Counted from the first letter of the stretch, positions 1-64,000 are shown. The stretch is 64,000 nucleotides of DNA from Bacteroidota bacterium (GCA_020444515.1 JAHLKX010000003.1:512997-576996), one strand, 5' to 3'. Notes: generated by a model not told the origin, from the sequence alone. Translations and numbers: made by a program.

Positions 1-3000
1 TATTTGATCAAAATGGGTCTCTTCTCGTGGGCACGGATCGGGGTGTGGATCGATTGAATCCTGAAAATAACACCTTTGAACAAATTGAACTAAAAACACG
101 AAATGCAGACTTCACAGGGGTTTCCGTATACACCCTTTATTTAGATATGGATGGAACCCTTTGGATTGGTACCGATAAGGGATTATTGCATAGCGATGCA
201 AAAGGTTCAATTGTCAGTCATTTTGAGCATCAACCCAAAAATAAGCGATCACTCAGCAACAATACCATCAATCAGGTGCTGAGGCTGAGTGATGGAACCC
301 TGGTGATCGCTACCAATGAGGGTCTCAATGTGTTCAATGATTCACTGCAAACTTTTACCCGCTATTTTTATAACCCCGAGGTAACAGAAAATCGCGAAAA
401 AAGCGAAATCCAGGCAATAGTTGAAGACAACAGGGGATATATTTGGATAGGTTCTTTTGGAGGTGGACTTTTAAAGACAAAACCAGGAACAGACAGATCA
501 GAGTTTTTCCTGTCGAATGCAGATAATCCGGAAAGCATTTCGAGCGATTATATCAATGCCCTTTATTTTGATGATGCAGGGATCATATGGATTGGTACCT
601 ACGGAGGAGGAATAAGTAAGATCGATCAGGTTCGCATCCGTTTTGAATCCATCCATCATGAATCCGGGAACGAAAATACACCATTAGGAAATGAAGTATA
701 TGCCATACACACCAATGAAAAATACCTTTTCTTAGGCACTGAAAAAGGGCTGAGCATTCGCGATCAAAGTACCGGTCGCTATTATCATTACAACGCATCA
801 TCAAGTCAGAACAAAAGCATTAGTGGATCAACCGTTTATAGCATTGAAGAAGACCATCTAGGAAATATTTGGGTCGGAACTGCCGGTAAGGGCTTAAACA
901 AAATGGTTCCGATTGACGGGGGCACTAAACCCTATAAAGTTGATACGGAATATAAAGTAACCACCGGTCATCATTCACTTATTGGGAACGAGATATTTTG
1001 TCTTTTGGAATCATCAGACAGCACATTGTGGGTAGGAACTAACAAGGGTATCAACCTAATTAAAAATGAAAAAATTATTGCCGGTTATGAATACAAACCG
1101 GATGACCAAAACACTATACCCGATGATGAAGTATATTCCCTGTATGAAGATCAAAATCATGAAATTTGGATTGGAACCTATCAGGGTCTCTGTCGTTTTG
1201 AAAAATCCGACAGTATATTCCTTCGGTTTGACGCTATCGAATCATTATCCAATTCCACGATTTATACCATCCTGCAGGATTCAGCAGGAATTTTTTGGTT
1301 GGGAACCGACAATGCAGGTTTGATCCGCTTTGAGCCTGAAAATAATGACCAGATCAAAATTTACAAAAGAGAGAACGGACTCCCTGACAATGTGATTTAT
1401 GGCATACTGGAGGATCAGGAAGGAAACCTTTGGATGAGTTCCAACAAGGGCATTTTTAAGTTGATGAAACAAATGGGTTCTGACAAGGTGACATTCCATA
1501 CATATAATGCTTCAAACTGGCTGCATACCGATGATTTCAATATAGGAGCCTACCATGAAGGCAAGGATGGAATGCTCTATTTTGGGAGTTTTGATGGGCT
1601 TACCTTTTTCCTGCCAGAAAATGTTAAGGGTAATGATTATGCTCCTCCCGTTCAGATTACCGGCTTCGAATTATTTTTTAAACCAGTCTCCATCTCGAAC
1701 GATGGAAGCACAGTTTTGTCGTCCAGTATTTCCGAAACTGAAAAGATTGAGCTCAAACACAATCAAAATGTTTTGAAATTTGAATTTGCTGCTCTCAATT
1801 TCATTGAGCCGGAAAAGAATATGTATGCATTCATGATGGAGAACCTGGAAAATGACTGGAACTATGCCAGGGGACAACGCGAAGCACAATACCTGTATTT
1901 GCCTCCCGGTAAATACCGGTTTCGTGTAAAAGCAGCCAATAATGATGGAAAATGGAATAACAAAGGAACGGCTATCGACATCATCATCAAACCACCTTTT
2001 TCCCAAACGATTTGGTTCTATATTATTCTCATTGGTGGATTGGCATTGATGATCTGGTGGGTCATGCACCTTCGAACCCGCCGGCTTAAAGTAATCCGTG
2101 ATCGACTAGAGGAACAGGTTCAAAAAAGAACTTTTGAACTAAGAGAATCCAACAAAAACCTCCAGGGTGAAATCAAGGAGCGTTTAAAGGTAGAAGAGGC
2201 ACTGAAAAAAAGTGAAGCACGATTCCGGCAATTGATTGATACAATGAATGAGGGATTTTCAGTACAGGATAAAGATGGAAAAATCAACTATGTTAATCCA
2301 CGACTATGTGAGATGTTTGGATATAAAGCCAGTGAAATCATCGGGCGTTATCCCACTGATTTTGTGGACAGGACTGATCCTCAAAACTTAAAAAAGTTTG
2401 CAGAAAATCGAGATATTGGTATTCAAAATGGAACCGTCGCATCTTACGAGTTAAAATGGCAACGAAAAGACGGAAGCATCTTTGAAACCGTGGTTTCTCC
2501 CAAACCCATCATTGATCCGCAGGAGGGATATACCGGAAGCGTGGCTGTTTTGACGGATATTACCGATCTGAAAAATGCTGAAAAAGAATTGCGTTCCAAA
2601 AATAAGGCACTCAACTCAGCACTGGACGATCTGCGCAAAACACAGGCTCAGCTCATCGATTCGGAGAAAATGGCTTCACTGGGTCAATTAACAGCAGGTG
2701 TGGCCCACGAAATCAATAACCCCATCAATTTTGTGAGTGGAAACGTTCAACCCCTGCGCCGCGATATACAGGACGTACTGGATGTCCTTCATCAATACGA
2801 CAGGATTATAGAAGCCCTCCATTTGGAGGATAAATTTGAAAAAATCGATCAACTTAAACAAGAGATTGATTTTGATTTTGTATTGAGTGAAATCAGTCAT
2901 TTGCTGGATGGGATAGGTGAAGGAGCCCAGCGAACAACAGAAATTGTAAAAGGATTGCGGAATTTTAGCCGGATGGATGAACACGAACTGAAATCAGCCA

Positions 3001-3434
3001 GTATCAATCAGGGCATCGAATCAACACTATTGATCCTGCATAATAAATTAAAGCAGCGGATTGAGGTCATCAAAGATTTCGGGAATTTGCCAGATATCAT
3101 GTGCTATCCGGGACAGCTTAACCAGGTATTTATGAACGTGATCAACAATGCACTGGAAGCCATAGAAGGAGAAGGAAAACTCATCATTCGTACATGGCAG
3201 GAAAAAGGATATATCAAAGTATCCATTAAAGATACGGGAAAAGGAATGCCGGAAAAGATCAAAAAGAAAATATTTGAGCCTTTCTTTACCACCAAGGAAG
3301 TAGGTAAAGGAACCGGGCTGGGTTTATCCATTAGTTTTGGGATCATCGAAAAGCACAAGGGTAGAATTGAGGTCAATTCCGAACCCGGAAAGGGCACTGA
3401 ATTTATTATGTTGATACCGGATAACCTGAATTAA
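1..3434 (+). CDS. Sensor histidine kinase: periplasmic beta-propeller repeats + Y_Y_Y domain, TM helix, coiled coil, PAS, DHp/HATPase. The 5' end lies upstream of the window.
   Basis: The frame stays open from nt 3 (FDQNGSLLVGTDRG). Repeated D..G.IWIGT..GL propeller motifs. Y_Y_Y-like KYRFRVKAANNDGKWN. TM IWFYIILIGGLALMIWWVMHL. PAS FRQLIDTMNEGFSVQD. H-box SEKMASLGQLTAGVAHEINNPINF. G-boxes DTGKGMP and GKGTGLGLSIS. No receiver or HTH domain. Confidence 0.9.
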   Translation, partial: FDQNGSLLVGTDRGVDRLNPENNTFEQIELKTRNADFTGVSVYTLYLDMDGTLWIGTDKGLLHSDAKGSIVSHFEHQPKNKRSLSNNTINQVLRLSDGTLVIATNEGLNVFNDSLQTFTRYFYNPEVTENREKSEIQAIVEDNRGYIWIGSFGGGLLKTKPGTDRSEFFLSNADNPESISSDYINALYFDDAGIIWIGTYGGGISKIDQVRIRFESIHHESGNENTPLGNEVYAIHTNEKYLFLGTEKGLSIRDQSTGRYYHYNASSSQNKSISGSTVYSIEEDHLGNIWVGTAGKGLNKMVPIDGGTKPYKVDTEYKVTTGHHSLIGNEIFCLLESSDSTLWVGTNKGINLIKNEKIIAGYEYKPDDQNTIPDDEVYSLYEDQNHEIWIGTYQGLCRFEKSDSIFLRFDAIESLSNSTIYTILQDSAGIFWLGTDNAGLIRFEPENNDQIKIYKRENGLPDNVIYGILEDQEGNLWMSSNKGIFKLMKQMGSDKVTFHTYNASNWLHTDDFNIGAYHEGKDGMLYFGSFDGLTFFLPENVKGNDYAPPVQITGFELFFKPVSISNDGSTVLSSSISETEKIELKHNQNVLKFEFAALNFIEPEKNMYAFMMENLENDWNYARGQREAQYLYLPPGKYRFRVKAANNDGKWNNKGTAIDIIIKPPFSQTIWFYIILIGGLALMIWWVMHLRTRRLKVIRDRLEEQVQKRTFELRESNKNLQGEIKERLKVEEALKKSEARFRQLIDTMNEGFSVQDKDGKINYVNPRLCEMFGYKASEIIGRYPTDFVDRTDPQNLKKFAENRDIGIQNGTVASYELKWQRKDGSIFETVVSPKPIIDPQEGYTGSVAVLTDITDLKNAEKELRSKNKALNSALDDLRKTQAQLIDSEKMASLGQLTAGVAHEINNPINFVSGNVQPLRRDIQDVLDVLHQYDRIIEALHLEDKFEKIDQLKQEIDFDFVLSEISHLLDGIGEGAQRTTEIVKGLRNFSRMDEHELKSASINQGIESTLLILHNKLKQRIEVIKDFGNLPDIMCYPGQLNQVFMNVINNALEAIEGEGKLIIRTWQEKGYIKVSIKDTGKGMPEKIKKKIFEPFFTTKEVGKGTGLGLSISFGIIEKHKGRIEVNSEPGKGTEFIMLIPDNLN

Positions 3435-3446
3435 ATACAATGTGAT

Positions 3447-4874
3447 ATGCTTAGAGATTTGTGGAAATTTATAACCCATATTGGAATTCATGACCAGATG
3501 TCGGTTTTTGATGAAAAAGCCATTAAGCTTATCAACCAGGTGAGTTTTGCAATGGTTTTTTGGTTTTTCCTCGTCGTTATTGCAGGCCTTTTTCATTTCG
3601 ACCGGTATGGTTTTGCAGTTTCACTGGCCAATGTATTACTGTTTGGTAGTGTTTTAGTAGTCAACTCTTTCAGAAACCTTGCCTTCAGTAAAAACTATTT
3701 TATGTTGTTTGGCCTGACCATGGTCACTTTTGTAAACCTTGCTTTCAATAGCTCAAATCTACCGATGGTGCAATTTGTTACTACCTCTCTTTTTCCGGTG
3801 CTGATCTTTCGGAATAATAAAAACGTTCTGGCCTATTTATTCGCAAATTTTTTACTTTTCCTTTTTGTTATGTACTATCATCAAAATTACGAACCATTAA
3901 TTCATGCAGTACACAAGGATACTATTTTGGCACCCTATTATAGTGTAATGATTATCATGATCGTTGCATTTCTTATTGCCTTCTTCTTCCGCAATGTGGG
4001 TGATGATTTGGAGCGAAAACTGGTACAAAAAAATAACTACCTCAATGACTTGATCAACAAAATGAAAACCATGCAGGAGCAGATGATCAATTCGGAAAAA
4101 ATGGCCAGTCTTGGACAGTTAACAGCCGGAATAGCCCACGAGATCAACAATCCGATCAACTTTGTTTCATCCAATATCAGCCCACTAAAAACCGACCTGA
4201 TCGAATTAAAGGAATTGTGTAAACAATATAAAAATCTACACAATGCAAAAGATCCGTCTGAAGAATTGAAAAAAATTGAGGGATACAGTTCAAAGATCGA
4301 TCCCGAATACCTCTATCAGGAAATTGAAACCCTCATCAGTGGTATCGAAGAAGGTGCCGGCAGGACCAAACAAATTGTTTTGGGTTTGAGAAGTTTTTCA
4401 AGGGTTGATGAAGATGAATTTAAGAAAGCTGATTTACATGAAGGACTTGAATCAACGCTGATGTTGCTTAAAAATAAATTAAAGAACCGGATAGAATTAA
4501 TCAAAGACTATGGCGAACTTCCGGAAATTGAATGCATTCCCGGAAAGATCAACCAGGTTTTCATGAACATACTGAACAATGCTGCTGAGGCCATTCCTGA
4601 TAAGGGAACTTTATGGATCACCACACGTAATCATCCGAAAAAAAATTCAATTGCCATATCCATTCGCGACAATGGGCCGGGGATGAAGGAAAGTGTTCGG
4701 AGAAGGATATTTGAACCCTTTTTTACAACAAAAGCCATCGGTAAAGGAACCGGACTCGGGTTATCCATTTCTTATGGTATCATTGAAAAACATAATGGGA
4801 ATATCGAGGTCATCAGCCAACCAAATAAAGGAGCTGAATTTATTATAACTTTACCGGTAGTTCAAAATATATAA
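3447..4874 (+). CDS. Membrane sensor histidine kinase (polytopic N-terminal domain + DHp/HATPase)
   Basis: About 6 hydrophobic segments in the first 190 aa. The H-box SEKMASLGQLTAGIAHEINNPINF is nearly identical to that of the upstream kinase. N-box MNILNNAAEA. G-boxes DNGPGM and GKGTGLGLSIS. Starts 12 nt after the upstream stop. Confidence 0.88.
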   Translation: MLRDLWKFITHIGIHDQMSVFDEKAIKLINQVSFAMVFWFFLVVIAGLFHFDRYGFAVSLANVLLFGSVLVVNSFRNLAFSKNYFMLFGLTMVTFVNLAFNSSNLPMVQFVTTSLFPVLIFRNNKNVLAYLFANFLLFLFVMYYHQNYEPLIHAVHKDTILAPYYSVMIIMIVAFLIAFFFRNVGDDLERKLVQKNNYLNDLINKMKTMQEQMINSEKMASLGQLTAGIAHEINNPINFVSSNISPLKTDLIELKELCKQYKNLHNAKDPSEELKKIEGYSSKIDPEYLYQEIETLISGIEEGAGRTKQIVLGLRSFSRVDEDEFKKADLHEGLESTLMLLKNKLKNRIELIKDYGELPEIECIPGKINQVFMNILNNAAEAIPDKGTLWITTRNHPKKNSIAISIRDNGPGMKESVRRRIFEPFFTTKAIGKGTGLGLSISYGIIEKHNGNIEVISQPNKGAEFIITLPVVQNI

Positions 4875-4886
4875 TCATACTAAACC

Positions 4887-5837
4887 GTGGAAAAGAAAGA
4901 ATTCACCATATTGTATGTCGACGATGAGGTTAACAACTTAATCTCGTTCAGGGCTACCTTCCGGCGTGAATATAAAGTGCTCACGGCTCAGGACGGACCG
5001 GAAGGATTACAGGTACTGACGGATAATGAAGTGCATCTGGTCCTCTCTGATCAGCGCATGCCAGGCATGACGGGAGTAGAATTTCTGGAGATTGTGAATC
5101 ATCAGTTTCCCGAAACCATACGGATGATCATTACAGGTTTCAGTGATATTGATGCAGTCATTGGCTCAATCAATAAGGGTGGAGTTTACCGATACATTGC
5201 CAAACCCTGGGATGAGCGGGAAATGCGCATGACCATTGAAAATGCACGTCAACTTTTCGGATTGCAGGAAGAAAATATCATTTCCCAGTTCGAAACACTG
5301 AAATCCCAGGTAAACCCGCATTTTTTGTTTAACAGCCTGAATGTTTTATCATCGCTTATTTTCATCGACCAGGAAAAAGCAGCCAGGTTTGTCCGGCAAT
5401 TATCAAAGGTATATCGTTATGTTTTGGATCACAAAGATCTGGATACCATTTCTCTGGAAGAAGAACTACCGTTCATTGAATCCTATATATATTTACTGAA
5501 AACCCGTTTTGATCAAAACCTTCAGGTAGAAATGGATATTCCACAAAAAATGCAACATTATAAAGTGGCACCCATGGTTATACAGTTGCTGGTTGAGAAT
5601 GCTATCAAACACAATGTCATTTCCAGGGGCAAACCCCTCAAGGTGACCTTATCTACCCATGAGCATGAGGGTTACCTTACCGTTCGCAATAACCTTCAGC
5701 TTAAGTCAAGTACCGAACGCTCATCGCAGATCGGACTCACCAATATCCGGAAACGTTATGACTATCTTTCCGGAAAAAAAATTGAAATTATCAACGACCA
5801 TGAATATTTTACGGTAAAAATTCCATTATTGGATTAA
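4887..5837 (+). CDS. Receiver domain fused to a LytS-family (His_kinase/GHKL) histidine kinase core, no TM segments
   Basis: GTG start gives MEKKEF, which matches the paralog MEKKDF at 6629. REC with DDE..., phospho-Asp in LSDQRMPGMTG, and KPW. LytS-type H-box QVNPHFLFNSLN (His codon 5319-5321). N-box LLVENAIKHN. GLTNIRKRY. Confidence 0.85.
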   Translation: MEKKEFTILYVDDEVNNLISFRATFRREYKVLTAQDGPEGLQVLTDNEVHLVLSDQRMPGMTGVEFLEIVNHQFPETIRMIITGFSDIDAVIGSINKGGVYRYIAKPWDEREMRMTIENARQLFGLQEENIISQFETLKSQVNPHFLFNSLNVLSSLIFIDQEKAARFVRQLSKVYRYVLDHKDLDTISLEEELPFIESYIYLLKTRFDQNLQVEMDIPQKMQHYKVAPMVIQLLVENAIKHNVISRGKPLKVTLSTHEHEGYLTVRNNLQLKSSTERSSQIGLTNIRKRYDYLSGKKIEIINDHEYFTVKIPLLD

Positions 5838-5848
5838 AATCTTAAACC

Positions 5849-6607
5849 ATGAATGTACTGATTATTGAAGACGAACCTTTTGCACAACAGGAATTGATCC
5901 GATTGCTGAAACGCATCAATCGTGAAATCCATGTAATGGCATGCCTTGATTCGGTAGAAGAGAGTGTTAAATGGCTGATCAACAGTGAAAAGCCTGATTT
6001 GATTTTTATGGATATTCAGTTGTCTGATGGACTGAGTTTCGAAATTTTTGAACAAACAACCGTTTCAACACCGGTGATCTTCACTACGGCATTTGATGAT
6101 TATGCCATCAGGGCATTTAAGGTGAATAGCATCGATTACCTCCTCAAACCCATTGAAGAAGAAGAGCTGGAGCGTGCCATTGAAAAATTTCAGAAAAGTC
6201 ATACCGATGGTGATGGATATTTTAGTAAGCAACAACTGGAAGAAGTGCTGGGTTTGTATCGTCCGGCTTATAAATCCAGACTGGTTGTAAAACTTGGTGA
6301 TAAGATCAGACATATTGAAGCCAAAGACATCGCCTTTTTTTTCTCTGAAGATAAAGTATCCTTCCTGATTACCAATGAAAGCAAAAAATATATCATTAAT
6401 TATACCCTTGAGCAGATTGAAAAATTTATGAATCCAGCCGATTTTTACAGGCTAAACAGGAAGTATATCGCTCATATCAATGCCATTGAATCCATTGACA
6501 AATATTTCAACAGCAGGCTGAAGATCGGGCTGAAGCCCGAAGTTGAGGATGATGTGCTCATCAGCCGTACCAAAGTAGCTGATTTTCTCAACTGGTTGGA
6601 ACGTTAA
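5849..6607 (+). CDS. LytR/AlgR-family response regulator (REC + LytTR DNA-binding domain)
   Basis: REC with IIEDEP, FMDIQLSDG, TTAFDDYAIRAFKVNSIDYLLKP. The C-terminal LytTR pattern (YRLNRKYIAHINAI, ISRTKV) is highly similar to the ORF at 15924-16694. Confidence 0.9.
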   Translation: MNVLIIEDEPFAQQELIRLLKRINREIHVMACLDSVEESVKWLINSEKPDLIFMDIQLSDGLSFEIFEQTTVSTPVIFTTAFDDYAIRAFKVNSIDYLLKPIEEEELERAIEKFQKSHTDGDGYFSKQQLEEVLGLYRPAYKSRLVVKLGDKIRHIEAKDIAFFFSEDKVSFLITNESKKYIINYTLEQIEKFMNPADFYRLNRKYIAHINAIESIDKYFNSRLKIGLKPEVEDDVLISRTKVADFLNWLER

Positions 6608-6628
6608 TTAATCTATAATAGATAAAAA

Positions 6629-7723
6629 ATGGAAAAGAAAGACTTTAATATACTCTATGTTGATGACGAAGAACAAAACCTCTTCTCTTTCAAAGCTACC
6701 TTTCGTCGAGAATACAATGTTTATACAGCCATTAGCGGTAAAGAGGGAATGGAGATCATGCACAACAATGATATTCATCTGATCATTACTGATCAGCGGA
6801 TGCCTGAAATGACCGGCATACAGTTTCTGGAAAAGATACTACCGGTTTATCCCGATCCCATTCGCATGATTCTGACAGGTTTCAGTGATGTTGAGGCGAT
6901 CATCGAAGCGATCAATACAGGACGGGTATTCCGGTATATCACCAAACCATGGGATGAACGGGAATTGAGGATGACCATTGAGAATGCCAGGCAAATTTAT
7001 AACCTGCAATCACGGAACAAATCACTTGTTTCACAACTCCAACAGAAAGTTGAGGAACAAGAAAAGACATTAAAATTATTTATGAAATATGTCCCTGAAC
7101 AGGTGGTACAAAAATCGCTTAGCCAGAAAGAAGGATCTATATTCGAAGGGGATTCTCGCGAAGTAGCAGTTCTGTTTTGCGACATCAGGGGTTTTACACC
7201 CATGAGTGAAGAATTGACACCACCCGAAGTTGTTAATTTCCTGAATGACTATTATGGATTAATGACACGCATTATCAAACGGCACAATGGAACCGTTACC
7301 CAATTTGTAGGTGATGAAATATTTGCCACATTCGGGGCTCCCATGGTTCAGGAAAACAATGAAGAACTGGCTGTTTTTTCTGCCATCGAGATGATTGAGG
7401 CATTGGTCGAACTGAATCAGAAATATGAAGGAAAACTCAAACATGAAATCCAGGTAGGCATCGGTATCAACTATGGCGAAGTGGTCATGGGGAATGTTGG
7501 TTCAGAAGACCGGATTGAGTTTGCCATAACCGGTGATACCGTCAATACGGGTAAACGGATTGAAATGCTGACCAAAGAGTTTCCAAACTTGATACTGATC
7601 CGCGATCGGGTGTTTGACAAAACGAAAAACCTGATTGAAGCCAGGGAATGGGAAGCGGTAAATGTGAAAGGAAAGCGTGATAAGATAAAGGTTTATGAAG
7701 TGATCAGCAGAAAAAACAGTTAA
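6629..7723 (+). CDS. Receiver domain fused to a class III nucleotidyl (adenylate/guanylate-type) cyclase domain
   Basis: The REC is paralogous to the 4887 ORF (ITDQRMPEMTG, KPWDEREL). Cyclase motifs: VLFCDIRGFT, FVGDEIFATFG, GIGINYGEVVMGNVGS, ITGDTVNTGKRIE. Confidence 0.88.
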   Translation: MEKKDFNILYVDDEEQNLFSFKATFRREYNVYTAISGKEGMEIMHNNDIHLIITDQRMPEMTGIQFLEKILPVYPDPIRMILTGFSDVEAIIEAINTGRVFRYITKPWDERELRMTIENARQIYNLQSRNKSLVSQLQQKVEEQEKTLKLFMKYVPEQVVQKSLSQKEGSIFEGDSREVAVLFCDIRGFTPMSEELTPPEVVNFLNDYYGLMTRIIKRHNGTVTQFVGDEIFATFGAPMVQENNEELAVFSAIEMIEALVELNQKYEGKLKHEIQVGIGINYGEVVMGNVGSEDRIEFAITGDTVNTGKRIEMLTKEFPNLILIRDRVFDKTKNLIEAREWEAVNVKGKRDKIKVYEVISRKNS

Positions 7724-7810
7724 CATGATTTTGAGACGCTTATCATGACATTTCAGTCGTTAAATATTAAAGTTCATCCAAAACTACGATGTGATCCAAG
7801 TTCAGGATTT

Positions 7811-7818
7811 TATATTTG
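7811..7818 (+). promoter_or_regulatory. Bacteroidota-type -7 promoter box TATATTTG
   Basis: Matches TAnnTTTG, 24 nt upstream of the ATG at 7843. Confidence 0.45.
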
Positions 7819-7842
7819 TAAACTAATTAAAAAGCACGTTTC

Positions 7843-8502
7843 ATGAGGAGGTTGATATTCATCCTGTTAATTTTACCTGGGCTGATGGTTATGGCACAGG
7901 AAGAGGAATTCAAAACAATTTTTGGTTCAGACTATTCATCTGGAGGCTATGGAGCCCCCGAACTTAAACTCGGAAATGTAAATCATAATATGAGTTTACT
8001 TTTGGGAGGACGGGGTGGCTGGATCATTGGTCACCGTTTTGTATTGGGAGGCGCCGGATATGGCCTCACCACAAGCAATACATTTGATTATACTGAAAAA
8101 TTATACAATGCCAATGGCAGCCTGATCGACTCTACAAGGAACCTTAGGCTTGACATGGGATATGGGGGTGTTTTACTGGAATATATTGCTTTCCCAAAAA
8201 AAGCAATACACCTTTCCTTTCCGTTGATCATTGGCGCTGGCGGCGCTTCTATCGGTTCACAGATCAATCAAGATCCCAACCAGTTGGATCCGGTAGAATG
8301 GACTACTTATGATTATGTGGAAAGTTCTGCATTTTTCATTGTTGAACCCGGAATCAGTCTCGAAATGAATATGACCAAATTTTTCAGGTTGAACCTTGGG
8401 GCAACCTATCGTTTTATTTCCGGTACGACCCTTCAACGAATGGATAGCAATGATCTTTCTGACCTGTCATTCAGCCTGGCGCTGAAGTTCGGAGCATTTT
8501 GA
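7843..8502 (+). CDS. Small secreted Gly-rich protein, probable outer-membrane beta-barrel
   Basis: Signal peptide MRRLIFILLILPGLMVMAQ. Alternating hydrophobic pattern. C-terminal LALKFGAF ends in Phe as in OMPs. No family recognised. Confidence 0.6.
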   Translation: MRRLIFILLILPGLMVMAQEEEFKTIFGSDYSSGGYGAPELKLGNVNHNMSLLLGGRGGWIIGHRFVLGGAGYGLTTSNTFDYTEKLYNANGSLIDSTRNLRLDMGYGGVLLEYIAFPKKAIHLSFPLIIGAGGASIGSQINQDPNQLDPVEWTTYDYVESSAFFIVEPGISLEMNMTKFFRLNLGATYRFISGTTLQRMDSNDLSDLSFSLALKFGAF

Positions 8503-8509
8503 CAGCATC

Positions 8510-11239
8510 TTATTCCAACAAATAATTTTTAACTTCCCGGCCATTGGCAATGATCAGATTTGTAATATCATCATTGTTGATGCTCCCTGCAGTAAATCCA
8601 GTTGTTCCTGCAATGCGGATACCATCAAACTTTCTTCCTCCAGCATCAAGCAAAATCACTTCTCCGCTCCCCGATAATAAAAGTCCCATTAAAACCTGGT
8701 CGTTTCCATAGTCAATGATCGCTGGTTTATGGCCAACAGGTGATGATAGCGTATAATTTAAAATTTCTTTTTTAAACCGATTGTAAACGACGACGACTGG
8801 TCCATCAACAAAAATAAAATCCATAGCGCCATCCCTGTCAAAATCTTCATAGAAAAAATAATGTCCGGAAGAAAAATCACCAAATGAAGTATAATTCAAC
8901 TGACCACTTTCATCAATGTAAACAAGTTGACCTTTTGAATTGGTTGTGAGGAAAAGTCCGTTCGAATTGGTTTTATTGATATAAAATATTGAATTTTCAG
9001 CTTTTTCAATCTTCTTTTTCAGTCGAATCCTTTGATCTCCGCGACGATCGGTTATGATCACATGTCCGTTTTTGTCCGTCACAAAGAAAAAATCTTTACC
9101 ATCTGCAATCAAATGCTGGACCGGTTGCTGAACTTCTGATTTTGCCTGGATATTGGTCCACCCATCTACCCTTTGCATTGACTTGTCAAAATTATATACG
9201 CGGTTATCATTAAGGGCCATCACAAAACGATAATCATGATCATTGTCATAATCAAAACAGGCAACTGGATTGGTCGATGTTTGTAGCAATTTTATTGGAT
9301 AGTCTGCCACATAATCTCCATTCAAGTCTATAAGATAGATGTAGTTCTTCGTGTTGAACAGGTATTGAAACTTACCGTTTCCATAGTAATCGATCTGGGT
9401 CATTTCTCCAAGTGGCGGTTCGATAAGGGGCAATTTCCACTTGACCTTGCCAATATGATCGGCCAGATACATATTGTTATCAACATCAAAAACTACAGTA
9501 TTCAGTTTGTTATTCCTGTGATTCCGAATAAACCATGGTTGCCCTGAGACATCAGCTTCCGTTTTGAAAGACCAGGTGGAAGGATTGATTTCCTGATAAT
9601 CAGGGTTGTATTTCAAATACACATTGGTGTAAAACATTTGGTTTATGTAACTCAGTTGCAAAGCAAATCCTTCTATGTTACCCAACGTCCCTGCATTATC
9701 CTGAATCCAGTTATTCAAAGGGCCATCAAGCATTGCTCCCGACAGGCTGGCAGACTTGCGAATATTGCAATAGAGAAAAATATTGGATTTATCAGAAATA
9801 TTATTGGAGAAAGACTGATAATTTATATTTGACTGTAAGGTTTTACCCTTATAAAAATTATCAATAACGTACTTCAAAATTTCGATTGAATTGGCAAATA
9901 CGATATAGTCTTTGATCAGGATGTAATAATTATCGGTCATTCCTCTGAACAGAGGACCAAACAGAACCTCCGTCAGGTTTTTAGAATTGATCTTTCGAAT
10001 TTGATAATCACCATATTTTACTTCATAGGGTTTGATTAACTGACGACGGTTTATTTTATCTGAAGCTTCTTGAAGTGAAAGACGGGCCTTAAGGATGTCG
10101 GTGGTTTTAATAAGAACAAGCAATTCTGCATCATATTCCTGGTCATGATTAATCCCAGCCACCGCAAATTCATTACCAATCCATGATATGAATTCATCAT
10201 ACGGTGATATGCTGAATTTATCTTTATAAGACTTCAATTGCGCCAGTACCTCCATTGAATCCGATCGCTGCTCCAGGTAGGCTGCATAGAAATTTTCAAA
10301 TTTTTCCACACCAAAATGGGCCATATAGGCCACATTATAAGGCAAGATTTCAGGGATGGTAATAGCCTGGGGGGTCTGTGCGAAGCAGTCCAGCAATTGG
10401 GGTTCGGTTCCTTTGGTTATGGAATATCCATTTAATAATACCTCATCATTATTGATCACCATATCAGCTTCACTCCAATCCCAGGAGCGACCCAGATTAT
10501 GAAACAGGGGTGCGAAATCTTTATTTCCCAGTGATGCTGACCATGGGCCAAAATTGGGTCCATAAACATAAAGATTGGCATCCACTTTATGACCCGCTGT
10601 ACCACTGACTTGCTGAAAAGATGCTTCTTTCGATAATGGAGAACCGGAAGTCATATGGGCAATGGATTCCTTTAACAAGGCTTCATTGAATGATCCGGCA
10701 AAAATGCCCCGATACACAGTAAAATAAAAAAAAGTGTTTTGTGCTGGGAGATTCACCACCTTAATTTTTGCCTTCTGGTATGGCTTTTCCATGATGATGC
10801 TTTGTTTTCCGTTGATGTCTTTTACAATGTCATCAACCGAATTAGTCATCAACGATTTCGGCATGGGAATCAAAAATAAGGGAAGCAGTACATTATTTTC
10901 GTCAGGATGAAGGGAAATAATTAACCTGGAAGATTTCAGGGATTGACTAAATGAGGGATTGGAAGCCAATGCCGAATCCATAAATGCAACCTGATGATGA
11001 AAATTTTGAAAAGCCTCTATTCCCGATAGATATTCCCATATTTCCGTCGCGTTCAAGGTAGAATAAACGCCTGCGGGATCTGGAATCTCGAGATAAGCAA
11101 CTACAGAAGGGGTGATGGCCGAAATGGGGGATACATCAGCTACCTTGGTCTTAAAATAAAGCCTGTAACCGAAGAAGCCAGCCCCGGCAACGATACAAAC
11201 AAGAAAAATGATCAGGATTGTTTTCCAGGTATTTGACAT
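8510..11239 (-). CDS. Large (909 aa) N-terminally membrane-anchored protein of unknown function with a propeller/FG-GAP-like C-terminal half
   Basis: Uninterrupted 909-codon ORF. N-terminal TM ILIIFLVCIVAGAGFFGY. Acidic loops in the C-terminal half resemble FG-GAP/VCBS calcium-binding loops (FDYDNDHDYRF, DFDRDGAMDFIFVDG, INNDDITNLIIANG). Confidence 0.7.
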   Translation of the reverse strand: MSNTWKTILIIFLVCIVAGAGFFGYRLYFKTKVADVSPISAITPSVVAYLEIPDPAGVYSTLNATEIWEYLSGIEAFQNFHHQVAFMDSALASNPSFSQSLKSSRLIISLHPDENNVLLPLFLIPMPKSLMTNSVDDIVKDINGKQSIIMEKPYQKAKIKVVNLPAQNTFFYFTVYRGIFAGSFNEALLKESIAHMTSGSPLSKEASFQQVSGTAGHKVDANLYVYGPNFGPWSASLGNKDFAPLFHNLGRSWDWSEADMVINNDEVLLNGYSITKGTEPQLLDCFAQTPQAITIPEILPYNVAYMAHFGVEKFENFYAAYLEQRSDSMEVLAQLKSYKDKFSISPYDEFISWIGNEFAVAGINHDQEYDAELLVLIKTTDILKARLSLQEASDKINRRQLIKPYEVKYGDYQIRKINSKNLTEVLFGPLFRGMTDNYYILIKDYIVFANSIEILKYVIDNFYKGKTLQSNINYQSFSNNISDKSNIFLYCNIRKSASLSGAMLDGPLNNWIQDNAGTLGNIEGFALQLSYINQMFYTNVYLKYNPDYQEINPSTWSFKTEADVSGQPWFIRNHRNNKLNTVVFDVDNNMYLADHIGKVKWKLPLIEPPLGEMTQIDYYGNGKFQYLFNTKNYIYLIDLNGDYVADYPIKLLQTSTNPVACFDYDNDHDYRFVMALNDNRVYNFDKSMQRVDGWTNIQAKSEVQQPVQHLIADGKDFFFVTDKNGHVIITDRRGDQRIRLKKKIEKAENSIFYINKTNSNGLFLTTNSKGQLVYIDESGQLNYTSFGDFSSGHYFFYEDFDRDGAMDFIFVDGPVVVVYNRFKKEILNYTLSSPVGHKPAIIDYGNDQVLMGLLLSGSGEVILLDAGGRKFDGIRIAGTTGFTAGSINNDDITNLIIANGREVKNYLLE

Positions 11240-11265
11240 TGTTTTTGAACTGAATTGCAGATTAA

Positions 11266-11273
11266 CAAAGTTA
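11266..11273 (-). promoter_or_regulatory. -7 promoter box TAACTTTG (minus strand)
   Basis: Plus-strand CAAAGTTA, 27 nt upstream of the start at 11239. Confidence 0.4.
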
Positions 11274-11344
11274 AACTATTGCATTTTAACAATAGATTTT
11301 ATACGCCATTAAAGTTAACATGGATTTGTTAATTATTGCAAACG

Positions 11345-11370
11345 AAAAAAGGCCGGTAAAATTACCGGCC
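11345..11370 (-). terminator. Rho-independent terminator downstream of the 11396-12145 gene
   Basis: GGCCGGTA-AAAT-TACCGGCC 8-bp stem. On the minus strand it is followed by TTTTTT. Confidence 0.7.
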
Positions 11371-11395
11371 TTTATTATAGTTCAAATCCGATCAA

Positions 11396-12145
11396 TTATT
11401 CACTGCTCATTTCGGGTACATATTCTGATAATTCATCCGAGGAAGAAACGACAATTTCTCTGTATTCCTCAAAGAATTTCCACCTGGCACCTTCACCATG
11501 AACATCTTCGTAATCAGCCCAGAATTTATCATCCTCATCAAAAAAGGAATAATTCGGGAAACCAAAACCAATAGCGATGTCACGCCCGTTTCCACCATCA
11601 AACTGACTCCTGAATACCTGGAAATAATTGGGATACGCTTTTTCCTTGTAAACCTCCACTACTTTTTCAAGGAGCGCTGTAAAACGATATCCTTCGAAGG
11701 GTTTAATGTCATAAACGGTCCATATTTCCTTTCCTGAAAAGGATCCTTCCGGTTCATAAGAAACTTTATCATCCATTTTCCAGTATTCACCATCGCTTAC
11801 TTGTTTGACGTTGGGCATTACATTCGTGATCCAATCCGTTGTATGTTCTTCGGATTCAGGCCGATTATCAAGATCCGTAAAAGTGCAGGGGCCCATCACC
11901 CATACGATATCTCCGGTATGCGGTCCCGTATTAGCCATCCACACATGGGCTTTATATGGAGCATCCTTGTGGTACATCCGATTGTGGTTTTTAAGAGCTT
12001 CACCCAGTTCAACCAGTTTATCTGTTCTCGGTGTGAGATAGGTGATCTCATACATTTTATAATCTTTTTCTGTTTCTGTTTCCTGCGCATATGCAATAGA
12101 TCCCATCAGGATAAAAAGGATAAGCGTTTTAAGTAAATTTTTCAT
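11396..12145 (-). CDS. Secreted protein of unknown function (249 aa)
   Basis: Signal peptide MKNLLKTLILFILMGSIAYAQ. Intact ORF with a terminator downstream. No motif recognised. Confidence 0.65.
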   Translation of the reverse strand: MKNLLKTLILFILMGSIAYAQETETEKDYKMYEITYLTPRTDKLVELGEALKNHNRMYHKDAPYKAHVWMANTGPHTGDIVWVMGPCTFTDLDNRPESEEHTTDWITNVMPNVKQVSDGEYWKMDDKVSYEPEGSFSGKEIWTVYDIKPFEGYRFTALLEKVVEVYKEKAYPNYFQVFRSQFDGGNGRDIAIGFGFPNYSFFDEDDKFWADYEDVHGEGARWKFFEEYREIVVSSSDELSEYVPEMSSE

Positions 12146-12524
12146 TTTTTGTTGTTTTAGTTAAAAATTCAGTAATAAAGTTTAATGATAGTTATGTGAT
12201 AACTTAAATACATAGAAACATAACCAACGTTCCATCTCATTCGAATGGGTAAATGATGATAATCTATTAAATAAAAGAAAGGGGGTTGGTTAATTCCATT
12301 ATTTAGAATCGTTTGTGCAAATGTACCGCTTCCAATCCGGATAGAGAATATATTTAACAGGAAATTAACAAATAAGTATCTGAGAACCAACACAAAGACC
12401 TACAACTTCAACATCTCGGTTTTACACAATATTTTACTAATCCATTCTAAATTAGGAATAACGATACACAAGAATTTACCATTAAGGATTGAAATGGGCA
12501 ATATAAAGATAACACGACCAGATC

Positions 12525-13283
12525 TTATTTTCTGCAAACAATGATATACTCCTTTGAAGATTCCATAATTGGATTTTCATTAAAATCTCCATATATGTTG
12601 AAGTCTGCAAATAATGAAGACCGAAGAAGCAACTCCAGTTCATACTTGAAAAAGAAGCGCAATTCTGTATTCCAGGTTTTGGATTGTATGGTACCTCCCT
12701 CCTGCCACTCAAGTCTGAAAGAAATTTTACTGATCTGATGAACCGGATCAGCTTTCATACTCACATATCGTTTCAATTTCATGCCCGGTTCATATTCACT
12801 ATTATAATCCATCATGTTATCAAGTCCTTGTTGCAACAATTTCAGATCGGGTATAAAAAGATCGAAGATGAAAGATCCTCCATCATCCAAGAATTGGTAT
12901 ACCCGGTTAAGGGCCTTGAGTTGATCCTCTATGGAAATTAAATGCATAAAAACACGAAAGGGAGCGATGATCAGTTTAAATTTCATGTCAGGATTCATGG
13001 TACGGATATCCTGAACTTTCACCCTGTGATGATGCTTCCGGGATAATTTATGCTTTAAAACTTCAATCATGGCCGGGCTAAAATCTATGCCATAAATATC
13101 GGCACCCCTTTGTATGGCATCCATAAAAAAACGACCTGTACCGGTACCCACCTCCAAAATTGGGCCCATGGCTGCTTCAATCTTTTCTAAATAATAAGCG
13201 TGATCTGCATCATTGCGCACTTGTTGATAAATTGTGTCATAAAAACGGGCAAAAAAATCGGGATAGGTAGGTTCTGTTTTCAT
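12525..13283 (-). CDS. Class I SAM-dependent methyltransferase
   Basis: Motif I ILEVGTGTGRF. Acidic loop IYGIDFSPAM. Post-I/II pattern KFKLIIAPF. Confidence 0.8.
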   Translation of the reverse strand: MKTEPTYPDFFARFYDTIYQQVRNDADHAYYLEKIEAAMGPILEVGTGTGRFFMDAIQRGADIYGIDFSPAMIEVLKHKLSRKHHHRVKVQDIRTMNPDMKFKLIIAPFRVFMHLISIEDQLKALNRVYQFLDDGGSFIFDLFIPDLKLLQQGLDNMMDYNSEYEPGMKLKRYVSMKADPVHQISKISFRLEWQEGGTIQSKTWNTELRFFFKYELELLLRSSLFADFNIYGDFNENPIMESSKEYIIVCRK

Positions 13284-13340
13284 GGTTGACTATAAATAAT
13301 TTGCGATAGGAATGGCATGTATTACTTTACAAATATATTG

Positions 13341-13348
13341 TAATTTTG
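13341..13348 (+). promoter_or_regulatory. -7 promoter box TAATTTTG upstream of tadA
   Basis: Exact TAnnTTTG only 8 nt before the ATG at 13357, implying a very short or absent leader. Confidence 0.45.
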
Positions 13349-13356
13349 CGGCTAAT

Positions 13357-13812
13357 ATGACTGATTCTTCCCTTTCTGTATTTTCACATGAGCACTTCAT
13401 GAAGGAAGCCTTCAAAGAGGCAGAAAAGGCTTTTGTACACGATGAAGTTCCCATTGGAGCGGTCATTGTTTGTGATAACAGGATCATTGCCAGAGCCCAT
13501 AACCTCACCGAGCAATTAATCGATGCAACAGCCCATGCCGAAATGCAAGCCATTACAGCAGCAGCAAACCATTTAGGTGCAAAATTTCTGGATGAATGTG
13601 CATTGTATGTTACCGTTGAGCCCTGTCCCATGTGTGCAGGTGCACTTTATTGGACACGAATTGGTCATCTTTTCTATGGCACAGCAGATGAAAAAAAAGG
13701 GTATTCCACCATTTCGGAAACTTTGCTTCACCCTAAGACAAAAGTTACCAAGGGCATTTTGGAAGATGAATGCCAAAAGCTTATGAAAAGTTATTTTAAA
13801 AATAAACGATAA
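13357..13812 (+). CDS. tadA: tRNA-specific adenosine deaminase (CMP/dCMP deaminase fold)
   Basis: HAEMQAI and PCPMCAGAL zinc motifs. The N-terminus FSHEHFMKEAFKEAEKA..EVPIGAVIV is typical of TadA. ATG 13357 is preferred over the ORF-track start at 13312 because of the promoter box. Confidence 0.88.
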   Translation: MTDSSLSVFSHEHFMKEAFKEAEKAFVHDEVPIGAVIVCDNRIIARAHNLTEQLIDATAHAEMQAITAAANHLGAKFLDECALYVTVEPCPMCAGALYWTRIGHLFYGTADEKKGYSTISETLLHPKTKVTKGILEDECQKLMKSYFKNKR

Positions 13813-13859
13813 ATAAATCAATCATTTTCTTTTTTGAATAATCCCGTAAACTACTCAAT

Positions 13860-14249
13860 ATGGAAATCTATTTTAAAAATAAAAAACAAGTCTTTGCCAA
13901 TGTAAACGGTCATACCATCATGACCGACCAGGCTTTAAGATCAGGTGGTGATGGAGAATACCCTGAACCGTTTACCCTTTTTTTAGCCTCGCTGGGCACA
14001 TGCGCGGGAATCTATGTGAAGAGCTTTTGTGACCAACGTGGAATTCCAACAGAATATATTCAATTGCGACAAGCACAGAATTACAACCCGGTTAAAAAGT
14101 TGATTGATCAAATTGAAATCCAAATTCTCGTACCGGGAGATTTTCCTGAAAAATACGAAAATGCCGTCATCAATTCGGCCAGTCTATGCGCCGTTAAACG
14201 GCACCTGAAGGATGATATTGAAGTTACGGTAAAAGTCATCAGGAAATAA
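13860..14249 (+). CDS. OsmC/Ohr-family protein
   Basis: 129 aa with two conserved Cys contexts (LGTCAGIY and ASLCAVKRHL). Confidence 0.7.
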   Translation: MEIYFKNKKQVFANVNGHTIMTDQALRSGGDGEYPEPFTLFLASLGTCAGIYVKSFCDQRGIPTEYIQLRQAQNYNPVKKLIDQIEIQILVPGDFPEKYENAVINSASLCAVKRHLKDDIEVTVKVIRK

Positions 14250-14262
14250 TTATGAGAACGGG

Positions 14263-15927
14263 TTAATACCTGCCCCCAAAGTCACGCCATTTTTGCACTT
14301 TTATAAAAACGGTATCTGAAAAACCATACGTAATGCTGCGATTGGGAATGGTGTTTCCATTTTCATCCACTTCAACCGTTTCCCAGCCCCCACGGGTAAT
14401 CTTATACTCAAATCCTTTATTTCGACCTGTTACAGTTATATAGGGGCGACCATCCGGTAGTTTATTAAAGATCAATTTTCGGTCTTCGGGATCCCAGCCA
14501 TTAAAATCCGGGGCAAGGAAAATTTCAGCATTGGAAGGGGTAATGGATGGTAGTTCATCGATTACGAGTGTCACATAGTCAATTTCCAGGGGTGGGCGGT
14601 CCTTCCAGTTTTGAACACGGATCACGGCAGTATCAGTATCTTTATAAAATAATAATCGGTTTTCAATATCGGAACCATCAGCATCCACTTCAACATTTGA
14701 CCATTCGCCACGGGTAATTTTAAAAGTCAACATATGGCCCCCACGGGGAATATTCAAAAAATAGCTACCATGCGAATCTTTTTCAAAACGAAATTTGTTC
14801 CTGCCGGCATTCCATCCACTGATATCTCCTGCAAGATAAAAATCCGCATCAAGAGGTGTTGATGATGGCAGATCACCAAGCACTATGGTAAGCTCACGAT
14901 CCGAAGGGTAATTCCTATCCTTCCATCCTCCGATTGAAATCATGACGGTATCTTTTTCCTGCAGGTTAACAACCCGGTTTGGTATTTCAAAACCATACTT
15001 ATCAACTTCTACAGTTGACCAACTTCCACGGGTTATTTTATATTCCAGGATCTTTTTTTTGCGTGGAAATGGGAAAAAATAACGACCGTTTCTATCTTTC
15101 TGAAAAATAAAATTTCGATCACCCGGAGTCCAGTCATTCAAATTACTGACAAGGTAAAAGTCATCACCCACCGGGGTAGATCGGGGCAATTCTTTTATTA
15201 TGAATATCACCCGGTTCGATTTTTTCTCAGTTGGTTTATCCACCCAACCACCTACTGAAAGTCTCACCGTATCTTTTACACCAAATTGAACTTTTCTGTT
15301 TGGAATAATGTTGCCAAACTCGTCTGATTCACTGGTTTCAAGATTTCCCCGGGTGACTTTAAACTCCAGTTCCTTGATCCCCGGAACACGGTCGATCGTG
15401 AGTGCATATTTACCACTGGAGCTGTCTTTTTTCAAAATAGCATTTTGATCGGGGTTCCAGGCATTGAAATTACCTGCTATGGCAATGGTTTCTTCTGGAG
15501 GCGTATCTTTTGGCAGACTATCGATGATAATGGTCAAACGGGGGCAATTTACAGGATCAAGATCATTCCAGCTTTCTATTTGATTCGATACAGTATCCTG
15601 TTCACCCAGTGTCAAACGATGATTATCAATTTCGTAACCGCAAATATCTTTTTCGACTGTGGTCCAATCGCCACGGGTAAATTTATATTCCACTGTTCCA
15701 AAACCGGCGGGCAAAGTAATTGTATAGGAGCTATCCGGGTTGAGTTGCATCTGGAACCGCTCGTCACCGGGATCCCAGTTATTAAAATTACCGGTAATAT
15801 ACAAAGGCTGATTCTTGGGTGTATTAGAAGGAATGGTATCCACTCTTACCACCACACTCTGACAGGAAGCCAACAAAATAGCAAAGGCTGCCAGCACTAG
15901 AATCCTATGTCCTCTTGTTTTTATCAT
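14263..15927 (-). CDS. Lipoprotein built from five tandem ~105-aa starch/glycogen-binding-like (CBM20/48, AMPK-beta GBD-like) modules
   Basis: Lipobox LLASC. Five repeats each carry (Y/F)(I/L)(T/A)GNFN.W.P ... (E/T)(Y/F)K(F/I/V)TRG.W..VE.D..G.(E/I).NR ... W.D. The start overlaps the upstream regulator's stop (ATGA at 15924-15927). Confidence 0.8.
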   Translation of the reverse strand: MIKTRGHRILVLAAFAILLASCQSVVVRVDTIPSNTPKNQPLYITGNFNNWDPGDERFQMQLNPDSSYTITLPAGFGTVEYKFTRGDWTTVEKDICGYEIDNHRLTLGEQDTVSNQIESWNDLDPVNCPRLTIIIDSLPKDTPPEETIAIAGNFNAWNPDQNAILKKDSSSGKYALTIDRVPGIKELEFKVTRGNLETSESDEFGNIIPNRKVQFGVKDTVRLSVGGWVDKPTEKKSNRVIFIIKELPRSTPVGDDFYLVSNLNDWTPGDRNFIFQKDRNGRYFFPFPRKKKILEYKITRGSWSTVEVDKYGFEIPNRVVNLQEKDTVMISIGGWKDRNYPSDRELTIVLGDLPSSTPLDADFYLAGDISGWNAGRNKFRFEKDSHGSYFLNIPRGGHMLTFKITRGEWSNVEVDADGSDIENRLLFYKDTDTAVIRVQNWKDRPPLEIDYVTLVIDELPSITPSNAEIFLAPDFNGWDPEDRKLIFNKLPDGRPYITVTGRNKGFEYKITRGGWETVEVDENGNTIPNRSITYGFSDTVFIKVQKWRDFGGRY

Positions 15928-16694
15928 TGATCCATCCAGTTCATAAACTCCGGAACCTTTATCCTGCTTATCAGGATTGTATCTTCTGTAGGAGGATTCA
16001 GTTCCAAATGCAAACGACTATTAAAATATTTACTAATTTTCTTTATCGAACCAATGGTTATCATATAGCTACGGTTAGCCCTGAAAAACTCATTGGGATT
16101 AACCATGCGGCCCAATTGCTCCAAAGAGTAATCAATCACATATTGATGATTGGATTGTGTGACCAGCATAACCTCATTATCTTCAGCCCTGAAATAGGCC
16201 ACCTCATTCACGTCGATATACTTAATCTGGTCACCGACTTTTGTAATAAAACGGGTTTTGTATTTAGGTTTATGAATATTCAGTAATTGCTCGATCTGCT
16301 CAACAGTCAGGCCCGTCATCTCCTGCTTCCCGAATTGCTCAGCCAGTCCGGTAAGCTTTTCCAGCGCAGCAGCCAGATCATCATATTTAACCGGTTTCAG
16401 TAAATAATCGATGCTGTTTAACTTGAATGCCTGGACAGCATATTCATCATAGGCTGTAGTAAAAATCACCGGAGCCTTAACCCTGATATGATTGAAGATA
16501 TCAAAACTTATTCCATCGGAAAGCTGAATATCAAGGAAGATCAGGTCAGGTTCATCATTTGCATGAAACCATTCTATTGCTTCTTCAATGCTGTCGATGC
16601 AATCCAAAATTTCGATGGGTTTACCGGTGCGGGCCAGCAAACGCTTCAACTCATTTTGTGCATAAGGTTCATCTTCAACAATCAATACTTTCAT
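15924..16694 (-). CDS. LytR/AlgR-family response regulator (REC + LytTR)
   Basis: IVEDEPYAQ, FLDIQLSDG, TTAYDEYAVQAFKLNSIDYLLKP, LytTR C-terminal domain. TAATG overlap with the upstream kinase. Confidence 0.9.
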   Translation of the reverse strand: MKVLIVEDEPYAQNELKRLLARTGKPIEILDCIDSIEEAIEWFHANDEPDLIFLDIQLSDGISFDIFNHIRVKAPVIFTTAYDEYAVQAFKLNSIDYLLKPVKYDDLAAALEKLTGLAEQFGKQEMTGLTVEQIEQLLNIHKPKYKTRFITKVGDQIKYIDVNEVAYFRAEDNEVMLVTQSNHQYVIDYSLEQLGRMVNPNEFFRANRSYMITIGSIKKISKYFNSRLHLELNPPTEDTILISRIKVPEFMNWMDQ

Positions 16695-17728
16695 TAAGAT
16701 TCTATTAGCGGTATTTTAACGACAAATTCACCATCGGTTTCATATATATCTACTGTCCTGGAAGTAAAAAAGGCATAGCGGCTCTGGATGTTCTTCAGAC
16801 CGAGATGGCTACTATACTCCTTGACCTCTTTTCGCTGCAAATTATTCCTAACCATTAAGGTAGAGTCTGAAGCTGAGATCCGGATCAACAGCGGTTTCTT
16901 TTTTGAAACAATGTTGTGTTTCACAGCATTTTCAATCAGCAATTGCAGCGTCAACGGAGCCACCATTTTTGTTTCGGCTGCCGATTTGATCTCCCACTCA
17001 ACTTCCAGGTTCTTTTCGAACCTTAATCCCAATAAAAATAAATAGGATCTTGCTACCTGCAATTCGCTGCTTAACGGGACCAACTCCCTACCCCTGTTAT
17101 CCAGGATATATCGGTAAACATCTGAAAGTTCACGGATAAATAGTTCGGCCTTATCGCGATCATCATAGATCAGAGAAGACAGGGTATTGAGGCTGTTGAA
17201 CAGAAAATGCGGATTCACCTGAGATCGCAAAGATTCAAACTGAAATTCCGCATTTTCCTTTTTAAAACGTTCCAATTCAGCTAATGAAAAACGCCATTTT
17301 TCCAATAAATAAACACTTAATTCAACAACAGTTAATACCGTTACGACCAGTACCACAAGGGCAATGATGATCAGTTCATCAACAACGGCAATGAACGTAT
17401 TTATGTCTCTCAACAGAATGTAAGCCCAGCGTATAATCATCGCCATAAACAGGCCGATCAATATGCTGTAAATCCATTGCAGGTAAAACCTTTTATAGGC
17501 GTTTTTGTCCCATGGTCTTTTTCGATCGAGCCACCTCTTCACCTGGTAAATACCCTCTAAGGCAATGAATGTTATCAATAAGGTCAAGAGATAAAGCTGC
17601 ATCGACTGGAAAAGAGTATAATTCCTGTACATGAGGCTATAAATCACATCCAGGGTAAACCTGAATAACAAACCTAGCAGGAGATAAATTCCCCATCGGA
17701 TCCAACGATTCTTCAAATAGCCTTCCAT
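16694..17728 (-). CDS. LytS-family membrane sensor histidine kinase
   Basis: 4-5 N-terminal TM segments. H-box QVNPHFLFNSLN. N-box LLIENAVKHN. GLKNIQSRY. Confidence 0.88.
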   Translation of the reverse strand: MEGYLKNRWIRWGIYLLLGLLFRFTLDVIYSLMYRNYTLFQSMQLYLLTLLITFIALEGIYQVKRWLDRKRPWDKNAYKRFYLQWIYSILIGLFMAMIIRWAYILLRDINTFIAVVDELIIIALVVLVVTVLTVVELSVYLLEKWRFSLAELERFKKENAEFQFESLRSQVNPHFLFNSLNTLSSLIYDDRDKAELFIRELSDVYRYILDNRGRELVPLSSELQVARSYLFLLGLRFEKNLEVEWEIKSAAETKMVAPLTLQLLIENAVKHNIVSKKKPLLIRISASDSTLMVRNNLQRKEVKEYSSHLGLKNIQSRYAFFTSRTVDIYETDGEFVVKIPLIES

Positions 17729-17761
17729 TCGGTTTTTCTGCTAACGGATTTCATTATTGCT

Positions 17762-17769
17762 CAAATTTA
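17762..17769 (-). promoter_or_regulatory. -7 promoter box TAAATTTG for the LytS/LytTR/lipoprotein operon
   Basis: Plus-strand CAAATTTA, 34 nt upstream of the start at 17728. Confidence 0.45.
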
Positions 17770-17841
17770 CAAATTCCGTTATATGTTTATTACAAAAGAT
17801 GTCAAAGAACTTAAGTCATAGATTGATTACTGTTATTGAAC

Positions 17842-18219
17842 TTAATCAGCTATGGCAAGAATACCTGCCTTTTTGGAGAATTTCTGTGAGTAAAGAACGT
17901 TTCTTCCCTCTACAACTTCAAAAGTATAATCACCTGAAGGAAATTCTGAAATATCATACTTTACCCGAGCATTGTCTACTTTTTTAAACTTTTTTTGGTA
18001 CAGCACGCGATCTGATTCCGATTTAACCCTCAACTTTATTACCGCTTCAGGTGATTTGGAAATGATCATGGTGATGGCATCTGAGTCATTAGGATACATT
18101 GCTACAGCAACTTTATCGCTGTTCAAAACAAATTCATTGGAAGTTGATTTCATTTCATCTTGAGAAAATGAAAGGGTAGCGAGAACTACCAGGGCTGTTG
18201 TTAGAATTAAAGTTTTCAT
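17842..18219 (-). CDS. Small secreted protein of unknown function (125 aa)
   Basis: Signal peptide MKTLILTTALVVLATLSFSQ. The beta-rich C-terminal part (SGDYTFEVVEGRNVLYSQKF) resembles Ig-like/T9SS-CTD-like folds only loosely. Confidence 0.55.
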   Translation of the reverse strand: MKTLILTTALVVLATLSFSQDEMKSTSNEFVLNSDKVAVAMYPNDSDAITMIISKSPEAVIKLRVKSESDRVLYQKKFKKVDNARVKYDISEFPSGDYTFEVVEGRNVLYSQKFSKKAGILAIAD

Positions 18220-18259
18220 GGTTCAAATTATTTAAAGTTAAACATCAAAAAGTTTAATT

Positions 18260-18267
18260 CAAAAGTA
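18260..18267 (-). promoter_or_regulatory. -7 promoter box TACTTTTG
   Basis: Plus-strand CAAAAGTA, 41 nt upstream of the start at 18219. Confidence 0.35.
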
Positions 18268-18357
18268 CATCCGCGAGGGGGTGTTTTGAAACCAAAAAAC
18301 TGTGAAGTTAAGAATGAGCCCTGTGAAATGCATCACGACCCTGGTGAAGTAAACCAG

Positions 18358-19320
18358 CTAAAAACCGATTTCCTTCAATCGCTGGATCAAGTATTCACCT
18401 GCCGTGATATTTTCAAACTGTTTGGGATGGATTTCATCAATGCATTCAGGCAGGCAGGATAAATCCATGTTTGATTTTGGATGCATAAAAAAAGGGATCG
18501 AATACCTTGGGATATGCATCTGGTCTGGAGGAGGATTGATAACCCGATGCACCGTCGATTTGAGTTTGTTATTGGTCAATCGTGAAAGCATATCACCTAC
18601 ATTGACAACGACTTGCTCAGGTAGGGCGGTAATCGGGATCCAAACACCGTCTCTGCGTAAAACCTGTAATCCATCTGCACTGGCGCCCATTAATAAGGTA
18701 ATGAGGTTGATATCGGTGTGTTCGGCTGCCCGGACAGCATCTTTCGGAACACTTGCCGGATCTTTTACCGGGAAATAGTGGATTGGCCGAAGAATACTGT
18801 TGCCATTTTTAACCTTATTATCAAAATAACTTTCTTCCAGCCCCAGAAACAATGCCGCAGCTCTCAATAATTTTACTCCTGCCTTTTCGAGGGTGTGGAA
18901 TGCTTTCATTCCATAAACACTCAATTCGGTTACTTCTTCGGGGAATATATTGGGCGGATAAGCGGCGGTATCAGGATCCTTGGGGTCCAGAACCTGCCCG
19001 ATGTGGTAAAATTCCTTCAGATCAGGCGAATCAAACCCTTTGGCATGTTCTTTCATCTTGCCGATATAACCGCGCTGACCCTGAACATCGGGATCTTCAT
19101 ATTTCATTTTTATTTCATCAGGCAAAGCAAAAAATTGTTCAACAGCGTTATATAAGTGCTGACGATCATCTTCACTTAATCCATGATTTTTCAGAGCTAC
19201 AAAACCAATATTTGTCCATGCCTTTCCCAGTTTCTCAACAAAGTCTGATTTTTGTTTTTCTGATCCCGAGGTAAATTGAGTAAGATCAAGTGAAGGTATT
19301 TTATTATATAGCAAGGGCAT
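18358..19320 (-). CDS. 2-oxoglutarate/Fe(II)-dependent oxygenase (isopenicillin N synthase-like family)
   Basis: HxD facial triad AEHTDINLITLL. Distal His STVHRV. 2OG-binding RYSIPFF. Confidence 0.85.
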   Translation of the reverse strand: MPLLYNKIPSLDLTQFTSGSEKQKSDFVEKLGKAWTNIGFVALKNHGLSEDDRQHLYNAVEQFFALPDEIKMKYEDPDVQGQRGYIGKMKEHAKGFDSPDLKEFYHIGQVLDPKDPDTAAYPPNIFPEEVTELSVYGMKAFHTLEKAGVKLLRAAALFLGLEESYFDNKVKNGNSILRPIHYFPVKDPASVPKDAVRAAEHTDINLITLLMGASADGLQVLRRDGVWIPITALPEQVVVNVGDMLSRLTNNKLKSTVHRVINPPPDQMHIPRYSIPFFMHPKSNMDLSCLPECIDEIHPKQFENITAGEYLIQRLKEIGF

Positions 19321-19373
19321 AGCAATACATTTAAAGATTACCCTAAAAATACCACATTTTATTTAATGTATAA

Positions 19374-19404
19374 ATAAAAGGCCCCGGAGTCATACCCCGG
19401 GGCC
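19374..19404 (-). terminator. Rho-independent terminator downstream of the 19428-21128 gene
   Basis: GGCCCCGG / CCGGGGCC 8-bp GC stem with a 9-nt loop. Followed by TTTTATTTA on the minus strand. Confidence 0.7.
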
Positions 19405-19427
19405 CTATTATTTAGCTGAGAATAAAT

Positions 19428-21128
19428 CTAATTTACCACATTTTTGAATCCTTCCTGATCAAAATACTTCAGGAATTCCCGATCTTCTTTGGCTTTCTCT
19501 TTCATAGCAGGATCTTTTGCAATGGCTTTGCCAAGATATTCATACACCATGTCTCCATTATCGGAACGTGCACCGTAAACAGCCAACATATAATAGCTAT
19601 TAGCACTGGCAGGAGCACATTTGAGATTGGTCATTGCATCGTTCATGTTACCGGCCAATAGTTGTGCAAGTGCCACATTGTGATCGCATTTGGTGTTTTT
19701 GAAATAAGTAAGGGCTTTTTGATATTCGCCTTTTTGAATAGCCATAACACCCAGGTTATAGGATACATCTTCTCCATATTTCTGGGCATTCAGAAAATGT
19801 TGTTCTGCTTTGGCATAATCTTCCATATGAGATGCAACAACACCCATGTTATTTTCGATGACACCATTGTTCTTTGAGATTTTTTCAGCCTGACCCAATA
19901 AATTGGAAGCCTCACTGATCATATCCATTTCAATAGCTTCAACCGATGCATTGTTGTATGCTCTCCAATCCCTGTTTGGATTTGAGAAAGAAGCCCTGTA
20001 AATATTGTATTTGGCCTGATGATCTTCGGTAAGGGTGGCTGCATGCAATAGTTCAACATAATTCAATGAATCGGGACTGGTAACCGCCAATTGTGCAATT
20101 TCTTCATCTGTGCGCTTGGGTTCATAGCAGTTTACTTTAATCTCTGCTCTACGCAAAGCAGGAAGAATGTTTTCTTCAACTTCTTTATAAATGACAGTCA
20201 TATTACGGATTTCCTGCTCGCGCTTGGCTGCATCAGTTTGCGAATTCACAACATTGATAATGGTATTTTTATCTTCCAGATTTGAATTCCTGACAGACTC
20301 CATAAAACCATCCCAATCTTCACCATGTCCTTTGGCCATGTATTTTACATCCTCGGCATCGGTGAGTTTGGCAACTTTCTTTTCCATATATTTATGGGTC
20401 ACTTCCGCGCGATCCTCAGCAAGGTTATCGTTGAAATCGATTTCACCCTCGGGTGAGGCCCAGGCATCGATTGAAATATCTTTGATTTCCCAGCCTTTTT
20501 TCAGAAACTCATCCAAACCAGCAATACCTGCTTTGGCTTCATCGGCTTTATTGAGATCAATGTTCCAGTTGATATTGTATCTATTTTGCAGAAAATAAAT
20601 GGTACCCATCTCGGATATGATGGTTTCACGCTCATACCCTGAAGGGGCCAAAATGGCATGTTCGGTGTGTGAGATATTTTCATAGGTTGCGATGATCCCA
20701 TCAGCTAGTTTGATATCTTTAAATTCCTGAACCTTGCTACCTTTCATAACCTTGGCATCAACAAAAAGTTCGGAGGCATGCATGGCATCATTGTATTCAA
20801 AATTTTCAGAGTAGGTAAAACTTCCACCAGTTTTTGAATTAATAACAGTGCCTTCGCCTTCGGTTTTTTCACCACGAAGGGTAAATTTCTTTAATTCCTT
20901 GGTTTGATCCCCGTACTTTAAATAAGGAGTAAACTCTACTTTGGCTTTTTTATGAAAAGATTTTTCAGGGACTGTTCCTGTTACTGTGAAATCAACGTCA
21001 CCACCTTTAGCTTCAAGTACTTCCGGTTCTACATTATATGATTCAGGCAGTTTTGTTGACATACATCCTGATAAAAACAGGATGGACAGAACAAGAGTAA
21101 ATAATAAAAGACCTCTTTGTGATTTCAT
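19428..21128 (-). CDS. Lipoprotein of unknown function with C-terminal TPR-like repeats
   Basis: ATG at 21128 gives MKSQRGLLLFTLVLSILFLSGC (lipobox). The ORF-track start at 21158 is TTG. The C-terminal third has TPR-like helices (AKAEQHFLNAQKY, YQKALTYFKN, AMTNLKCA). Confidence 0.7.
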   Translation of the reverse strand: MKSQRGLLLFTLVLSILFLSGCMSTKLPESYNVEPEVLEAKGGDVDFTVTGTVPEKSFHKKAKVEFTPYLKYGDQTKELKKFTLRGEKTEGEGTVINSKTGGSFTYSENFEYNDAMHASELFVDAKVMKGSKVQEFKDIKLADGIIATYENISHTEHAILAPSGYERETIISEMGTIYFLQNRYNINWNIDLNKADEAKAGIAGLDEFLKKGWEIKDISIDAWASPEGEIDFNDNLAEDRAEVTHKYMEKKVAKLTDAEDVKYMAKGHGEDWDGFMESVRNSNLEDKNTIINVVNSQTDAAKREQEIRNMTVIYKEVEENILPALRRAEIKVNCYEPKRTDEEIAQLAVTSPDSLNYVELLHAATLTEDHQAKYNIYRASFSNPNRDWRAYNNASVEAIEMDMISEASNLLGQAEKISKNNGVIENNMGVVASHMEDYAKAEQHFLNAQKYGEDVSYNLGVMAIQKGEYQKALTYFKNTKCDHNVALAQLLAGNMNDAMTNLKCAPASANSYYMLAVYGARSDNGDMVYEYLGKAIAKDPAMKEKAKEDREFLKYFDQEGFKNVVN

Positions 21129-21431
21129 GATCGTTAATTTTGGTAATTTTAAATTCAACTAAATATGTTGCGAAAATAGTACTTTTAGTGGTATCTTAGC
21201 AAGATTCTGTTAAAAACTTTTTAAATTTTAATATCGGTTACCATACAGACATTGAACTACCAAAAGGAGATTTCATTAATAAATGATGATGATGGAGCTC
21301 CTATTTCTTACAAAAACTGTTGCAAACATTAATTCCCAGCATGATTTTTAATCCAATTTAGAACAAATTTAAGCAGATATCATCGCTTTAATTTATTAGT
21401 TTTACCCTCCTTAAAATTTAATACTGTTGCA

Positions 21432-23396
21432 ATGAAAAAGATAATTCTTATTTTATGGTTATTCATTTTGTATTTTCAATCATTTTCGAATACCGATATC
21501 TGGGACTTGATAAGAAAATCAGGTGATCAAAAAGACCATCCGGGAAAATCGGAACTGATCATTTTTGATAGCACCCGGGTCGACGTTCAGGAAACCGGCT
21601 TGAGTTATGTAAACATGCACAAACTGATTAAAATCCTCAATGAACGTGGTGCAAAAGAGAATGCCATTGTAAAGATAGGATACGATCCCCTGTCAGCATA
21701 TGTTGAGATTCAAAGTGTAAAGATTTACCGGAATACCGGGGAACTGGTGACGCTCGATATGGAAAAGGTACAAGATTATCCAGCCCCTGCACGCGCTATA
21801 TACTGGGGTGCCAGTGAGAAGATGATAGGAGTGGGACACCTCGAAGTGGGAGATGTTATTGAAATCGAGTTTTTCCGTAAAGGTTTTACCTATGCTCTGC
21901 TCCTGGACGGCATTGTGGATGATGAAAAATACATTCCACCGATGCGGGGTCATTTTTATGATATCGTTGAATTTTGGAGCAGCCAACCAGTGATGGAGAA
22001 GGTTTATCAGGTAAAAATTCCAAATGATAAACTGGTCCAGTATAAAGTATACAACGGAGAAGTAATGGTTTCGGCTGTGCCCGATGGGGATGATTTTATT
22101 TATACCTTCACAAAATCAGATTTTTCGGAGCCCAAAAGTGAACCATCCATGGTGGCCAAATCTGATGAATTTACCAAATTATTGATCTCAACCAGCCCGG
22201 ACTGGTATGCCAAATCCTTATGGTTTTATGGTGTAAATGAAGATTTTGGCAGTTTCGAATCAACACCGGAAATAGACCGCAAGGTAGCGGAAATACTCCA
22301 GGATGCCACTGATGAAATGGATTCCGTTTCCCTCCTAACCCATTGGGTTGCCGACAATATCCGGTATTCAGGAATTTCAATGGGTGAGGGTGAGGGATAT
22401 ACCTTACATAAAGGAGAGATGACTTTCAGCGATCGATGTGGTGTTTGTAAAGATAAAGCCGGGATGCTGATAACGATGTTGCGGGCCGCAGGATTTGAGT
22501 CCTATGCTGCAATGACCATGGCGGGTTCGCGGATTGATCGTATTCCTGCAGATCAATTCAATCACAGTGTAACCATTTTAAAACTTTCAGATGGTAAATA
22601 CCATTTACTGGATCCTACCTGGGTGCCTTTCGTCAGAGAATTGTGGTCGAGCCTCGAACAGCAGCAAAATTACCTGATGGGGGTTCCGGAGGGCGCCGAC
22701 CTGATGATCACGCCCATCTCCCCACCGGAAAATCATTACCTCAAGATAAATGGCACTTCAGTATTGGATGAAACCGGTGCTTTAACAGGACAATTCACCC
22801 TTGAGGCCGAAGGGCAGTCAGATGCAGCCATTCGTAGGATTTTCACCGGTAGTTACAGAACAACCTGGGAGCAAAACCTGGAAAGGGAATTGATCTCAGT
22901 TCATCCCCGTGCTCAAATCATCCATGCAGATTATGGAGACCCGATGGATTATCAAAATTCTAACCTTAAAATTACAGTTGATTACAAAATTCCAGACTAT
23001 GCATTTGTAACGGATAAGGAAATCATTGTAACGCCTGTAGTCGTCTCTAACATCTTTAAAAGGGCGATGTCGCATTTATATGTCAATACAGATGTCAAAG
23101 AGCGAAAGTATCAATTTCGTGATCGGTGTAGCAGAAGTGTTCAATTAAGTGAAACCGTGACTTTACCTTTCAATGTTGAAATTGCGTACCTGCCGGCAAC
23201 CGAATTAATGAGCGGATCTGGGGCTTCCTTTAAAGGTGCTTTTTATGTGGAGGGAAACCAACTTACTGTGACCGAAAATATGAAATTCAAAAAAAGAATC
23301 TATGATCCAGAAGATTGGGGCTCTTTTAAAAGTGCCGTTATTTCGCAAAATAAAATAGCCGAAGAACCGGTCATTTTGAAAATCACCGATTTATAA
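21432..23396 (+). CDS. Secreted DUF3857-like + transglutaminase-like cysteine protease-fold protein (catalytic Cys present)
   Basis: Signal peptide. Transglutaminase core DRCGVCKDKAGMLITMLRAAGFESY followed by FNHSV...LLDPTW (Cys-His-Asp). Confidence 0.75.
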   Translation: MKKIILILWLFILYFQSFSNTDIWDLIRKSGDQKDHPGKSELIIFDSTRVDVQETGLSYVNMHKLIKILNERGAKENAIVKIGYDPLSAYVEIQSVKIYRNTGELVTLDMEKVQDYPAPARAIYWGASEKMIGVGHLEVGDVIEIEFFRKGFTYALLLDGIVDDEKYIPPMRGHFYDIVEFWSSQPVMEKVYQVKIPNDKLVQYKVYNGEVMVSAVPDGDDFIYTFTKSDFSEPKSEPSMVAKSDEFTKLLISTSPDWYAKSLWFYGVNEDFGSFESTPEIDRKVAEILQDATDEMDSVSLLTHWVADNIRYSGISMGEGEGYTLHKGEMTFSDRCGVCKDKAGMLITMLRAAGFESYAAMTMAGSRIDRIPADQFNHSVTILKLSDGKYHLLDPTWVPFVRELWSSLEQQQNYLMGVPEGADLMITPISPPENHYLKINGTSVLDETGALTGQFTLEAEGQSDAAIRRIFTGSYRTTWEQNLERELISVHPRAQIIHADYGDPMDYQNSNLKITVDYKIPDYAFVTDKEIIVTPVVVSNIFKRAMSHLYVNTDVKERKYQFRDRCSRSVQLSETVTLPFNVEIAYLPATELMSGSGASFKGAFYVEGNQLTVTENMKFKKRIYDPEDWGSFKSAVISQNKIAEEPVILKITDL

Positions 23397-23410
23397 AACA
23401 TCACCCTAAA

Positions 23411-25240
23411 ATGACAAAGACAATGAAATATATTATAGGCTCATTTTTACTAATCTTCAGCATTGGACTGAAAGCACAGCAAACACAAACCGATGCTGTG
23501 TATGAGAAGATAATAAAGGAATATACCCTTAACAAGGATGGATCACAGGAATTTCACTATTATAAAAAATTGAAGTTAAACACCCATTATTCCTTCAACC
23601 GTCTTTATGGCGAGACCTTTATAATTTATAATCCGGAGGTTCAGAAACTTACCATCAACAATTGTCAAACCACCCACCAGGATGGAAAAGTAACAGAAGC
23701 CCCTTTCAATGCGCTGAATGAGGTTTTGCCCCGGTTTGCATCCGATGCCCCTTTTTATAATCATTTGCGTGAAATGGTGGTCACGCATCCCGGGACTGAG
23801 GTTGGCGCTATCCTTGAGTTGGACTATACATTGTTTACCGCAGCCGGATATTATCCCGGGCTGATGAACGATGAGATTTTAACCGAATCGTCACCGGTAC
23901 AAAAAGAAGAAATCGTCATTCGAATACCAGAAAATGAGGAATTGAATTATAAAGTTTTTAATCTCAGGACTGCTCCAGAGATAACATCTGAAGGCAATTT
24001 TAAGGTATATCGTTTTACTTTTTCGGGTATTAAAGAAAACAGTCATGAAAGTTATCAACCTATAAACCAGGCTCACCTGCCGAGGATCATATTCAGCACC
24101 CTTACCTGGGAAGAAGCATTGCAATTTGTTTATCAGCAACCCATATGGAATTACAAGACCGATAAAAAAATGCAGGAACTCGTTTCGGAAATCAGGGCAG
24201 ATAACAAATACGATCTTCCTTTTATATTAAAGCTGAATAAAGAGGTTGCTGAAAACATAAATAACTGGCAGATTCCCTGGAATTATGCGGGATATAAGGC
24301 CCGTATCCCCATTGAAACCTGGGAAAGCAACGGTGGTAATCCCATTGAAAAAAGTCTCATGTTTACGGCCCTTTTAAGAGAAGGTGGCATCAATGCCTAT
24401 CCTGCACTGGCTATTCCTTCTGAATTATACGATCCGAACATCGGATGCCTCCCTCTGATTCAGGATTTTCTGGTACAGGTGAACCCTCGTGAACTGGAAC
24501 AAATGTACCTTTCGGCTACCCATGTTTCGAATCAAAACAAAGTTTTTCAATTGGATGGTCAGACCATGATCGGACTAAATCCTGAAAATCCCTGGTCAGA
24601 AGAGATTTCAGGTCCGTTCGAAAATAAGGTGATAACCAATGGCACCCTCATTTTCGATGATTCCTTAAAATGTTCTGGAAGTTTTGAGATTCTGCTCACT
24701 GAGGGCGTCAATCCATATTATGACCTGGAGTTGGACAGCAATTCCATAAAATCATTCATCTCAGGGTTCAGTGGTAAAGAGATTATTGCATCTTCCATCA
24801 TTAACAATGCGCAATTTCGGTCACTGGTCAATCTAAAGGTACAATCTAAAAAACCGGCTCATCAGCAAAATGGATATTATTTTTTCGAACTACCAGAGAA
24901 CAAAAAAGGTACTTCTGCATGGCATGTCAACTATCTGCATTCCGAAAGGTCAACTCCTTTAGAGATTCCATTTGGGGTGAATGAGCAATACAGCTATGAA
25001 ATTACGATTCCCGAAAATACCAGACTGGTCAATCCCATTGAGCTAAAAGAAATGAAAACACCATTCGGTGAATTGGTATTATCTACCGCTCAAAAAGGAA
25101 ATAAAATCGTAGTAAAAAGAATGTTGATGATCCGGCAATCAGAAATATCTCAGGAATTTTATCCCGATTTTAAAAGCATGCTTGATCTGTGGAATGAGAT
25201 GAATTACAGGAAAATTATCCTGGCTGAGGAAAAGAATTAA
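23411..25240 (+). CDS. Secreted paralog of the preceding protein (DUF3857/DUF3858-like) lacking the catalytic Cys
   Basis: Signal peptide FLLIFSIGLKAQ. The equivalent core reads GNPIEKSLMFTALLREGGINAY, with Pro in place of Cys. Starts 14 nt after the upstream stop. Confidence 0.7.
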   Translation: MTKTMKYIIGSFLLIFSIGLKAQQTQTDAVYEKIIKEYTLNKDGSQEFHYYKKLKLNTHYSFNRLYGETFIIYNPEVQKLTINNCQTTHQDGKVTEAPFNALNEVLPRFASDAPFYNHLREMVVTHPGTEVGAILELDYTLFTAAGYYPGLMNDEILTESSPVQKEEIVIRIPENEELNYKVFNLRTAPEITSEGNFKVYRFTFSGIKENSHESYQPINQAHLPRIIFSTLTWEEALQFVYQQPIWNYKTDKKMQELVSEIRADNKYDLPFILKLNKEVAENINNWQIPWNYAGYKARIPIETWESNGGNPIEKSLMFTALLREGGINAYPALAIPSELYDPNIGCLPLIQDFLVQVNPRELEQMYLSATHVSNQNKVFQLDGQTMIGLNPENPWSEEISGPFENKVITNGTLIFDDSLKCSGSFEILLTEGVNPYYDLELDSNSIKSFISGFSGKEIIASSIINNAQFRSLVNLKVQSKKPAHQQNGYYFFELPENKKGTSAWHVNYLHSERSTPLEIPFGVNEQYSYEITIPENTRLVNPIELKEMKTPFGELVLSTAQKGNKIVVKRMLMIRQSEISQEFYPDFKSMLDLWNEMNYRKIILAEEKN

Positions 25241-25244
25241 AAAA

Positions 25245-25272
25245 TCCCGCTCAGCCAAAAAGCCAGGCGGGA
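25245..25272. terminator. Hairpin between convergent genes (possible bidirectional terminator)
   Basis: TCCCGC ... GCGGGA stem with a 16-nt loop, A-run before it and weak T content after it. Lies between stops at 25240 (+) and 25283 (-). Confidence 0.4.
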
Positions 25273-25282
25273 TAACATCTAT

Positions 25283-25759
25283 CTATAGTCCATGAATAAC
25301 TTTTGCCAATTTGGTTGATACCTCTCTGGCTGTTTTATCCAGATTTTTGTTGTCGAGCATTTTCATCATCATCTCTGGATTGGCAGCAACTACCTCGATG
25401 GTATTTTCATCCATCTGCTTCAGGATCACTTTGCAGGGCAGGAACACACCAATGTTAGGCTCAGCTTTAAGTGCTTCATAGGCAGAACCCGGATTACAAA
25501 CACCCAGTATCCTGTAAGGCATGATGTCGACATCTATCTTCTCCTTCAACGTTTTGGCCATATCCACTTCCGTTATCACCCCGAATTTTTCTGTCTTCAA
25601 AGCATCCACCACTTTTTGATAAACCTCTTCCATGGTCCCGTTTACTTGCTTTGAAAAGTATATTTTGTCATTGTTGTGTTTGGGCGCTTTTTCAGTCTGC
25701 CCAAATACCGATGCTGTTGCCACCAACATCACGATTGTAAAGATTTGAATTGTTCTCAT
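25283..25759 (-). CDS. Secreted DUF302-family protein
   Basis: Signal peptide. DUF302 hallmark ILGVCNPGSAYEALKAEPNIGVFLPCKVIL. Confidence 0.8.
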   Translation of the reverse strand: MRTIQIFTIVMLVATASVFGQTEKAPKHNNDKIYFSKQVNGTMEEVYQKVVDALKTEKFGVITEVDMAKTLKEKIDVDIMPYRILGVCNPGSAYEALKAEPNIGVFLPCKVILKQMDENTIEVVAANPEMMMKMLDNKNLDKTAREVSTKLAKVIHGL

Positions 25760-25830
25760 GTTGATTATTTTTTATGTTATAAATTTAGCGTTTAAATATC
25801 ACTAACAAAAAAAGAACCAAAATGTTAAAA

Positions 25831-25876
25831 TTGTCAATATGGCAAGTGCTATCTTGCACTTATCCTATCATTGACA
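25831..25876. promoter_or_regulatory. Nested inverted repeat between the GDCCVxC gene stop and the DUF302 gene start
   Basis: TTGTCAAT..AAGTGC-TATCTT-GCACTT..ATTGACA. No adjacent T-run, so it could be an operator or a weak terminator. Confidence 0.3.
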
Positions 25877-25904
25877 GTTATCAGATGAAACAACAATAGC
25901 AAAA

Positions 25905-26114
25905 TTATAAGGTGCAACAGCCGGTCTGCTCCGGCGGGCATTTTACCGATCCATAGGAACAGAACACACAACAATCACCTTTTTTGGGTTTCAATAAAAC
26001 ATGACAATTTGAACATTCATAAAAAAACAGACAGGTATCGGTGGGCATGATTTCTGCCTTTTTGAAACCACATTCAGGACAAGTGATGACCGATTTCGTT
26101 GCTACAGGAATCAT
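25905..26114 (-). CDS. Small Cys-rich GDCCVxC-motif protein (69 aa, 11 Cys)
   Basis: CPEC...C.....C..CH zinc-ribbon-like N-terminus, GDCCVFC motif, C-terminal GCC. Starts 10 nt downstream of the dsrE-like gene. Confidence 0.75.
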   Translation of the reverse strand: MIPVATKSVITCPECGFKKAEIMPTDTCLFFYECSNCHVLLKPKKGDCCVFCSYGSVKCPPEQTGCCTL

Positions 26115-26124
26115 AAAAACAAAT

Positions 26125-26445
26125 TTAAAAGGTGATCACTTTATCGGCCCATTCCACCATGTTCACGCAATCCATCATATTGGCGACAGGACAGCTTTCG
26201 GATCCTTCCAATTGCCTTGATTTCAGGCAGGTTCCGCAGGCAAGTATTTCACCACCAGCTTCGGCAAACTTTCTGAGTTGCTCATCCACATTGTATGTTT
26301 CATGAACCAAACCTTCGCATTCAACGGCTTCACCCATCAGGAATACCTTTACTTCATGACCTGACTTTTTGGAGGTATTGGCAAACCTGAAAGCATTCCA
26401 GGCTTTTTCATATGCTTTTGTTTCAATAATAATTCCGAATCTCAT
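26125..26445 (-). CDS. DsrE/DsrF-like sulfur-relay family protein
   Basis: 106 aa with a DsrE-like pattern: MRFGIII, FLMGEAV, ILACGTCLKSR. Confidence 0.75.
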   Translation of the reverse strand: MRFGIIIETKAYEKAWNAFRFANTSKKSGHEVKVFLMGEAVECEGLVHETYNVDEQLRKFAEAGGEILACGTCLKSRQLEGSESCPVANMMDCVNMVEWADKVITF

Positions 26446-26484
26446 ATTCCGAGCTTTTAGAAATTTAATTTAATAAAATAAACT

Positions 26485-27537
26485 TCAGGCGGGATCAAAA
26501 TACCGCTTTTTAAACCGTAAAGCTACATTAACCAGCGAGATCAATACAGGCACCTCCACCAGCGGGCCAATCACGGCAGCAAAGGCCTCTCCTGAGTTGA
26601 TCCCGAAAACAGCCACTGCCACGGCGATGGCCAGTTCAAAATTGTTACTGGCAGCGGTAAAAGCGATGGTTGCTGATTTGCTGTAATCTGCTCCAATTTT
26701 TTTGCCCATGAAGAAGCTCACCAGGAACATGATGATGAAATAAATGATCAAGGGTATAGCAATCCGCACCACATCCAAAGGTAGTTGAACGATATATTCA
26801 CCTTTTAGAGAAAACATAACCAGAATGGTAAACAGCAGAGCAATCAATGTAATGGGACTGATCTTCGGGACAAATTTAGTGTGATACCATTCCTTATTTT
26901 TTATCCTGATCAAAATAAATCTTGTCAAAAATCCGGCAATAAAAGGAATTCCAAGATATATAAACACACTTTCAGCAATCTGACCCATGGTAATGCTTTT
27001 TACGACATCAGTGGTTTCAATTCCAAACCAGCCAGGAAGAATAGCAATGAATACCCAGGCATAGACCGCAAAAAACAGCACCTGGAAAATGGAGTTGAAA
27101 GCGACCAGTCCGGCTGCATATTCAGTGTTTCCCTTAGCAAGTTCATTCCACACAATGACCATGGCAATGCATCGCGCCAGCCCGATCAGAATAAGGCCGT
27201 ACATGTAATGCGGATAATTATGCAGGAAAAGGATGGCAAGTGCGAACATCAACACTGGCCCAATGATCCAGTTTTGAACCAGGCTCAGACCAAGAATTTT
27301 GACATTTTTAAAAACCAGGGGCAATTCTTCATACTTCACTTTGGCCAGCGGCGGATACATCATCAGGATCAGTCCAATAGCAATAGGGATGTTGGTGGTA
27401 CCCACACTCATTTTATCCCAAAATCCAGCAATGGATGGAAAAAAATAACCCGAGAAAACTCCGACTAACATCGCCGAAAAGATCCAAACCGTTAAATAAC
27501 GATCCAGGAAGGACAGGCGTTTCGTAAGTTTCGTCAT
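26485..27537 (-). CDS. acr3: ACR3-family arsenite efflux transporter
   Basis: 10-TM protein. Signature [15 protein letters not shown] with the conserved Cys. [23 protein letters not shown]. Confidence 0.92.
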
Positions 27538-27550
27538 AACCTTATTTTTG

Positions 27551-27630
27551 GAACGCGGATGACACAGATCATGCAGATTTCCGCTGATTTCAATCGTCGC
27601 TGATCTGTATAATCCGCGTCATGTGCGTTC
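27551..27630 (-). repeat. Intercistronic palindromic element, copy A (80 nt) between arsM and acr3
   Basis: Sense strand: GAACGCACATGAC...AATCAGCGGAAATCTG...GTCATCCGCGTTC. The terminal arms pair (6+5 bp), as does an inner 8-bp ACAGATCA/TGATCTGT. Its first G is the last base of the arsM TAG stop. Confidence 0.8.
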
Positions 27631-28430
27631 TATTTAACAGCGAATACAGTAATACTATAAATCCCGGTATCACCCGCTTTAAATTCAGCAAGTTCCTCTT
27701 TGGAAAGATATTTCGAAAGTATTTCATCCGGTAAAATGATCTCCTTCTCTTTTCGGATTTGAATGTTTTTGAACCCCGATTTTTCAATGATACCAAGATA
27801 CTCCTCTTTTTGTAAGGAACCTGAAACGCAGCCGGCATACATCTCAGCATCCTTAATTAATGCATCCGGAAGATCACCCGACAACACAATATCACTCACA
27901 CAAAAATGACCACCTGGTTTAATTACGCTGTGCATGCGGGAGAAAGCCTTTTCCTTATCGGGCACAAGGTTTAAAACACAATTGCTGATAATCACATCAG
28001 CAAGGTCATTTTCAAATGGCATCTCTTCGATGTCGCCTTTCACAAATTCCACATTGGTGAATCCAAGTTTAGCCACATTGTTTTTGGCTTTGGTAAGCAT
28101 GGCTCCCGCAAAATCAAGACCGATCACCCGGCCTGATTCGCCCACAATGGAACGGGCCACAAAAGCATCATTTCCAGCTCCGGAACCAAGATCGATAACA
28201 GTATCACCTTCCGAAATTTCGGCATGCTCGGTGGGCAGGCCGCATCCAAGGCCCAGATCGGCATCCTTACTGTAACCTTTCACTTCGGTGTAATCATCGC
28301 TCATGATGGTATAATCCATATCGCCGCATCCGCAGGTGCTGCCACAACAGGAAGATTGGTTTTGTTCTTTCGACTGTAAAGCAATTTCGTTGTATTTGCT
28401 TCTTACTACGTCTTTTAGTCTTTCATTCAT
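27630..28430 (-). CDS. arsM: Arsenite S-adenosylmethionine methyltransferase
   Basis: N-terminal SCCGSTCGCG. LGLGCGLP. SAM motif VIDLGSGAGND. ISNCVLNLVP. YAGCVSGSL. All four conserved Cys contexts are present. ATG 28430 (MNERLKD) is preferred because the GTG at 28451 lies inside repeat copy B. Confidence 0.92.
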   Translation of the reverse strand: MNERLKDVVRSKYNEIALQSKEQNQSSCCGSTCGCGDMDYTIMSDDYTEVKGYSKDADLGLGCGLPTEHAEISEGDTVIDLGSGAGNDAFVARSIVGESGRVIGLDFAGAMLTKAKNNVAKLGFTNVEFVKGDIEEMPFENDLADVIISNCVLNLVPDKEKAFSRMHSVIKPGGHFCVSDIVLSGDLPDALIKDAEMYAGCVSGSLQKEEYLGIIEKSGFKNIQIRKEKEIILPDEILSKYLSKEELAEFKAGDTGIYSITVFAVK

Positions 28431-28445
28431 TGCGCTAATATTTTG

Positions 28446-28523
28446 GAACACAGATGACGCTGATTAAACAGATTTTCGCTGATTGATTGGCAATTATCCA
28501 CCCGAATTGTTTCATCGGTGTTC
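28446..28523 (-). repeat. Intercistronic palindromic element, copy B (78 nt) between arsC and arsM
   Basis: Sense strand: GAACACCGATGA...AATCAGCGAAAATCTG...TCATCTGTGTTC. The terminal arms pair at 11/12 positions. Its first G is the last base of the arsC TAG stop. It shares the core and termini with copy A. Confidence 0.8.
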
Positions 28524-28936
28524 TATTTGATTCTAAAATAAAATTCCTTAAAAGCTTTGTTAATCTGATCCCGCACTTTCCGATAAACGGGAAGGATTTC
28601 CTTTTCCGATCCCCTGGCTTTTGCAGGATCTTCGAAACCAATATGCAGTCTGTTTTTTACAATCCCGGTGAAAACGGGGCAAACTTCTCTGGCCCCATCG
28701 CATACTGTGATCACAAAATCAAAACTTTCAGCTAGATACTTCTCAACAGATTCGGGTACCTGCCTGGAAATATCAACACCCACTTCTTTCATAACGTTGA
28801 CTGCATAAGGATTTACTTTATCTTCTGCAGCCGTTCCGGCAGAGAAGACTTCAAGCTTTGGATCGAAGGACTTCAGAAATCCTTCAGCCATCTGGCTGCG
28901 ACAGGTATTGCCGGTGCATATAATGAGAATCTTCAT
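28523..28936 (-). CDS. arsC: Arsenate reductase, LMW-PTP/thioredoxin-coupled type
   Basis: P-loop CTGNTCRSQMAEG plus downstream VITVCDGAREVCP (pI258-type Cys triad). Confidence 0.92.
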   Translation of the reverse strand: MKILIICTGNTCRSQMAEGFLKSFDPKLEVFSAGTAAEDKVNPYAVNVMKEVGVDISRQVPESVEKYLAESFDFVITVCDGAREVCPVFTGIVKNRLHIGFEDPAKARGSEKEILPVYRKVRDQINKAFKEFYFRIK

Positions 28937-28937
28937 C

Positions 28938-29273
28938 TTATTCGCAATTTAAGGGTCCGCAACAATCCATGGTATGAATTAGCTTTTCCATGGAGGTTTT
29001 CAATTTTAACAATATTTCGGGATTCAGACAATAATTGGTTTTGATCCCTGAAATATGTCCCTGGATCAGACCGGATTTCTTGAGTTCGTTGAGATGCTGG
29101 TTCACCGTAGTCCTTCCCAGCGGGATCTCCTGAGAAATATCTCCGGTAAAACAACTATTGGTCTCTGCCAGGAAGTTGAGAATGGCCAGCCGGGCCGGGT
29201 GTCCCAGGGCTTTAAATAAAACTGCACTATCCTGAAGATCCGTTTCAAAGAGTTCGGTTTTCGCTGTTGGCAT
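28938..29273 (-). CDS. arsR: ArsR/SmtB-family metalloregulator with a C-terminal Cys cluster
   Basis: wHTH LGHPARLAILNFL...TVNQHLNELKKSGLI. No CVC motif in helix 3. C-terminal DCCGPLNC (C104, C105, C110). Confidence 0.88.
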   Translation of the reverse strand: MPTAKTELFETDLQDSAVLFKALGHPARLAILNFLAETNSCFTGDISQEIPLGRTTVNQHLNELKKSGLIQGHISGIKTNYCLNPEILLKLKTSMEKLIHTMDCCGPLNCE

Positions 29274-29294
29274 CCTGTTAAATTTTTAATCCGG

Positions 29295-29338
29295 CGTAAA
29301 ACTACGTCAAAAAAATTAAATCGACGTATTTTTACGTT
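29295..29338. promoter_or_regulatory. Cluster of overlapping TACG/ACGT-cored palindromes upstream of arsR (candidate operator)
   Basis: CGTA-AAAC-TACG. TACGTC-N14-GACGTA (29303-29328). ACGTA-TTTT-TACGT. Located 22-65 nt upstream of the arsR ATG. Confidence 0.35.
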
Positions 29339-29370
29339 AATTTTAATAAATTGTCAATAAAATGATCAAT

Positions 29371-30075
29371 TTATGAAAGAAAGAATATGGTTATGAAATA
29401 GATCCCAACACCAATAAAAATAATTGCAACCACCCTTCGAAACCACTTTTCAAATGCGACTAAATTATTATAAAAATTACCAACCCCGCTCACTGAAAAG
29501 GCCAGTAGCCATGCAATAATGATCACTGGCAGACCGGTAGCCAGGGCAAAGATCATGGGTAGTAGTAATCCATCCGGACTGGCAATGGTGATGGGAATGA
29601 GCATGCCAAAATAGAGTACGCCGCTGTAAGGACAAAAAGCCAAAGCAAATATGATTCCAAGCAGGAGAGCGGCAAGAAATGAACCAGCCTTAAATTTCCC
29701 TGATATCTTCTGACTCAAATTTCCGAATGATGGAAAATTGATCGAAATGATGTCCAGCGAAAGGATTCCCGCAATGATCAGAAGTGGACCAAGGATCCTT
29801 TCACCATATGTCTGAAAAAAACGTGCTATCTGAAATTTGCTTGCCCCGAAATATAAGATCAACCCCAGGGTGGTATAACTGATCCCACGTCCGAGGGTAT
29901 AGATCAACCCGTTATAGAATATCTTCCTTTTGGCAGCAATATCTTTACTGATATAAGCCGTTGCCGTAATATTGGCAGCCAGCGGGCAGGGACTGATCGC
30001 GGTCATCAGGCCTAAAACGAAAGCAGTGATAAAAGGTGTTGGGGATGAATCGATGATCTGCTGCAGTACGTCCAC
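29371..30075 (-). CDS. CcdA/DsbD-like transmembrane thiol:disulfide electron transporter
   Basis: 6 TM segments. Cys-Pro motifs AISPCPLAAN and LAFCPYSG. GTG start immediately after the upstream TAG. Confidence 0.8.
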   Translation of the reverse strand: MDVLQQIIDSSPTPFITAFVLGLMTAISPCPLAANITATAYISKDIAAKRKIFYNGLIYTLGRGISYTTLGLILYFGASKFQIARFFQTYGERILGPLLIIAGILSLDIISINFPSFGNLSQKISGKFKAGSFLAALLLGIIFALAFCPYSGVLYFGMLIPITIASPDGLLLPMIFALATGLPVIIIAWLLAFSVSGVGNFYNNLVAFEKWFRRVVAIIFIGVGIYFITIFFLS

Positions 30076-30495
30076 CTAATTCAGCATTTTCTCAATATTG
30101 CTTTTCAATCCTTCCATAAACTTGTCGGGATGGGTTCGTGCATTTGAAAAAGCAAAGTCCGTAAAGTTTTCAACTTGCTCTTTACCTTCAACTACCTTAA
30201 CAAGCATCAGAGTTGATCCCCAAATTTCGTATTTTTCAACGATGGATTTATTTTCATCATCTTCTGCATTCAGCAATAAGAGTTTAATTTCTCCGCTATC
30301 CATCATCTCTTTGAAATTGGTTTCCAGCGTTTCTCTGGTTTTCGTCTCAATGGCGTTACAAGTGGCGCAACGATGCGTGTTGTGGAAATAATAGACCATT
30401 AAAGGATTTTCAACTGTATTTTGAGCAAAAGATTGAAGAGGATGCATAACAATACCCGCAAGTATTATTAGAAAAAGGGTTAATATTTTTTTCAT
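30076..30495 (-). CDS. Secreted thioredoxin-fold protein with a CxxC (CATC) motif
   Basis: Signal peptide. YFHNTHRCATCNAIE. ATGA overlap with the upstream gene. Confidence 0.65.
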   Translation of the reverse strand: MKKILTLFLIILAGIVMHPLQSFAQNTVENPLMVYYFHNTHRCATCNAIETKTRETLETNFKEMMDSGEIKLLLLNAEDDENKSIVEKYEIWGSTLMLVKVVEGKEQVENFTDFAFSNARTHPDKFMEGLKSNIEKMLN

Positions 30496-30758
30496 ATTTT
30501 CTGGTTTTTATTGTCAATAAATGGGGTGATTAATTTCATGATCTCTTTTTTCCCGGCAATCCTGCCCGAATGAACGACCTTTTCATCAATTACCAGTGCT
30601 GGTGTTGACATCACACCATAATGTAAAATATCATTGATGATATCCACTTTGGTAATAGCTGCGTCAATACCAAGCATCTTTACCGCTATTCTGACGGACT
30701 CCTCCATCTTTTTACATTTGGGACATCCGGGCCCGAGTACTTTGATTTCCATGATCAC
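30492..30758 (-). CDS. Small thioredoxin/glutaredoxin-like protein (redox-active disulfide protein 2 type)
   Basis: 88 aa. KVLGPGCPKCKK near the N-terminus and TPALVIDEKVV at the C-terminal side. Confidence 0.8.
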   Translation of the reverse strand: MIMEIKVLGPGCPKCKKMEESVRIAVKMLGIDAAITKVDIINDILHYGVMSTPALVIDEKVVHSGRIAGKKEIMKLITPFIDNKNQKI

Positions 30759-31007
30759 TTGTTTTTTGTATTCACCCCGTTACAAAGATGAGGAAAAAAG
30801 ATAAACATACGAGTTACTGGGGTAATTTCTACACATTTATATTGAGAAATCCACAATGAGCGCCAGAACAGATTTTACGATAACATCACCTGTTAACATG
30901 CTGTTTTATCTGATCTTCAGTATTAAAGCGGTAAGTTAATTTCACCAATTCCTCAATTCAAAACAAATGGTTTGGATTTTGAATATTTGCTCATAAAAAA
31001 TAGTCTT

Positions 31008-31193
31008 ATGAATACTTTAAAAATTCAAAATAACTGGCATGGGATTCGCGATAAACTGAAAGAGAAATACAATCAGCTCTCCTATGAGGATTTAAGTTAC
31101 GTTAAAGGCCAAGAGGATCAGCTATTGGCAAGACTTGAAGAAAAAACAGGAAAGCGCAGGGAAGCATTGATCGAAGAGATCAACAAAATGTAA
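31008..31193 (+). CDS. CsbD-like general stress protein
   Basis: 61 aa. W..I..KLKEKY..L..EDL.Y..G..D.L...L.EKTG pattern. ATG 31008 is preferred over the TTG at 30972. Confidence 0.6.
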   Translation: MNTLKIQNNWHGIRDKLKEKYNQLSYEDLSYVKGQEDQLLARLEEKTGKRREALIEEINKM

Positions 31194-31214
31194 TAGGAAC
31201 CCATCCGAAATATT

Positions 31215-32120
31215 ATGATAAACAATATTAGCAATGCTTACAATTTGCTGATTGACAAACTTGACAGTTGGCTAAACACAGCAATTTCTATGTTGCCCAA
31301 TTTTGTTATTGCAATAGGAGCCCTGTTGCTAATCATGCTCATGGGTAAGCTGCTGCGCAAGGTTTTACGAAAAGCCTTAGACAAAGTATCCGGTAACATT
31401 GCTGTTAACCGGCTAATTGAATCACTGATTAAAATCATCTTCCTCATTGTAGGTTTATTTGTTGCCCTCGGCATCATGAACCTCGACAAAACAGTGACGT
31501 CGCTGTTGGCCGGTGTAGGTATCATTGGACTTGCGCTTGGTTTTGCATTTCAGGATGCTGCGTCCAATTTTATTTCTGGGATATACCTGGCCATCCGAAG
31601 TCCGATCAATGTCGGCGACCTCATTGAAGTAAATGACAAATTCGGGACGGTTAAAAAAATTGGCCTTAGGGCTACGACTATCCTTTCTTTTCAGGGACAG
31701 GATATCGTCGTACCGAACCGGCTTATTTTTGAAGATTCCTACACCCATTACACCATCAATGGCGAGCAGCGGATCGATCTGGAAGTGGGTGTTTCCTATG
31801 GAGATGACCTTGAGAAGGTTGAAAAGGTGACCCTTGCGGCCATCAACAGCCTCGATTTTATAAAAAAAGATAAACCGGTCGACTTGTTCTACAATGAATT
31901 TGGCAATAGTTCCATTAATTTCATCGTGAGATACTGGGTAAATATGGGCAAAAGAAGAGATTACCTCAAAGGCCTCAGCGAGGGTGTGAAAGCCATAAAA
32001 AAAGCCTACGATGAAAACGATATTACCATTCCTTTCCCCATTCGCACGCTTGATTTCGGTATCAAAGGCGGAGAAAAACTGAGCGAAATGTGGCCCAAAA
32101 ATCTAAGGGAAATCAATTGA
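31215..32120 (+). CDS. Small-conductance mechanosensitive channel (MscS family)
   Basis: 3 TM segments. FAFQDAASNFISGIYLAIRSPINVGDLIEV, followed by the beta-domain VVPNRLIF. Confidence 0.88.
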   Translation: MINNISNAYNLLIDKLDSWLNTAISMLPNFVIAIGALLLIMLMGKLLRKVLRKALDKVSGNIAVNRLIESLIKIIFLIVGLFVALGIMNLDKTVTSLLAGVGIIGLALGFAFQDAASNFISGIYLAIRSPINVGDLIEVNDKFGTVKKIGLRATTILSFQGQDIVVPNRLIFEDSYTHYTINGEQRIDLEVGVSYGDDLEKVEKVTLAAINSLDFIKKDKPVDLFYNEFGNSSINFIVRYWVNMGKRRDYLKGLSEGVKAIKKAYDENDITIPFPIRTLDFGIKGGEKLSEMWPKNLREIN

Positions 32121-32334
32121 TGCAACACCCAATGGAAGAGAAATAATCATATTCTTAAGGGTTTTCAAAAAAATCTAAAATAGATTCTGTTGAGGATTTT
32201 ATAGCAAGGAAATTGCACAGATAGTCTCCTTCAAGTTAATCAATCTTAAAAATGTTTTAAATTGACATGGATTTATCCTGGTCTGTTTGTGGTTAAGTAA
32301 TCACCGTCAAAAATATTCCTTCAGTAACACTGCC

Positions 32335-33450
32335 TCAATTTTTCAACTTTTTAATGGCCTTCAAAAATTTATTACGTAGCAGGTCGAAATTATCCGGTTT
32401 TTCTTTTCCGAAATGACTACTCAGAATCACACCTAATGGTTTCATGGGCTCGATGGTATCAAGGATAACCTTGACAATGGCTAATAAGGGAATAAACAGG
32501 ATCATTCCTGGAATGCCCCATATAAAACCACCAATTAACAAAGCGATCAAAGCAAATAGTGGATTGATACTGACACGAGAACCGACGATTTTGGGCGTCA
32601 GAAAATTACCTTCAATAGACTGTACAAGACCGTACCAAAGAACAACTAATAGAGGTGTCCAAAGTGAATCGGCATTGACCAGGGCATAAACAAAAGGTAA
32701 CAATCCACCAATAAAAGTCCCGATGTATGGAATGATGGCCAGAATGGCTGCAAAAAATCCAAACAGAAATGGGAAATCGAGTCCAATAATCCATAAACCA
32801 AATCCATTGAGTGTACCAAGGATGAGAATGATAATGATGAGTCCAACAAAATAATCTTTCACGACTTTACGGATATCCGTCAGAATGCCACTCATGTAAT
32901 CCCTTTTTTCTTCCGGCACACTGATCAGAATGAAATTTTTGAAAGAAGCCCGGTATAAAAGAAAGAGAAAAGTGTAAACAAATACCAGGGTTATAGAAAC
33001 AATAAAACTGGATGTGGATGCAATGGTTTGTTGCAAAAGATCGGCTGGTTTGATGATTCCTCCTTGTTGTCTTTCATTGATGATCTGTTCCAGCTTAAGA
33101 CCACTCTTGGTCAGCCAGTTATCCACAAGCAAGATAAACTCATCAAATACTTTTTCAAGGTTTTCACTAAAATTCCTGAGACTCTCGAACAGGTAATAAA
33201 ACTGGGTTCCGAAGAAAAACATAATACCGGCAATCACCAGGCTAACCAGAAGAAAAGTTATGATAATGGACGTCAAACGACTCGACCAATGTTCAAAAAA
33301 CTCGCATATCGGTAAAAGGAGTAAGGATAAAAAAAGTGCAAATACAAGCGGTGCGAGTATAGGTCTTCCGAAATAAAGCAAAGCAATGACAAAAGAAATA
33401 ATGATGACCGATTTATAGATTTTATTCAAGTCGAATCTTAAGATATTCAT
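32335..33450 (-). CDS. AI-2E family (PerM-like) transporter
   Basis: Polytopic membrane protein. IPYIGTFIGGLLP. GNFLTPKIVGSRVSINPLFALIALLIGGFIWGIPGMILFIP. ATG 33450 (MNILRF) is preferred over the ORF-track start at 33537. Confidence 0.85.
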   Translation of the reverse strand: MNILRFDLNKIYKSVIIISFVIALLYFGRPILAPLVFALFLSLLLLPICEFFEHWSSRLTSIIITFLLVSLVIAGIMFFFGTQFYYLFESLRNFSENLEKVFDEFILLVDNWLTKSGLKLEQIINERQQGGIIKPADLLQQTIASTSSFIVSITLVFVYTFLFLLYRASFKNFILISVPEEKRDYMSGILTDIRKVVKDYFVGLIIIILILGTLNGFGLWIIGLDFPFLFGFFAAILAIIPYIGTFIGGLLPFVYALVNADSLWTPLLVVLWYGLVQSIEGNFLTPKIVGSRVSINPLFALIALLIGGFIWGIPGMILFIPLLAIVKVILDTIEPMKPLGVILSSHFGKEKPDNFDLLRNKFLKAIKKLKN

Positions 33451-34006
33451 AAATGGGTTGTTTAATTTTGATGTGTGATAAAGGTAATGATTTTCGTAAA
33501 CTCTTTTTAATGGAACAACTTGTATAATGCATGCCAAATTCCCAGCAAATTGGCAATCTATTAATGCCGCTAAAATTATGATTTTTTTATTATTATAATT
33601 TGCAGGTCATCATGATAATGCCATTGGGCCAGCTACATTGAAACCCCGACCCCAAATTACCGTTCATAAGCCTCGCAATCCAAAAGAACGACAATGAAAC
33701 CGTACAGCAGGCTTCACAGTTCAGCTAAATTATCGCTATGACATCTTTGACAATACATCCCGTTCTGCACCCGTTGGTACAACAAGAAAATCAAAAACAT
33801 CATTTTTAGTCTCAGAGCCTGAAATATTCAATAAGGAAGTAAATGAATAATTTTTAGCCTCTCTGGCTACCATTCCAAGCGTTGGACTGATGATGACAAA
33901 GTTAACAACACAATATGCCCCGGATGAAATCAAAAACACCTTCTTGTTTTCTCCTAACGATCAAATTTTCTTACTATCTTCACCTGTCAAATAAATTATT
34001 TACCCA

Positions 34007-36424
34007 ATGCGTCAATCCTTTATAGTTCCCTCTGTAATATTGCTTGTTACCATCACATTTGTTTCATGCGACTTTCAATCCAAATCTAAAGCATCCAAAA
34101 ACGATTATCCCATTACACCTGTTCCATTCACCGATGTTCATTTGCAGGATGATTTCTGGCTACCCCGCATCCTGAAAAACACTGAAGTGACCATTCCCAT
34201 TGCTTTCGGCCAGAGTGAAGAGACAGGTCGGATCAAAAATTTCGAGGTGGCAGGTGGTCTAACCGAAGGAACCTTCTGTACCAAATACGCTTTCGACGAT
34301 TCTGATGTGTTCAAGATCATTGAAGGAGCATCTTATTCCTTGATGATCAAACCCGATCCCCACCTGGAAGCCTACCTCGACTCGCTGATCACCAAAATAG
34401 CAGCCGCCCAGGAACCCGATGGATACCTATACACCAACCGCACCATCCTTGGTGATAGCGCCTATGAAATGGCCGGGCCCGAACGTTGGTCGAAAGTAAG
34501 CGAGCACAGCCATGAGCTATACAATGCTGGGCACATGTATGAAGCAGCAGTGGCTTATTACCAGGCCACCGGCAAACGAACTTTTTTGGATATTGCCATA
34601 AAAAATGCCAATCTGATCGACCGGGAATTCGGGTGGGGAAAGATCGAAAAGTATCCCGGTCACCAGGAGATAGAGATCGGACTGGTGAAACTCTATCGGG
34701 TTACAGGAGATAAACGGTACCTTGAACTGGCCAAATTTTTCCTTGATGTACGCGGCCCCGAAGGCTGGGAATACAACCAGGCCCATCAAAAATCGGTTGA
34801 TCAGCGGGAACCGGTAGGCCATGCTGTAAGGGCATTGTACATGTATTCGGCCATGGCAGACATCGCAGCGTTGACCGGAGATACTGCCTATCTGAATGCC
34901 ATCGAATCCCTTTGGAGAAACCTGGTAAATAAAAAGGTCTATGTGACCGGAGGTGTCGGGCAAAGCGGCGGAAACGAAGGTTTTGGACCGGATTACGAGT
35001 TGCCCAACATGTCAGCTTATTGTGAGACCTGCGCTTCCATTGCCAATGTATTCTGGAATCAGCGCATGTTTTTACTAAGTGGTGATTCCAGATACATCGA
35101 TGTGCTGGAACGGACACTTTACAATGCCCTTCTGTCGGGAGTCTCCATCGAGGGAAATCTTTTCTTTTACCCCAACAGGCTTGAATCCAATGGTAACGAT
35201 CGCCGGCAGGAATGGTTCGGTTGCGCCTGCTGTCCTTCCAATATCAGCCGTTTTCTTCCATCGGTTCCGGGCTATATATATGCAAAAAAGGAAGATCACA
35301 TTTATATCAACCTGTTTATTAATTCCGATGTCGATCTTAAAACAGATAAAGGAAATTTCAACCTCAGCCAACACAGTGGTTACCCATGGAAAGGGAATAT
35401 CCGGGTTGTGGTAAATCCTGAAACAGATATGGCTCAAACGATCCATATCCGAATCCCTGGTTGGTCTCAAAATAAACCCATACCCGGAAATCTTTACCAC
35501 TATCACCGCATGATAGAGTCAAAACCAGTTATGAAAGTCAATGGTAAGGAAACAGACTATGAAACTGAAAAAGGATACCTGATCATTACTCGGACCTGGA
35601 AGGTAAACGACCAGTTGGAAGTCGAATTTGAAATGCCGGTGCGGAAAACGCTTGCCCTTGATTCTGTTAAGGCCGATCGCGGGCGGTTTACCATTGAGCG
35701 GGGCCCGCTGGTATACTGTATCGAAGATGTCGATCAACAACAATCCGGGGTCCGGCATATTGTTGCCGATATCGACGGAAAATTCACGGATAGAACATCC
35801 AGGGACCTGTGGGGCGGTATCACCACCATCGGTTTTGAAGGCCGGTTATTGCAGAGACAGATCGACGGATCTGTACAATCAGAGGGTGGGCCTGTGCAAC
35901 TTACGGCCATTCCATATGCGTTTTGGGCGAACCGAGAACCGGGCCAGATGCTGGTCTGGGTCCCTTACCGAAAAGAAAATGCAACACCAGCGCCCGCTCT
36001 TACCATTGCCTTTAAAAGCCATAAGATTTGCCCGGGTGCAAAGGGTAATCCTGAATTGCTTTCTGATCAATATAATCCGGTCAATTCCAATGATCATAGC
36101 ATGGGATATATCCACTGGTGGCCTATTAAAGATACCATCGTGACCATGGAATACGATTTTGAAAAACCTGGTACAGTATCATCAACCCGGGTTTACTGGT
36201 TTGATGACGGCCCGCATGGGGGTTGCCGGATCCCTGCGGCCTGGAAACTTTTGTACCGAAAAGGAAATCAATGGATAGAGGTTGAGCATGATTTACCTTA
36301 TCCCGTCACAAAGGATGCCTTCGATGTGGTTGATTTCAATCCGGCCAGAACGGACGCCGTGAAAATGGAAATCACCCTGCAAAAGGAATATAGCAGTGGT
36401 GTTCATGAGTGGGTATTGAATTAA
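34007..36424 (+). CDS. Glycoside hydrolase family 127 (beta-L-arabinofuranosidase-like, DUF1680) lipoprotein
   Basis: Lipobox FVSC. HELYNAGHMYEAAVAYY. AYCETCAS and GCACCPSN (the Glu/Cys zinc and catalytic Cys contexts of GH127). Confidence 0.88.
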   Translation: MRQSFIVPSVILLVTITFVSCDFQSKSKASKNDYPITPVPFTDVHLQDDFWLPRILKNTEVTIPIAFGQSEETGRIKNFEVAGGLTEGTFCTKYAFDDSDVFKIIEGASYSLMIKPDPHLEAYLDSLITKIAAAQEPDGYLYTNRTILGDSAYEMAGPERWSKVSEHSHELYNAGHMYEAAVAYYQATGKRTFLDIAIKNANLIDREFGWGKIEKYPGHQEIEIGLVKLYRVTGDKRYLELAKFFLDVRGPEGWEYNQAHQKSVDQREPVGHAVRALYMYSAMADIAALTGDTAYLNAIESLWRNLVNKKVYVTGGVGQSGGNEGFGPDYELPNMSAYCETCASIANVFWNQRMFLLSGDSRYIDVLERTLYNALLSGVSIEGNLFFYPNRLESNGNDRRQEWFGCACCPSNISRFLPSVPGYIYAKKEDHIYINLFINSDVDLKTDKGNFNLSQHSGYPWKGNIRVVVNPETDMAQTIHIRIPGWSQNKPIPGNLYHYHRMIESKPVMKVNGKETDYETEKGYLIITRTWKVNDQLEVEFEMPVRKTLALDSVKADRGRFTIERGPLVYCIEDVDQQQSGVRHIVADIDGKFTDRTSRDLWGGITTIGFEGRLLQRQIDGSVQSEGGPVQLTAIPYAFWANREPGQMLVWVPYRKENATPAPALTIAFKSHKICPGAKGNPELLSDQYNPVNSNDHSMGYIHWWPIKDTIVTMEYDFEKPGTVSSTRVYWFDDGPHGGCRIPAAWKLLYRKGNQWIEVEHDLPYPVTKDAFDVVDFNPARTDAVKMEITLQKEYSSGVHEWVLN

Positions 36425-36444
36425 CCTGGAAGAAAAACTGACCC

Positions 36445-37140
36445 TTACCCCGTGTCGCTAATCCTTTGCAACCGCTCGAAATCAAGGATATGAAGGTTTT
36501 TACCTTCCATACGGATGAGGCCGTCATCATTGAATTTTTTTAACATCCTGATCACGGTTTCGGAACTCATACCCGATAACTCTGCCAGATCTTTCCGTGA
36601 CAAAGGCAAATGAAATTCAGATTGTTTGAAAATCCTTTCCGACAGGCAAAGGAGAATATCTGCCAATCTTCCGTAGGCCTGTTTATGGGTCAGGCAAAAA
36701 AACCGACCGTAAACCTGCACACTGTTGGCACTGAAGATATCGATCACTTCTTTGGAGAAATCGGCATTCTGTTTAAGTAGCTGTCGAAAAGTACTAATGT
36801 TAATTTGACGGATTTCTGTATCAATATAAGCCATGGCCGAATACTGGTAGGTGTTGTGATCTTCAGAAAGTGAGGATAAACCCAGCAAATTACCTTCAGG
36901 GATCATTTTAAGTACCAGTGAATTGGATCCATTGTCCAGGAATACCTTCACCAGTCCTTTTTCAACATACATCACATGAGAAACAAAACTTCCCTGTTTG
37001 CAGATGATCTCCTTCTTCTTGTATGTGATTACCACGGAATTCTCATTCAGGATTTTCATCTCCTCACTGGTGAGCTTCTCAAAACACCGACATTGTCTTG
37101 AGCTGATTGTACATGCGGAAATCTGTATCCTGTTCGGCAT
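36445..37140 (-). CDS. Crp/Fnr-family transcriptional regulator with an N-terminal Cys cluster
   Basis: cNMP-binding-like beta-roll (ICKQGSFVSHVMYVEKGLVKV). C-terminal HTH SRKDLAELSGMSSETVIRMLK. N-terminal C10, C17, C19. Confidence 0.85.
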   Translation of the reverse strand: MPNRIQISACTISSRQCRCFEKLTSEEMKILNENSVVITYKKKEIICKQGSFVSHVMYVEKGLVKVFLDNGSNSLVLKMIPEGNLLGLSSLSEDHNTYQYSAMAYIDTEIRQINISTFRQLLKQNADFSKEVIDIFSANSVQVYGRFFCLTHKQAYGRLADILLCLSERIFKQSEFHLPLSRKDLAELSGMSSETVIRMLKKFNDDGLIRMEGKNLHILDFERLQRISDTG

Positions 37141-37161
37141 ATTGACTTAGAATTGATTTTG

Positions 37162-37169
37162 CAAATTTA
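37162..37169 (-). promoter_or_regulatory. -7 promoter box TAAATTTG for the Crp/Fnr gene
   Basis: Plus-strand CAAATTTA, 22 nt upstream of the start at 37140. Confidence 0.4.
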
Positions 37170-37337
37170 GTAAAAAATATCACTTAAAAACATGACCTGG
37201 ATCAGTAAATTATAGAGTTCAGAACAGCTTGATACAGAATGCATGACAGCTCAATTTTTTTGTTGATATCATCCAAATAGACAATCTTTGTTGTGAAGTA
37301 ATTAACAGTAATTAAACAATTGAAATACACACTGATA

Positions 37338-38705
37338 ATGAATACAAAAAAGAACTTTCTAGCTGCGATGATCCTTATTTTTTCGGTGCTTGCTATCTTT
37401 ATCGGTAATGGGTGTTCCGATAACAACGATGATCCGGATCCAACACCGACCGTAAAAAATTATGCATCCTGTGAGGGTTGTCACACCGATTATGCCCATT
37501 TGCAACAGGTATATACACCCGACACTTCAGCACCTTCTGGTGGTTGTGGCGGAGAAGCCCCACACTATGAGCCTTATGACAGGGTTTACATGGGTGGAGC
37601 GGGGTATGAAGATTATAAACAATCGGGACACTACGATATCGGTTGTGTGGGATGTCACAATGGTGTGGATAATACAGAGGATAAAGCAACAGCACATTCC
37701 GGAGATTTCATTCGGCATCCATCCATGTTTGCAGAAGAAAAATGTGCGTCCTGTCATCAATCAATCGTTGATGATTTTGAGACAAATCTCCACCATGGCA
37801 CGGGCCAAAAACGGAAGGTTACGATGAGGAGCGGGCTGGCCGGACCACAAGAATTCGATCAGCTTCCTGCTCATCAAATTGAAGGGTACAACGCCAACTG
37901 TGCTACCTGCCATGCCAGTTGTGGAGAGTGTCATATTGTTCGTCCTTTATCGGGTGGTGGTGGACTGGCGGCAGGACACGCTTTCACCAAAACACCGGAC
38001 ATGGTAAATGTTTGTGTTACGTGCCACGTATCACGTGGAGGACATGCCTATCTGGGCGTAGCTGCCGGAACCGAACCGGATGTTCATCTCACTTCGTTGA
38101 ACTTTCAATGTATTGATTGTCACGACAGTGAGGAAATCCATGGCGATGGTCAGCCTGTTGAGCAACGTTACGCTTACTCAAAATTACCTAAATGTATTGA
38201 TTGTCATGAAGACGCTGCAAAAAGCAATAATTACCACAGTATGCACATCAACGATTTCAACTGCCAGGTTTGTCACTCGCAAGATTACAATAACTGCGGC
38301 AGTTGCCATATTCATGGTGACGGAGCACGGATCCCTGCCTACCTCGATTACAAGATTGCGCTGAACCCACTCACTGATCTGAAACCCGATATTGAATATG
38401 CCACTGTTCGACGGGCGCCTGGTGCTCCTGATAATTGGGATGTATATGGTGTTGATTATTCAAATTTTGATGTATTTCCTACCTATAATTATACCTCTGC
38501 TCACAACATCCTCCGCTGGACAACCAGAACTGAAACCGGCGACAAGGCATGTTTTTCCAATTGTCATATCCGCAATGAAGGTGGAATATTGATCAACAAA
38601 GAATTGTACCTTTTCCTGGAAGACCTGGAAGATTGGGAAGTTAGTGCCAATGAAAGCATTGTGGTAGATGATGCACTGCCAGCATCCTGGTTTGAAGAAA
38701 AATAA
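37338..38705 (+). CDS. Multiheme c-type cytochrome lipoprotein (10 CxxCH + 1 CxxxCH)
   Basis: Signal peptide ending in GNGC followed by SDNNDDPD. Heme motifs CEGCH, CVGCH, CASCH, CATCH, CGECH, CVTCH, CIDCH, CIDCH, CQVCH, CGSCH plus CFSNCH. ATG 37338 is preferred over the TTG at 37320. Confidence 0.9.
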   Translation: MNTKKNFLAAMILIFSVLAIFIGNGCSDNNDDPDPTPTVKNYASCEGCHTDYAHLQQVYTPDTSAPSGGCGGEAPHYEPYDRVYMGGAGYEDYKQSGHYDIGCVGCHNGVDNTEDKATAHSGDFIRHPSMFAEEKCASCHQSIVDDFETNLHHGTGQKRKVTMRSGLAGPQEFDQLPAHQIEGYNANCATCHASCGECHIVRPLSGGGGLAAGHAFTKTPDMVNVCVTCHVSRGGHAYLGVAAGTEPDVHLTSLNFQCIDCHDSEEIHGDGQPVEQRYAYSKLPKCIDCHEDAAKSNNYHSMHINDFNCQVCHSQDYNNCGSCHIHGDGARIPAYLDYKIALNPLTDLKPDIEYATVRRAPGAPDNWDVYGVDYSNFDVFPTYNYTSAHNILRWTTRTETGDKACFSNCHIRNEGGILINKELYLFLEDLEDWEVSANESIVVDDALPASWFEEK

Positions 38706-38754
38706 GACAAAAACAAGTGAAATATAATAATTAAACAACTTTAAATTTTATTCT

Positions 38755-39768
38755 ATGAAAAACACAAAATTGTATTGGTTAAGCATTTTGTTTGCTTTCC
38801 TTTTCCTCACGGCTTGTAATAAAGATGAAGACGAGCCAACACCTACGCCGCAGATTAATGAATCCGAGGTACTTGCTACATTCCTCGAATCTACATCGTC
38901 ACCATTGATGAAAGATTTTGTCAATACAGACATGCCAACCATTATGCCGGCCAGTGAAGTGAAAACACTCAATGCTACCGGACAGGTTTATATCATTGAT
39001 ATCCGTTCAGCAGATGATTTCAATACTTTGGGCCATATTGAAAATGCACACAATGTTGCATTTGGTGACCTGATTACCCATGTTGCGGGAATCAATATGG
39101 ACGATTACACCAAAGTGGCCATTGTATGCTACAGTGGACAAACAGCAGGATATGCAGCCAGCATTCTGAGGCTTATGGGTTACGATAAAGTATTTTCGAT
39201 GAAATGGGGAATGTGTTCATGGCATGAAGATTTTGCAGGTAGCTGGAGTAATGCTGTGGCTAATGGAAATGCTTATGCTACACAATTCACTTCCGATCCT
39301 ACAGATAAAGGACCCAGTGGAGATATGCCCACCCTTTCTACTGGAAAAACGGATGGCTTATCCATCCTGGAAGCCCGGGTTGATGCTGTTATTGCTGAAG
39401 GATTTGACCCGGCCAAAATTTCAAACTCAACAGTATTTGGTAACCTGAATAACTATTACATTGTAAATTACTGGCCTGCATCGCACTATGAAACCCCTGG
39501 TCACATTCCAGGTGCAATGCAATACACTCCCAAAGAGTCGATTAAAACAACAGCCGACCTGAAAACTTTACCAACAGATAAAACCATTGTTGTGTATTGT
39601 TATACTGGTCAAACCAGTGCATTCTTAACAGCCTATCTTCGTTTGTTGGGTTATGATGCTAAGTCATTATTGTTTGGAACAAATGGTATGATTTACGACA
39701 TGATGGTAGACGAAGGCCTCACCACTTTCAATGATGAGCAGATCATGGGCTACGACTACGTAAATTAG
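38755..39768 (+). CDS. Lipoprotein with two rhodanese (sulfurtransferase) domains, each with an active-site Cys
   Basis: Lipobox LTAC followed by NKDEDE. Two rhodanese domains with loops VCYSGQTAG and YCYTGQTSA (GlpE-like CYHGNSS type). Confidence 0.85.
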   Translation: MKNTKLYWLSILFAFLFLTACNKDEDEPTPTPQINESEVLATFLESTSSPLMKDFVNTDMPTIMPASEVKTLNATGQVYIIDIRSADDFNTLGHIENAHNVAFGDLITHVAGINMDDYTKVAIVCYSGQTAGYAASILRLMGYDKVFSMKWGMCSWHEDFAGSWSNAVANGNAYATQFTSDPTDKGPSGDMPTLSTGKTDGLSILEARVDAVIAEGFDPAKISNSTVFGNLNNYYIVNYWPASHYETPGHIPGAMQYTPKESIKTTADLKTLPTDKTIVVYCYTGQTSAFLTAYLRLLGYDAKSLLFGTNGMIYDMMVDEGLTTFNDEQIMGYDYVN

Positions 39769-39792
39769 TATTTCTTTTCTCATATACAGAAA

Positions 39793-39821
39793 GGCCGTCC
39801 TCATGGGATGGTCTTTTTTTT
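39793..39821 (+). terminator. Rho-independent terminator of the cytochrome-rhodanese operon
   Basis: GGCCGTCC-TCATG-GGATGGTC (8 bp including 2 G-U) followed by T8. Confidence 0.75.
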
Positions 39822-39869
39822 GTCCGCAAAAAAACAGTATCTTTACAACAGCAATCAACCCAACAACAA

Positions 39870-40772
39870 ATGAAACGAGCCACTAAAATTGCATCAGTGT
39901 TTCTTTGCATTGCTCTTGGTGTTAACCCTTATACAAATTGGCTGTTTGCGCAACAAAATCCATTTATTGCAGGGCTGATCAATGAAGAAATTTCATATTG
40001 TGATATTGAGCCGGATTCCGTTATTCATCTTGAAACCAGCAATAGTCTTGCTGGGGGTTTGTTCGGGTTAGACCTGGATAGCGATGGCGTTTTTGACTTT
40101 GATATTTGGGTTGTGGAGAACACACATTTGGGTTGGTGGGAAAAGTATTTTTTGCTGGGCAAATATGATGAAGCACAAATATGCTTTGCTGATTCCGGAG
40201 CCTTTACGTTAAATTCAGATACTGTTGGTTATTTCCCCATTGCTAAACCCTTTTTAGTTGGAGATACTATTGAGGCAACCGGTTTTTATACTCATGATTA
40301 CACATACCTTTCGAATTTCACGCTTGATCCCTTCGGATGGAATGCCTATAATTTATACTGGAAAGGAATTGGGCCTGCCTGTGTCGGCCTGAAAATTATC
40401 AAACCAAATGAAACCATATTGGGATGGATTAGGATTGAATTACCAGAAGATGCAGGAACCGAACTCATTGTTTATGATTATGCTGTTAATAAACCCGATC
40501 TATACACCACGGTGGCTGATCCTTTAAACCCTTTTTTTCAAATCTCCCCCAATCCGGTGGATGGCATTTTAATGATCAGTACACAGCTACATGATCATTT
40601 AAATGGATCTTCTTTTCAGGTTTATGATTTGTCGGGACAAATACATTTGTTGCCCTTTTTTAAAGGCCACGGGAGATGGAGCCTTTGCACAGAAAAACTG
40701 CATCCAGGCATGTATGTCCTGGAAATCAAAAACCAGCATACCATTGAAAGATATAAGTTCATTAAAATGTAG
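39870..40772 (+). CDS. Secreted protein of unknown function with a T9SS C-terminal sorting domain
   Basis: Signal peptide. C-terminus ISPNPVDGILMIS...FQVYDLSGQ...LHPGMYVLEIKN...RYKFIKM. Confidence 0.75.
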   Translation: MKRATKIASVFLCIALGVNPYTNWLFAQQNPFIAGLINEEISYCDIEPDSVIHLETSNSLAGGLFGLDLDSDGVFDFDIWVVENTHLGWWEKYFLLGKYDEAQICFADSGAFTLNSDTVGYFPIAKPFLVGDTIEATGFYTHDYTYLSNFTLDPFGWNAYNLYWKGIGPACVGLKIIKPNETILGWIRIELPEDAGTELIVYDYAVNKPDLYTTVADPLNPFFQISPNPVDGILMISTQLHDHLNGSSFQVYDLSGQIHLLPFFKGHGRWSLCTEKLHPGMYVLEIKNQHTIERYKFIKM

Positions 40773-40831
40773 ATGGTCGTCACCTACAGGTTCTGAAATC
40801 TATATCTTTTGCAAAAAATCACGGTAATATC

Positions 40832-40839
40832 TATCTTTG
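40832..40839 (+). promoter_or_regulatory. -7 promoter box TATCTTTG
   Basis: 13 nt upstream of the ATG at 40853. Confidence 0.4.
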
Positions 40840-40852
40840 ATACCTAAATGAT

Positions 40853-42259
40853 ATGACCATGAAAAAAATCATTGCATTCAATTTGATGATAATTTCTATC
40901 ATCTTTTCAGTGTCGGCGCAAGTCACATTTATGATCGATTCTCTACCTGATTATACACCTCCTGATGATATACTTTATATCGCCGGTGATTTTCAGGGAT
41001 GGAATCCGGGCGACCCAGCATATGCCCTTCAAAAAAACGCGCAAGATCAGTGGTACATCCAGCTTGATTCCATGGCCGCCGGCACACAGATAGAATTTAA
41101 GTTCACCCGCGGGGACTGGGGCACTGTTGAAAAGGGTGTTTATGGAGAGGAAATCCCAAACCGTGAATTTACATACGGGAATGGTGACACAGTGGGGATC
41201 ATCATTTATAACTGGGCCGATGCAGGTGGCGGTGGCAATAGCACCGCAGCCGAAAATGTACACATTATCGATGAAGAATTTTATATACCACAACTCGACA
41301 AACATCGCAGGATATGGATTTATCTACCCCCGGATTACGAAACCACCAGCCATCATTATCCGGTTATTTATATGCATGACGGGCAAAACCTTTTCGACAC
41401 CTACACTGCATTTGCAGGCGAATGGGAAGTGGATGAGACCCTGAACGAGCTTTATGATGATAGCTATGCCGTGCCCATTGTGGTTGGCATTGATAATGGC
41501 GGTGTGGATCGGATTGATGAATACACTCCCTGGCCCAACAGTCAATATGGAGGGGGTGATGGAGACCTTTATATCCAGTTCATTGTCGGGACATTAAAGC
41601 CTTTTATCGATGAAAACTACAGAACCCTCCCTGATCGCGAAAATACAGCTCTTTGGGGCAGCTCCCTGGGGGGACTCATTTCTCATTACGGTGCCATGAA
41701 GCATCAGGATGTATTTAGCAAAGCAGGTATTTATTCTCCTTCTTACTGGTTCTCCGATTCTGTATGGACTTTCACGGAGCAAATGGGCCACCAGCAAACC
41801 ATGCGTCTCTACCAAATGACCGGTAGCCTCGAAGGAAGTGGCATGGTTACGGATACCTGGACCATGCATGACCAGTTAACAGAACTCGGATTCGGAGAAG
41901 AGGAACTTTTGACAACCATTATTACGGGTGGAGAGCATAATGAGGCCTCCTGGGCTGCGGATTTCAGAGATGCTTATCTGTGGCTTTTCCAATCATGGGC
42001 CAATGGCGTAGGCGATCATTATGCCATCCAACAGGTGCAAATATCACCCAATCCTGCCCGGAATCAGATTCGAATTCCTGAAATTGAGTTCAATCAATCA
42101 TCACTGATCCGGATTTATGACCAGGTAGGTCGTGAGCAATTTGAAAACTATGTTGCAGGTAATGAAGCCATTGATGTATCAAAATTAGACAATGGCATTT
42201 ACTTTATAATCATCATCAATAACAACAACATTTACAATGGTAAATTCATTAAAGAATAA
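40853..42259 (+). CDS. Esterase (putative esterase/enterochelin-esterase-like alpha/beta hydrolase) with an N-terminal CBM20/48-like module and a T9SS C-terminal domain
   Basis: The N-terminal module YIAGDFQGWNP...EFKFTRGDWGTVEKGVYGEEIPNR is the same family as the repeats at 14263-15927. YPVIYMHDGQN. Nucleophile elbow LWGSSLGG. CTD ISPNPARNQI...NGIYFIII...GKFIKE. Confidence 0.82.
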   Translation: MTMKKIIAFNLMIISIIFSVSAQVTFMIDSLPDYTPPDDILYIAGDFQGWNPGDPAYALQKNAQDQWYIQLDSMAAGTQIEFKFTRGDWGTVEKGVYGEEIPNREFTYGNGDTVGIIIYNWADAGGGGNSTAAENVHIIDEEFYIPQLDKHRRIWIYLPPDYETTSHHYPVIYMHDGQNLFDTYTAFAGEWEVDETLNELYDDSYAVPIVVGIDNGGVDRIDEYTPWPNSQYGGGDGDLYIQFIVGTLKPFIDENYRTLPDRENTALWGSSLGGLISHYGAMKHQDVFSKAGIYSPSYWFSDSVWTFTEQMGHQQTMRLYQMTGSLEGSGMVTDTWTMHDQLTELGFGEEELLTTIITGGEHNEASWAADFRDAYLWLFQSWANGVGDHYAIQQVQISPNPARNQIRIPEIEFNQSSLIRIYDQVGREQFENYVAGNEAIDVSKLDNGIYFIIIINNNNIYNGKFIKE

Positions 42260-42285
42260 AATATTCAATGAATCAATGATGTTTA

Positions 42286-42293
42286 TAACTTTG
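42286..42293 (+). promoter_or_regulatory. -7 promoter box TAACTTTG
   Basis: 23 nt upstream of the ATG at 42317. Confidence 0.4.
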
Positions 42294-42316
42294 GTCACCA
42301 TTTTAATTTTATCAAT

Positions 42317-45229
42317 ATGAAGATATGTCTTAGATTTTTTACTTCTTTCGTTTTCATTTTTTTGATTTTTTCATCGAGCCTATTTGCTGCCTGGATCGAT
42401 AAAATCCCCCAAACCGTTGTTCAACCTGACGGTTCCGTTATTTCCTGTTTTGCCACAGGTGATGAATTTTGGAACTGGCTGCACGATGAGAATGGATTCA
42501 CCATCATTCAAAATCATGACGATGGGTATTATTACTATGCCATACTTATGAGTGACCAGCTTCTTCCCTCATCCTATCGGGTTGATTCGATTGATCCTGC
42601 TGACGCTGGCCTTTCACCCTGGACGAATATTTCGGCAGAAAAGATGATGGCGATTCGTACAGATTTTCTAAAAAATAAAATGCCTGAGAAAAAGGCTATT
42701 CCAGGTTTTAATGCACCTGAGAATGTACAAAATGAAGGCGTGTTGAATAACCTGGTCGTTTACATCCGATTCAGCGATCAATCGGAATATTCGGCCGATA
42801 CCGTTTTTTACCATAACATGTTCAACAATAACAATTCGGACTATAACTCCATGCTGAATTATTTTGAAACGGTATCATATGATAAAATTTCCATTCCTTC
42901 ATGGTTTTACCCGATATCTGAAGTTGAAACCGTAATTTCATATCAGGACATATATCCCAGGGGCTATTTCATGCCTTATGATCCGGTGACCAATCCACAG
43001 GGATATCAATCCGGTCAAAGCGGCGAAAGGGAGCATGCATTGCTGGAAAGAGCCTGTAACTATATTGAAGATGAAGTTCCTGTCACACTCAACATTGATA
43101 AAGACAATGATGGATATGTCGACAATATGGTTTTTATCATCAGGGGTGCAACAACAGCGTGGGGAACTTTACTTTGGCCACACAGGTGGGCGCTTTATAA
43201 CGAAAATGTTTACATTCATGGTAAGCGCGTTTGGGATTATAACCTCCAGGTTGAGGATCATCTCAATGGACAGGGTGCTGGCGTTCTTTGCCATGAAATG
43301 TTTCACAGCCTCAGTGCACCGGATCTCTATCACTATAATTCAGCACCCTTCTCATCAGTCGGGCCCTGGGACCTGATGGATGCTGCCGGTAATCCTCCCC
43401 AATCCATGGGAGCTTACATGAAATACCGCTATGGTGGCTGGATTGATCAAATCCCGGAAATTACAGAATGCGGCTCCTATGAACTAAATCCCTTGTCGGA
43501 AAGTGAGAATAATTGTTTTAAAATCGCCTCGCCAAACAGTGCTTCAGAATATTACGTGCTAGAATACAGGGTAAAAGAAGGAACTTTTGAGGGGGTGATT
43601 CCCGGAAGCGGATTGCTTGTATACCGAATTGACAATAATCAAAACGGCAATGGCAATGCGCAGGGACCACCCGATGAAGTTTACGTATACCGCCCTGATG
43701 GGAACATTTATGCTAATGGTAGTCTTGATCAGGCCCATTTTGCTGCTGATTATGGGCGAACGGAGATCAATGACAACACAAACCCTGCCCCTTTTCTCCA
43801 AAACGGTTCTCCCGGGGGCTTGATCATTTCTAATGTCGGATATACCGGAGAGACCATTTCTTTTGATGTATATTTTGAGAAGGAACCCGTAGCCGAATAT
43901 TCATCCTCTGAGACCCTGGTTTCCATCGGCTGTCCTGTTGATTTTACAGATGAATCATTGTGTGCCGTGGATAGCTGGGAGTGGACCTTTGAGAATGCCA
44001 CTCCTGCAACCTCCAATGAACAAAATCCCCAGGGTATTATTTGGAACAATCCTGGCACCTATACAGTAAGCCTCACCGTGACCAATAGCTGGGGCTCCGA
44101 TATGGAAACCAAAACCGGATACATTGAGGTGAGTGACGAAGCATTACCCAATGTTGTTTTTTACGCTTCAGATTCTATCGTCTGCACAGGACAGGTTGTA
44201 CAGTTCACTGATTATTCTGAAGTATGTCCACTGGGATGGAACTGGCAGGTGAGTCCTTCTTCTTTTGAGTTTGTAAACGGAACCGGAGCTGATTCTCAAA
44301 ATCCGGAAATTATATTCAACGAGCCCATCGAATATACCATTGCTTTAACCGCAAGCAATGTCAATGGCCAATCGATGCTGGAAAAGTCAAACTATATTAA
44401 GGCAGGAGGAAACCTGGTTGACTATACAGAAGACTTTGAATCGGGTTCTTTTGAGTCTGCAGGTTGGACGGTAAACAACCCCGATGATGGCATCACCTGG
44501 GAAATTACGGATAATTCAAGCCAGGGCGGGAACTTTTCTGCCTGGATCAATCTGTTTGAATATTTCAGTATTTTTAAACGGGATCAACTCATCAGCCCAC
44601 CTTTCGACCTATCCAATCAGGGAGCAGTTATACTCGTTTTCGATCATGCTTATGCCCAGGCTGGCAATCTGACCTATTCAGACTCACTGATCGTAAAAAT
44701 ATCAGATGATTGTGGTCAGACATGGACCCGCATTGCTGAAATGGCTGAGGATGGTTCCGGTAATTTCGCCACCCATGAGCCCTACACCTTTAATTTCATA
44801 CCACAAGTTCAGGAAGATTGGTGCGGCCCCGGTGAATGGGCCCAGTGTCAAACAATCGACATATCTTCATGGGCCGGCAATGAAGATGTCAGGATTATGT
44901 TTGAATCCGTTCGTTTGACAGGAAATAACTTGTTTTTGGATAATATTGGGTTATACATTCCGGAGGATATCGCGCTTCACATGTCACCCAAAAATGAGCA
45001 AATTCACATTTATCCCAATCCCTCGAAAGGAATGGTTTATTTGAATATTCCACAATCATATCAAAATTCAACATTCACCTTGTATAACGTCATGGGAAAA
45101 GCTATCCGATCAGGAAAACTAAATAAAAACAATTTCACGATGGACCTGGCTAGTGAAAAACGAGGATTATATTTTTTACATGTCTTCGGCGAAACGTATC
45201 ATGAGGTGAAAAAGATCATTGTGGAATAG
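42317..45229 (+). CDS. Secreted M6-like zinc metalloprotease with two PKD-like domains, a MAM/lectin-like domain and a T9SS C-terminal domain
   Basis: HEMFHSL zinc motif. PKD-like VDFTDES..WEWTFE..PGTYTVSLTVTN and VQFTDYS..WNWQV. EDFESGSFESAGWTV. CTD IYPNPSKGMVYLN...RGLYFLHVF...KKIIVE. Confidence 0.8.
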   Translation: MKICLRFFTSFVFIFLIFSSSLFAAWIDKIPQTVVQPDGSVISCFATGDEFWNWLHDENGFTIIQNHDDGYYYYAILMSDQLLPSSYRVDSIDPADAGLSPWTNISAEKMMAIRTDFLKNKMPEKKAIPGFNAPENVQNEGVLNNLVVYIRFSDQSEYSADTVFYHNMFNNNNSDYNSMLNYFETVSYDKISIPSWFYPISEVETVISYQDIYPRGYFMPYDPVTNPQGYQSGQSGEREHALLERACNYIEDEVPVTLNIDKDNDGYVDNMVFIIRGATTAWGTLLWPHRWALYNENVYIHGKRVWDYNLQVEDHLNGQGAGVLCHEMFHSLSAPDLYHYNSAPFSSVGPWDLMDAAGNPPQSMGAYMKYRYGGWIDQIPEITECGSYELNPLSESENNCFKIASPNSASEYYVLEYRVKEGTFEGVIPGSGLLVYRIDNNQNGNGNAQGPPDEVYVYRPDGNIYANGSLDQAHFAADYGRTEINDNTNPAPFLQNGSPGGLIISNVGYTGETISFDVYFEKEPVAEYSSSETLVSIGCPVDFTDESLCAVDSWEWTFENATPATSNEQNPQGIIWNNPGTYTVSLTVTNSWGSDMETKTGYIEVSDEALPNVVFYASDSIVCTGQVVQFTDYSEVCPLGWNWQVSPSSFEFVNGTGADSQNPEIIFNEPIEYTIALTASNVNGQSMLEKSNYIKAGGNLVDYTEDFESGSFESAGWTVNNPDDGITWEITDNSSQGGNFSAWINLFEYFSIFKRDQLISPPFDLSNQGAVILVFDHAYAQAGNLTYSDSLIVKISDDCGQTWTRIAEMAEDGSGNFATHEPYTFNFIPQVQEDWCGPGEWAQCQTIDISSWAGNEDVRIMFESVRLTGNNLFLDNIGLYIPEDIALHMSPKNEQIHIYPNPSKGMVYLNIPQSYQNSTFTLYNVMGKAIRSGKLNKNNFTMDLASEKRGLYFLHVFGETYHEVKKIIVE

Positions 45230-45261
45230 AATATTTTAAGCACAGCTCAGTATCGGTTTTA

Positions 45262-45642
45262 CTAGCGTAAAACCCAATGAATAGCAGCCTCACGTGTTGA
45301 AAAAGGTTTCGACATGTAACCCTCATCCTCTCTCTCAACAAGAAGGGGTATCACAATGTCCCTGGGATTTTCAGTGATGATTGCGATCTTTTTGTTACCA
45401 AATACTGTCAGGTGCTTTCTATAAAATTCAGGAATGGCAATGTATTCTGATCTTGAGATCTCGAAAGTAGCATTCCTGTAGTCCAGCACAAAGCCTGTAA
45501 CATCATCCGGAATGATATGATTTTCGAAAGCATAAATCCAGGAAGTTTCTATATCACTGATGGTTATAATACCGTAGTAAAATTTAAAGAGGATCCCGGT
45601 AGATGCGTCATATTCATATTTGAATTTTTCCAGCATGGCCAT
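45262..45642 (-). CDS. Small cytoplasmic protein of unknown function (126 aa), possibly STAS/SpoIIAA-like
   Basis: Intact ORF convergent with the protease gene. The fold guess rests only on the alternating beta/alpha pattern. No catalytic motif. Confidence 0.45.
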   Translation of the reverse strand: MAMLEKFKYEYDASTGILFKFYYGIITISDIETSWIYAFENHIIPDDVTGFVLDYRNATFEISRSEYIAIPEFYRKHLTVFGNKKIAIITENPRDIVIPLLVEREDEGYMSKPFSTREAAIHWVLR

Positions 45643-45870
45643 TCAAAGGTTTAAAAAGAACCGACAGAAGAAAAAATTTCTGAATAATAAAGATCCCTCT
45701 TGATTATAAACACACTCGAAAGCAATGGTTCTGTTTTACAAATATACAAATTTAAACTAAAGACCGGTATATCCAATGACGAGGAATTTTATGAGTATCA
45801 TTCTACTTGCGAAATATTGAAAAAACATGCAAATAATGTGTTAAAAATTTTTATTTCGAAGATAATCCTT

Positions 45871-45878
45871 TATATTTG
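45871..45878 (+). promoter_or_regulatory. Orphan -7 promoter box TATATTTG with no protein gene downstream
   Basis: Exact TAnnTTTG in the 545-bp gap, about 100 nt upstream of a plus-strand-favoured terminator. Confidence 0.35.
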
Positions 45879-45884
45879 CTTCAG

Positions 45885-46008
45885 ACCCTTAATATAAATC
45901 AAGGTAGGGTGCACTTAAATTTTTAAATCGAATTAATTTAATATTTCTTTCCATTGATGCACCTTACACAAAAAGCCGGTAGGGAATTTTTTCCCTGTCG
46001 GTTTTTTT
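45885..46008 (+). ncRNA. Candidate small RNA (~125 nt) bounded by the orphan promoter box and a terminator
   Basis: Internal 10-bp helix GTAGGGTGCA (45904-45913) / TGCACCTTAC (45957-45966). Terminal hairpin CCGGTAGGGA / TCCCTGTCGG followed by T7. No convincing ORF. Confidence 0.3.
45975..46008 (+). terminator. Rho-independent terminator that folds better on the plus strand
   Basis: 10-bp stem with two G-U pairs on the plus-strand RNA (they become A-C mismatches on the minus strand), followed by T7. The A-run upstream allows weaker bidirectional use for the kinase gene ending at 46188. Confidence 0.6.
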
Positions 46009-46187
46009 GTAACACATTTTGCTTGAACATAAAAAATCTTGATAGAAAGGTGAATCCTGCTATTGGGACATTCAAAAACCAAATTGCAGGTATTTCAGCG
46101 AATATTCAAGAAATGGGCAGGATTATCAGTAAAATATTGAAATAATTGATGGTTTAAAGTGATTGTAGAATCATTGATTAAATCGAT

Positions 46188-49100
46188 CTAATTTTTATCT
46201 ACTGTTTTTAAAACCATGAGATTTTTCAGGATTACCTTTAACAATTGGACTTTGGTATAAGGCTTGGCGATATAATCGGAACAACCAGCATCAAGGCATT
46301 TCTGCTGTTCATTCGACATGGCATTGGCGGTTTGTGCAATGATCGGAATATCAGGATTTATTTGACGTATTTCACGGGTAGCTTCGTATCCTTCCATTCC
46401 CTGTACCTTAATATCCATTAAAATTAGATCGAGTGAACCATTGTGTCTTTCTACTGCTTTTATGGCCGAATTGCCATCTTTCACATGTTCAATATCAACT
46501 TTGATATTGCGAAAAATACTTTCGATCAGCATAAAGTTGGAAGATTCATCTTCCACAACGAGAATTCGTCTTCCCTCAAGGACCGAGGGATCCAGATCAG
46601 CTTCCAATGTTTCCGGAGTTTCCTCCCCAATCAGCGATGTATCATACGGAATAGTAAAAAAGAAGGTTGACCCTTTTCCCTCCTCACTTTCAACCCACAT
46701 TTCGCCACCAAGCAGTTGGGTCAGTTTTTTTGATATGGCGAGCCCCATGCCCGTCCCATCAAAACTCCGGGTATAAGATTCCTCAACCTGTCTAAACCTT
46801 TGGAAAATAATGATCAATTTATCAGCAGGAATACCGATCCCACTGTCTTTGACATAAAACAGAATCTTATCCGGGAAATCGATGCGATATCCAAATTCCA
46901 CCTGCCCTTTCTCTGTAAACTTAATGGCATTGCCAATAAGATTTGATAAAATCTGTTTCAACCGGGTTGGATCCGTGTACAATTGCGTTTTTTTCTTACG
47001 GCAATCATCTGATATCCTCAATTCAACATGGCGTTTGTTTTTCTTTTTTATATGCTCATTGAAAGTGATGAACAATTCCGTAAACATGGGATTCAGGTCA
47101 CATTCTTCTTTCGCTATCTGAATTTGCCCTGCTTCAATCTTTGATATATCAATGATATCATTGATAAGCTTTAACAGGGTGTTACCACCATTGGTAATAT
47201 ATTCCAGATAAGTCTTTTGTTCAGCCGGATCAAGATCCGGATCCTTCATCAAATCAGCAAAGCCAATAATGCTATTGACCGGGGTCCTGATCTCGTGCGA
47301 CATATTGGCCAAAAAGGCGGTTTTCAGGTTGTCGGCCTGTTCAGCACTTATTTGAGCCTTGCGCCGTTCATTTGCTTCCTGCTGCAATGCTATCGTTTTC
47401 TCATCAACCAGGTATTCAAGCCTTCTTTTTTGATCATTGATACTTTTTAGTCTCCAAAGGAAAACAAGGTAGGTTCCACCTCCCAGTGCAATTACAATCA
47501 TAAAACGAAACCAGGCTGTTTGCCAGAAAGGAGGCAAGATATCAAAAGACAAGGTAGTAGGCTCAATATTCCAAATTCCATCGTTATTGGATGATTTTAC
47601 TTTAAATGTGTATTCACCGGGTGGAATATTGGTATAGGTGGCTGTTGTTGCCTTTGTAATGGGATTCCAATCGGCATCAAAACCTTCCAGTTTAACCCGA
47701 TACCTGATCTTTCCGGGGGCAATATGACTGATCCCTACATAATCAAAAGTAAGGTGATTCATGTCATATGGCAATTCAAGACCAATGGGTAATCCTGTTC
47801 TCCGATCACTTTCTGTTGCATATTTCGAAAAATCAAAATCTGAAAAGAAAAGTTTAAGATCTTCAATGACAGTGATTGGCGGAATTGCATTGATTCGATC
47901 TTTCCAGGTATTGAATTTAATCACACCATTCATAGTGCCGAACCAAATAACACCATCACGGCTACAGCAAATGGCATTTTGATTGTTTTCTATGCCTAGA
48001 AATCCTTCTTCCTTTCCATAATGCTTAAATGTTTCTGTTACCGGATCAAGTCGGTCGATACCCAAATTGGTACCAATCCAGATATAATCTTTTTCATCAC
48101 AAATAATGCTGAAGGGGCTGTCAGAACTTAGTCCATCCTCTATAGATAGATTCGTAAAATCTGTACCATCAAAACGAAAAACACCACCACCTATGGTGGC
48201 GATCCACAGATCGTTATGACTATCATGAGTGATGGCCCCTGCACTCAAATTCGTGAGCCCCTGGGCTTCATTATAATTCACGAATTGATGCCCATCATAT
48301 TTTGTCAAACCCGCATCATCACTACCAAACCATAGATCACCCATTTCATCCCGATGTATAACCCAGATTTTATTGCTGCACAAACCATCATCTTTTGTAT
48401 AGGATTCAAAAAATCCGGAGGTTCCATCATCATTATAAACAAAACGGGAGACGCCATAACCCAGGGTAGCAAACCAAACGTTTCCTTCCTTGTCTTCGTT
48501 AATGGTCAACACTGATTGGCTGATCATACCATCTTCAGGACCATAAGACCTGATCTTTTTTGTAAGAGGATTGTACCGAATGAGCGGGCCTTCTGAAAAG
48601 TATCCTATCCAAACAAAGCCTTTAGAATCCTGAAACAAGGCATCAACGGAATTGTCAGGTAAACCATTCTTCCGTGTCATATAATCAAACCCATGACCAT
48701 CGAAGATTCCGATTCCTTGTTCAGTTCCTACCCACAATTTTCCTTCATTATCCTCAATTAATGATGTAACCACATTGCCTGGCAGTCCTGTTTCATCATC
48801 AAACAACATGAATTTATCACCCGGGTATTTAAAAACCCCCAGATTCATGGTTCCAATCCACACATTCTCCTCGCGATCCCGGAATATTGAATTGGTTTCA
48901 TTTTGGGCAAATCCCGTTCCTTGAAAGTTATATTCATAGCGTCCATCTATCAGTCTGAAGACGCCAAGATCATGTGTCCCCCAAACAAAACCTGAACCAT
49001 CAACAATGATATTCTGAACGAAACTTACTGAAATTTCTTTTTCAAAAGGGAAATATCCCATCAAACTCAGTTCTTTATTCTCGGTCACCTTTACTTTTGC

Positions 49101-49805
49101 CAGTCCATTATAGCTCATCAACCAGTAAGTATCATCCTTTTCGTGAGCAATGGATAAAACAGCATCAAAAGGAAGTTCGCTATTTTTTGCATCAAAGTTG
49201 CGACATGAAAAATACCGGGCATGATTATCGGTCTGAAGCATGGTGAGGCCACCCAGTGATCCGATCAACAATTGGTTAGATTGGGTAAGTCGAATATCCG
49301 TAATATCTTTTGAAGGAAAATTCATTACGACCTCTGGCCTACTGAAATTTTCAGCAGTCATTGGCTTATCATAAGGTAATAACATCAAACCATTTTTAAA
49401 TGTACCAATCCAAATATTTCCAGAATGATCTTCGCAAATGGCATTGACGCGGTCATTACTGATATTAAAATGCTTTAAACTATCGCCGATCATCACCGTC
49501 AATCCTTTGTATCGGTGACCAAACCAGTATCTGCCTCGTGTATCTTGCATAATTGCTGTAATGTGGTTATCACCAAGGCCATGACGGGTATCAAGGTTGA
49601 CAAAAGAATTGCCATTGTATTTGGATACTCCACCCTGAGTTCCGAGCCAGATATTTCCCACATAATCCTGATAGATGGAAAGAATGGAAGATTGAGGTAA
49701 GCCATCATCCAGAGAATAATGAATAAGCACACTTTGCTGGCCTTGCATCGATTGCCAGAGAGCAAATAGAAGCAAAACCATGATTGGTTTGCGGATAGTT
49801 TTCAT
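46188..49805 (-). CDS. Hybrid sensor histidine kinase/response regulator with periplasmic beta-propeller + Y_Y_Y domains (no HTH output)
   Basis: Signal peptide. Propeller repeats (G.IW.GT..GL). Y_Y_Y (EYTFKVKSSNNDGIWN). TM helix. HisKA FLANMSHEIRTPVNSIIGF. HATPase DSGIGIP and GTGMGLAISK. C-terminal REC ILVVEDE...LILMDI...DYIAKP. Confidence 0.9.
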   Translation of the reverse strand: MKTIRKPIMVLLLFALWQSMQGQQSVLIHYSLDDGLPQSSILSIYQDYVGNIWLGTQGGVSKYNGNSFVNLDTRHGLGDNHITAIMQDTRGRYWFGHRYKGLTVMIGDSLKHFNISNDRVNAICEDHSGNIWIGTFKNGLMLLPYDKPMTAENFSRPEVVMNFPSKDITDIRLTQSNQLLIGSLGGLTMLQTDNHARYFSCRNFDAKNSELPFDAVLSIAHEKDDTYWLMSYNGLAKVKVTENKELSLMGYFPFEKEISVSFVQNIIVDGSGFVWGTHDLGVFRLIDGRYEYNFQGTGFAQNETNSIFRDREENVWIGTMNLGVFKYPGDKFMLFDDETGLPGNVVTSLIEDNEGKLWVGTEQGIGIFDGHGFDYMTRKNGLPDNSVDALFQDSKGFVWIGYFSEGPLIRYNPLTKKIRSYGPEDGMISQSVLTINEDKEGNVWFATLGYGVSRFVYNDDGTSGFFESYTKDDGLCSNKIWVIHRDEMGDLWFGSDDAGLTKYDGHQFVNYNEAQGLTNLSAGAITHDSHNDLWIATIGGGVFRFDGTDFTNLSIEDGLSSDSPFSIICDEKDYIWIGTNLGIDRLDPVTETFKHYGKEEGFLGIENNQNAICCSRDGVIWFGTMNGVIKFNTWKDRINAIPPITVIEDLKLFFSDFDFSKYATESDRRTGLPIGLELPYDMNHLTFDYVGISHIAPGKIRYRVKLEGFDADWNPITKATTATYTNIPPGEYTFKVKSSNNDGIWNIEPTTLSFDILPPFWQTAWFRFMIVIALGGGTYLVFLWRLKSINDQKRRLEYLVDEKTIALQQEANERRKAQISAEQADNLKTAFLANMSHEIRTPVNSIIGFADLMKDPDLDPAEQKTYLEYITNGGNTLLKLINDIIDISKIEAGQIQIAKEECDLNPMFTELFITFNEHIKKKNKRHVELRISDDCRKKKTQLYTDPTRLKQILSNLIGNAIKFTEKGQVEFGYRIDFPDKILFYVKDSGIGIPADKLIIIFQRFRQVEESYTRSFDGTGMGLAISKKLTQLLGGEMWVESEEGKGSTFFFTIPYDTSLIGEETPETLEADLDPSVLEGRRILVVEDESSNFMLIESIFRNIKVDIEHVKDGNSAIKAVERHNGSLDLILMDIKVQGMEGYEATREIRQINPDIPIIAQTANAMSNEQQKCLDAGCSDYIAKPYTKVQLLKVILKNLMVLKTVDKN

Positions 49806-49887
49806 AAGTTCGCGTTGAGAACAGAATCAAATATTTCATACGCACTGATTTCTTTAGGGTTACATGAGTTATCCTAACTTATGATAA

Positions 49888-49916
49888 CAAAAAATGCCAT
49901 CCGATATGGATGGCAT
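49888..49916 (-). terminator. Rho-independent terminator downstream of the S46 peptidase gene
   Basis: ATGCCATCC-GATAT-GGATGGCAT 9-bp stem, followed by T6 on the minus strand. Confidence 0.75.
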
Positions 49917-49946
49917 TTGATATGGTGGTCGATCTTTTTATTCAAA

Positions 49947-52127
49947 TTATTCTATGATGGTCAATTCATCAATAAGATTGGTAGCACCAGCGAATTTATC
50001 AATGATAAATAACACATAGCGTGTGTCCACACAAATTGTCCTTTGCAATTCCGGTTCAAATGCAATATCACCACTCATTGCTTCCCAGTTCCCATCGAAT
50101 GCAAGTCCGATCAGTTCACCGTTTCCATTGATAACCGGACTTCCAGAGTTACCTCCTGTGATATCGTTGGTGGTTAAAAAACAAGTTACCAGTTTGCCAT
50201 CTTTACCATAACGTCCGTAGTCCCTGGTTTCATAAAGTTGCTTTAACTTTTCAGGTACGATAAATTCAGGATTGGTTGGATCTTCTTTTTCCATTACTCC
50301 ATAGAGGTGCGTCACATAATCGTAATGGACGGCATCAGCAGGAAAATAATCCTCAACCGAACCATAAGACAAACGCATGGTTGAATTGGCATCGGGATAA
50401 AAAACCTTATCCGGGTTCATCTCCATTAATCCTGCAACAAACAATCGATTACCCTGGTTTAGATCACCTTGTGATCCCCGATATCCGCCCATTGAGGCAA
50501 GGAGTCCTTCCATTACTTTTCCTGATAGGATATAAGCCGGATCCTTCTGAAGTTTTTTGGCTTTAGGATTTTCCAGGAATTCATTTAAACGGTCCTCGTT
50601 CGCAAAAATGCTTTTATCAAATACTTCAGCAGCAAATTTATTGTAATCACCTTTGTATTTATTTGTAATCTCTTTAAAAAACTCAGGTTGTTGCTCAACT
50701 GGGATATCCCGGGCAAACATTGCATACAAACCGGCTAAAAGTTTCTGATCAGTAGGGGGATTATAGTCTTTAAAATGATCGACCATACCTTCTTTCAGCA
50801 GGGCAATGGTACGTTCCGGTGCTTCCGGATTTTCCTTGATATCCTCCAGTTGTTTTTCCAACTGGGAAAACTCCTGGGGATATGAAATGATACCTGGTCC
50901 CATTAAACCAAGATTATAATATAACATGAGTTTTATGGTTCCTTCATTTTGCTCATAGCCTTTTTTAATCAAATTCAGGGCTTCACCATACTTTTCTTTC
51001 CGTTCCTCATTTTGGTTCATCCATTGTGTAAATTCATCTTCGATTTTTTTCTTTTTATCAACGACATCCAATCTCTTCACACCCCTTGACTGCCCAATCA
51101 GATATTTCCAGCTATTGGCAAGGCTTGCATATTCAGATGCATACATAATGTCAACTTCACGATCAGCATCCATATCTTCCTTCATAATTTCGAGTGTCTT
51201 TCCCAATAGATCGATGATGCTTGGATTAAAGTGATTCAGTGAAAACTTTACACCATAAGAGGTCATATAACGCTGGGTGCTGCCCGGATAACCCCAGATC
51301 ATTGCAAAATCATCTTTTTCAACACCCTTGATGGAAACCGGCAGATGATATTTGGGGGTTAACGGAACGTTTTCTTCGGAATAATCGGCAGGAGATCCAT
51401 CGGGTGCACAATAGACCCTAAAAATAGAAAAGTCACCGGTATGGCGGGGCCACATCCAGTTATCCGTATCTCCACCATATTTACCAATATCCGATGGAGG
51501 AGCTCCAACCAATCTGACATCAGTATAAACCTGGTAAACAAAACGGTAATATTCATTTCCTTCGAAGAAGCTTTTAACAACGACATTGTATTTACCATCT
51601 TCGCTGGCCGATTCTTCGAGATTACTTCTAAGTTCTCTTACTTTTGAACTCCGTGCTCCTTCACTCATGGTATCGGACAATAAAGGGATGATGCTGTCTG
51701 TTACATCGTCCATTCTGATCAGGAAGGAGGCAGTTAGCGCTTCATTGGGAAGCTCTTCTTCCAGGCTTCGGGCCCAGAAACCATCTTTCAGATAATCATA
51801 TTCAACAGAGCTGTGCTGTTGAATAATATCATAACCACAATGATGGTTGGTAAAAAGAAGACCCTGATTCGAAACGATCTCTCCAGTGCAAAAATAACCA
51901 CTGGGCGAAGCACTGGACGACAAACCCACAATAGCATCTTTAATACTGGAGTTGTTAATGCTGTAAATCTCATCTGCAGAAAGCTTCAGACCCATTTCCT
52001 GCATGTCGGTGTAATTGAGTCGCTCGACAAAAATGGGAAGCCACATGCCTTCATCCGGTGGAGTAACTGCCCAGGTGCTTGTCCAAAGCAAGCATACTCC
52101 TAAAATCATTAATAATGTTTTTTTCAT
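49947..52127 (-). CDS. S46-family serine dipeptidyl-peptidase (DPP7/DPP11-like)
   Basis: Signal peptide. FTNHHCGYD (His). GGDTDNWMWPRHTGDF. ITGGNSGSPVINGNGELIGLAFDGNWE (Ser). Confidence 0.88.
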   Translation of the reverse strand: MKKTLLMILGVCLLWTSTWAVTPPDEGMWLPIFVERLNYTDMQEMGLKLSADEIYSINNSSIKDAIVGLSSSASPSGYFCTGEIVSNQGLLFTNHHCGYDIIQQHSSVEYDYLKDGFWARSLEEELPNEALTASFLIRMDDVTDSIIPLLSDTMSEGARSSKVRELRSNLEESASEDGKYNVVVKSFFEGNEYYRFVYQVYTDVRLVGAPPSDIGKYGGDTDNWMWPRHTGDFSIFRVYCAPDGSPADYSEENVPLTPKYHLPVSIKGVEKDDFAMIWGYPGSTQRYMTSYGVKFSLNHFNPSIIDLLGKTLEIMKEDMDADREVDIMYASEYASLANSWKYLIGQSRGVKRLDVVDKKKKIEDEFTQWMNQNEERKEKYGEALNLIKKGYEQNEGTIKLMLYYNLGLMGPGIISYPQEFSQLEKQLEDIKENPEAPERTIALLKEGMVDHFKDYNPPTDQKLLAGLYAMFARDIPVEQQPEFFKEITNKYKGDYNKFAAEVFDKSIFANEDRLNEFLENPKAKKLQKDPAYILSGKVMEGLLASMGGYRGSQGDLNQGNRLFVAGLMEMNPDKVFYPDANSTMRLSYGSVEDYFPADAVHYDYVTHLYGVMEKEDPTNPEFIVPEKLKQLYETRDYGRYGKDGKLVTCFLTTNDITGGNSGSPVINGNGELIGLAFDGNWEAMSGDIAFEPELQRTICVDTRYVLFIIDKFAGATNLIDELTIIE

Positions 52128-52298
52128 TGTTGACTGAATTGTAATTTATTATTTAATTTTTAAAAATCGCCCTAGGTCGAAAACCATGCCAATAAACTTA
52201 ATCTACTGGCAATTAATCGGCTAAAAACATATGGTTATGGACCATTCAACGTCAATTGTTCGCTTGCAAAACATGGTTGTACGGAGATGAACAAAATC

Positions 52299-53960
52299 TT
52301 AAAGTCCAAGCATTTCAGGACCCTGTTCAAAAACAATATCCACCGGTATACCCGCCTCACTCAGCGCATCCAGATCGGTCTGGAGATCAGCCGGAATCAC
52401 ACCTTTTTCTTCCAGTATTGTTTTGGCTGCATCATAATCTCCATCTCCCTGGATTTTCAGGATCACCTGTGTCAATTCTTTGGAAGCTTCTTTCATCTTT
52501 TCCAGGTCGATGCTATAGGTTCCATCATCATTCTTTTTAAAGGCATCCCGCTCACGGAAAAAATTAAAGCGCATCATATTGGCTTTCCCATGAGCACTGG
52601 ATGCTCCAAATCTTACGGACCGGAAAATTCCTGCCATGAACGTAACATAATTGTCCATGAGATTGGTTTCGGTGAATTCCCCCATTTCATGAAGTTTGGT
52701 AACGAGGTACAACCCCAGAATATCTGCCTTCCCCTCTTCCAGTGCCGAATATTGTTCCTTCAGTGCATGCCTGACAGTACCCTTATCATTGATGGTATTT
52801 TTGATACCCATTCCATGGGCAACCTCATGAAACATGGTGTTGGAAAAAAAAGCATCAAAGGTTATATATTGCTGCTGATCAGCTGCTATCAGTTTCTCGG
52901 AAATGGGTACCAGGATATGATCAAATTTAGCTTTCATGGCATTTTTGAGTTGCAGTTTCCGGGTACCCTTTTCCAACTGAACTTTTTCATCATTGGGGAG
53001 GTTGATAGCGATGGTTTTACCTGCCATATTGCAATCTCCAGCATAATAGACCACATCATAAGCATTCAGGTCTGCGTCCGAACCAGGGGTTTCTTGCTTG
53101 TAATCCGGGTCAACGGGTAATTGTTTTTGCAACTCTGGCAAAAAAGCAGCATAGCGGCTAAGTTTATCACTCCATTGTTTGTCTTTAATCAGAATAAAGG
53201 ATTCATGGGCCGCTTTGTAACCAAATAACTGATCGGTATAATTTTCGATTGGACCAATAACCAGATCAACATTGTTGTTCTTCACATCAAGCCATGCAAA
53301 ATCACTCTCCTGATACTGATCGGTAAGCAATGCCTCTGCGCGCAAAGATAAATAGTTTGCAAATTCAGGATCTCCTGCAAGATCTGATGCTTTTTTTAAG
53401 AGCTCTGCAGCTTTGGTTACCTGCTGATTAAAAGCCTCGTGGTACCAAACCGATTGAAGCGCTCCATTTTCGTCACGCCGGATTAATGTATAGAGGCTGG
53501 TTTTATTGGGATCATCAAAGGCTTCAAACTCCTCTTTCGTCATATCATGTGGATAGAATTCGGCACCCGGGGGCTTTTCACCATATCCCTCAATGAATGG
53601 CTTGAGGTTATTCAGTTCATCCCATGGGCCATAATTAATTTTTGCAAACTCGCGAGCCCATGGATTTTCAATACGATTAAGGAATGCTTGCTTGTCACCA
53701 ACATTTTCCATCCAGAAAATATCATCCATCAAACTTGCAGCCTCAAACAGTAACCCAAGCATCTCCTTTTCATTGTCGCTGAGATGAGATATGTCAGCAG
53801 TCAGTTTCACTGAAACATATTTATCAACCAATTCCTTCATTGGATCATTGGAAGTTTGATCTTCCTTGTTTTCATTTGTTTTGGGTCCGCCACCCTGGCA
53901 TGATGTTATTAAAAATAACATAACCATAATGATTACTGCGGGATTCATTCTTTTTAACAT
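52299..53960 (-). CDS. Lipoprotein zinc metallopeptidase related to dipeptidyl-peptidase III (M49-like)
   Basis: Lipobox LITSC. MFHEVAHGMG (HExxH) and downstream ALEEGKADILG, resembling the two M49 zinc motifs (HExxGH / EExxAE). Confidence 0.65.
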   Translation of the reverse strand: MLKRMNPAVIIMVMLFLITSCQGGGPKTNENKEDQTSNDPMKELVDKYVSVKLTADISHLSDNEKEMLGLLFEAASLMDDIFWMENVGDKQAFLNRIENPWAREFAKINYGPWDELNNLKPFIEGYGEKPPGAEFYPHDMTKEEFEAFDDPNKTSLYTLIRRDENGALQSVWYHEAFNQQVTKAAELLKKASDLAGDPEFANYLSLRAEALLTDQYQESDFAWLDVKNNNVDLVIGPIENYTDQLFGYKAAHESFILIKDKQWSDKLSRYAAFLPELQKQLPVDPDYKQETPGSDADLNAYDVVYYAGDCNMAGKTIAINLPNDEKVQLEKGTRKLQLKNAMKAKFDHILVPISEKLIAADQQQYITFDAFFSNTMFHEVAHGMGIKNTINDKGTVRHALKEQYSALEEGKADILGLYLVTKLHEMGEFTETNLMDNYVTFMAGIFRSVRFGASSAHGKANMMRFNFFRERDAFKKNDDGTYSIDLEKMKEASKELTQVILKIQGDGDYDAAKTILEEKGVIPADLQTDLDALSEAGIPVDIVFEQGPEMLGL

Positions 53961-53993
53961 GATTTATTAATTTTTTACATTTCTGTTCTCGCA

Positions 53994-54001
53994 CAAAATT
54001 A
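53994..54001 (-). promoter_or_regulatory. -7 promoter box TAATTTTG for the M49-like gene
   Basis: Plus-strand CAAAATTA, 34 nt upstream of the start at 53960. Confidence 0.4.
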
Positions 54002-54326
54002 GACAATTCTATCAATCATCAACCGTGAAATGCATTTCCAAAGGGACTAAATTCAAATATTTTAGCACCGATATTTCAATCCAATTTCTATATGATATTA
54101 ATGCAACCTAATGGTTTAAGTTCTTGTCTTAGTGTCATAAAACTTTTTCCGGGAATATCCGGTATTTACGTTCTTTGGAAAGCCTGTCCACTTATTCGGG
54201 AATACAATAAAATTGGCCAAAACGAATTAATTTTGTATTTTTACGCACCATGTAATAATGCTTTCATTGTTAGCTTATTACAAAATCCGGGTTCATTAAA
54301 ACTCGTAAAGGTTGTTTGGTTGATTC

Positions 54327-54875
54327 ATGTATTCTGAAGACGAACTTATCCGTAAATGCATTGAACAGGATGCAAAAGCACAAGAGCTTTTTTACAGGCG
54401 CTTTGCACCCAGGATGTACGGCGTTTGTCTGCGTTTTTCTAAAAACCAGATGGAAGCCGATGACATCATGCAGGAAGGATTTATCAAAGTCTTTTTGAAT
54501 CTTAAATCCTTCAGGAATGAAGGTTCACTGGAAGGTTGGATCAGGCGAACTATTGTCAATACTGCCATTAACCTTTACAAGAAAAATGTAAAGTATCAGA
54601 AAGACATAGAGATTGATCAGGCCGAAGCAGTTCAAAACAGCGAAACCGGGGCATATGATAATTTAGTTGTTGAAGAATTACTTAAACTAATTTCGGAGTT
54701 GCCATTAGGTTACCGGATGGTTTTTAACCTGAATATTATTGAAGGATACACACACAAAGAAATCAGCCAACTACTGGAAATTTCCGAAAACACTTCTAAG
54801 TCACAACTATCAAGAGCACGGCAAACCTTGCAACGAAAAATTGAAGAAATTCAGCGCACTGAAAGAAAGAAATGA
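54327..54875 (+). CDS. ECF-type RNA polymerase sigma-70 family factor
   Basis: Region 2 (FYRRFAPRMYGVCLRF, DIMQEGFIKVF) and region 4 HTH (GYTHKEISQLLEISENTSKSQLSRAR). Confidence 0.9.
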   Translation: MYSEDELIRKCIEQDAKAQELFYRRFAPRMYGVCLRFSKNQMEADDIMQEGFIKVFLNLKSFRNEGSLEGWIRRTIVNTAINLYKKNVKYQKDIEIDQAEAVQNSETGAYDNLVVEELLKLISELPLGYRMVFNLNIIEGYTHKEISQLLEISENTSKSQLSRARQTLQRKIEEIQRTERKK

Positions 54876-56233
54876 GCGAACCTTATAAAAATATCGATGA
54901 CCTTTTCAGGGACAAGTTCGAAAACTTCGAACAGGATCCCCCTGAATATGTCTGGGATAATATTAAGACCGGTATCCAAAATCCAAAAGGACCCGGAGGC
55001 CATGGTTTTAATGGAGGAGGTCTTGCAGGTTTCACCGCTTTATTGATCATCATTGGTACCATTCTCGTTTATTTACTAAGCAATTCGTTTACCATCAACC
55101 TTCCTGAAAAAGGATCCGAAACTTCACCAACAGCGCAGGAAAGCTTCATGGATGATACACAGATTGACACCAATCCGGTCATTGCACAGGATATAAAGGT
55201 GACAGCAGAAATTGAAGAATCGGAAAACAGGCTTCAAAAAGAACAGGAGTCAGAATATTCTGTACAGGAAAATATGGAATCATCTATGTTGCCCAAAAAG
55301 TCAATACCTGAAGAGCGTGTTGGAAAATCAACACTGATGGCCCTATCCAGAACTGAAAGGATCAAACAAACCAATCAGCAGGCGCCACCCAGCCCAAATG
55401 AAAATAAACTCAGTAGCCTCAAGTACATTAACTTCGAATACAATGGCTTGGGCCAGACCAATCAATCTGATGTCAGATTGAATCATAAACCATCCTCTTT
55501 CATCAGCACTGTGCCAGCACCCCCCAGGGACGATTATGTAACAAAAGGACAGTGGTCGGTGGGTCTTTATTTCAGACCTGAAATGATTCGTTATCCATCC
55601 GATGACCAGATCACCAATTACGCCAGGGGTATTGATTTGCATGTTTTGTATAAGAAAAATGAATACTTCCTTCAGACCGGTCTTGGTTTTTCACAGGTTA
55701 CCGATGCTGGAAATTACAAGATCGATTATAACAAATACATGGGTTCTTATGAAGATGTATATGATGTAACTTTTGATACCATTGGCAATGAAGTAACCCC
55801 GGTTTATCACACACAAACCGTTGATGTTTATGATAGTATTAATTATGTCAGGATTACACCATCGGAGCGGAGATACACTTATTTGCAAATTCCCATCATG
55901 TTTGGATATGGAAAAGATTATCGGCGATTTGGGTGGTTTGTAAAAGCTGGTCCGGCACTGGCATTAATGGTACATGAAAATATCCCGGAGATGTCCATGA
56001 GAGAAGATCAATATAAAATATTGAATGTAGAAAACTCCCTCCCTGCAAGGATCAATGCCAACTGGCAATTTGTATTATCTGCAGGCGCAAACTACAAACT
56101 GGGCAACAAGATCAGCTTATCGGTCGAACCCCTGATACGTTATTATATCAATTCGGATTATGAGCCGGGCAAATATACAACCAGGCATCCCTACTCACTG
56201 GGTTTGAGAACCGGGTTGTTGTTTAACTTTTAA
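54872..56233 (+). CDS. Membrane protein with a short cytoplasmic N-terminus, one TM helix, a low-complexity linker and a C-terminal outer-membrane beta-barrel-like domain (candidate anti-sigma partner)
   Basis: ATGA overlap with the sigma gene. TM GLAGFTALLIIIGTILVYLL. Q/E/S-rich linker. The C-terminal ~230 aa has alternating beta pattern and ends in GLRTGLLFNF. Confidence 0.7.
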   Translation: MSEPYKNIDDLFRDKFENFEQDPPEYVWDNIKTGIQNPKGPGGHGFNGGGLAGFTALLIIIGTILVYLLSNSFTINLPEKGSETSPTAQESFMDDTQIDTNPVIAQDIKVTAEIEESENRLQKEQESEYSVQENMESSMLPKKSIPEERVGKSTLMALSRTERIKQTNQQAPPSPNENKLSSLKYINFEYNGLGQTNQSDVRLNHKPSSFISTVPAPPRDDYVTKGQWSVGLYFRPEMIRYPSDDQITNYARGIDLHVLYKKNEYFLQTGLGFSQVTDAGNYKIDYNKYMGSYEDVYDVTFDTIGNEVTPVYHTQTVDVYDSINYVRITPSERRYTYLQIPIMFGYGKDYRRFGWFVKAGPALALMVHENIPEMSMREDQYKILNVENSLPARINANWQFVLSAGANYKLGNKISLSVEPLIRYYINSDYEPGKYTTRHPYSLGLRTGLLFNF

Positions 56234-56248
56234 TTTTGACAGGATCAC

Positions 56249-57859
56249 ATGAATTTGGACTTTACATATAAATCATTTAAAAATTTAAGATTGCTACTCC
56301 CAATCTCATTGGTCATGATTGGAATTCTCATCCAATTTCCAAAATGTGTATCCAGCCAGGGTTATATGGGCAAGAATAAAGTATTTCTGATCGGACAGGT
56401 TGTAAATGAGCTCAATGGGGCCCCTATTAAAGGACATAAGCTTATCATTGAAGCCGATTCAACCCATGAACCAAGTTTCAATTATTATAAGGTCGTATAT
56501 ACAGATGATGAGGGCTATTACTATGATACCATTCAGACTTATAACCTGAAAGGATCACTTATCGTCAGCACGAATGATTACCAGAATATTACTTATGATA
56601 CAACGATATTCTACAGGTTTAACTGGAGTGAAGATAATATTATTTTTGCCAATTTTGCTTTACCTACTGCACCAATACCGGTCATTTACCAGGCCAATTT
56701 TTACTATGTGCGCAATCCGAATGGTAACAATGAACAAGAGTATAAATTTATTGACATTACCAATTCACAGGATATCATTTCATATGAATGGGATTTCGGC
56801 GATGGAACAATTTCTCATGAGCAAAATCCAACCCATATTTTTGCCAGTCCGGGTTTAAACCGCGTTTCGCTTAAGGTTGAAATACAATCCTCCCCTACAA
56901 GCAAGCCTTATATTTCAAACCTCGTTAAAGTGATCAATGTTACTTTTACTAATTATTTTCATATGGGAGGACATGTTTTTACCGGATATTTCCCCATTGA
57001 TATTGGCCACGCCTATTTATACAAAATCGAGAACAATGAATTGATTTTAATTGATACCGCCATCTTTAATGATTCACTCGGCTTCTATTTATTCTATCAG
57101 CTTATTGAAGGAGATTATCTTGTCAAAGCTGATTTGGATCCCTCTTCCGAATTTTTTAATGTCTTCATGTGTACTTATTATGGCAATAAACTGCATTGGA
57201 CTGAAGCCGATACCATTCATCATCAATCCACTTCTTTTGAATATGATATCAACCTGATGCCGAATGAAAAAAGCATGGCCGGACCAGGACTGCTCGCAGG
57301 AAATATTAATTATGTATCAGGCGGTGACGAAATTATTTCACCTGCGGAAAACATCAGTATTATTTTATACGACAGTGACAACAATGCTATAGATATTTGC
57401 CATTCCAATGAAAACGGTCAGTTTGAACTGGAAGACCTGGATATGAATATCTATTATTTGTTTGCCGAGGTCACAGGTAAATATACAGTACCTCTGTATG
57501 TTGAATTGAATGGAACCAATACTTCTGTTACCAAAATTGAATTTGCCATCAATGAAAATACTGTTACCGGAACCATTGGCTATGCATCGGTACATGAAAA
57601 TGACTTTGATTTAAGTTTTGATCATGTTTATCCCAACCCTGTGCATAATTTTGCAAAAATTGATCATCATTTACAGGATGGATCCCAACTCCAGGTATCG
57701 ATAATCGATGCTTCTGGCAGAACCGTGTACACAAAAAATATTGAAAATCAACCATTCAATGAAAGCATTAGGATTCCCGTTTCATCCATACCTCCAGGAA
57801 TCTATTTCATGAGGATATCGGGAAAAGATGGGATTGTCACGCGAAAATTTATAAAGTAA
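56249..57859 (+). CDS. Secreted PKD-domain protein with a T9SS C-terminal sorting domain
   Basis: PKD-like YEWDFGDGTISHEQNPTHIFASPGLNRVSLKV. CTD VYPNPVHNFAKI...PGIYFMRISGKDGIVTRKFIK. Confidence 0.78.
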   Translation: MNLDFTYKSFKNLRLLLPISLVMIGILIQFPKCVSSQGYMGKNKVFLIGQVVNELNGAPIKGHKLIIEADSTHEPSFNYYKVVYTDDEGYYYDTIQTYNLKGSLIVSTNDYQNITYDTTIFYRFNWSEDNIIFANFALPTAPIPVIYQANFYYVRNPNGNNEQEYKFIDITNSQDIISYEWDFGDGTISHEQNPTHIFASPGLNRVSLKVEIQSSPTSKPYISNLVKVINVTFTNYFHMGGHVFTGYFPIDIGHAYLYKIENNELILIDTAIFNDSLGFYLFYQLIEGDYLVKADLDPSSEFFNVFMCTYYGNKLHWTEADTIHHQSTSFEYDINLMPNEKSMAGPGLLAGNINYVSGGDEIISPAENISIILYDSDNNAIDICHSNENGQFELEDLDMNIYYLFAEVTGKYTVPLYVELNGTNTSVTKIEFAINENTVTGTIGYASVHENDFDLSFDHVYPNPVHNFAKIDHHLQDGSQLQVSIIDASGRTVYTKNIENQPFNESIRIPVSSIPPGIYFMRISGKDGIVTRKFIK

Positions 57860-57880
57860 TTCTGGTTTGTAATTAAAATG

Positions 57881-57904
57881 GCACTGCAAAACAGTGCTTT
57901 TTTT
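57881..57904 (+). terminator. Rho-independent terminator of the ECF sigma operon
   Basis: GCACTG-CAAAA-CAGTGC followed by T7. Confidence 0.75.
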
Positions 57905-57948
57905 GCAAGCATTTCAAAAAGTAATCAAGTGGACAACCAATTCATAGG

Positions 57949-57975
57949 ATAGGGCAGCGCTTTGCGCTGCCCTAT
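57949..57975. repeat. Perfect 12-bp-arm GC-rich palindrome
   Basis: ATAGGGCAGCGC-TTT-GCGCTGCCCTAT, 45 nt after the terminator and 25 nt before a promoter box. Confidence 0.7.
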
Positions 57976-57999
57976 TTACTTTTATAATCCAACAATTTG

Positions 58000-58007
58000 T
58001 ATATTTG
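58000..58007 (+). promoter_or_regulatory. -7 promoter box TATATTTG
   Basis: 18 nt upstream of the ATG at 58026. It lies at or inside the ORF-track start (58005), which argues for the later ATG. Confidence 0.45.
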
Positions 58008-58025
58008 GCATGCAATATACCACAT

Positions 58026-60488
58026 ATGAAAAAAATGAACCGGCTCTTTATCCTGTTATATTTGATGGTTTCAATTTCGGACTGTGTCACTGCTCAGGGC
58101 ACCGCGCCGTTTATCGTATCTTCTGAAGGTGATACGGTTATCCTAAAATCGATTCCGATTGTTGACATCAATGCTAAGATTGAAGAATTGTCGGTAGAAC
58201 TTACAAAAATAAACCGTGATGCCGAACCCACGGAAGCAATAATACGCATTGATACCACCCTAAAGCTTGCTCAGGAGTTACTCGATGCAGAAAAAGAACG
58301 GATCAATCAAAGTGAACAGGAATTATCAATGAGGTCACTTGATGACATCACAAGACAATGGTCGGAATATGATAAAACACTATTTTCCTGGCAGACAATA
58401 GTTACCAGTCGTCTTCAGGAACTTGAAACCATGTTATTTAATCTTGATATTATTGATAATACCTGGAAACTTACCAAAGAAGAAGCACAGAAGCAACAGG
58501 CACCACCTACCAGCATCAAAAGGATTTCAGAAGTAATAGCCAATGTGGCCAGTGCTAAAAAAGAGGTGAAAAATCGAAAGGATGCAGTATTACTAATCCA
58601 AAGTAAAATTACTGATTTTCAGATTGAAGTGAATAAGGTGAGTGGACAATTGATGGAAATCCGTAAAACAATCCAGTCCGCGATTTTTGCTAAAGATAGT
58701 CCGGCATTATGGAACCTGTCTGATAGCACTATTAACAAATCAGGATTGGCTTATCAGATTCGCAGGTCTACCGGTGAAAACACCCGTCAGATTCAAACTT
58801 TTATTGAAAACAATTCAGGAAAGTTGATCAAGCATATCATTCTATTTATCATATACCTGTTAATTTTTTATTTTCTAAACAAATGGCATCAAAAGTCCAG
58901 ATTAGATAAGAATGATTCATCCGATCAGGATCATTATATATTATCCAATTATTTCCCATCGGCTTTGTTTCTCACACTGGTATCTTCATTGTTGATTTAC
59001 AGGGCTTTGCCAACCGCTTTGACCGAATTGATCAAGATCCTGTTGGTCATCCCGGCCCTATGGTTAATTCCAGGTATGATAAATCCAAAGTATAGGCCAC
59101 TACTAATTACCCTTGTCATTGTTTTTGTATTTGACCTGCTCATGATTTTCTTTATCCCTAAATCTTTATATTCACGCATTTTACTAATGATTACCAACCT
59201 GGTAACGTTCTGGCTTGTTAACCAGTTCGGAAATAAAAACAATGCCTTTTACGCCCTTGCAGGAAAGAACTTAAAAATAGCAATTCGGATTCTCCTACCG
59301 ATTTACTTTCTGTTTTTAACAGTTGCAATCCTGGGCAATATAGCTGGGTATGTTGACTTATCCGCTCTTCTTATCAAAGCGATCATCAACTCCATTATGA
59401 TTGCTGTATTACTCTACCTGATGTATGTTGTTATTTCTGTACTTATCAGAGCATTGCTAGAAACACCTTTGTTGAAGCTTTCATATATCGTTTCGAATCA
59501 TGCTGCGACAATTCGACAAAAAGCCGATGTCGTGATTAAATACCTTGCTGTTTTTCTATGGTTTCGTGGAGTCTTTAATTCATTGGGACTTTTAAAACAA
59601 GTAAGCAGCTGGTTTGCGGGTTTAATGGATGTTAAATGGGAAGTAAAAAATATCGATATCAGTTTGGGTGGTATCATCGGATTTTTCCTTGTCATTTTTA
59701 TCACATGGTTCATTGTAAGGCTTTTGAGATATCTGATGGAGGAAGAAATCTTCCCGAGGATCAAATTGGCAAGAGGGGTTCCGGGAGCCATCTCGATGAT
59801 AATAAGGTACAGTATTGTTGCTTTTGGAATATACATTGCCATTTCAGCAGCCGGCATTGATCTGGATCGCTTTGGTCTCATCGCAGGGGCACTGGGCGTT
59901 GGTATTGGTTTTGGGTTGCAAGGGGTCGTGTACAACTTCATTGCCGGATTGATCCTGGCTTTTGAAAGGCCTATTCAGAAAGGAGATACCATAGAAGTGG
60001 GCACCCTCATGGGAGATGTGATCAATATTGGCGTTCGTTCCAGCACCATCCGAACCTATGATGGTTCTGAGGTTATTGTTCCAAATGGAAATTTGATTAG
60101 CAATGAAGTGACCAACTGGACCCTTTCCGATCGCAAAAGGAGAAGGGTGGTTCCGGTGGGGGTATCCTATGGATCCAATCCGAGAGCAGTCATGAAACTG
60201 CTTGAAGAAACCACAGCCAAACACCCTGAAGTGCTTCCTTTCCCAAAACCCTGGCCTTTGTTTGATGGATTCGGAGACAATTCTCTTAAATTCCGGATTT
60301 TATTTTGGGTTGATTTTGACCGAGGTTTATCGGTTCAAAGTGAAGTGGCCATGATGATTCACGACGCATTGCAGGATCAAGGTATTCAAATTCCCTTTCC
60401 GCAACAGGATATTTTCATTAAAAATTTTGATCCAACAATACAAAAATCCCGATTTCCTGGAGATAAACCGGATATAACCAATCAATAA
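58026..60488 (+). CDS. Large mechanosensitive channel of the MscS superfamily (MscK/KefA-like architecture)
   Basis: Signal peptide. Long coiled-coil periplasmic domain. About 10 TM segments. MscS core FGLQGVVYNFIAGLILAFERPIQKGDTIEV...VIVPNGNLI. Confidence 0.88.
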   Translation: MKKMNRLFILLYLMVSISDCVTAQGTAPFIVSSEGDTVILKSIPIVDINAKIEELSVELTKINRDAEPTEAIIRIDTTLKLAQELLDAEKERINQSEQELSMRSLDDITRQWSEYDKTLFSWQTIVTSRLQELETMLFNLDIIDNTWKLTKEEAQKQQAPPTSIKRISEVIANVASAKKEVKNRKDAVLLIQSKITDFQIEVNKVSGQLMEIRKTIQSAIFAKDSPALWNLSDSTINKSGLAYQIRRSTGENTRQIQTFIENNSGKLIKHIILFIIYLLIFYFLNKWHQKSRLDKNDSSDQDHYILSNYFPSALFLTLVSSLLIYRALPTALTELIKILLVIPALWLIPGMINPKYRPLLITLVIVFVFDLLMIFFIPKSLYSRILLMITNLVTFWLVNQFGNKNNAFYALAGKNLKIAIRILLPIYFLFLTVAILGNIAGYVDLSALLIKAIINSIMIAVLLYLMYVVISVLIRALLETPLLKLSYIVSNHAATIRQKADVVIKYLAVFLWFRGVFNSLGLLKQVSSWFAGLMDVKWEVKNIDISLGGIIGFFLVIFITWFIVRLLRYLMEEEIFPRIKLARGVPGAISMIIRYSIVAFGIYIAISAAGIDLDRFGLIAGALGVGIGFGLQGVVYNFIAGLILAFERPIQKGDTIEVGTLMGDVINIGVRSSTIRTYDGSEVIVPNGNLISNEVTNWTLSDRKRRRVVPVGVSYGSNPRAVMKLLEETTAKHPEVLPFPKPWPLFDGFGDNSLKFRILFWVDFDRGLSVQSEVAMMIHDALQDQGIQIPFPQQDIFIKNFDPTIQKSRFPGDKPDITNQ

Positions 60489-61234
60489 GTATGGAGGAAT
60501 GTTGCATTGCATTGATCATCCACCACAAAAATCCAATGCTTTCTGTAAAGACATCCCGAAGGACAATCTCCCCATCCAATGCTGAAATCGAGTTTCAAAA
60601 CCAGGCCATCTTGGGATAGTTCAATGGTATTACCATCGCCTACTGCACCTCCACCCAATCCAACCTGATAAAAGACAGGTAAAGATGCCAATTCCTCCAT
60701 TATGGGCAACAGGTTTAAAGGCTGTTCGGCTGTGATGGTAATCCAATTGAATTCAGGGTAATACAAGGAAGGTTGCACATCAGTGAAGTTATATTCATGG
60801 ATAATGATATCCAGTTTGGCATTTCCGGTAGGTTTTTCCTGAATGAGCTTCATAACCTCAAGAGCCGCAGTATCTACCTGTAAGGATATGGACTGCATAC
60901 CCAGCCATGGAAAAACATGAATATTATATTTCTCCACTATGCTATCGCGTTCCGGAATATCCAAATAGTAAACAGCTTGAAAAGCATTGAGTATCAAATT
61001 CACTTTTCCTTCATCAAAAAAGGGTTGATTGCGGTCTTCGTGCATCGAATCGGCATAGATTTCCATAAACAGAAGCCGCTGCGTATCCTCCCGATAGATA
61101 GAGTCAATTATATCAGTATGGTTGCAATTTGAAGTATTGTGAATGGTTTCCTTTTCAGTACATGAAACGAACCATAACAGAATGAACAGAAAGTTGAGGG
61201 ATATAAATTGACTTGTAAAATGTGTAGGTTGCAT
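60482..61234 (-). CDS. Lipoprotein of unknown function (250 aa)
   Basis: Lipobox WFVSC. The intact ORF's 3' end overlaps the convergent channel gene by 7 nt. Confidence 0.6.
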   Translation of the reverse strand: MQPTHFTSQFISLNFLFILLWFVSCTEKETIHNTSNCNHTDIIDSIYREDTQRLLFMEIYADSMHEDRNQPFFDEGKVNLILNAFQAVYYLDIPERDSIVEKYNIHVFPWLGMQSISLQVDTAALEVMKLIQEKPTGNAKLDIIIHEYNFTDVQPSLYYPEFNWITITAEQPLNLLPIMEELASLPVFYQVGLGGGAVGDGNTIELSQDGLVLKLDFSIGWGDCPSGCLYRKHWIFVVDDQCNATFLHTY

Positions 61235-61294
61235 AATTGCAGTATTGACAATTTTTTATTGCAAAAATCATCCCGGAGTTATTCAATCTGGAAT

Positions 61295-63256
61295 TTATTT
61301 TGGGGTGATCCGTGCTACCCAACCTCCACCGGGAGCCAGCCGGATCAGCAGTTTGTCGGCCGAAGTAGCAGAGATGGTGGCCTTTTCATAATCACTGGCA
61401 TATCGATCGGCATTGATACCATCCTGCCAAATAGATACTGTATATTTTCCACTTCCCAGAAAAGAGAGATCCAGTTCAAGATGACGAGAATCCCAATTGG
61501 TCATAGCACCAACATACCATTCGTTACCTGTTTTTCGCGCTAGGGCAATGTGATCAGCTATTTTACCCGATAATACAACGGTGGAATCCCAAACTGTAGG
61601 AACAGCGGAAAGAAACTCCATACACTCGGGCTCACGCATATAATTGCTGGGATTATCGCATAACATTTGCAGGGGGCTTTCATAAACCACGTACATAGCC
61701 AGTTGATGACAACGGGTACCCATGCTCATGGGTCGGTTATTGATGGCCCTGAAATTTTCCTTATTGGCGTTCACCATAGCACCAGGTGTATAATCCATCG
61801 GACCAGCAACCATTCGAATAAACGGGATGGTGACATTATGCTCCGGTGTATTTTTATCACTCCATTTGGATTGTTCCAGCCCACGCAATCCTTCACGTGT
61901 AATAACATTGGGATATTGTCGCCGCAATCCTGCAGGTTTGTATGATCCATGAAAATCAACCAGTAATTTACGATTGGCAGCTTCTTCAGCAACGCGATGA
62001 TAATAGTTTACCATCCACTGGTCATCGCGCTGCATAAAATCGACTTTGATGCCTTTGATCCCCCATTCTTCAAATTGATCAAATGCACGTTCCCATTGAT
62101 TTTCCAATGTTTTCCACACAACCCAGAGAATCACACCAACATTTTTTGAATTGGCATAAGTAACGACCTCATCCATGTCAATAGCCGGAACCACCTTTAA
62201 TAAATTTCCAAGTTCATACCAGCCTTCATCCATGATGATATATTCGATACCTTGTTTGGCCGCAAAATCAATATAGTATTTGTAGGTATCTGTATTGATC
62301 CCTGCTTTAAAATCCACATCATAAACATTGTTGGCATTCCACCAGTCCCAGGCTACCTTACCCGGTTTGATCCAGGAAGGATCAGCAATGGCACAGGTAT
62401 CGGCCAGCAAATAAGGAATTTGATTGGTGATCAGGCCTGCATCATCTTCTGAAATGCCCAGAATACGCCAGGGAAAATGGCGTTTTCCCTCAGTAAGAGC
62501 AATGTAATCAGCATATCGGGTTACTTTTACGTTGCGATCACGGACCTGCTCTTCCTCAAGTGCAACACCAGGAAATAAACCCCTTAGAGCATTACTACCG
62601 GTTCCTTTGAGCCATATTCCGGGATAGTCATCCAGTCCCGATTCAGTAATCAGTACACGATGTTTACTGGATGTTTCAACCAGGGCAGGCAAACTGCAAA
62701 AACGGTCGGCAGATATCAGGTTGATAGTCTCATAAAGGTAATATCGTTCATTATGCGAAAAGAAAGATTCTTCTTCGGGGAACCAGATATTGCTTCCCGA
62801 AGGAAAATTCAAAACAACATTTTCACGATTAACGGTAATGTCATCCTTAAAATCGGTTTCAAAACGCCAGGCTACGCCATTGTTAAACGCCCTGAATCGT
62901 ATGTTATAATCCCCTTTGCAAACCAGCAACAATTCGGTATATGCTTCCTTGATATATTTAAATTTTTCCGCAACTGCGGGAATCACTGTATCGTTTACAT
63001 AACTCGGAATCCGTTTTTTGATCTTTGGTTTTAGTCCGAGCACCACATCATCGTCCACATTCATACTGATGCGGGAATATTCAAGGATAGCAGTGGAATC
63101 GCGCAATACTTCAAACTCAACAAAATCTTCCGCGCGGATGTGAATGGCAATACGACCGTCAGGAGAAATCAGTTCGAGTGGCGTTTGTGCCGTAATTGTA
63201 GATATACAAAAGGCTAACGATAGAAAAAAAAGGACAACTCGATAAATATTTTTCAT
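61295..63256 (-). CDS. Glycoside hydrolase family 97 (alpha-glucosidase/alpha-galactosidase type)
   Basis: Signal peptide. GIEYIIMDEGW. GIKGIKVDFMQRDDQ. VDFHGSYKPAGLRRQYPNVITREGLRGLE. MVAGPMDYTPG. Confidence 0.88.
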   Translation of the reverse strand: MKNIYRVVLFFLSLAFCISTITAQTPLELISPDGRIAIHIRAEDFVEFEVLRDSTAILEYSRISMNVDDDVVLGLKPKIKKRIPSYVNDTVIPAVAEKFKYIKEAYTELLLVCKGDYNIRFRAFNNGVAWRFETDFKDDITVNRENVVLNFPSGSNIWFPEEESFFSHNERYYLYETINLISADRFCSLPALVETSSKHRVLITESGLDDYPGIWLKGTGSNALRGLFPGVALEEEQVRDRNVKVTRYADYIALTEGKRHFPWRILGISEDDAGLITNQIPYLLADTCAIADPSWIKPGKVAWDWWNANNVYDVDFKAGINTDTYKYYIDFAAKQGIEYIIMDEGWYELGNLLKVVPAIDMDEVVTYANSKNVGVILWVVWKTLENQWERAFDQFEEWGIKGIKVDFMQRDDQWMVNYYHRVAEEAANRKLLVDFHGSYKPAGLRRQYPNVITREGLRGLEQSKWSDKNTPEHNVTIPFIRMVAGPMDYTPGAMVNANKENFRAINNRPMSMGTRCHQLAMYVVYESPLQMLCDNPSNYMREPECMEFLSAVPTVWDSTVVLSGKIADHIALARKTGNEWYVGAMTNWDSRHLELDLSFLGSGKYTVSIWQDGINADRYASDYEKATISATSADKLLIRLAPGGGWVARITPK

Positions 63257-63303
63257 TGCTCGTAAAATTGACGCTAAATATACGTAAAACAGCTGTTAAT
63301 GTT

Positions 63304-64000
63304 TTAAATAATCGTGTCCAAAATGGAAATCAATCGGTTTACCTCATCTGCTGAATTGTAATGAACCATGCTCACCCGCACCACACCATTTTGATCTGAT
63401 AATCCCAGATCATCGATCAACCGGCGTGCGTAGAAATCACCCCATCGAATCCCGATTTTATATGGATCAACGAGTAAGGGGATTTCGCTGCTTTTTCGTT
63501 CCTTCACAATAAATGAAAAAGTGGGCACCCGGAGGGATCCTTCTGCCATCGGTTCGCCAATGATCCGAACATTCTTTTTACTTTTCAAAAAATCAACAAA
63601 AAGATGGGACAGGTGTTCCTCATGTGACTCAATTAGTTCATAAACGCCATGCAACCGGTTCAATAACTTCTCATGGCCATTGCCATAGTGATGAGCATAA
63701 AGTCTGTCAAAATAATCAGTAATCCCCAACAAACCATAGCTCAGTTCATAATTTACATTACCGGGTTGCAGTTTGTAAGGAATTTCTTCATTTCCAATAA
63801 AAAAATGATTGATCCCGGGCAGTTTATCGAGGTGTTTCTTTTTGCCGTAGAGCACAGAATAGTGCGGTCCGTAAACTTTGTAGAGACTGAATACATAAAA
63901 ATCTACATCCAGCGTCTGAACATCCACCATCCGATGGGGAGCATAGGCCACAGCATCAACGCATACCATAGCACCCCGGTCATGAACAAATTCAGTGATG
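63304..64000 (-). CDS. Class V aminotransferase-fold PLP enzyme (cysteine desulfurase-like). The 5' end lies beyond the window.
   Basis: The frame stays open upstream of M63969 to the window edge (ITEFVHDRGAMVCVDAVAYAPH). PLP-Lys context FSLYKVYGPH. Confidence 0.8.
   Translation of the reverse strand, partial: ITEFVHDRGAMVCVDAVAYAPHRMVDVQTLDVDFYVFSLYKVYGPHYSVLYGKKKHLDKLPGINHFFIGNEEIPYKLQPGNVNYELSYGLLGITDYFDRLYAHHYGNGHEKLLNRLHGVYELIESHEEHLSHLFVDFLKSKKNVRIIGEPMAEGSLRVPTFSFIVKERKSSEIPLLVDPYKIGIRWGDFYARRLIDDLGLSDQNGVVRVSMVHYNSADEVNRLISILDTII

Follow-up and report, generated by a model that had tools for sequence, protein, structure and literature searches.

Organization of the locus

The window analysed here is a 64,000-nt stretch of the genome of a Bacteroidota bacterium (GCA_020444515.1, JAHLKX010000003.1:512997-576996), at the start of which (positions 1-7723, + strand) lie five genes whose open reading frames were all found at the coordinates given in a preliminary description of this DNA. 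They encode two sensor kinases (HK1 and HK2), a LytS-type kinase with an N-terminal receiver (REC-LytS kinase), a LytTR regulator, and a receiver fused to a nucleotidyl cyclase (REC-cyclase). A gene for a secreted protein follows, and further genes precede them outside of the window (coordinates on L002):

Window 1-3434, + strand: HK1, C-terminal 1143 of 1286 aa (Pfam, ORFs, TM segment, H/N/G1/F/G2 boxes)
Window 3447-4874, + strand: HK2, 475 aa (Pfam HisKA and HATPase_c, hydrophobic segments)
Window 4887-5837, + strand: receiver-controlled LytS-type histidine kinase, 316 aa (Pfam Response_reg and His_kinase, PF06580)
Window 5849-6607, + strand: LytTR-family response regulator, 252 aa (Pfam Response_reg and LytTR)
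Window 6629-7723, + strand: REC-cyclase, 364 aa (Pfam Response_reg and Guanylate_cyc)
Window 7843-8502, + strand: secreted protein with signal peptide, 219 aa, matching no family
L002:9033-9581, same strand as HK1: DUF4154/YfiR-like gene (Pfam)
L002:6679-9012, same strand as HK1: TonB-dependent receptor 2
L002:5722-6561, same strand as HK1: DUF4249 gene
L002:3338-5710, same strand as HK1: TonB-dependent receptor 1
L002:2609-3316, same strand as HK1: gene of a 235-aa protein

The gaps between the five genes measure 12, 12, 11 and 21 nt, in agreement with the 11-21 nt reported in the preliminary description, and Pfam likewise agrees with its succession of a propeller/PAS kinase, a polytopic membrane kinase, a REC-LytS kinase, a LytTR regulator and a REC-class III cyclase. 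Its view of these as a five-gene operon holds for the presence of the genes, but the unit is larger, as the same-strand cluster extends upstream. HK1 is truncated by the 5' end of the window, its true start lying 426 nt further upstream (L002:9571), where it is overlapped by 11 nt by the YfiR-like gene; the genes of this periplasmic protein and of a TonB-dependent receptor are tightly linked 5' of HK1. The transcription unit most likely starts at TonB-dependent receptor 2 and the YfiR-like gene: the gap 5' of this receptor gene harbors a terminator-like hairpin and TAnnTTTG boxes (as motif matches only), conserved in 6 of the 7 loci from the genus, and from there to the cyclase stop codon no gap exceeds 21 nt, a spacing consistent with co-transcription of the cluster.

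In all variants of the cluster found in the genus, the gene of the 219-aa secreted protein adjoins the 3' end; the protein is paralogous (26-29% identity) to the 235-aa protein encoded at the 5' end. Its gene probably has its own promoter box, for which TATATTTG (window 7811-7818) is a candidate.

Upstream sensor kinases

None of the catalytic or phospho-acceptor residues is missing from HK1, HK2, the three receivers, the LytS-type core or the cyclase. HK1 is composed, in Pfam order, of Reg_prop repeats, Y_Y_Y, PAS, HisKA and HATPase_c: after a signal peptide, the Reg_prop propellers and Y_Y_Y are periplasmic, and are followed by one TM segment (residues 813-831), PAS, the DHp domain bearing His1045 and the CA domain. 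In HK2, HisKA and HATPase_c lie behind at least four hydrophobic segments; its N-terminal half, with several membrane spans, matched no Pfam family, and precedes the DHp with the phospho-acceptor His231 and the CA domain. Pfam detects no receiver and no DNA-binding domain in HK1 or HK2, HK1 ending after HATPase_c. The kinase cores share 55% identity over 282 aa, making HK1 and HK2 mutual nearest paralogues in the genome (next best 37%), and their H-boxes, SEKMASLGQLTAG(V/I)AHEINNPINFVS, differ solely by the V/I position. The near-identical H-box, the similar ATPase domains and the lack of an own receiver or DNA-binding output had all been pointed out previously, and are borne out by these results.

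Does HK2 represent an independent input? It may instead heterodimerise with HK1 or otherwise modulate it, as RetS does with GacS, thus forming one integrated sensor complex, which we consider unlikely. Such a role would fit a DHp helix alpha-1 in which all but a few residues are identical to those of HK1, a sensor half resembling no known ligand-binding family, and the fact that HK2 never occurs without HK1 in the loci examined. However, HK2 keeps every catalytic motif and is 61-78% identical across four species, and in the same genome seven kinases with one common H-box form an array ahead of a REC and a REC-cyclase, pointing to parallel inputs as the local rule.

The YfiR-like protein (PF13689, E 3e-32, with a signal peptide) is the product of the single DUF4154 gene of the genome. 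Elsewhere, DUF4154 occurs in fusions with PP2C phosphatases and with a PAS-kinase whose core is of the same type as here, and DUF4154 genes are also found directly upstream of other kinases.

Sister receivers and the putative receiver-controlled kinase

The receivers of the REC-LytS kinase and of the REC-cyclase share 60% identity over 138 aa, close to the 63% over 127 aa estimated earlier, and both carry D12, D13, D55, T83 and K106, with D55 in the DQRMPxMTG motif where it had been placed. They are mutual nearest paralogues (62%; next best 32-37%), with no other close paralogue in the genome, and a tree groups both receiver types in a single long-branched clade (support 96/99). The receiver of the LytTR protein is only 26% identical to them.

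The REC-LytS kinase consists of its receiver, a short helical linker, a PF06580 DHp (E 5.4e-25; His145 in the His box NPHFLFN) and a CA domain whose N-box spans E237 to N243. No hydrophobic segment was found in this soluble protein, the receiver occupying the N-terminus with no multi-pass 5TM-Lyt sensor. The CA domain has no DxGxG G1 box, a feature that does not single it out, as the same is true of every LytS-type kinase of the genome. All five receiver residues (D12, D13, D55, T83 and K106) are kept without exception in 16 diverse REC-kinase homologues. Among 120 homologues, the distance from receiver Lys106 to the phospho-acceptor His is 39 (74 homologues), 46 (4) or 60 residues (42), that is, steps of 7 and 21 residues, which may reflect only two insertion/deletion events. 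Linker lengths in heptad steps have been reported for the class of receiver-controlled kinases (PMC13269768). The best full-length Foldseek match of the structure model is LvrB (8VC9), covering all domains (E 1.7e-13) with a TM-score of only 0.35; the model is a monomer whose linker has a pLDDT below 50 at residues 128-141.

The LytTR regulator, with D8, D55, T80 and K100 in its receiver, is encoded 11 nt downstream and is the presumed cognate partner of this kinase. For both proteins, the nearest in-genome paralogues come from the same two loci, where they form canonical LytS/LytTR pairs (47-48% identity). Two such canonical pairs exist in the genome, one of them in the window at about 15.9-17.7 kb.

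The receiver-cyclase and its specificity positions

In the REC-cyclase, the receiver is followed by a coiled-coil linker with a transducer element (FMKYVP at residue 151) and by a class III nucleotidyl cyclase domain (PF00211), in which alignment to Cya2 identifies the metal-binding D185 and D229 and the transition-state N306 and R310. The substrate-specifying positions are usually occupied by Lys/Asp or Lys/Thr in adenylyl cyclases, and by Glu/Cys or Glu/Gly in guanylyl cyclases. Here they are Q225 and A299, a non-canonical Gln/Ala pair that makes the product uncertain. Gln is found at the first site in 119 of 120 homologues, the second being Ser (83) or Ala (34), and other cyclases of the same genome carry Lys. 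The family is strongly conserved and mostly found in Bacteroidota, with 63-70% identity across classes. It is conceivable, at rather long odds, that it makes a non-cAMP product (cGMP, a mixture, or a pyrimidine cyclic nucleotide) under a dedicated family of cognate kinases, and that in this genus the messenger branch has been coupled to the LytS-type receiver-controlled kinase cascade, one envelope signal then setting both transcription and a non-canonical messenger.

Distribution and conserved neighbourhoods

In a survey for the five-gene order, the complete arrangement was seen in one genus only, in 4 of its 25 species; its sub-modules recur elsewhere. HK2 and REC-cyclase genes are accessory, members of the genus being without one or both: G000, G016, G018 and G020 carry HK2; G005, G009 and G024 do not, the last of them retaining HK1, REC-kinase, LytTR and REC-cyclase. 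The clusters of G005 and G009 are reduced to HK1, REC-kinase and LytTR, the REC-kinase thus being the only local receiver partner of HK1 in some species.

In four unrelated loci (L098, L101, L117 and L118), a REC-cyclase orthologue is preceded by a kinase gene at a distance of 10-20 nt. The cores of these kinases are 46-60% identical to HK1/HK2 and share their H-box (AHEINNP[IV]NFV), with entirely different sensor domains, suggesting that the kinase/REC-cyclase pair is ancient. Adjacent REC-kinase and LytTR genes are also found in G238, Flexithrix, Aureispira and two metagenome lineages. The linkage to a kinase is not obligatory, as seven loci (L085, L087, L095, L096, L099, L100 and L116) contain REC-kinase/LytTR pairs or REC-cyclases with no such kinase nearby, and in L098 and L003 the REC-kinase lies beside the cyclase with no adjacent LytTR gene.

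Could these genes be mere neighbours, belonging to separate two-component systems joined by rearrangement? Their patchy order within the genus and the separate occurrence of the modules elsewhere would be expected in such a case, which is nevertheless very improbable given that the kinases on one side and the receivers on the other are exclusive mutual paralogues, and that gaps are of 11-21 nt. As for co-occurrence by chance, the REC-kinase (1 of 400, about 0.25%) and the REC-cyclase (4 of 400, 1%) do not overlap among the sampled Bacteroidota genomes, but these two rare families are adjacent or near-adjacent in the genus, in L003 and in L098, thus in at least two distant lineages.

It is also quite unlikely that the wiring is limited to the ancestral pair, with HK1 and HK2 feeding the REC-cyclase, and that the receiver of the REC-kinase is fed by a kinase from elsewhere or acts mainly as a competing phosphate sink tuning cyclase output, rather than as the switch of a LytTR cascade. 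The widely conserved unit is indeed the kinase/REC-cyclase pair, and elsewhere the REC-kinase/LytTR pairs are mostly without such a kinase within 10 kb. Against this, G005 and G009 keep HK1 directly 5' of REC-kinase and LytTR genes with no cyclase, the REC-kinase and cyclase receivers have nearly the same helix alpha-1, and the heptad-quantised linker of the REC-kinase is what is expected of a regulatory coiled coil.

The branched wiring first proposed, from two kinases to two sister receivers, is therefore retained in part: the exclusive mutual paralogy, the kinase core beside the REC-cyclase in independent lineages and the recurrent REC-kinase/LytTR pair all speak indirectly for it, but HK2 and the cyclase are accessory to it.

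Proposed pathway and its significance

Taken together, we consider it reasonably probable that the locus, a gene cluster of Bacteroidales, encodes a branched multi-step two-component pathway joined to an outer-membrane uptake/sensing front end. The gene content, the intact domains, the paralogy and the conserved neighbourhoods are observations, whereas we infer each phosphotransfer step, co-transcription and the outputs. HK1 would read a periplasmic signal via its propeller/Y_Y_Y domain, probably jointly with the TonB-dependent receptor and with the YfiR-like protein, translationally coupled to it, and HK2 would read a second, membrane-associated signal. With one common DHp specificity surface, both kinases would phosphorylate Asp55 of the sister receivers. 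In the first branch, receiver phosphorylation would switch the LytS-type kinase core via the heptad-quantised helical linker, in an activating or inhibitory manner, and the kinase would then phosphorylate the adjacent LytTR regulator, altering transcription of its targets, possibly the uptake genes themselves. In the second branch, the receiver would control the homodimeric class III cyclase via the coiled coil and the transducer element, and thus the production of a cyclic nucleotide.

Genomes commonly encode receiver-controlled kinases; to our knowledge, only few have been studied, all of them of the HisKA type. Neither a LytS-type version nor the conserved REC-cyclase family, with its Gln/Ser(Ala) at the specificity positions, is known to have been characterised. 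The locus is a compact natural case in which a LytS-type kinase and a cyclase are fused to the same receiver module, the two receivers adjoin their probable cognate kinases, and sister species offer variants amounting to a natural "deletion series". It thus opens to direct testing how a signal is split between transcription and a second messenger, whether the heptad-linker activation model extends outside HisKA, and which substrate a class III cyclase of the Gln/Ser type uses. A further point is that a YfiR-like protein and a TonB-dependent receptor are here connected with a histidine kinase, and not with a diguanylate cyclase.

Comparison with known systems

The front end recalls YfiBNR (PMC4655355) and TOL_0244/TOL_0243 (NCBI; TonB-dependent receptor and YfiR-like protein), where a secreted DUF4154 gene also lies just before its presumed membrane target, with an outer-membrane partner adjoining. 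It differs from YfiBNR by a histidine kinase in place of the diguanylate cyclase YfiN, and a TonB-dependent receptor in place of YfiB. NCBIfam equivalog scores (NF053591, NF053586) lie below their cut-offs (96.4 against 125 bits; 44.5 against 85), as does a further score in this comparison (69 against 645 bits). HK1 shares periplasmic Reg_prop and Y_Y_Y domains and nearby TonB-dependent receptors with the hybrid two-component systems of Bacteroides, but it is not fused to a receiver or an AraC domain, and its output is left to separate proteins.

For the cyclase, the closest solved catalytic domain is that of the Synechocystis guanylyl cyclase Cya2 (PDB 2W01, PMC5995499; E 3e-35), which agrees in its metal-binding and transition-state residues and has the same transducer element ahead of the core. 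Cya2, however, has Glu488 and Gly and a CHASE2 sensor, whereas the REC-cyclase family has Gln and Ala/Ser and a receiver input. The REC-LytS kinase resembles canonical LytS/LytTR systems (BtsS/BtsR, PMC10653868) in its PF06580 DHp, its CA domain without DxGxG and the adjoining LytTR regulator, but is a soluble protein in which a receiver replaces the multi-pass membrane sensor.

The logic of a receiver-controlled kinase is already characterised in LvrB and CheS3, and is not new. The earlier statement that no example of this wiring is characterised thus holds for the present set of parts, which is unstudied, but not for the kinase cascade itself. In Rhodospirillum centenum (CheA3/CheS3/CheY3), the CheS3 receiver is phosphorylated by one kinase, and only CheS3 phosphorylates the final regulator (PMC3868531). 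The scheme proposed here, from a kinase to the receiver of a second kinase and on to a response regulator, is similar, while the Che-type system is chemoreceptor-fed, has no cyclase branch and belongs to another phylum. In the LvrA/LvrB/LvrC system of pathogenic Leptospira, an upstream kinase phosphorylates the receiver of LvrB, the prototype receiver-controlled histidine kinase, which then phosphorylates its own response regulator (PMC13269768, PMC5863495; PDB 8VC9). Receiver phosphorylation activates LvrB (PMC13269768), but is inhibitory in CheS3, where it relieves the output of the cascade (PMC3868531). LvrB and the REC-LytS kinase both have an N-terminal receiver, a signalling helix, DHp and CA domains, and heptad linker steps. 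They share about 15% identity, and differ by their DHp (HisKA-type in LvrB, PF06580 of the LytS/YesM type here), by the downstream partner (an anti-sigma-type regulator in Leptospira, a LytTR regulator here), and by the sister receiver-cyclase branch present at this locus.

Gene content and extent of the cluster

Two sensor kinases (HK1 and HK2) at the 5' end of the window are followed by a kinase joining a receiver to a LytS-type PF06580 core (REC-kinase), a LytTR regulator and a fusion of a receiver with a class III cyclase (REC-cyclase). The five tightly spaced, same-strand genes of the preliminary description are borne out by the open reading frames and their Pfam domains, successive genes being separated by 12, 12, 11 and 21 nt.

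Genes of the cluster within the window, with Pfam domains
open at the window 5' end, to 3434 (+): HK1; Reg_prop, Y_Y_Y, PAS, HisKA, HATPase_c
3447-4874 (+): HK2; HisKA, HATPase_c
4887-5837 (+): REC-kinase; Response_reg, His_kinase PF06580
5849-6607 (+): LytTR regulator; Response_reg, LytTR
6629-7723 (+): REC-cyclase; Response_reg, Guanylate_cyc

The N-terminal half of HK2 is hydrophobic, with at least four segments ahead of the kinase domains, and the motif residues of the cluster's proteins are complete. The resemblances initially noted by eye also hold: HK1 and HK2 share 55% identity across 282 aa of their kinase cores, their H-boxes differing by V/I alone, and the receivers of the REC-kinase and REC-cyclase (the sister receivers), estimated at about 63% identity over 127 aa, align at 60% identity across 138 aa. 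The receiver of the LytTR regulator shares just 26% identity with these two.

The window corresponds to G000:C10:512997-576996, and the true start of HK1 lies 426 nt 5' of it, in flanking DNA (L002), giving a protein of 1286 aa with a signal peptide. A unit limited to five genes had been proposed; the genes stand, and the limit does not, since linked genes continue upstream on the same strand.

Genes upstream of HK1, same strand
stop overlapping the HK1 start by 11 nt: DUF4154/YfiR-like secreted protein
ATG at L002:6679: TonB-dependent receptor 2, with Plug domain
upstream: DUF4249 lipoprotein
upstream: TonB-dependent receptor 1, CarboxypepD_reg-type
L002:2609-3316, 5' end of the cluster: 235-aa secreted protein

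The sole sizeable gap in this stretch, between the DUF4249 gene and receptor 2, contains a 12-bp hairpin with a T-rich tail, followed by TATATTTG and TAAATTTG boxes just 5' of the ATG at L002:6679; the hairpin and a TAnnTTTG box (the Bacteroidota -7 consensus) are kept in six of seven loci of the genus. A sigma-70 promoter scan gave no excess of sites (58, versus 56.8 in shuffled sequence), nor did a two-box Bacteroidota promoter pattern, and the promoter evidence used here is confined to the position and conservation of single TAnnTTTG boxes. From the position of the gap and its conserved hairpin and boxes, we infer a putative seven-gene transcription unit comprising receptor 2, DUF4154, HK1, HK2, REC-kinase, LytTR and REC-cyclase.

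Downstream, a 219-aa gene (window 7843-8502) has its own TATATTTG box. Its product and the 235-aa protein, both secreted and Gly-rich, bracket the whole cluster and are paralogues (26-29% identity) with no family match for either; the pair is kept with the cluster in every variant of the genus, and a third paralogue lies at C3:46806-47447. The convergent 909-aa neighbour (window 8510-11239, -), whose sole match is a weak one to DUF3352 (E 8e-12), adjoins the cluster in the closest relative too. In a closely related metagenome contig (L083:16578-18381), the 909-aa gene is separated from the next gene by an XcyI-type restriction enzyme and an N6/N4 methyltransferase, a pair for which the ORF list leaves no room at this position in the window (about 11240-11395).

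Origin of the components within the genome

By six-frame search across the complete assembly, HK1 and HK2 are mutual nearest kinases (55%, next best 37%), as are the sister receivers among receivers (62% in this search, next best 32-37%), and the DUF4154 gene is single copy. For the REC-kinase core (48%) and LytTR (47%), the nearest relatives are the respective partners in two canonical LytS/LytTR pairs, which indicates that such a pair was duplicated, its membrane sensor then being swapped for a receiver. Could the REC-kinase, which lacks the DxGxG G1 box, be a pseudokinase? This reading was rejected, because the box is absent from all eight LytS-type kinases aligned from the genome and its absence is therefore no mark of a pseudokinase.

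Elsewhere in the same genome (G000:C3:413812-440521, loci L120/L121) is a tandem array of seven histidine kinases: four with propeller and Y_Y_Y domains, one with a SnoaL-like N-terminus and a length of 2497 aa, one with TPR repeats and one short. The H-box AHEIQNPLNFVNNFSEV is common to six or more of them. After the kinases come a single-domain receiver and another REC-class III cyclase, which has a canonical Lys and is kept in most species of the genus. This array looks like a larger parallel system, in which many kinases would feed one cyclase.

Variation within the genus and recurrence beyond it

Among 24 other species of the genus, the five-gene order proves to be conserved in part, being full in G016, G018 and G020 and reduced in G024, G005 and G009.

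Variants of the cluster in the genus
G016, G018, G020 and one metagenome contig: full cluster
G024: HK1, REC-kinase, LytTR, REC-cyclase; without HK2
G005, G009: two receptors, DUF4249, DUF4154, HK1 (without PAS), REC-kinase, LytTR, 219-aa gene; without HK2 and cyclase

These variants point to a core formed by the receptor, the YfiR-like protein, HK1, REC-kinase and LytTR, to which HK2 and the cyclase are add-ons. That HK2 and the cyclase always travel together was rejected, as G024 has the cyclase without HK2. In this same genome lacking HK2, the HK1 orthologue (L092:3-2094) is split into 600-aa and 100-aa frames just before the CA domain, by a frameshift or by faulty assembly.

In a contig search with the REC-kinase alignment, the matches listed are mostly ordinary membrane LytS kinases, with full-length REC-kinases in L003 and L004. 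The REC-kinase/LytTR pair occurs by itself in three loci (L085, L087, L095), and with a nearby kinase of different H-box in L004 (Aureispira) and L097 (Flexithrix). Among cultured carriers, Flexithrix dorotheae has the REC-cyclase too, unlinked to its REC-kinase/LytTR pair, and Chondrinema litorale has the cyclase. The REC-cyclase family is 63-70% identical across Bacteroidota classes; it occurs as an orphan in L099, L100 and L116, and immediately 3' of a kinase in L098, L101, L117 and L118. These kinases share the H-box AHEINNP[IV]NFV and a core 46-60% identical to HK1/HK2, with unrelated sensors (e.g., 4HB_MCP-HAMP in L101). The REC-kinase adjoins the REC-cyclase in L003, and a propeller kinase, REC-kinase and REC-cyclase are consecutive in L098. 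In 400 high-quality Bacteroidota genomes sampled, a REC-kinase was found in at least one and a REC-cyclase in at least four, with no overlap, these counts being lower bounds from five first-look candidates scored per genome. The adjacency of two such rare genes in at least two distant lineages would not be expected by chance. The receivers of REC-kinases and REC-cyclases form one well-separated clade, the cyclase receivers being nested among the kinase receivers.

At another locus (L108:4472-9385), a PAS kinase (core 48% identical to HK1/HK2) precedes a REC-PAS-HisKA_3-HATPase protein, after which come a 207-aa receiver protein and DUF4154. With 44-48% identity to the sister receivers, the receiver of the REC-PAS-HisKA_3-HATPase protein is one of the same type, grafted onto a different kinase family.

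The YfiR-like front end

Of 61 sampled genomes of the order, 26 carry DUF4154. The domain occurs in three settings: as a small secreted protein directly 5' of kinases, among them a CHASE8 hybrid kinase; adjoining TonB-dependent receptors; and in fusions, either with a PAS-kinase that has the same type of core (L110) or with PAS plus SpoIIE phosphatase domains.

DUF4154 fusions in other families of the order
L110:5914-8367 (-)
L111:8043-9989
L112:6213-8681 (-)
L113:7607-10426
L115:3210-5624

In these fusions, DUF4154 occupies the N-terminus; its partner is a PAS-histidine kinase or a SpoIIE/PP2C phosphatase, and three of the four phosphatase fusions also contain PAS domains. Fusion to kinases and phosphatases argues for a general periplasmic input module, and not solely a free repressor. 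In NCBIfam the closest models are those for TOL_0243 (YfiR-like protein) and TOL_0244 (receptor), and the scores for both fall short of the cut-offs. On the model of YfiR and YfiN (PMC4655355), the DUF4154 protein is probably a modulator of HK1, acting on its periplasmic domain. Literature searches on DUF4154 and on the domain combination turned up no study of the system.

Specificity of the cyclase

Among solved structures, the guanylyl cyclase Cya2 (2W01) is nearest to the REC-cyclase, and next comes the E488K adenylyl variant of Cya2 (6FHT) (PMC5995499). Metal-binding and transition-state residues line up with those of Cya2, whose Glu488 position is Gln225 in the REC-cyclase; the second specificity site is Ala299. 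Across the family, the first site is Gln in 119 of 120 members and the second Ser or Ala, and other cyclases encoded in this genome carry Lys at the first of these sites. Sequence by itself does not define the product. Mycobacterium Rv0386 may use a Gln/Asn pair, which is not used as evidence here.

Comparison with known receiver-controlled kinases

The wiring had been put forward as one with no characterised example known. Its logic is not new, since branched or multi-kinase two-component networks and receiver-controlled kinases are already established, as are receiver-cyclase fusions. In the literature, no description was found of a receiver-controlled kinase of LytS type partnered by a LytTR protein, of that REC-kinase paired with a sister receiver-cyclase, or of the Gln/Ser(Ala) cyclase family with a cognate kinase.

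The AlphaFold model of the REC-kinase (pLDDT 81) has the receiver-controlled kinase LvrB (8VC9) as its best full-length structural match, the low TM-score being due to a monomeric model whose linker is uncertain; its kinase half matches GanS, likewise a PF06580-type kinase. In LvrB, phosphorylation of the receiver makes the linker form a coiled coil and releases the catalytic domains, and linker lengths of this class favour multiples of seven (PMC13269768). Among 120 REC-kinase homologues, the spacing from the receiver Lys to the phospho-His is 39, 46 or 60 residues, with no other value. Receiver phosphorylation in CheS3 has the opposite functional sign to that in LvrB (PMC3868531), and control of the REC-kinase may therefore have either sign.

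Follow-up and report, generated by a model that had tools for sequence, protein, structure and literature searches.

A conserved cassette of a Crp/Fnr-type regulator, an undecaheme cytochrome lipoprotein and a tandem-rhodanese lipoprotein in Bacteroidales, related to predicted selenoproteins of other phyla

The stretch of Bacteroidota DNA analysed here (64 kb, referred to as the window) contains one ORF rich in CxxCH motifs and no other; it is followed by a gene for a rhodanese and preceded by a divergent gene for a regulator. The question raised by this locus is which reaction a multiheme cytochrome could perform with a rhodanese as its partner. An earlier note on the same DNA had described a self-contained redox module for sulfur, selenium or metals, and its claims are considered below together with the evidence that bears on them.

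The three-gene cassette and its conservation

As read from the sequence, the cassette consists of a Crp/Fnr-type regulator, an 11-heme cytochrome lipoprotein and a tandem-rhodanese lipoprotein, with the following features (window coordinates):

36445-37140, minus strand: Crp/Fnr-family regulator, 231 aa, with Pfam cNMP_binding and HTH_Crp_2 domains and conserved C10, C17, C19, C47, C149 and C165
37192-37205, no strand: Crp/Fnr-type palindromic operator ATGACCTGGATCAG, family consensus YTGAT-N4-ATCAR, found as TGAY-N4-RTCA in orthologous intergenic regions
37338-38705, plus strand: undecaheme c-type cytochrome lipoprotein, Cys-type member of a Sec/Cys multiheme family, 455 aa, ten CxxCH and one CX3CH
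37413-37415, plus strand: lipobox Cys26 codon, lipidated N-terminus of the mature cytochrome, invariant in alignment A1 and Cys in 82/82 orthologues
37545-37547, plus strand: TGT codon of Cys70 in a GGCGG motif, the position of the predicted selenocysteine (UGA) of homologues, invariant in A1
38550-38567, plus strand: CFSNCH, a CX3CH variant heme-binding motif (heme 11), its Cys, Cys and His columns invariant in alignment A2
38755-39768, plus strand: tandem-rhodanese lipoprotein of 337 aa, each domain having a catalytic-type Cys loop (two stretches match Pfam Rhodanese, E = 4e-28)
38815-38835, plus strand: mature rhodanese N-terminus C-N-K-D-E-D-E, matching the Bacteroidota lipoprotein export signal defined in PMC5080379
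39127-39144, plus strand: active-site loop of rhodanese domain 1, C125-Y-S-G-Q-T, Cys in 81/82 Bacteroidales and 31/31 partners from other phyla
39598-39615, plus strand: active-site loop of rhodanese domain 2, C282-Y-T-G-Q-T, Cys in 77/77 aligned Bacteroidales and 31/31 partners from other phyla
39788-39821, plus strand: intrinsic terminator hairpin and U-run (-17.9 kcal/mol, z = -3.72, 0/200 shuffles folding equally well)

The gene content given in the earlier note was recovered throughout: the cytochrome length (counted from the ATG) and its ten CxxCH motifs with CFSNCH (at residue 405), the two-domain rhodanese 49 nt downstream, and the divergent regulator with C10, C17 and C19. The predicted terminator closes the two-gene cytochrome-rhodanese operon, as had been proposed. 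At the CFSNCH site the family consensus is CxxCH (alignment A2). Both signal peptides end in a Cys kept in every orthologue examined, in agreement with the lipoprotein assignment; the lipobox Cys of the rhodanese was present in 82/82 orthologues and in 30 of 31 partners from other phyla.

The synteny of the three genes, which the note had left to be checked, was found to be conserved. The rhodanese gene follows the cytochrome gene in 82 of 84 Bacteroidales loci, and the regulator gene lies upstream in divergent orientation in 76 of the roughly 78 loci that could be evaluated, while neighbour clustering gave no further common neighbour in more than 10 of 85 loci. Such recurrence, in 76-82 of 84 related loci whose flanks otherwise have no relation, is far above chance. 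The idea of a self-contained module outside any characterised family holds. No quinol dehydrogenase, molybdoenzyme or recognisable beta-barrel, as stated before, and no cytochrome-maturation gene occurred among the flanking ORFs scanned with Pfam, a scan that several smaller ORFs lie outside. Likewise, no electron-donor gene was found near the Bacteroidales cassette or among the conserved neighbours of the 85 loci, and an outer-membrane beta-barrel or periplasmic multiheme partner was absent from the window and not conserved in these loci.

The regulator cysteines C10, C17, C19, C47, C149 and C165 are each kept in 69-76 of 76 orthologues. The motif TGAY-N4-RTCA was present in 64 of the 76 corresponding intergenic regions of orthologous loci, where 1.8 would be expected. 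It precedes the first heme codon by 241-340 nt in most cases and by 278 nt in the window. This conservation of a predicted operator supports control by the adjacent regulator.

The earlier note had placed acidic surface-export signals on both lipoproteins, and this stood for the rhodanese, whereas the cytochrome gave a less clear picture. As defined in PMC5080379, the signal adjoins the lipidated Cys and consists of K-(D/E)2 at +3 to +5 or of a polar residue with acidic residues after it. The rhodanese orthologues have K at +3 in 64/82, D at +4 in 64/82 and D or E at +5 in 71/82, with C-x-K-(D/E)2 in 57/82. The mature cytochrome of the window begins with the acidic sequence C-S-D-N-N-D-D-P-D; among its orthologues, K-(D/E)2 was found in 1/82 and any minimal form of the signal in 7/82, with at least two acidic residues at +3 to +6 in 24/82 and a net negative N-terminus in 42/82. 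Surface export is therefore well predicted for the rhodanese only, and the pair, with a strong signal on one member and no conserved one on the other, may be divided between two compartments. In Desulfobacterota the signal peptides of the homologues are of the ordinary, non-lipoprotein kind, so that these proteins are predicted to be periplasmic.

Cys70 and the predicted selenocysteine of homologues

The cytochrome has more than 1000 close homologues. The system, which the earlier note had proposed as a possible uncharacterised one of Bacteroidota, is not specific to that phylum and spans more than 10 phyla, either as cytochrome-rhodanese fusions or as products of adjacent genes. Fusions of both proteins into a single chain occur in Desulfobacterota, Nitrospirota and Rokubacteria (125 species-level genomes; a fusion fragment in reverse order, P0182, also exists), and in 63/80 loci of Calditrichota, Chloroflexota, Gemmatimonadota and others the cytochrome gene has an orthologous rhodanese gene as its neighbour. 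The window cytochrome shares 34% identity with the Sec-type fusion P0158 (E = 3e-56). The search for a Pfam or NCBIfam model covering the family found none, and likewise no paper was found.

Cys70 is the only cysteine of the cytochrome outside the heme motifs and the lipobox. It belongs to a loop with flanking glycines (G-U/C-G-G) that lies between the first and the second heme motif. This residue in GGCGG, the decisive feature of the protein, was absent from the earlier account. A Cys codon (TGC or TGT) occupies this column in 83/83 Bacteroidales loci. Among 163 homologous loci of more than 10 other phyla, 146 have an in-frame TGA at the same column (78 of 83 fusion loci and 68 of 80 other loci), never TAA or TAG, within [AS/E]G-U-GG, with the signal peptide and heme 1 encoded upstream and hemes 2-11 downstream. 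Cys was found there in 7 of the 80 other loci, labelled Bacteroidetes/Bacteroidota, Ignavibacteria or, in one case, Actinomycetota.

The Sec forms contain a SECIS-like hairpin of 7 bp with the loop CGUUG, which starts 12 nt after the UGA; 92.9% of its cells are paired, compensatory changes occur in 5 of 7 pairs, and 0/500 shuffles were as good. The hairpin was sought in the window cytochrome gene and was absent. The conserved in-frame TGA and the downstream hairpin with compensatory changes mark the homologues as predicted selenoproteins, having the UGA at one column, a SECIS-like stem-loop and Cys in other lineages, as is characteristic of selenoprotein families. By this alignment, the window cytochrome represents the Cys variant in a large family that has predicted selenocysteine at the equivalent residue. 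Some divergent members, among them the rhodanese fusions P0182 and P0192, have W, Y or H at the site or lack the loop, which indicates that the Sec/Cys residue is not universally required.

In the AF2 model of the cytochrome (pLDDT 89.5), Cys70 is at the tip of a hairpin modelled with low confidence, while the rest of the structure is confident; this hairpin is compatible with a mobile arm. Nine non-motif His are conserved across the family against eleven hemes (alignments A1 and A2).

Proposed function and alternatives

The analogy drawn earlier with ExtH and ExtKL of Geobacter sulfurreducens proved apt: ExtKL is now known to be MccSep, a pentaheme polysulfide reductase that depends on Sec (PMC13510729). 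MccSep (ExtK+ExtL read-through, GSU2937-2936) reduces polysulfide and selenite, and its gene adjoins the rhodanese lipoprotein gene ExtH (PMC13510729). The free Cys of the window cytochrome aligns with the predicted selenocysteine of its relatives and a dedicated rhodanese accompanies it; the pair is therefore probably part of a sulfur/selenium redox enzyme system that is widespread and apparently undescribed. Of the roles named in the earlier note, one in sulfur/selenium redox chemistry is the best reading.

By analogy with MccSep/ExtH, it is tempting to speculate that the pair is a reductase of rhodanese-bound sulfane sulfur (polysulfide or S0), its most likely function, although the probability of this assignment is somewhat below an even chance. 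As Sud does for polysulfide reductase, the rhodanese would bind zero-valent sulfur as a persulfide on C125 and C282, this sulfur coming from polysulfide or from species derived from S0; Cys70 would attack this persulfide to form a mixed S-S intermediate, and two electrons from the 11-heme chain would split it with release of sulfide. The reaction would provide an external electron sink for the fermentative Bacteroidales cell. Menaquinol is assumed to supply the electrons by way of a quinol dehydrogenase whose gene lies elsewhere, and the regulator is assumed to switch on the operon when its cysteines sense a redox or sulfur signal.

The synteny, the cytochrome-rhodanese fusions, the Sec/Cys pair, the lone free Cys70, the MccSep precedent and the conserved operator were counted in favour of the reductase, as was the nearest relative, OTR, which is weak but consistent and cleaves an S-S bond. 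Quinol dehydrogenases of the NapC/NirT or NrfCD type, often encoded beside the pair in other phyla, point in the same direction: NapC/NirT was found beside the cytochrome in 20 of 83 other-phyla loci and cytochrome c3 in 11 of 83, and an NrfD protein in 6 loci and a 4Fe-4S protein in 11 loci, mostly of Chloroflexota. Against the reductase were counted the missing nearby electron donor, the differing export signals, the members with W, Y or H, the nine conserved non-motif His for eleven hemes, and the rhodanese fused in Desulfobacterota, which is of a different, SseA-like subfamily with an inactive first domain. The cytochrome, at about 4.3-4.9 kDa per heme (our estimate from the 455-aa length), also falls into the 'peptide-minimised' multiheme class, whose members are usually electron carriers and not enzymes (PMC7096707), and this argues against an enzyme.

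The same components could work oxidatively: Cys70 and the rhodanese would oxidise sulfide or thiosulfate in the manner of TsdA/SoxAX, with electrons passing via the 11 hemes to the quinone pool or a terminal oxidase. Rhodaneses also take part in pathways that oxidise sulfide and thiosulfate, modules of the NapC/NrfD type can in principle work in reverse, and the authors of the MccSep study note a possible relation to the reverse TsdA/SoxAX reaction (PMC13510729). This direction is nevertheless unlikely, as most carriers are strict anaerobic fermenters or sulfur reducers/disproportionators (Bacteroidales, Anaerolineae, Desulfobulbaceae), MccSep, the characterised Sec multiheme precedent, is a reductase, and no oxidase or Sox genes are linked to the Bacteroidales cassette.

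Reduction of selenite or tellurite, for detoxification or for the supply of reduced selenium to SelD with the rhodanese as selenium carrier, is distinctly unlikely. In one Tenuifilaceae locus (L001) the cassette abuts genes for a cysteine desulfurase, TusA, Se_S_carrier and SelD, but this is the only selenium-gene neighbourhood found, and no cluster of non-cassette neighbours exceeded 10 of 85 loci. Selenite is scarce relative to sulfur in the habitats of cassette carriers. MccSep reduces selenite too, and ExtH/ExtI are tied to selenite uptake and reduction, yet MccSep favours polysulfide about sevenfold by Vmax/K0.5 (PMC13510729).

Eleven hemes and the linked quinol dehydrogenases of other phyla suggest respiratory flux and not repair, and no thioredoxin-fold partner is conserved beside the cassette; it is thus quite improbable that the heme chain maintains the envelope by reducing disulfides, persulfides or polysulfide adducts on periplasmic or surface proteins via Cys70 and the rhodanese, and equally so that cells would be protected in this way in sulfidic, S0-rich settings. 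Such a role would suit the many conserved cysteines of the regulator and the single nucleophilic Cys/Sec on a Gly-rich loop, which is similar to arms that carry out thiol-disulfide exchange, for instance the GCUG arm of thioredoxin reductase. The MccSep authors see a conceptual similarity of mechanism to the latter enzyme (PMC13510729).

The metal option of the earlier note, in which the cytochrome would pass electrons from the cell surface to extracellular Fe(III)/Mn(IV) or electrodes and the rhodanese would be an accessory, has a very low probability, for although the cytochrome is anchored as a lipoprotein and weakly similar to MtrC/MtrF domains II/IV (23 bits, below the Pfam threshold), and in Calditrichota and KSB1 loci the pair is followed by another multiheme cytochrome and a putative barrel of the outer membrane, the Bacteroidales loci have no porin or periplasmic partner, the cytochrome has no conserved export signal, the Desulfobacterota homologues are predicted periplasmic, and metal reduction gives no role to an obligatory rhodanese and a Sec/Cys residue.

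Comparison with known systems

The cassette was rejected as a porin-cytochrome conduit of the Mtr/Pcc/Ext type, as no adjacent beta-barrel or periplasmic multiheme partner was present in the window or conserved in the 85 loci. The regulator shares with E. coli FNR the Crp/Fnr fold, an N-terminal Cys cluster and a TTGAT-N4-ATCAA-like operator; the spacing is C10-X6-C17-X-C19 compared to C-X2-C-X5-C plus C122, and the operator consensus begins with C/T and ends with G/A, unlike the FNR site. It was not assigned to the FNR type, its score for NF008365 (Fnr) being 50.6 bits against a cut-off of 228, with a Cys motif differing from the one that binds a [4Fe-4S] cluster in FNR. Induction by low oxygen, considered probable in the earlier note, is a weak point of that account.

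The His/Cys-ligated heme enzymes TsdA and SoxAX are likewise c-type cytochromes using a cysteine for S-S chemistry on thiosulfate or tetrathionate, but they are di- or tri-heme and not homologous to the window cytochrome. Its only detectable relative is OTR of Shewanella (PDB 1sp3; TIGR04315), a periplasmic multiheme enzyme cleaving an S-S bond, by profile (E = 0.02), NCBIfam (22.5 bits) and Foldseek, where 1sp3 was the top and only credible match in the PDB (E = 2.9e-3, probability 0.99, but TM 0.30; rmsd 6.6 over 298 columns, identity 17%). OTR has 8 hemes and no rhodanese partner, whereas the window cytochrome has 11 and a partner; membership in TIGR04315 was rejected at 22.5 bits against a curated cut-off of 375, with eleven heme motifs instead of eight.

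Domain 1 of the rhodanese matched Sud of Wolinella succinogenes (chain 1qxn, E = 1e-6), an extracytoplasmic rhodanese-fold protein whose catalytic Cys passes sulfane sulfur to a respiratory reductase (PsrABC). Sud is a soluble single-domain dimer serving a molybdoenzyme, whereas the window rhodanese is a lipoprotein of two domains, each with an active loop, and has a multiheme cytochrome as its partner. Like ExtH, it is a lipoprotein with a rhodanese domain, adjacent or fused to a multiheme (seleno)cytochrome in most loci; its NCBIfam matches include no ExtH-named model.

Assignment of the cytochrome to MccSep/ExtKL (NF040886), a check the earlier note had suggested, was rejected: the NCBIfam scan gave no match to this model for the window cytochrome or the reconstructed Sec-type fusion (for the former, only TIGR04315 and NrfB models were listed at E <= 0.1), and the five-CxxCH layout and C-terminal D-G-U-P loop were not found. 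MccSep has 5 hemes, a C-terminal Ig-like domain with Sec in the D-G-U-P loop and a Cys-ligated heme (PMC13510729), whereas the window family has 11 hemes and Sec/Cys near the N-terminus in G-U/C-G-G; the Geobacter system includes the ExtI porin, and the Bacteroidales cassette is without a porin. Both systems combine a multiheme c-type cytochrome bearing one catalytic chalcogen residue, in the present family a predicted one, with a neighbouring rhodanese-like lipoprotein and a role, here a probable one, in sulfur/selenium chemistry, and in both Sec-type and Cys-type clades coexist, with members mostly from uncultured anaerobes.

Gene organisation and conservation

The ORF map and the motif counts bore out the gene description of the earlier note, which had placed a divergent Crp/Fnr regulator, a 10-11-heme lipoprotein cytochrome and a tandem-rhodanese lipoprotein in one compact locus.

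Features of the cassette (positions along the window)
36445-37140, minus strand: Crp/Fnr-family gene (ORF map)
37192-37205: predicted operator, window copy ATGACCTGGATCAG, core TGAY-N4-RTCA
37338-38705, plus strand: cytochrome ORF, 455 aa, from the ATG at 37338, with ten CxxCH motifs and one CFSNCH
38755-39768, plus strand: tandem rhodanese, 337 aa, after a 49-nt spacer following the cytochrome (ORF map)
39788-39821: hairpin and U-run, operon terminator (folding: -17.9 kcal/mol, z = -3.7)

The terminator was missed by a consensus terminator scan and was confirmed by direct folding. No second heme-rich ORF was present elsewhere in the window, and the window ORFs scanned included no quinol dehydrogenase, molybdoenzyme or cytochrome-maturation gene, as had been remarked previously for the first two. 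Elsewhere the window carries genes for GH127 and GH97 glycosidases, peptidases, T9SS cargo proteins and sensor kinases, together with an ars operon. The ars cluster (26485-30758, minus strand) comprises an Acr3-type (SBF) transporter, an ArsM-like SAM methyltransferase, an LMW-phosphatase-type ArsC and ArsR, followed by a DsbD_2-family membrane protein, an unassigned 139-aa secreted protein and a Thioredoxin_3 protein. The GH127 beta-L-arabinofuranosidase gene (34007-36424), which adjoins the regulator, has a G+C content of 0.478 against about 0.40 for the window and may be a recent acquisition. The Por_Secre_tail domain of type IX secretion C-terminal sorting occurs in ORFs 39870-40772 and 56249-57859, from which it follows that the host has a T9SS; the large ORF 42317-45229 contains an HExxH metalloprotease-like sequence.

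The cytochrome has more than 1000 close homologues. The best 120 share 66-83% identity and are 431-496 aa long, mostly about 450 aa, and the organisms named among them are nearly all Bacteroidales MAGs; a genome scan located relatives in 417 species-level genomes. Synteny of the three genes is conserved, with a rhodanese orthologue 3' of the cytochrome in 82 of 84 loci and a divergent Crp/Fnr gene upstream of it in 76 of about 78 evaluable loci. When all flanking ORFs were clustered, no further neighbour proved common to more than 10 of the 85 loci, and the cassette is therefore regarded as a self-contained three-gene module. At one locus (L001:4232-8981, from a Tenuifilaceae genome) its immediate neighbours are selenium/sulfur-trafficking genes, which encode a class-V aminotransferase of the cysteine desulfurase type, a SelD-like AIRS protein, TusA, Se_S_carrier and an NTP_transf_3 protein, with NrfD, 4Fe-4S, cytochrome b and multiheme genes downstream. 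A link to selenium utilisation was considered from this locus and rejected, since the neighbourhood is not kept across the other loci.

Of the 76 intergenic regions between regulator and cytochrome, 64 contain the palindrome TGAY-N4-RTCA (consensus YTGAT-N4-ATCAR), where 1.8 would be expected; the position of the palindrome is mostly constrained. A strict FNR-consensus scan returned a spurious window site; the conserved operator was located with the relaxed core. The regulator residues Cys10, Cys17, Cys19, Cys47, Cys149 and Cys165 are kept in 69-76 of the 76 orthologues, but their spacing differs from that of E. coli FNR, and the score against the Fnr model lies far below its cut-off.

The predicted Sec/Cys site of the cytochrome

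The alignment of 40 orthologues contains a single invariant Cys outside the heme motifs and the lipobox. This residue, Cys70, lies in G68-G69-C70-G71-G72, and the window sequence around it reads PSGGC70GGEAPHYEPYDRV. A profile search of 1.84 billion cluster representatives recovered 574 relatives, many of which appear to begin at a sequence resembling MAPLEPWEKV, that is, at query position 72 onward. The DNA upstream of such relatives contains a short ORF for a signal peptide plus the first CxxCH motif; its frame leads up to a TGA, after which comes the called gene, and this accounts for the late starts. In two examples SGSG and QAGKG precede the TGA, and GGAVAPLEPWEKV and GGSVAPLELWEKV, respectively, follow it.

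The in-frame stop was found in 78 of 83 loci of the fusion subfamily, in which cytochrome and rhodanese are joined in one polypeptide, and in 68 of the 80 loci sampled from the wider family; it is always TGA and always stands in xG-TGA-GG. Within the 60 nt from the TGA lies a 7-bp helix, which starts 12 nt downstream of that codon and is closed by the loop CGUUG, with 92.9% of cells paired and compensatory changes in 5 of 7 pairs, values reached by none of 500 shuffles. Some of the compensatory changes are synonymous, such as GAG to GAA opposite GCU to GUU. In Bacteroidales the site is TGC or TGT in each of the 83 evaluable loci, and no equivalent hairpin is present in the window. A TGA column, a hairpin and Cys-containing members are the features by which selenoprotein families with Cys-type members are conventionally recognised, and selenocysteine (Sec) is predicted at the site on these sequence grounds; the window protein is accordingly the Cys form, and Cys70 would mark a redox-active residue. 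A minority of divergent members (P0182, P0192, P0162, P0124 and P0127), two of them rhodanese fusions without Sec or Cys, have Trp, Tyr or His at the site or no loop, and may form a functionally different subfamily.

Public gene calls of the Sec-type homologues (loci L085-L247, e.g. L085:7791-9920 and L087:7752-9947) are split at the UGA into a 66-76-aa 'hypothetical' ORF, which carries the signal peptide and heme 1, and a main ORF beginning just past the Sec codon, named by NCBI 'rhodanese-like domain-containing protein' or 'hypothetical protein'. The misannotation is systematic and affects hundreds of genomes.

Fold, rhodanese partner and localisation

The first AF2 model, built on a shallow alignment (66-83% identity), had a pLDDT of 43 and was discarded. 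With a diverse alignment, pLDDT rose to 89.5 and pTM was 0.82; the GGCGG segment forms a hairpin tip of lower confidence, and a small beta-rich C-terminal domain bears heme 11. The CX3CH motif aligns with an ordinary CxxCH in the wider family, hence the eleventh heme is real. Foldseek against a PDB library extending to 2026-04-08, with the MccSep structures 9WT8-9WTC outside it, matched only the Shewanella octaheme tetrathionate reductase (OTR; 1sp3) with E = 2.9e-3, probability 0.99, TM 0.30 and 17% identity. The same protein was the only match in a PDB profile search (E = 0.02) and a weak NCBIfam match, in agreement with Foldseek. The identification of Cys70 with an N-terminal active-site residue of OTR was dropped: OTR residues 167-237 match residues 243-311 of the cytochrome, and the extra N-terminal hemes therefore have no OTR counterpart. 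A PDB sequence search with the single cytochrome sequence matched only a lipoprotein signal peptide; the signal peptide and mature N-terminus (window 37338-37450, with CSDNNDDPDP) are close to those of a crystallised 'conserved hypothetical lipoprotein', PDB 8b6a (with CSDNNSPDDPS).

Among Pfam and NCBIfam models only sub-threshold generic multiheme matches were obtained, and no NCBIfam model describes the cytochrome family, the ExtKL selenoprotein model NF040886 included. The 2026 catalogue of prokaryotic selenoprotein families lists ExtKL, the GSU2204 family and a Sec-containing OTR family, and nothing like the GUGG (U, Sec) cytochromes. Searches of the openly accessible full-text literature gave no description of a multiheme-rhodanese or GUGG selenoprotein family, only MccSep and general selenoproteome reviews. 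The locus is outside every characterised family.

The association with rhodanese extends across phyla. The wider family, whose loci were sought with alignment A6 in place of the too divergent A5, occurs in at least 581 species-level genomes and includes Calditrichota, KSB1, Gemmatimonadota, Cloacimonadota, Krumholzibacteriota, Eisenbacteria, Phycisphaerae, Chloroflexota, Ignavibacteria and Bacteroidota. In 63 of 80 such loci the cytochrome has, as a neighbour on its own strand, an orthologue of the window rhodanese, and this partner is a predicted lipoprotein almost everywhere. Both of its loops, C-Y-[TS]-G-[QH]-T, are kept in Bacteroidales (81/82 and 77/77) and in the other phyla (31/31). The Anaerolineae partner (Chloroflexota loci L203-L247) is about 565-615 aa long, indicating an extra domain, and is non-acidic after the lipobox; in 24 Chloroflexota loci a divergent LysR regulator takes the place of Crp/Fnr.

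Natural fusions, in which the cytochrome carries two rhodanese domains at its C-terminal end, occur among the distant homologues (e.g. P0158, 652 aa, and P0192, 715 aa). They form a subfamily with many members in Desulfobulbaceae, Desulfobacterales, Geobacteraceae, Nitrospirota and Rokubacteria; in the fragment P0182 the order is reversed, with rhodanese N-terminal. The fused rhodanese of Desulfobacterota is of a different, SseA-like type with an inactive first domain. Acquisition of a rhodanese by the cytochrome has thus occurred no fewer than two times, and this lends weight to a functional link between them. Unfused cytochromes bear the JGI name 'thiosulfate/3-mercaptopyruvate sulfurtransferase', which probably propagates from the fusions.

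Surface-export-like signals had been claimed for both lipoproteins, and the claim is well supported for the rhodanese only. The experimentally defined Bacteroidota signal has K at +3 and D/E at +4 and +5 (PMC5080379). The rhodanese N-terminus C-N-K-D-E-D-E fits it, C-x-K-(D/E)2 occurs in 57 of 82 orthologues, and 73 of 82 have at least two acidic residues at +3 to +6. For the cytochrome, the canonical signal is not conserved (1/82), and at least two acidic residues occur in 24 of 82. The fusions indicate a single working compartment for the two proteins, with which this asymmetry is at odds: either the cytochrome would be carried along by the rhodanese, or the acidic motif would not direct export in this system. 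In the Desulfobacterota homologues the signal peptide is of the ordinary kind, and a periplasmic location is predicted.

Proposed function and comparison with known systems

Geobacter sulfurreducens extK and extL form a single Sec read-through gene, whose product, MccSep, is a pentaheme enzyme that reduces polysulfide in the periplasm and is indispensable for S0 respiration; the gene of the rhodanese lipoprotein ExtH lies next to extKL (PMC13510729). By analogy, MccSep is the closest functional precedent for the cytochrome-rhodanese family. Outside Bacteroidales, modules of quinol-dehydrogenase type are often encoded next to the pair. NapC/NirT genes occur in 20 and cytochrome c3 genes in 11 of the 83 fusion loci, and genes for NrfD and for a 4Fe-4S protein come mostly from Chloroflexota loci. 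These quinol-dehydrogenase-type neighbours point to a respiratory enzyme fed from the quinol pool. Together with the MccSep precedent they lead us to favour an enzyme that reduces sulfane sulfur (polysulfide/S0), with the chemistry, the direction of electron flow and the substrate all inferred. In this scheme sulfur would be taken up by the rhodanese as a persulfide, Cys70 or Sec would enter into a mixed intermediate with it, and electrons from the heme chain would reduce this intermediate to sulfide.

With electron flow reversed, the pair would oxidise sulfide or thiosulfate. It could also reduce selenite or tellurite, the former being a substrate of MccSep as well (PMC13510729). Repair of envelope persulfides and, lastly, metal reduction are the remaining rivals. 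Circumstantial ecological support for the sulfane-sulfur reductase comes from S0-rich Frasassi cave sediments, dominated by the family-carrying lineages Desulfocapsa, Anaerolineaceae, Lentimicrobiaceae and Prolixibacteraceae, and from two loci in MAGs labelled 'SulCav'.

A broader proposal is advanced tentatively, as one that may well prove wrong: the cassette would represent a new enzyme class, in which an 11-heme 'wire' ending in a mobile Sec/Cys nucleophile reductively cleaves persulfide sulfur from a dedicated rhodanese. It would serve molybdenum-free S0/polysulfide (possibly selenite) respiration in at least about 600 species-level genomes from more than 10 phyla, mostly as a selenoprotein unannotated because gene calls split at the UGA. 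The Bacteroidales rhodanese, perhaps the whole complex, may be at the cell surface, giving fermenters in sulfidic sediments an electron sink.

The earlier observation holds up, and the locus proves more interesting than that description suggested. The carriers include abundant fermenters of sediments, digesters and groundwater (Bacteroidales, Anaerolineae, Calditrichota), which as a rule are not classed as sulfur reducers. Confirmation of the function would revise which organisms are credited with S0/polysulfide turnover, would add a large selenoprotein family now truncated at UGA by annotation pipelines, and would make a natural Sec/Cys pair available for the study of heme-driven S-S cleavage. 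The Cys-type Bacteroidales cytochrome is the easiest form to express, since no Sec-insertion machinery is needed.

The view of an uncharacterised Bacteroidota system holds as to the family being uncharacterised, but not as to its range, which extends to Calditrichota, Chloroflexota, Desulfobacterota and others; the locus is a Cys-type representative of a widespread system of Sec/Cys undecaheme cytochromes and rhodaneses that has apparently not been described before. In Calditrichota, KSB1 and Gemmatimonadota (L172-L184 and similar loci, e.g. L182:4343-5563 and L177:6440-7327) the pair is followed by a beta-barrel-like signal-peptide protein of about 406 aa and a further multiheme cytochrome of about 295 aa, a composition like that of ExtHIJKL; the putative Calditrichota barrel had no PDB sequence match and only a sub-threshold OmpA match. 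It was not until 2026 that a multiheme selenoenzyme, MccSep, was linked to sulfur reduction independent of molybdenum, and the cassette points to a second family that combines a heme chain, one Sec/Cys and a rhodanese and is taxonomically much broader. The ingredients are those of MccSep, whereas the architecture is unrelated, and the cassette is rated as a variant of a kind already known, the multiheme Cys/Sec chalcogen oxidoreductases with rhodanese partners.
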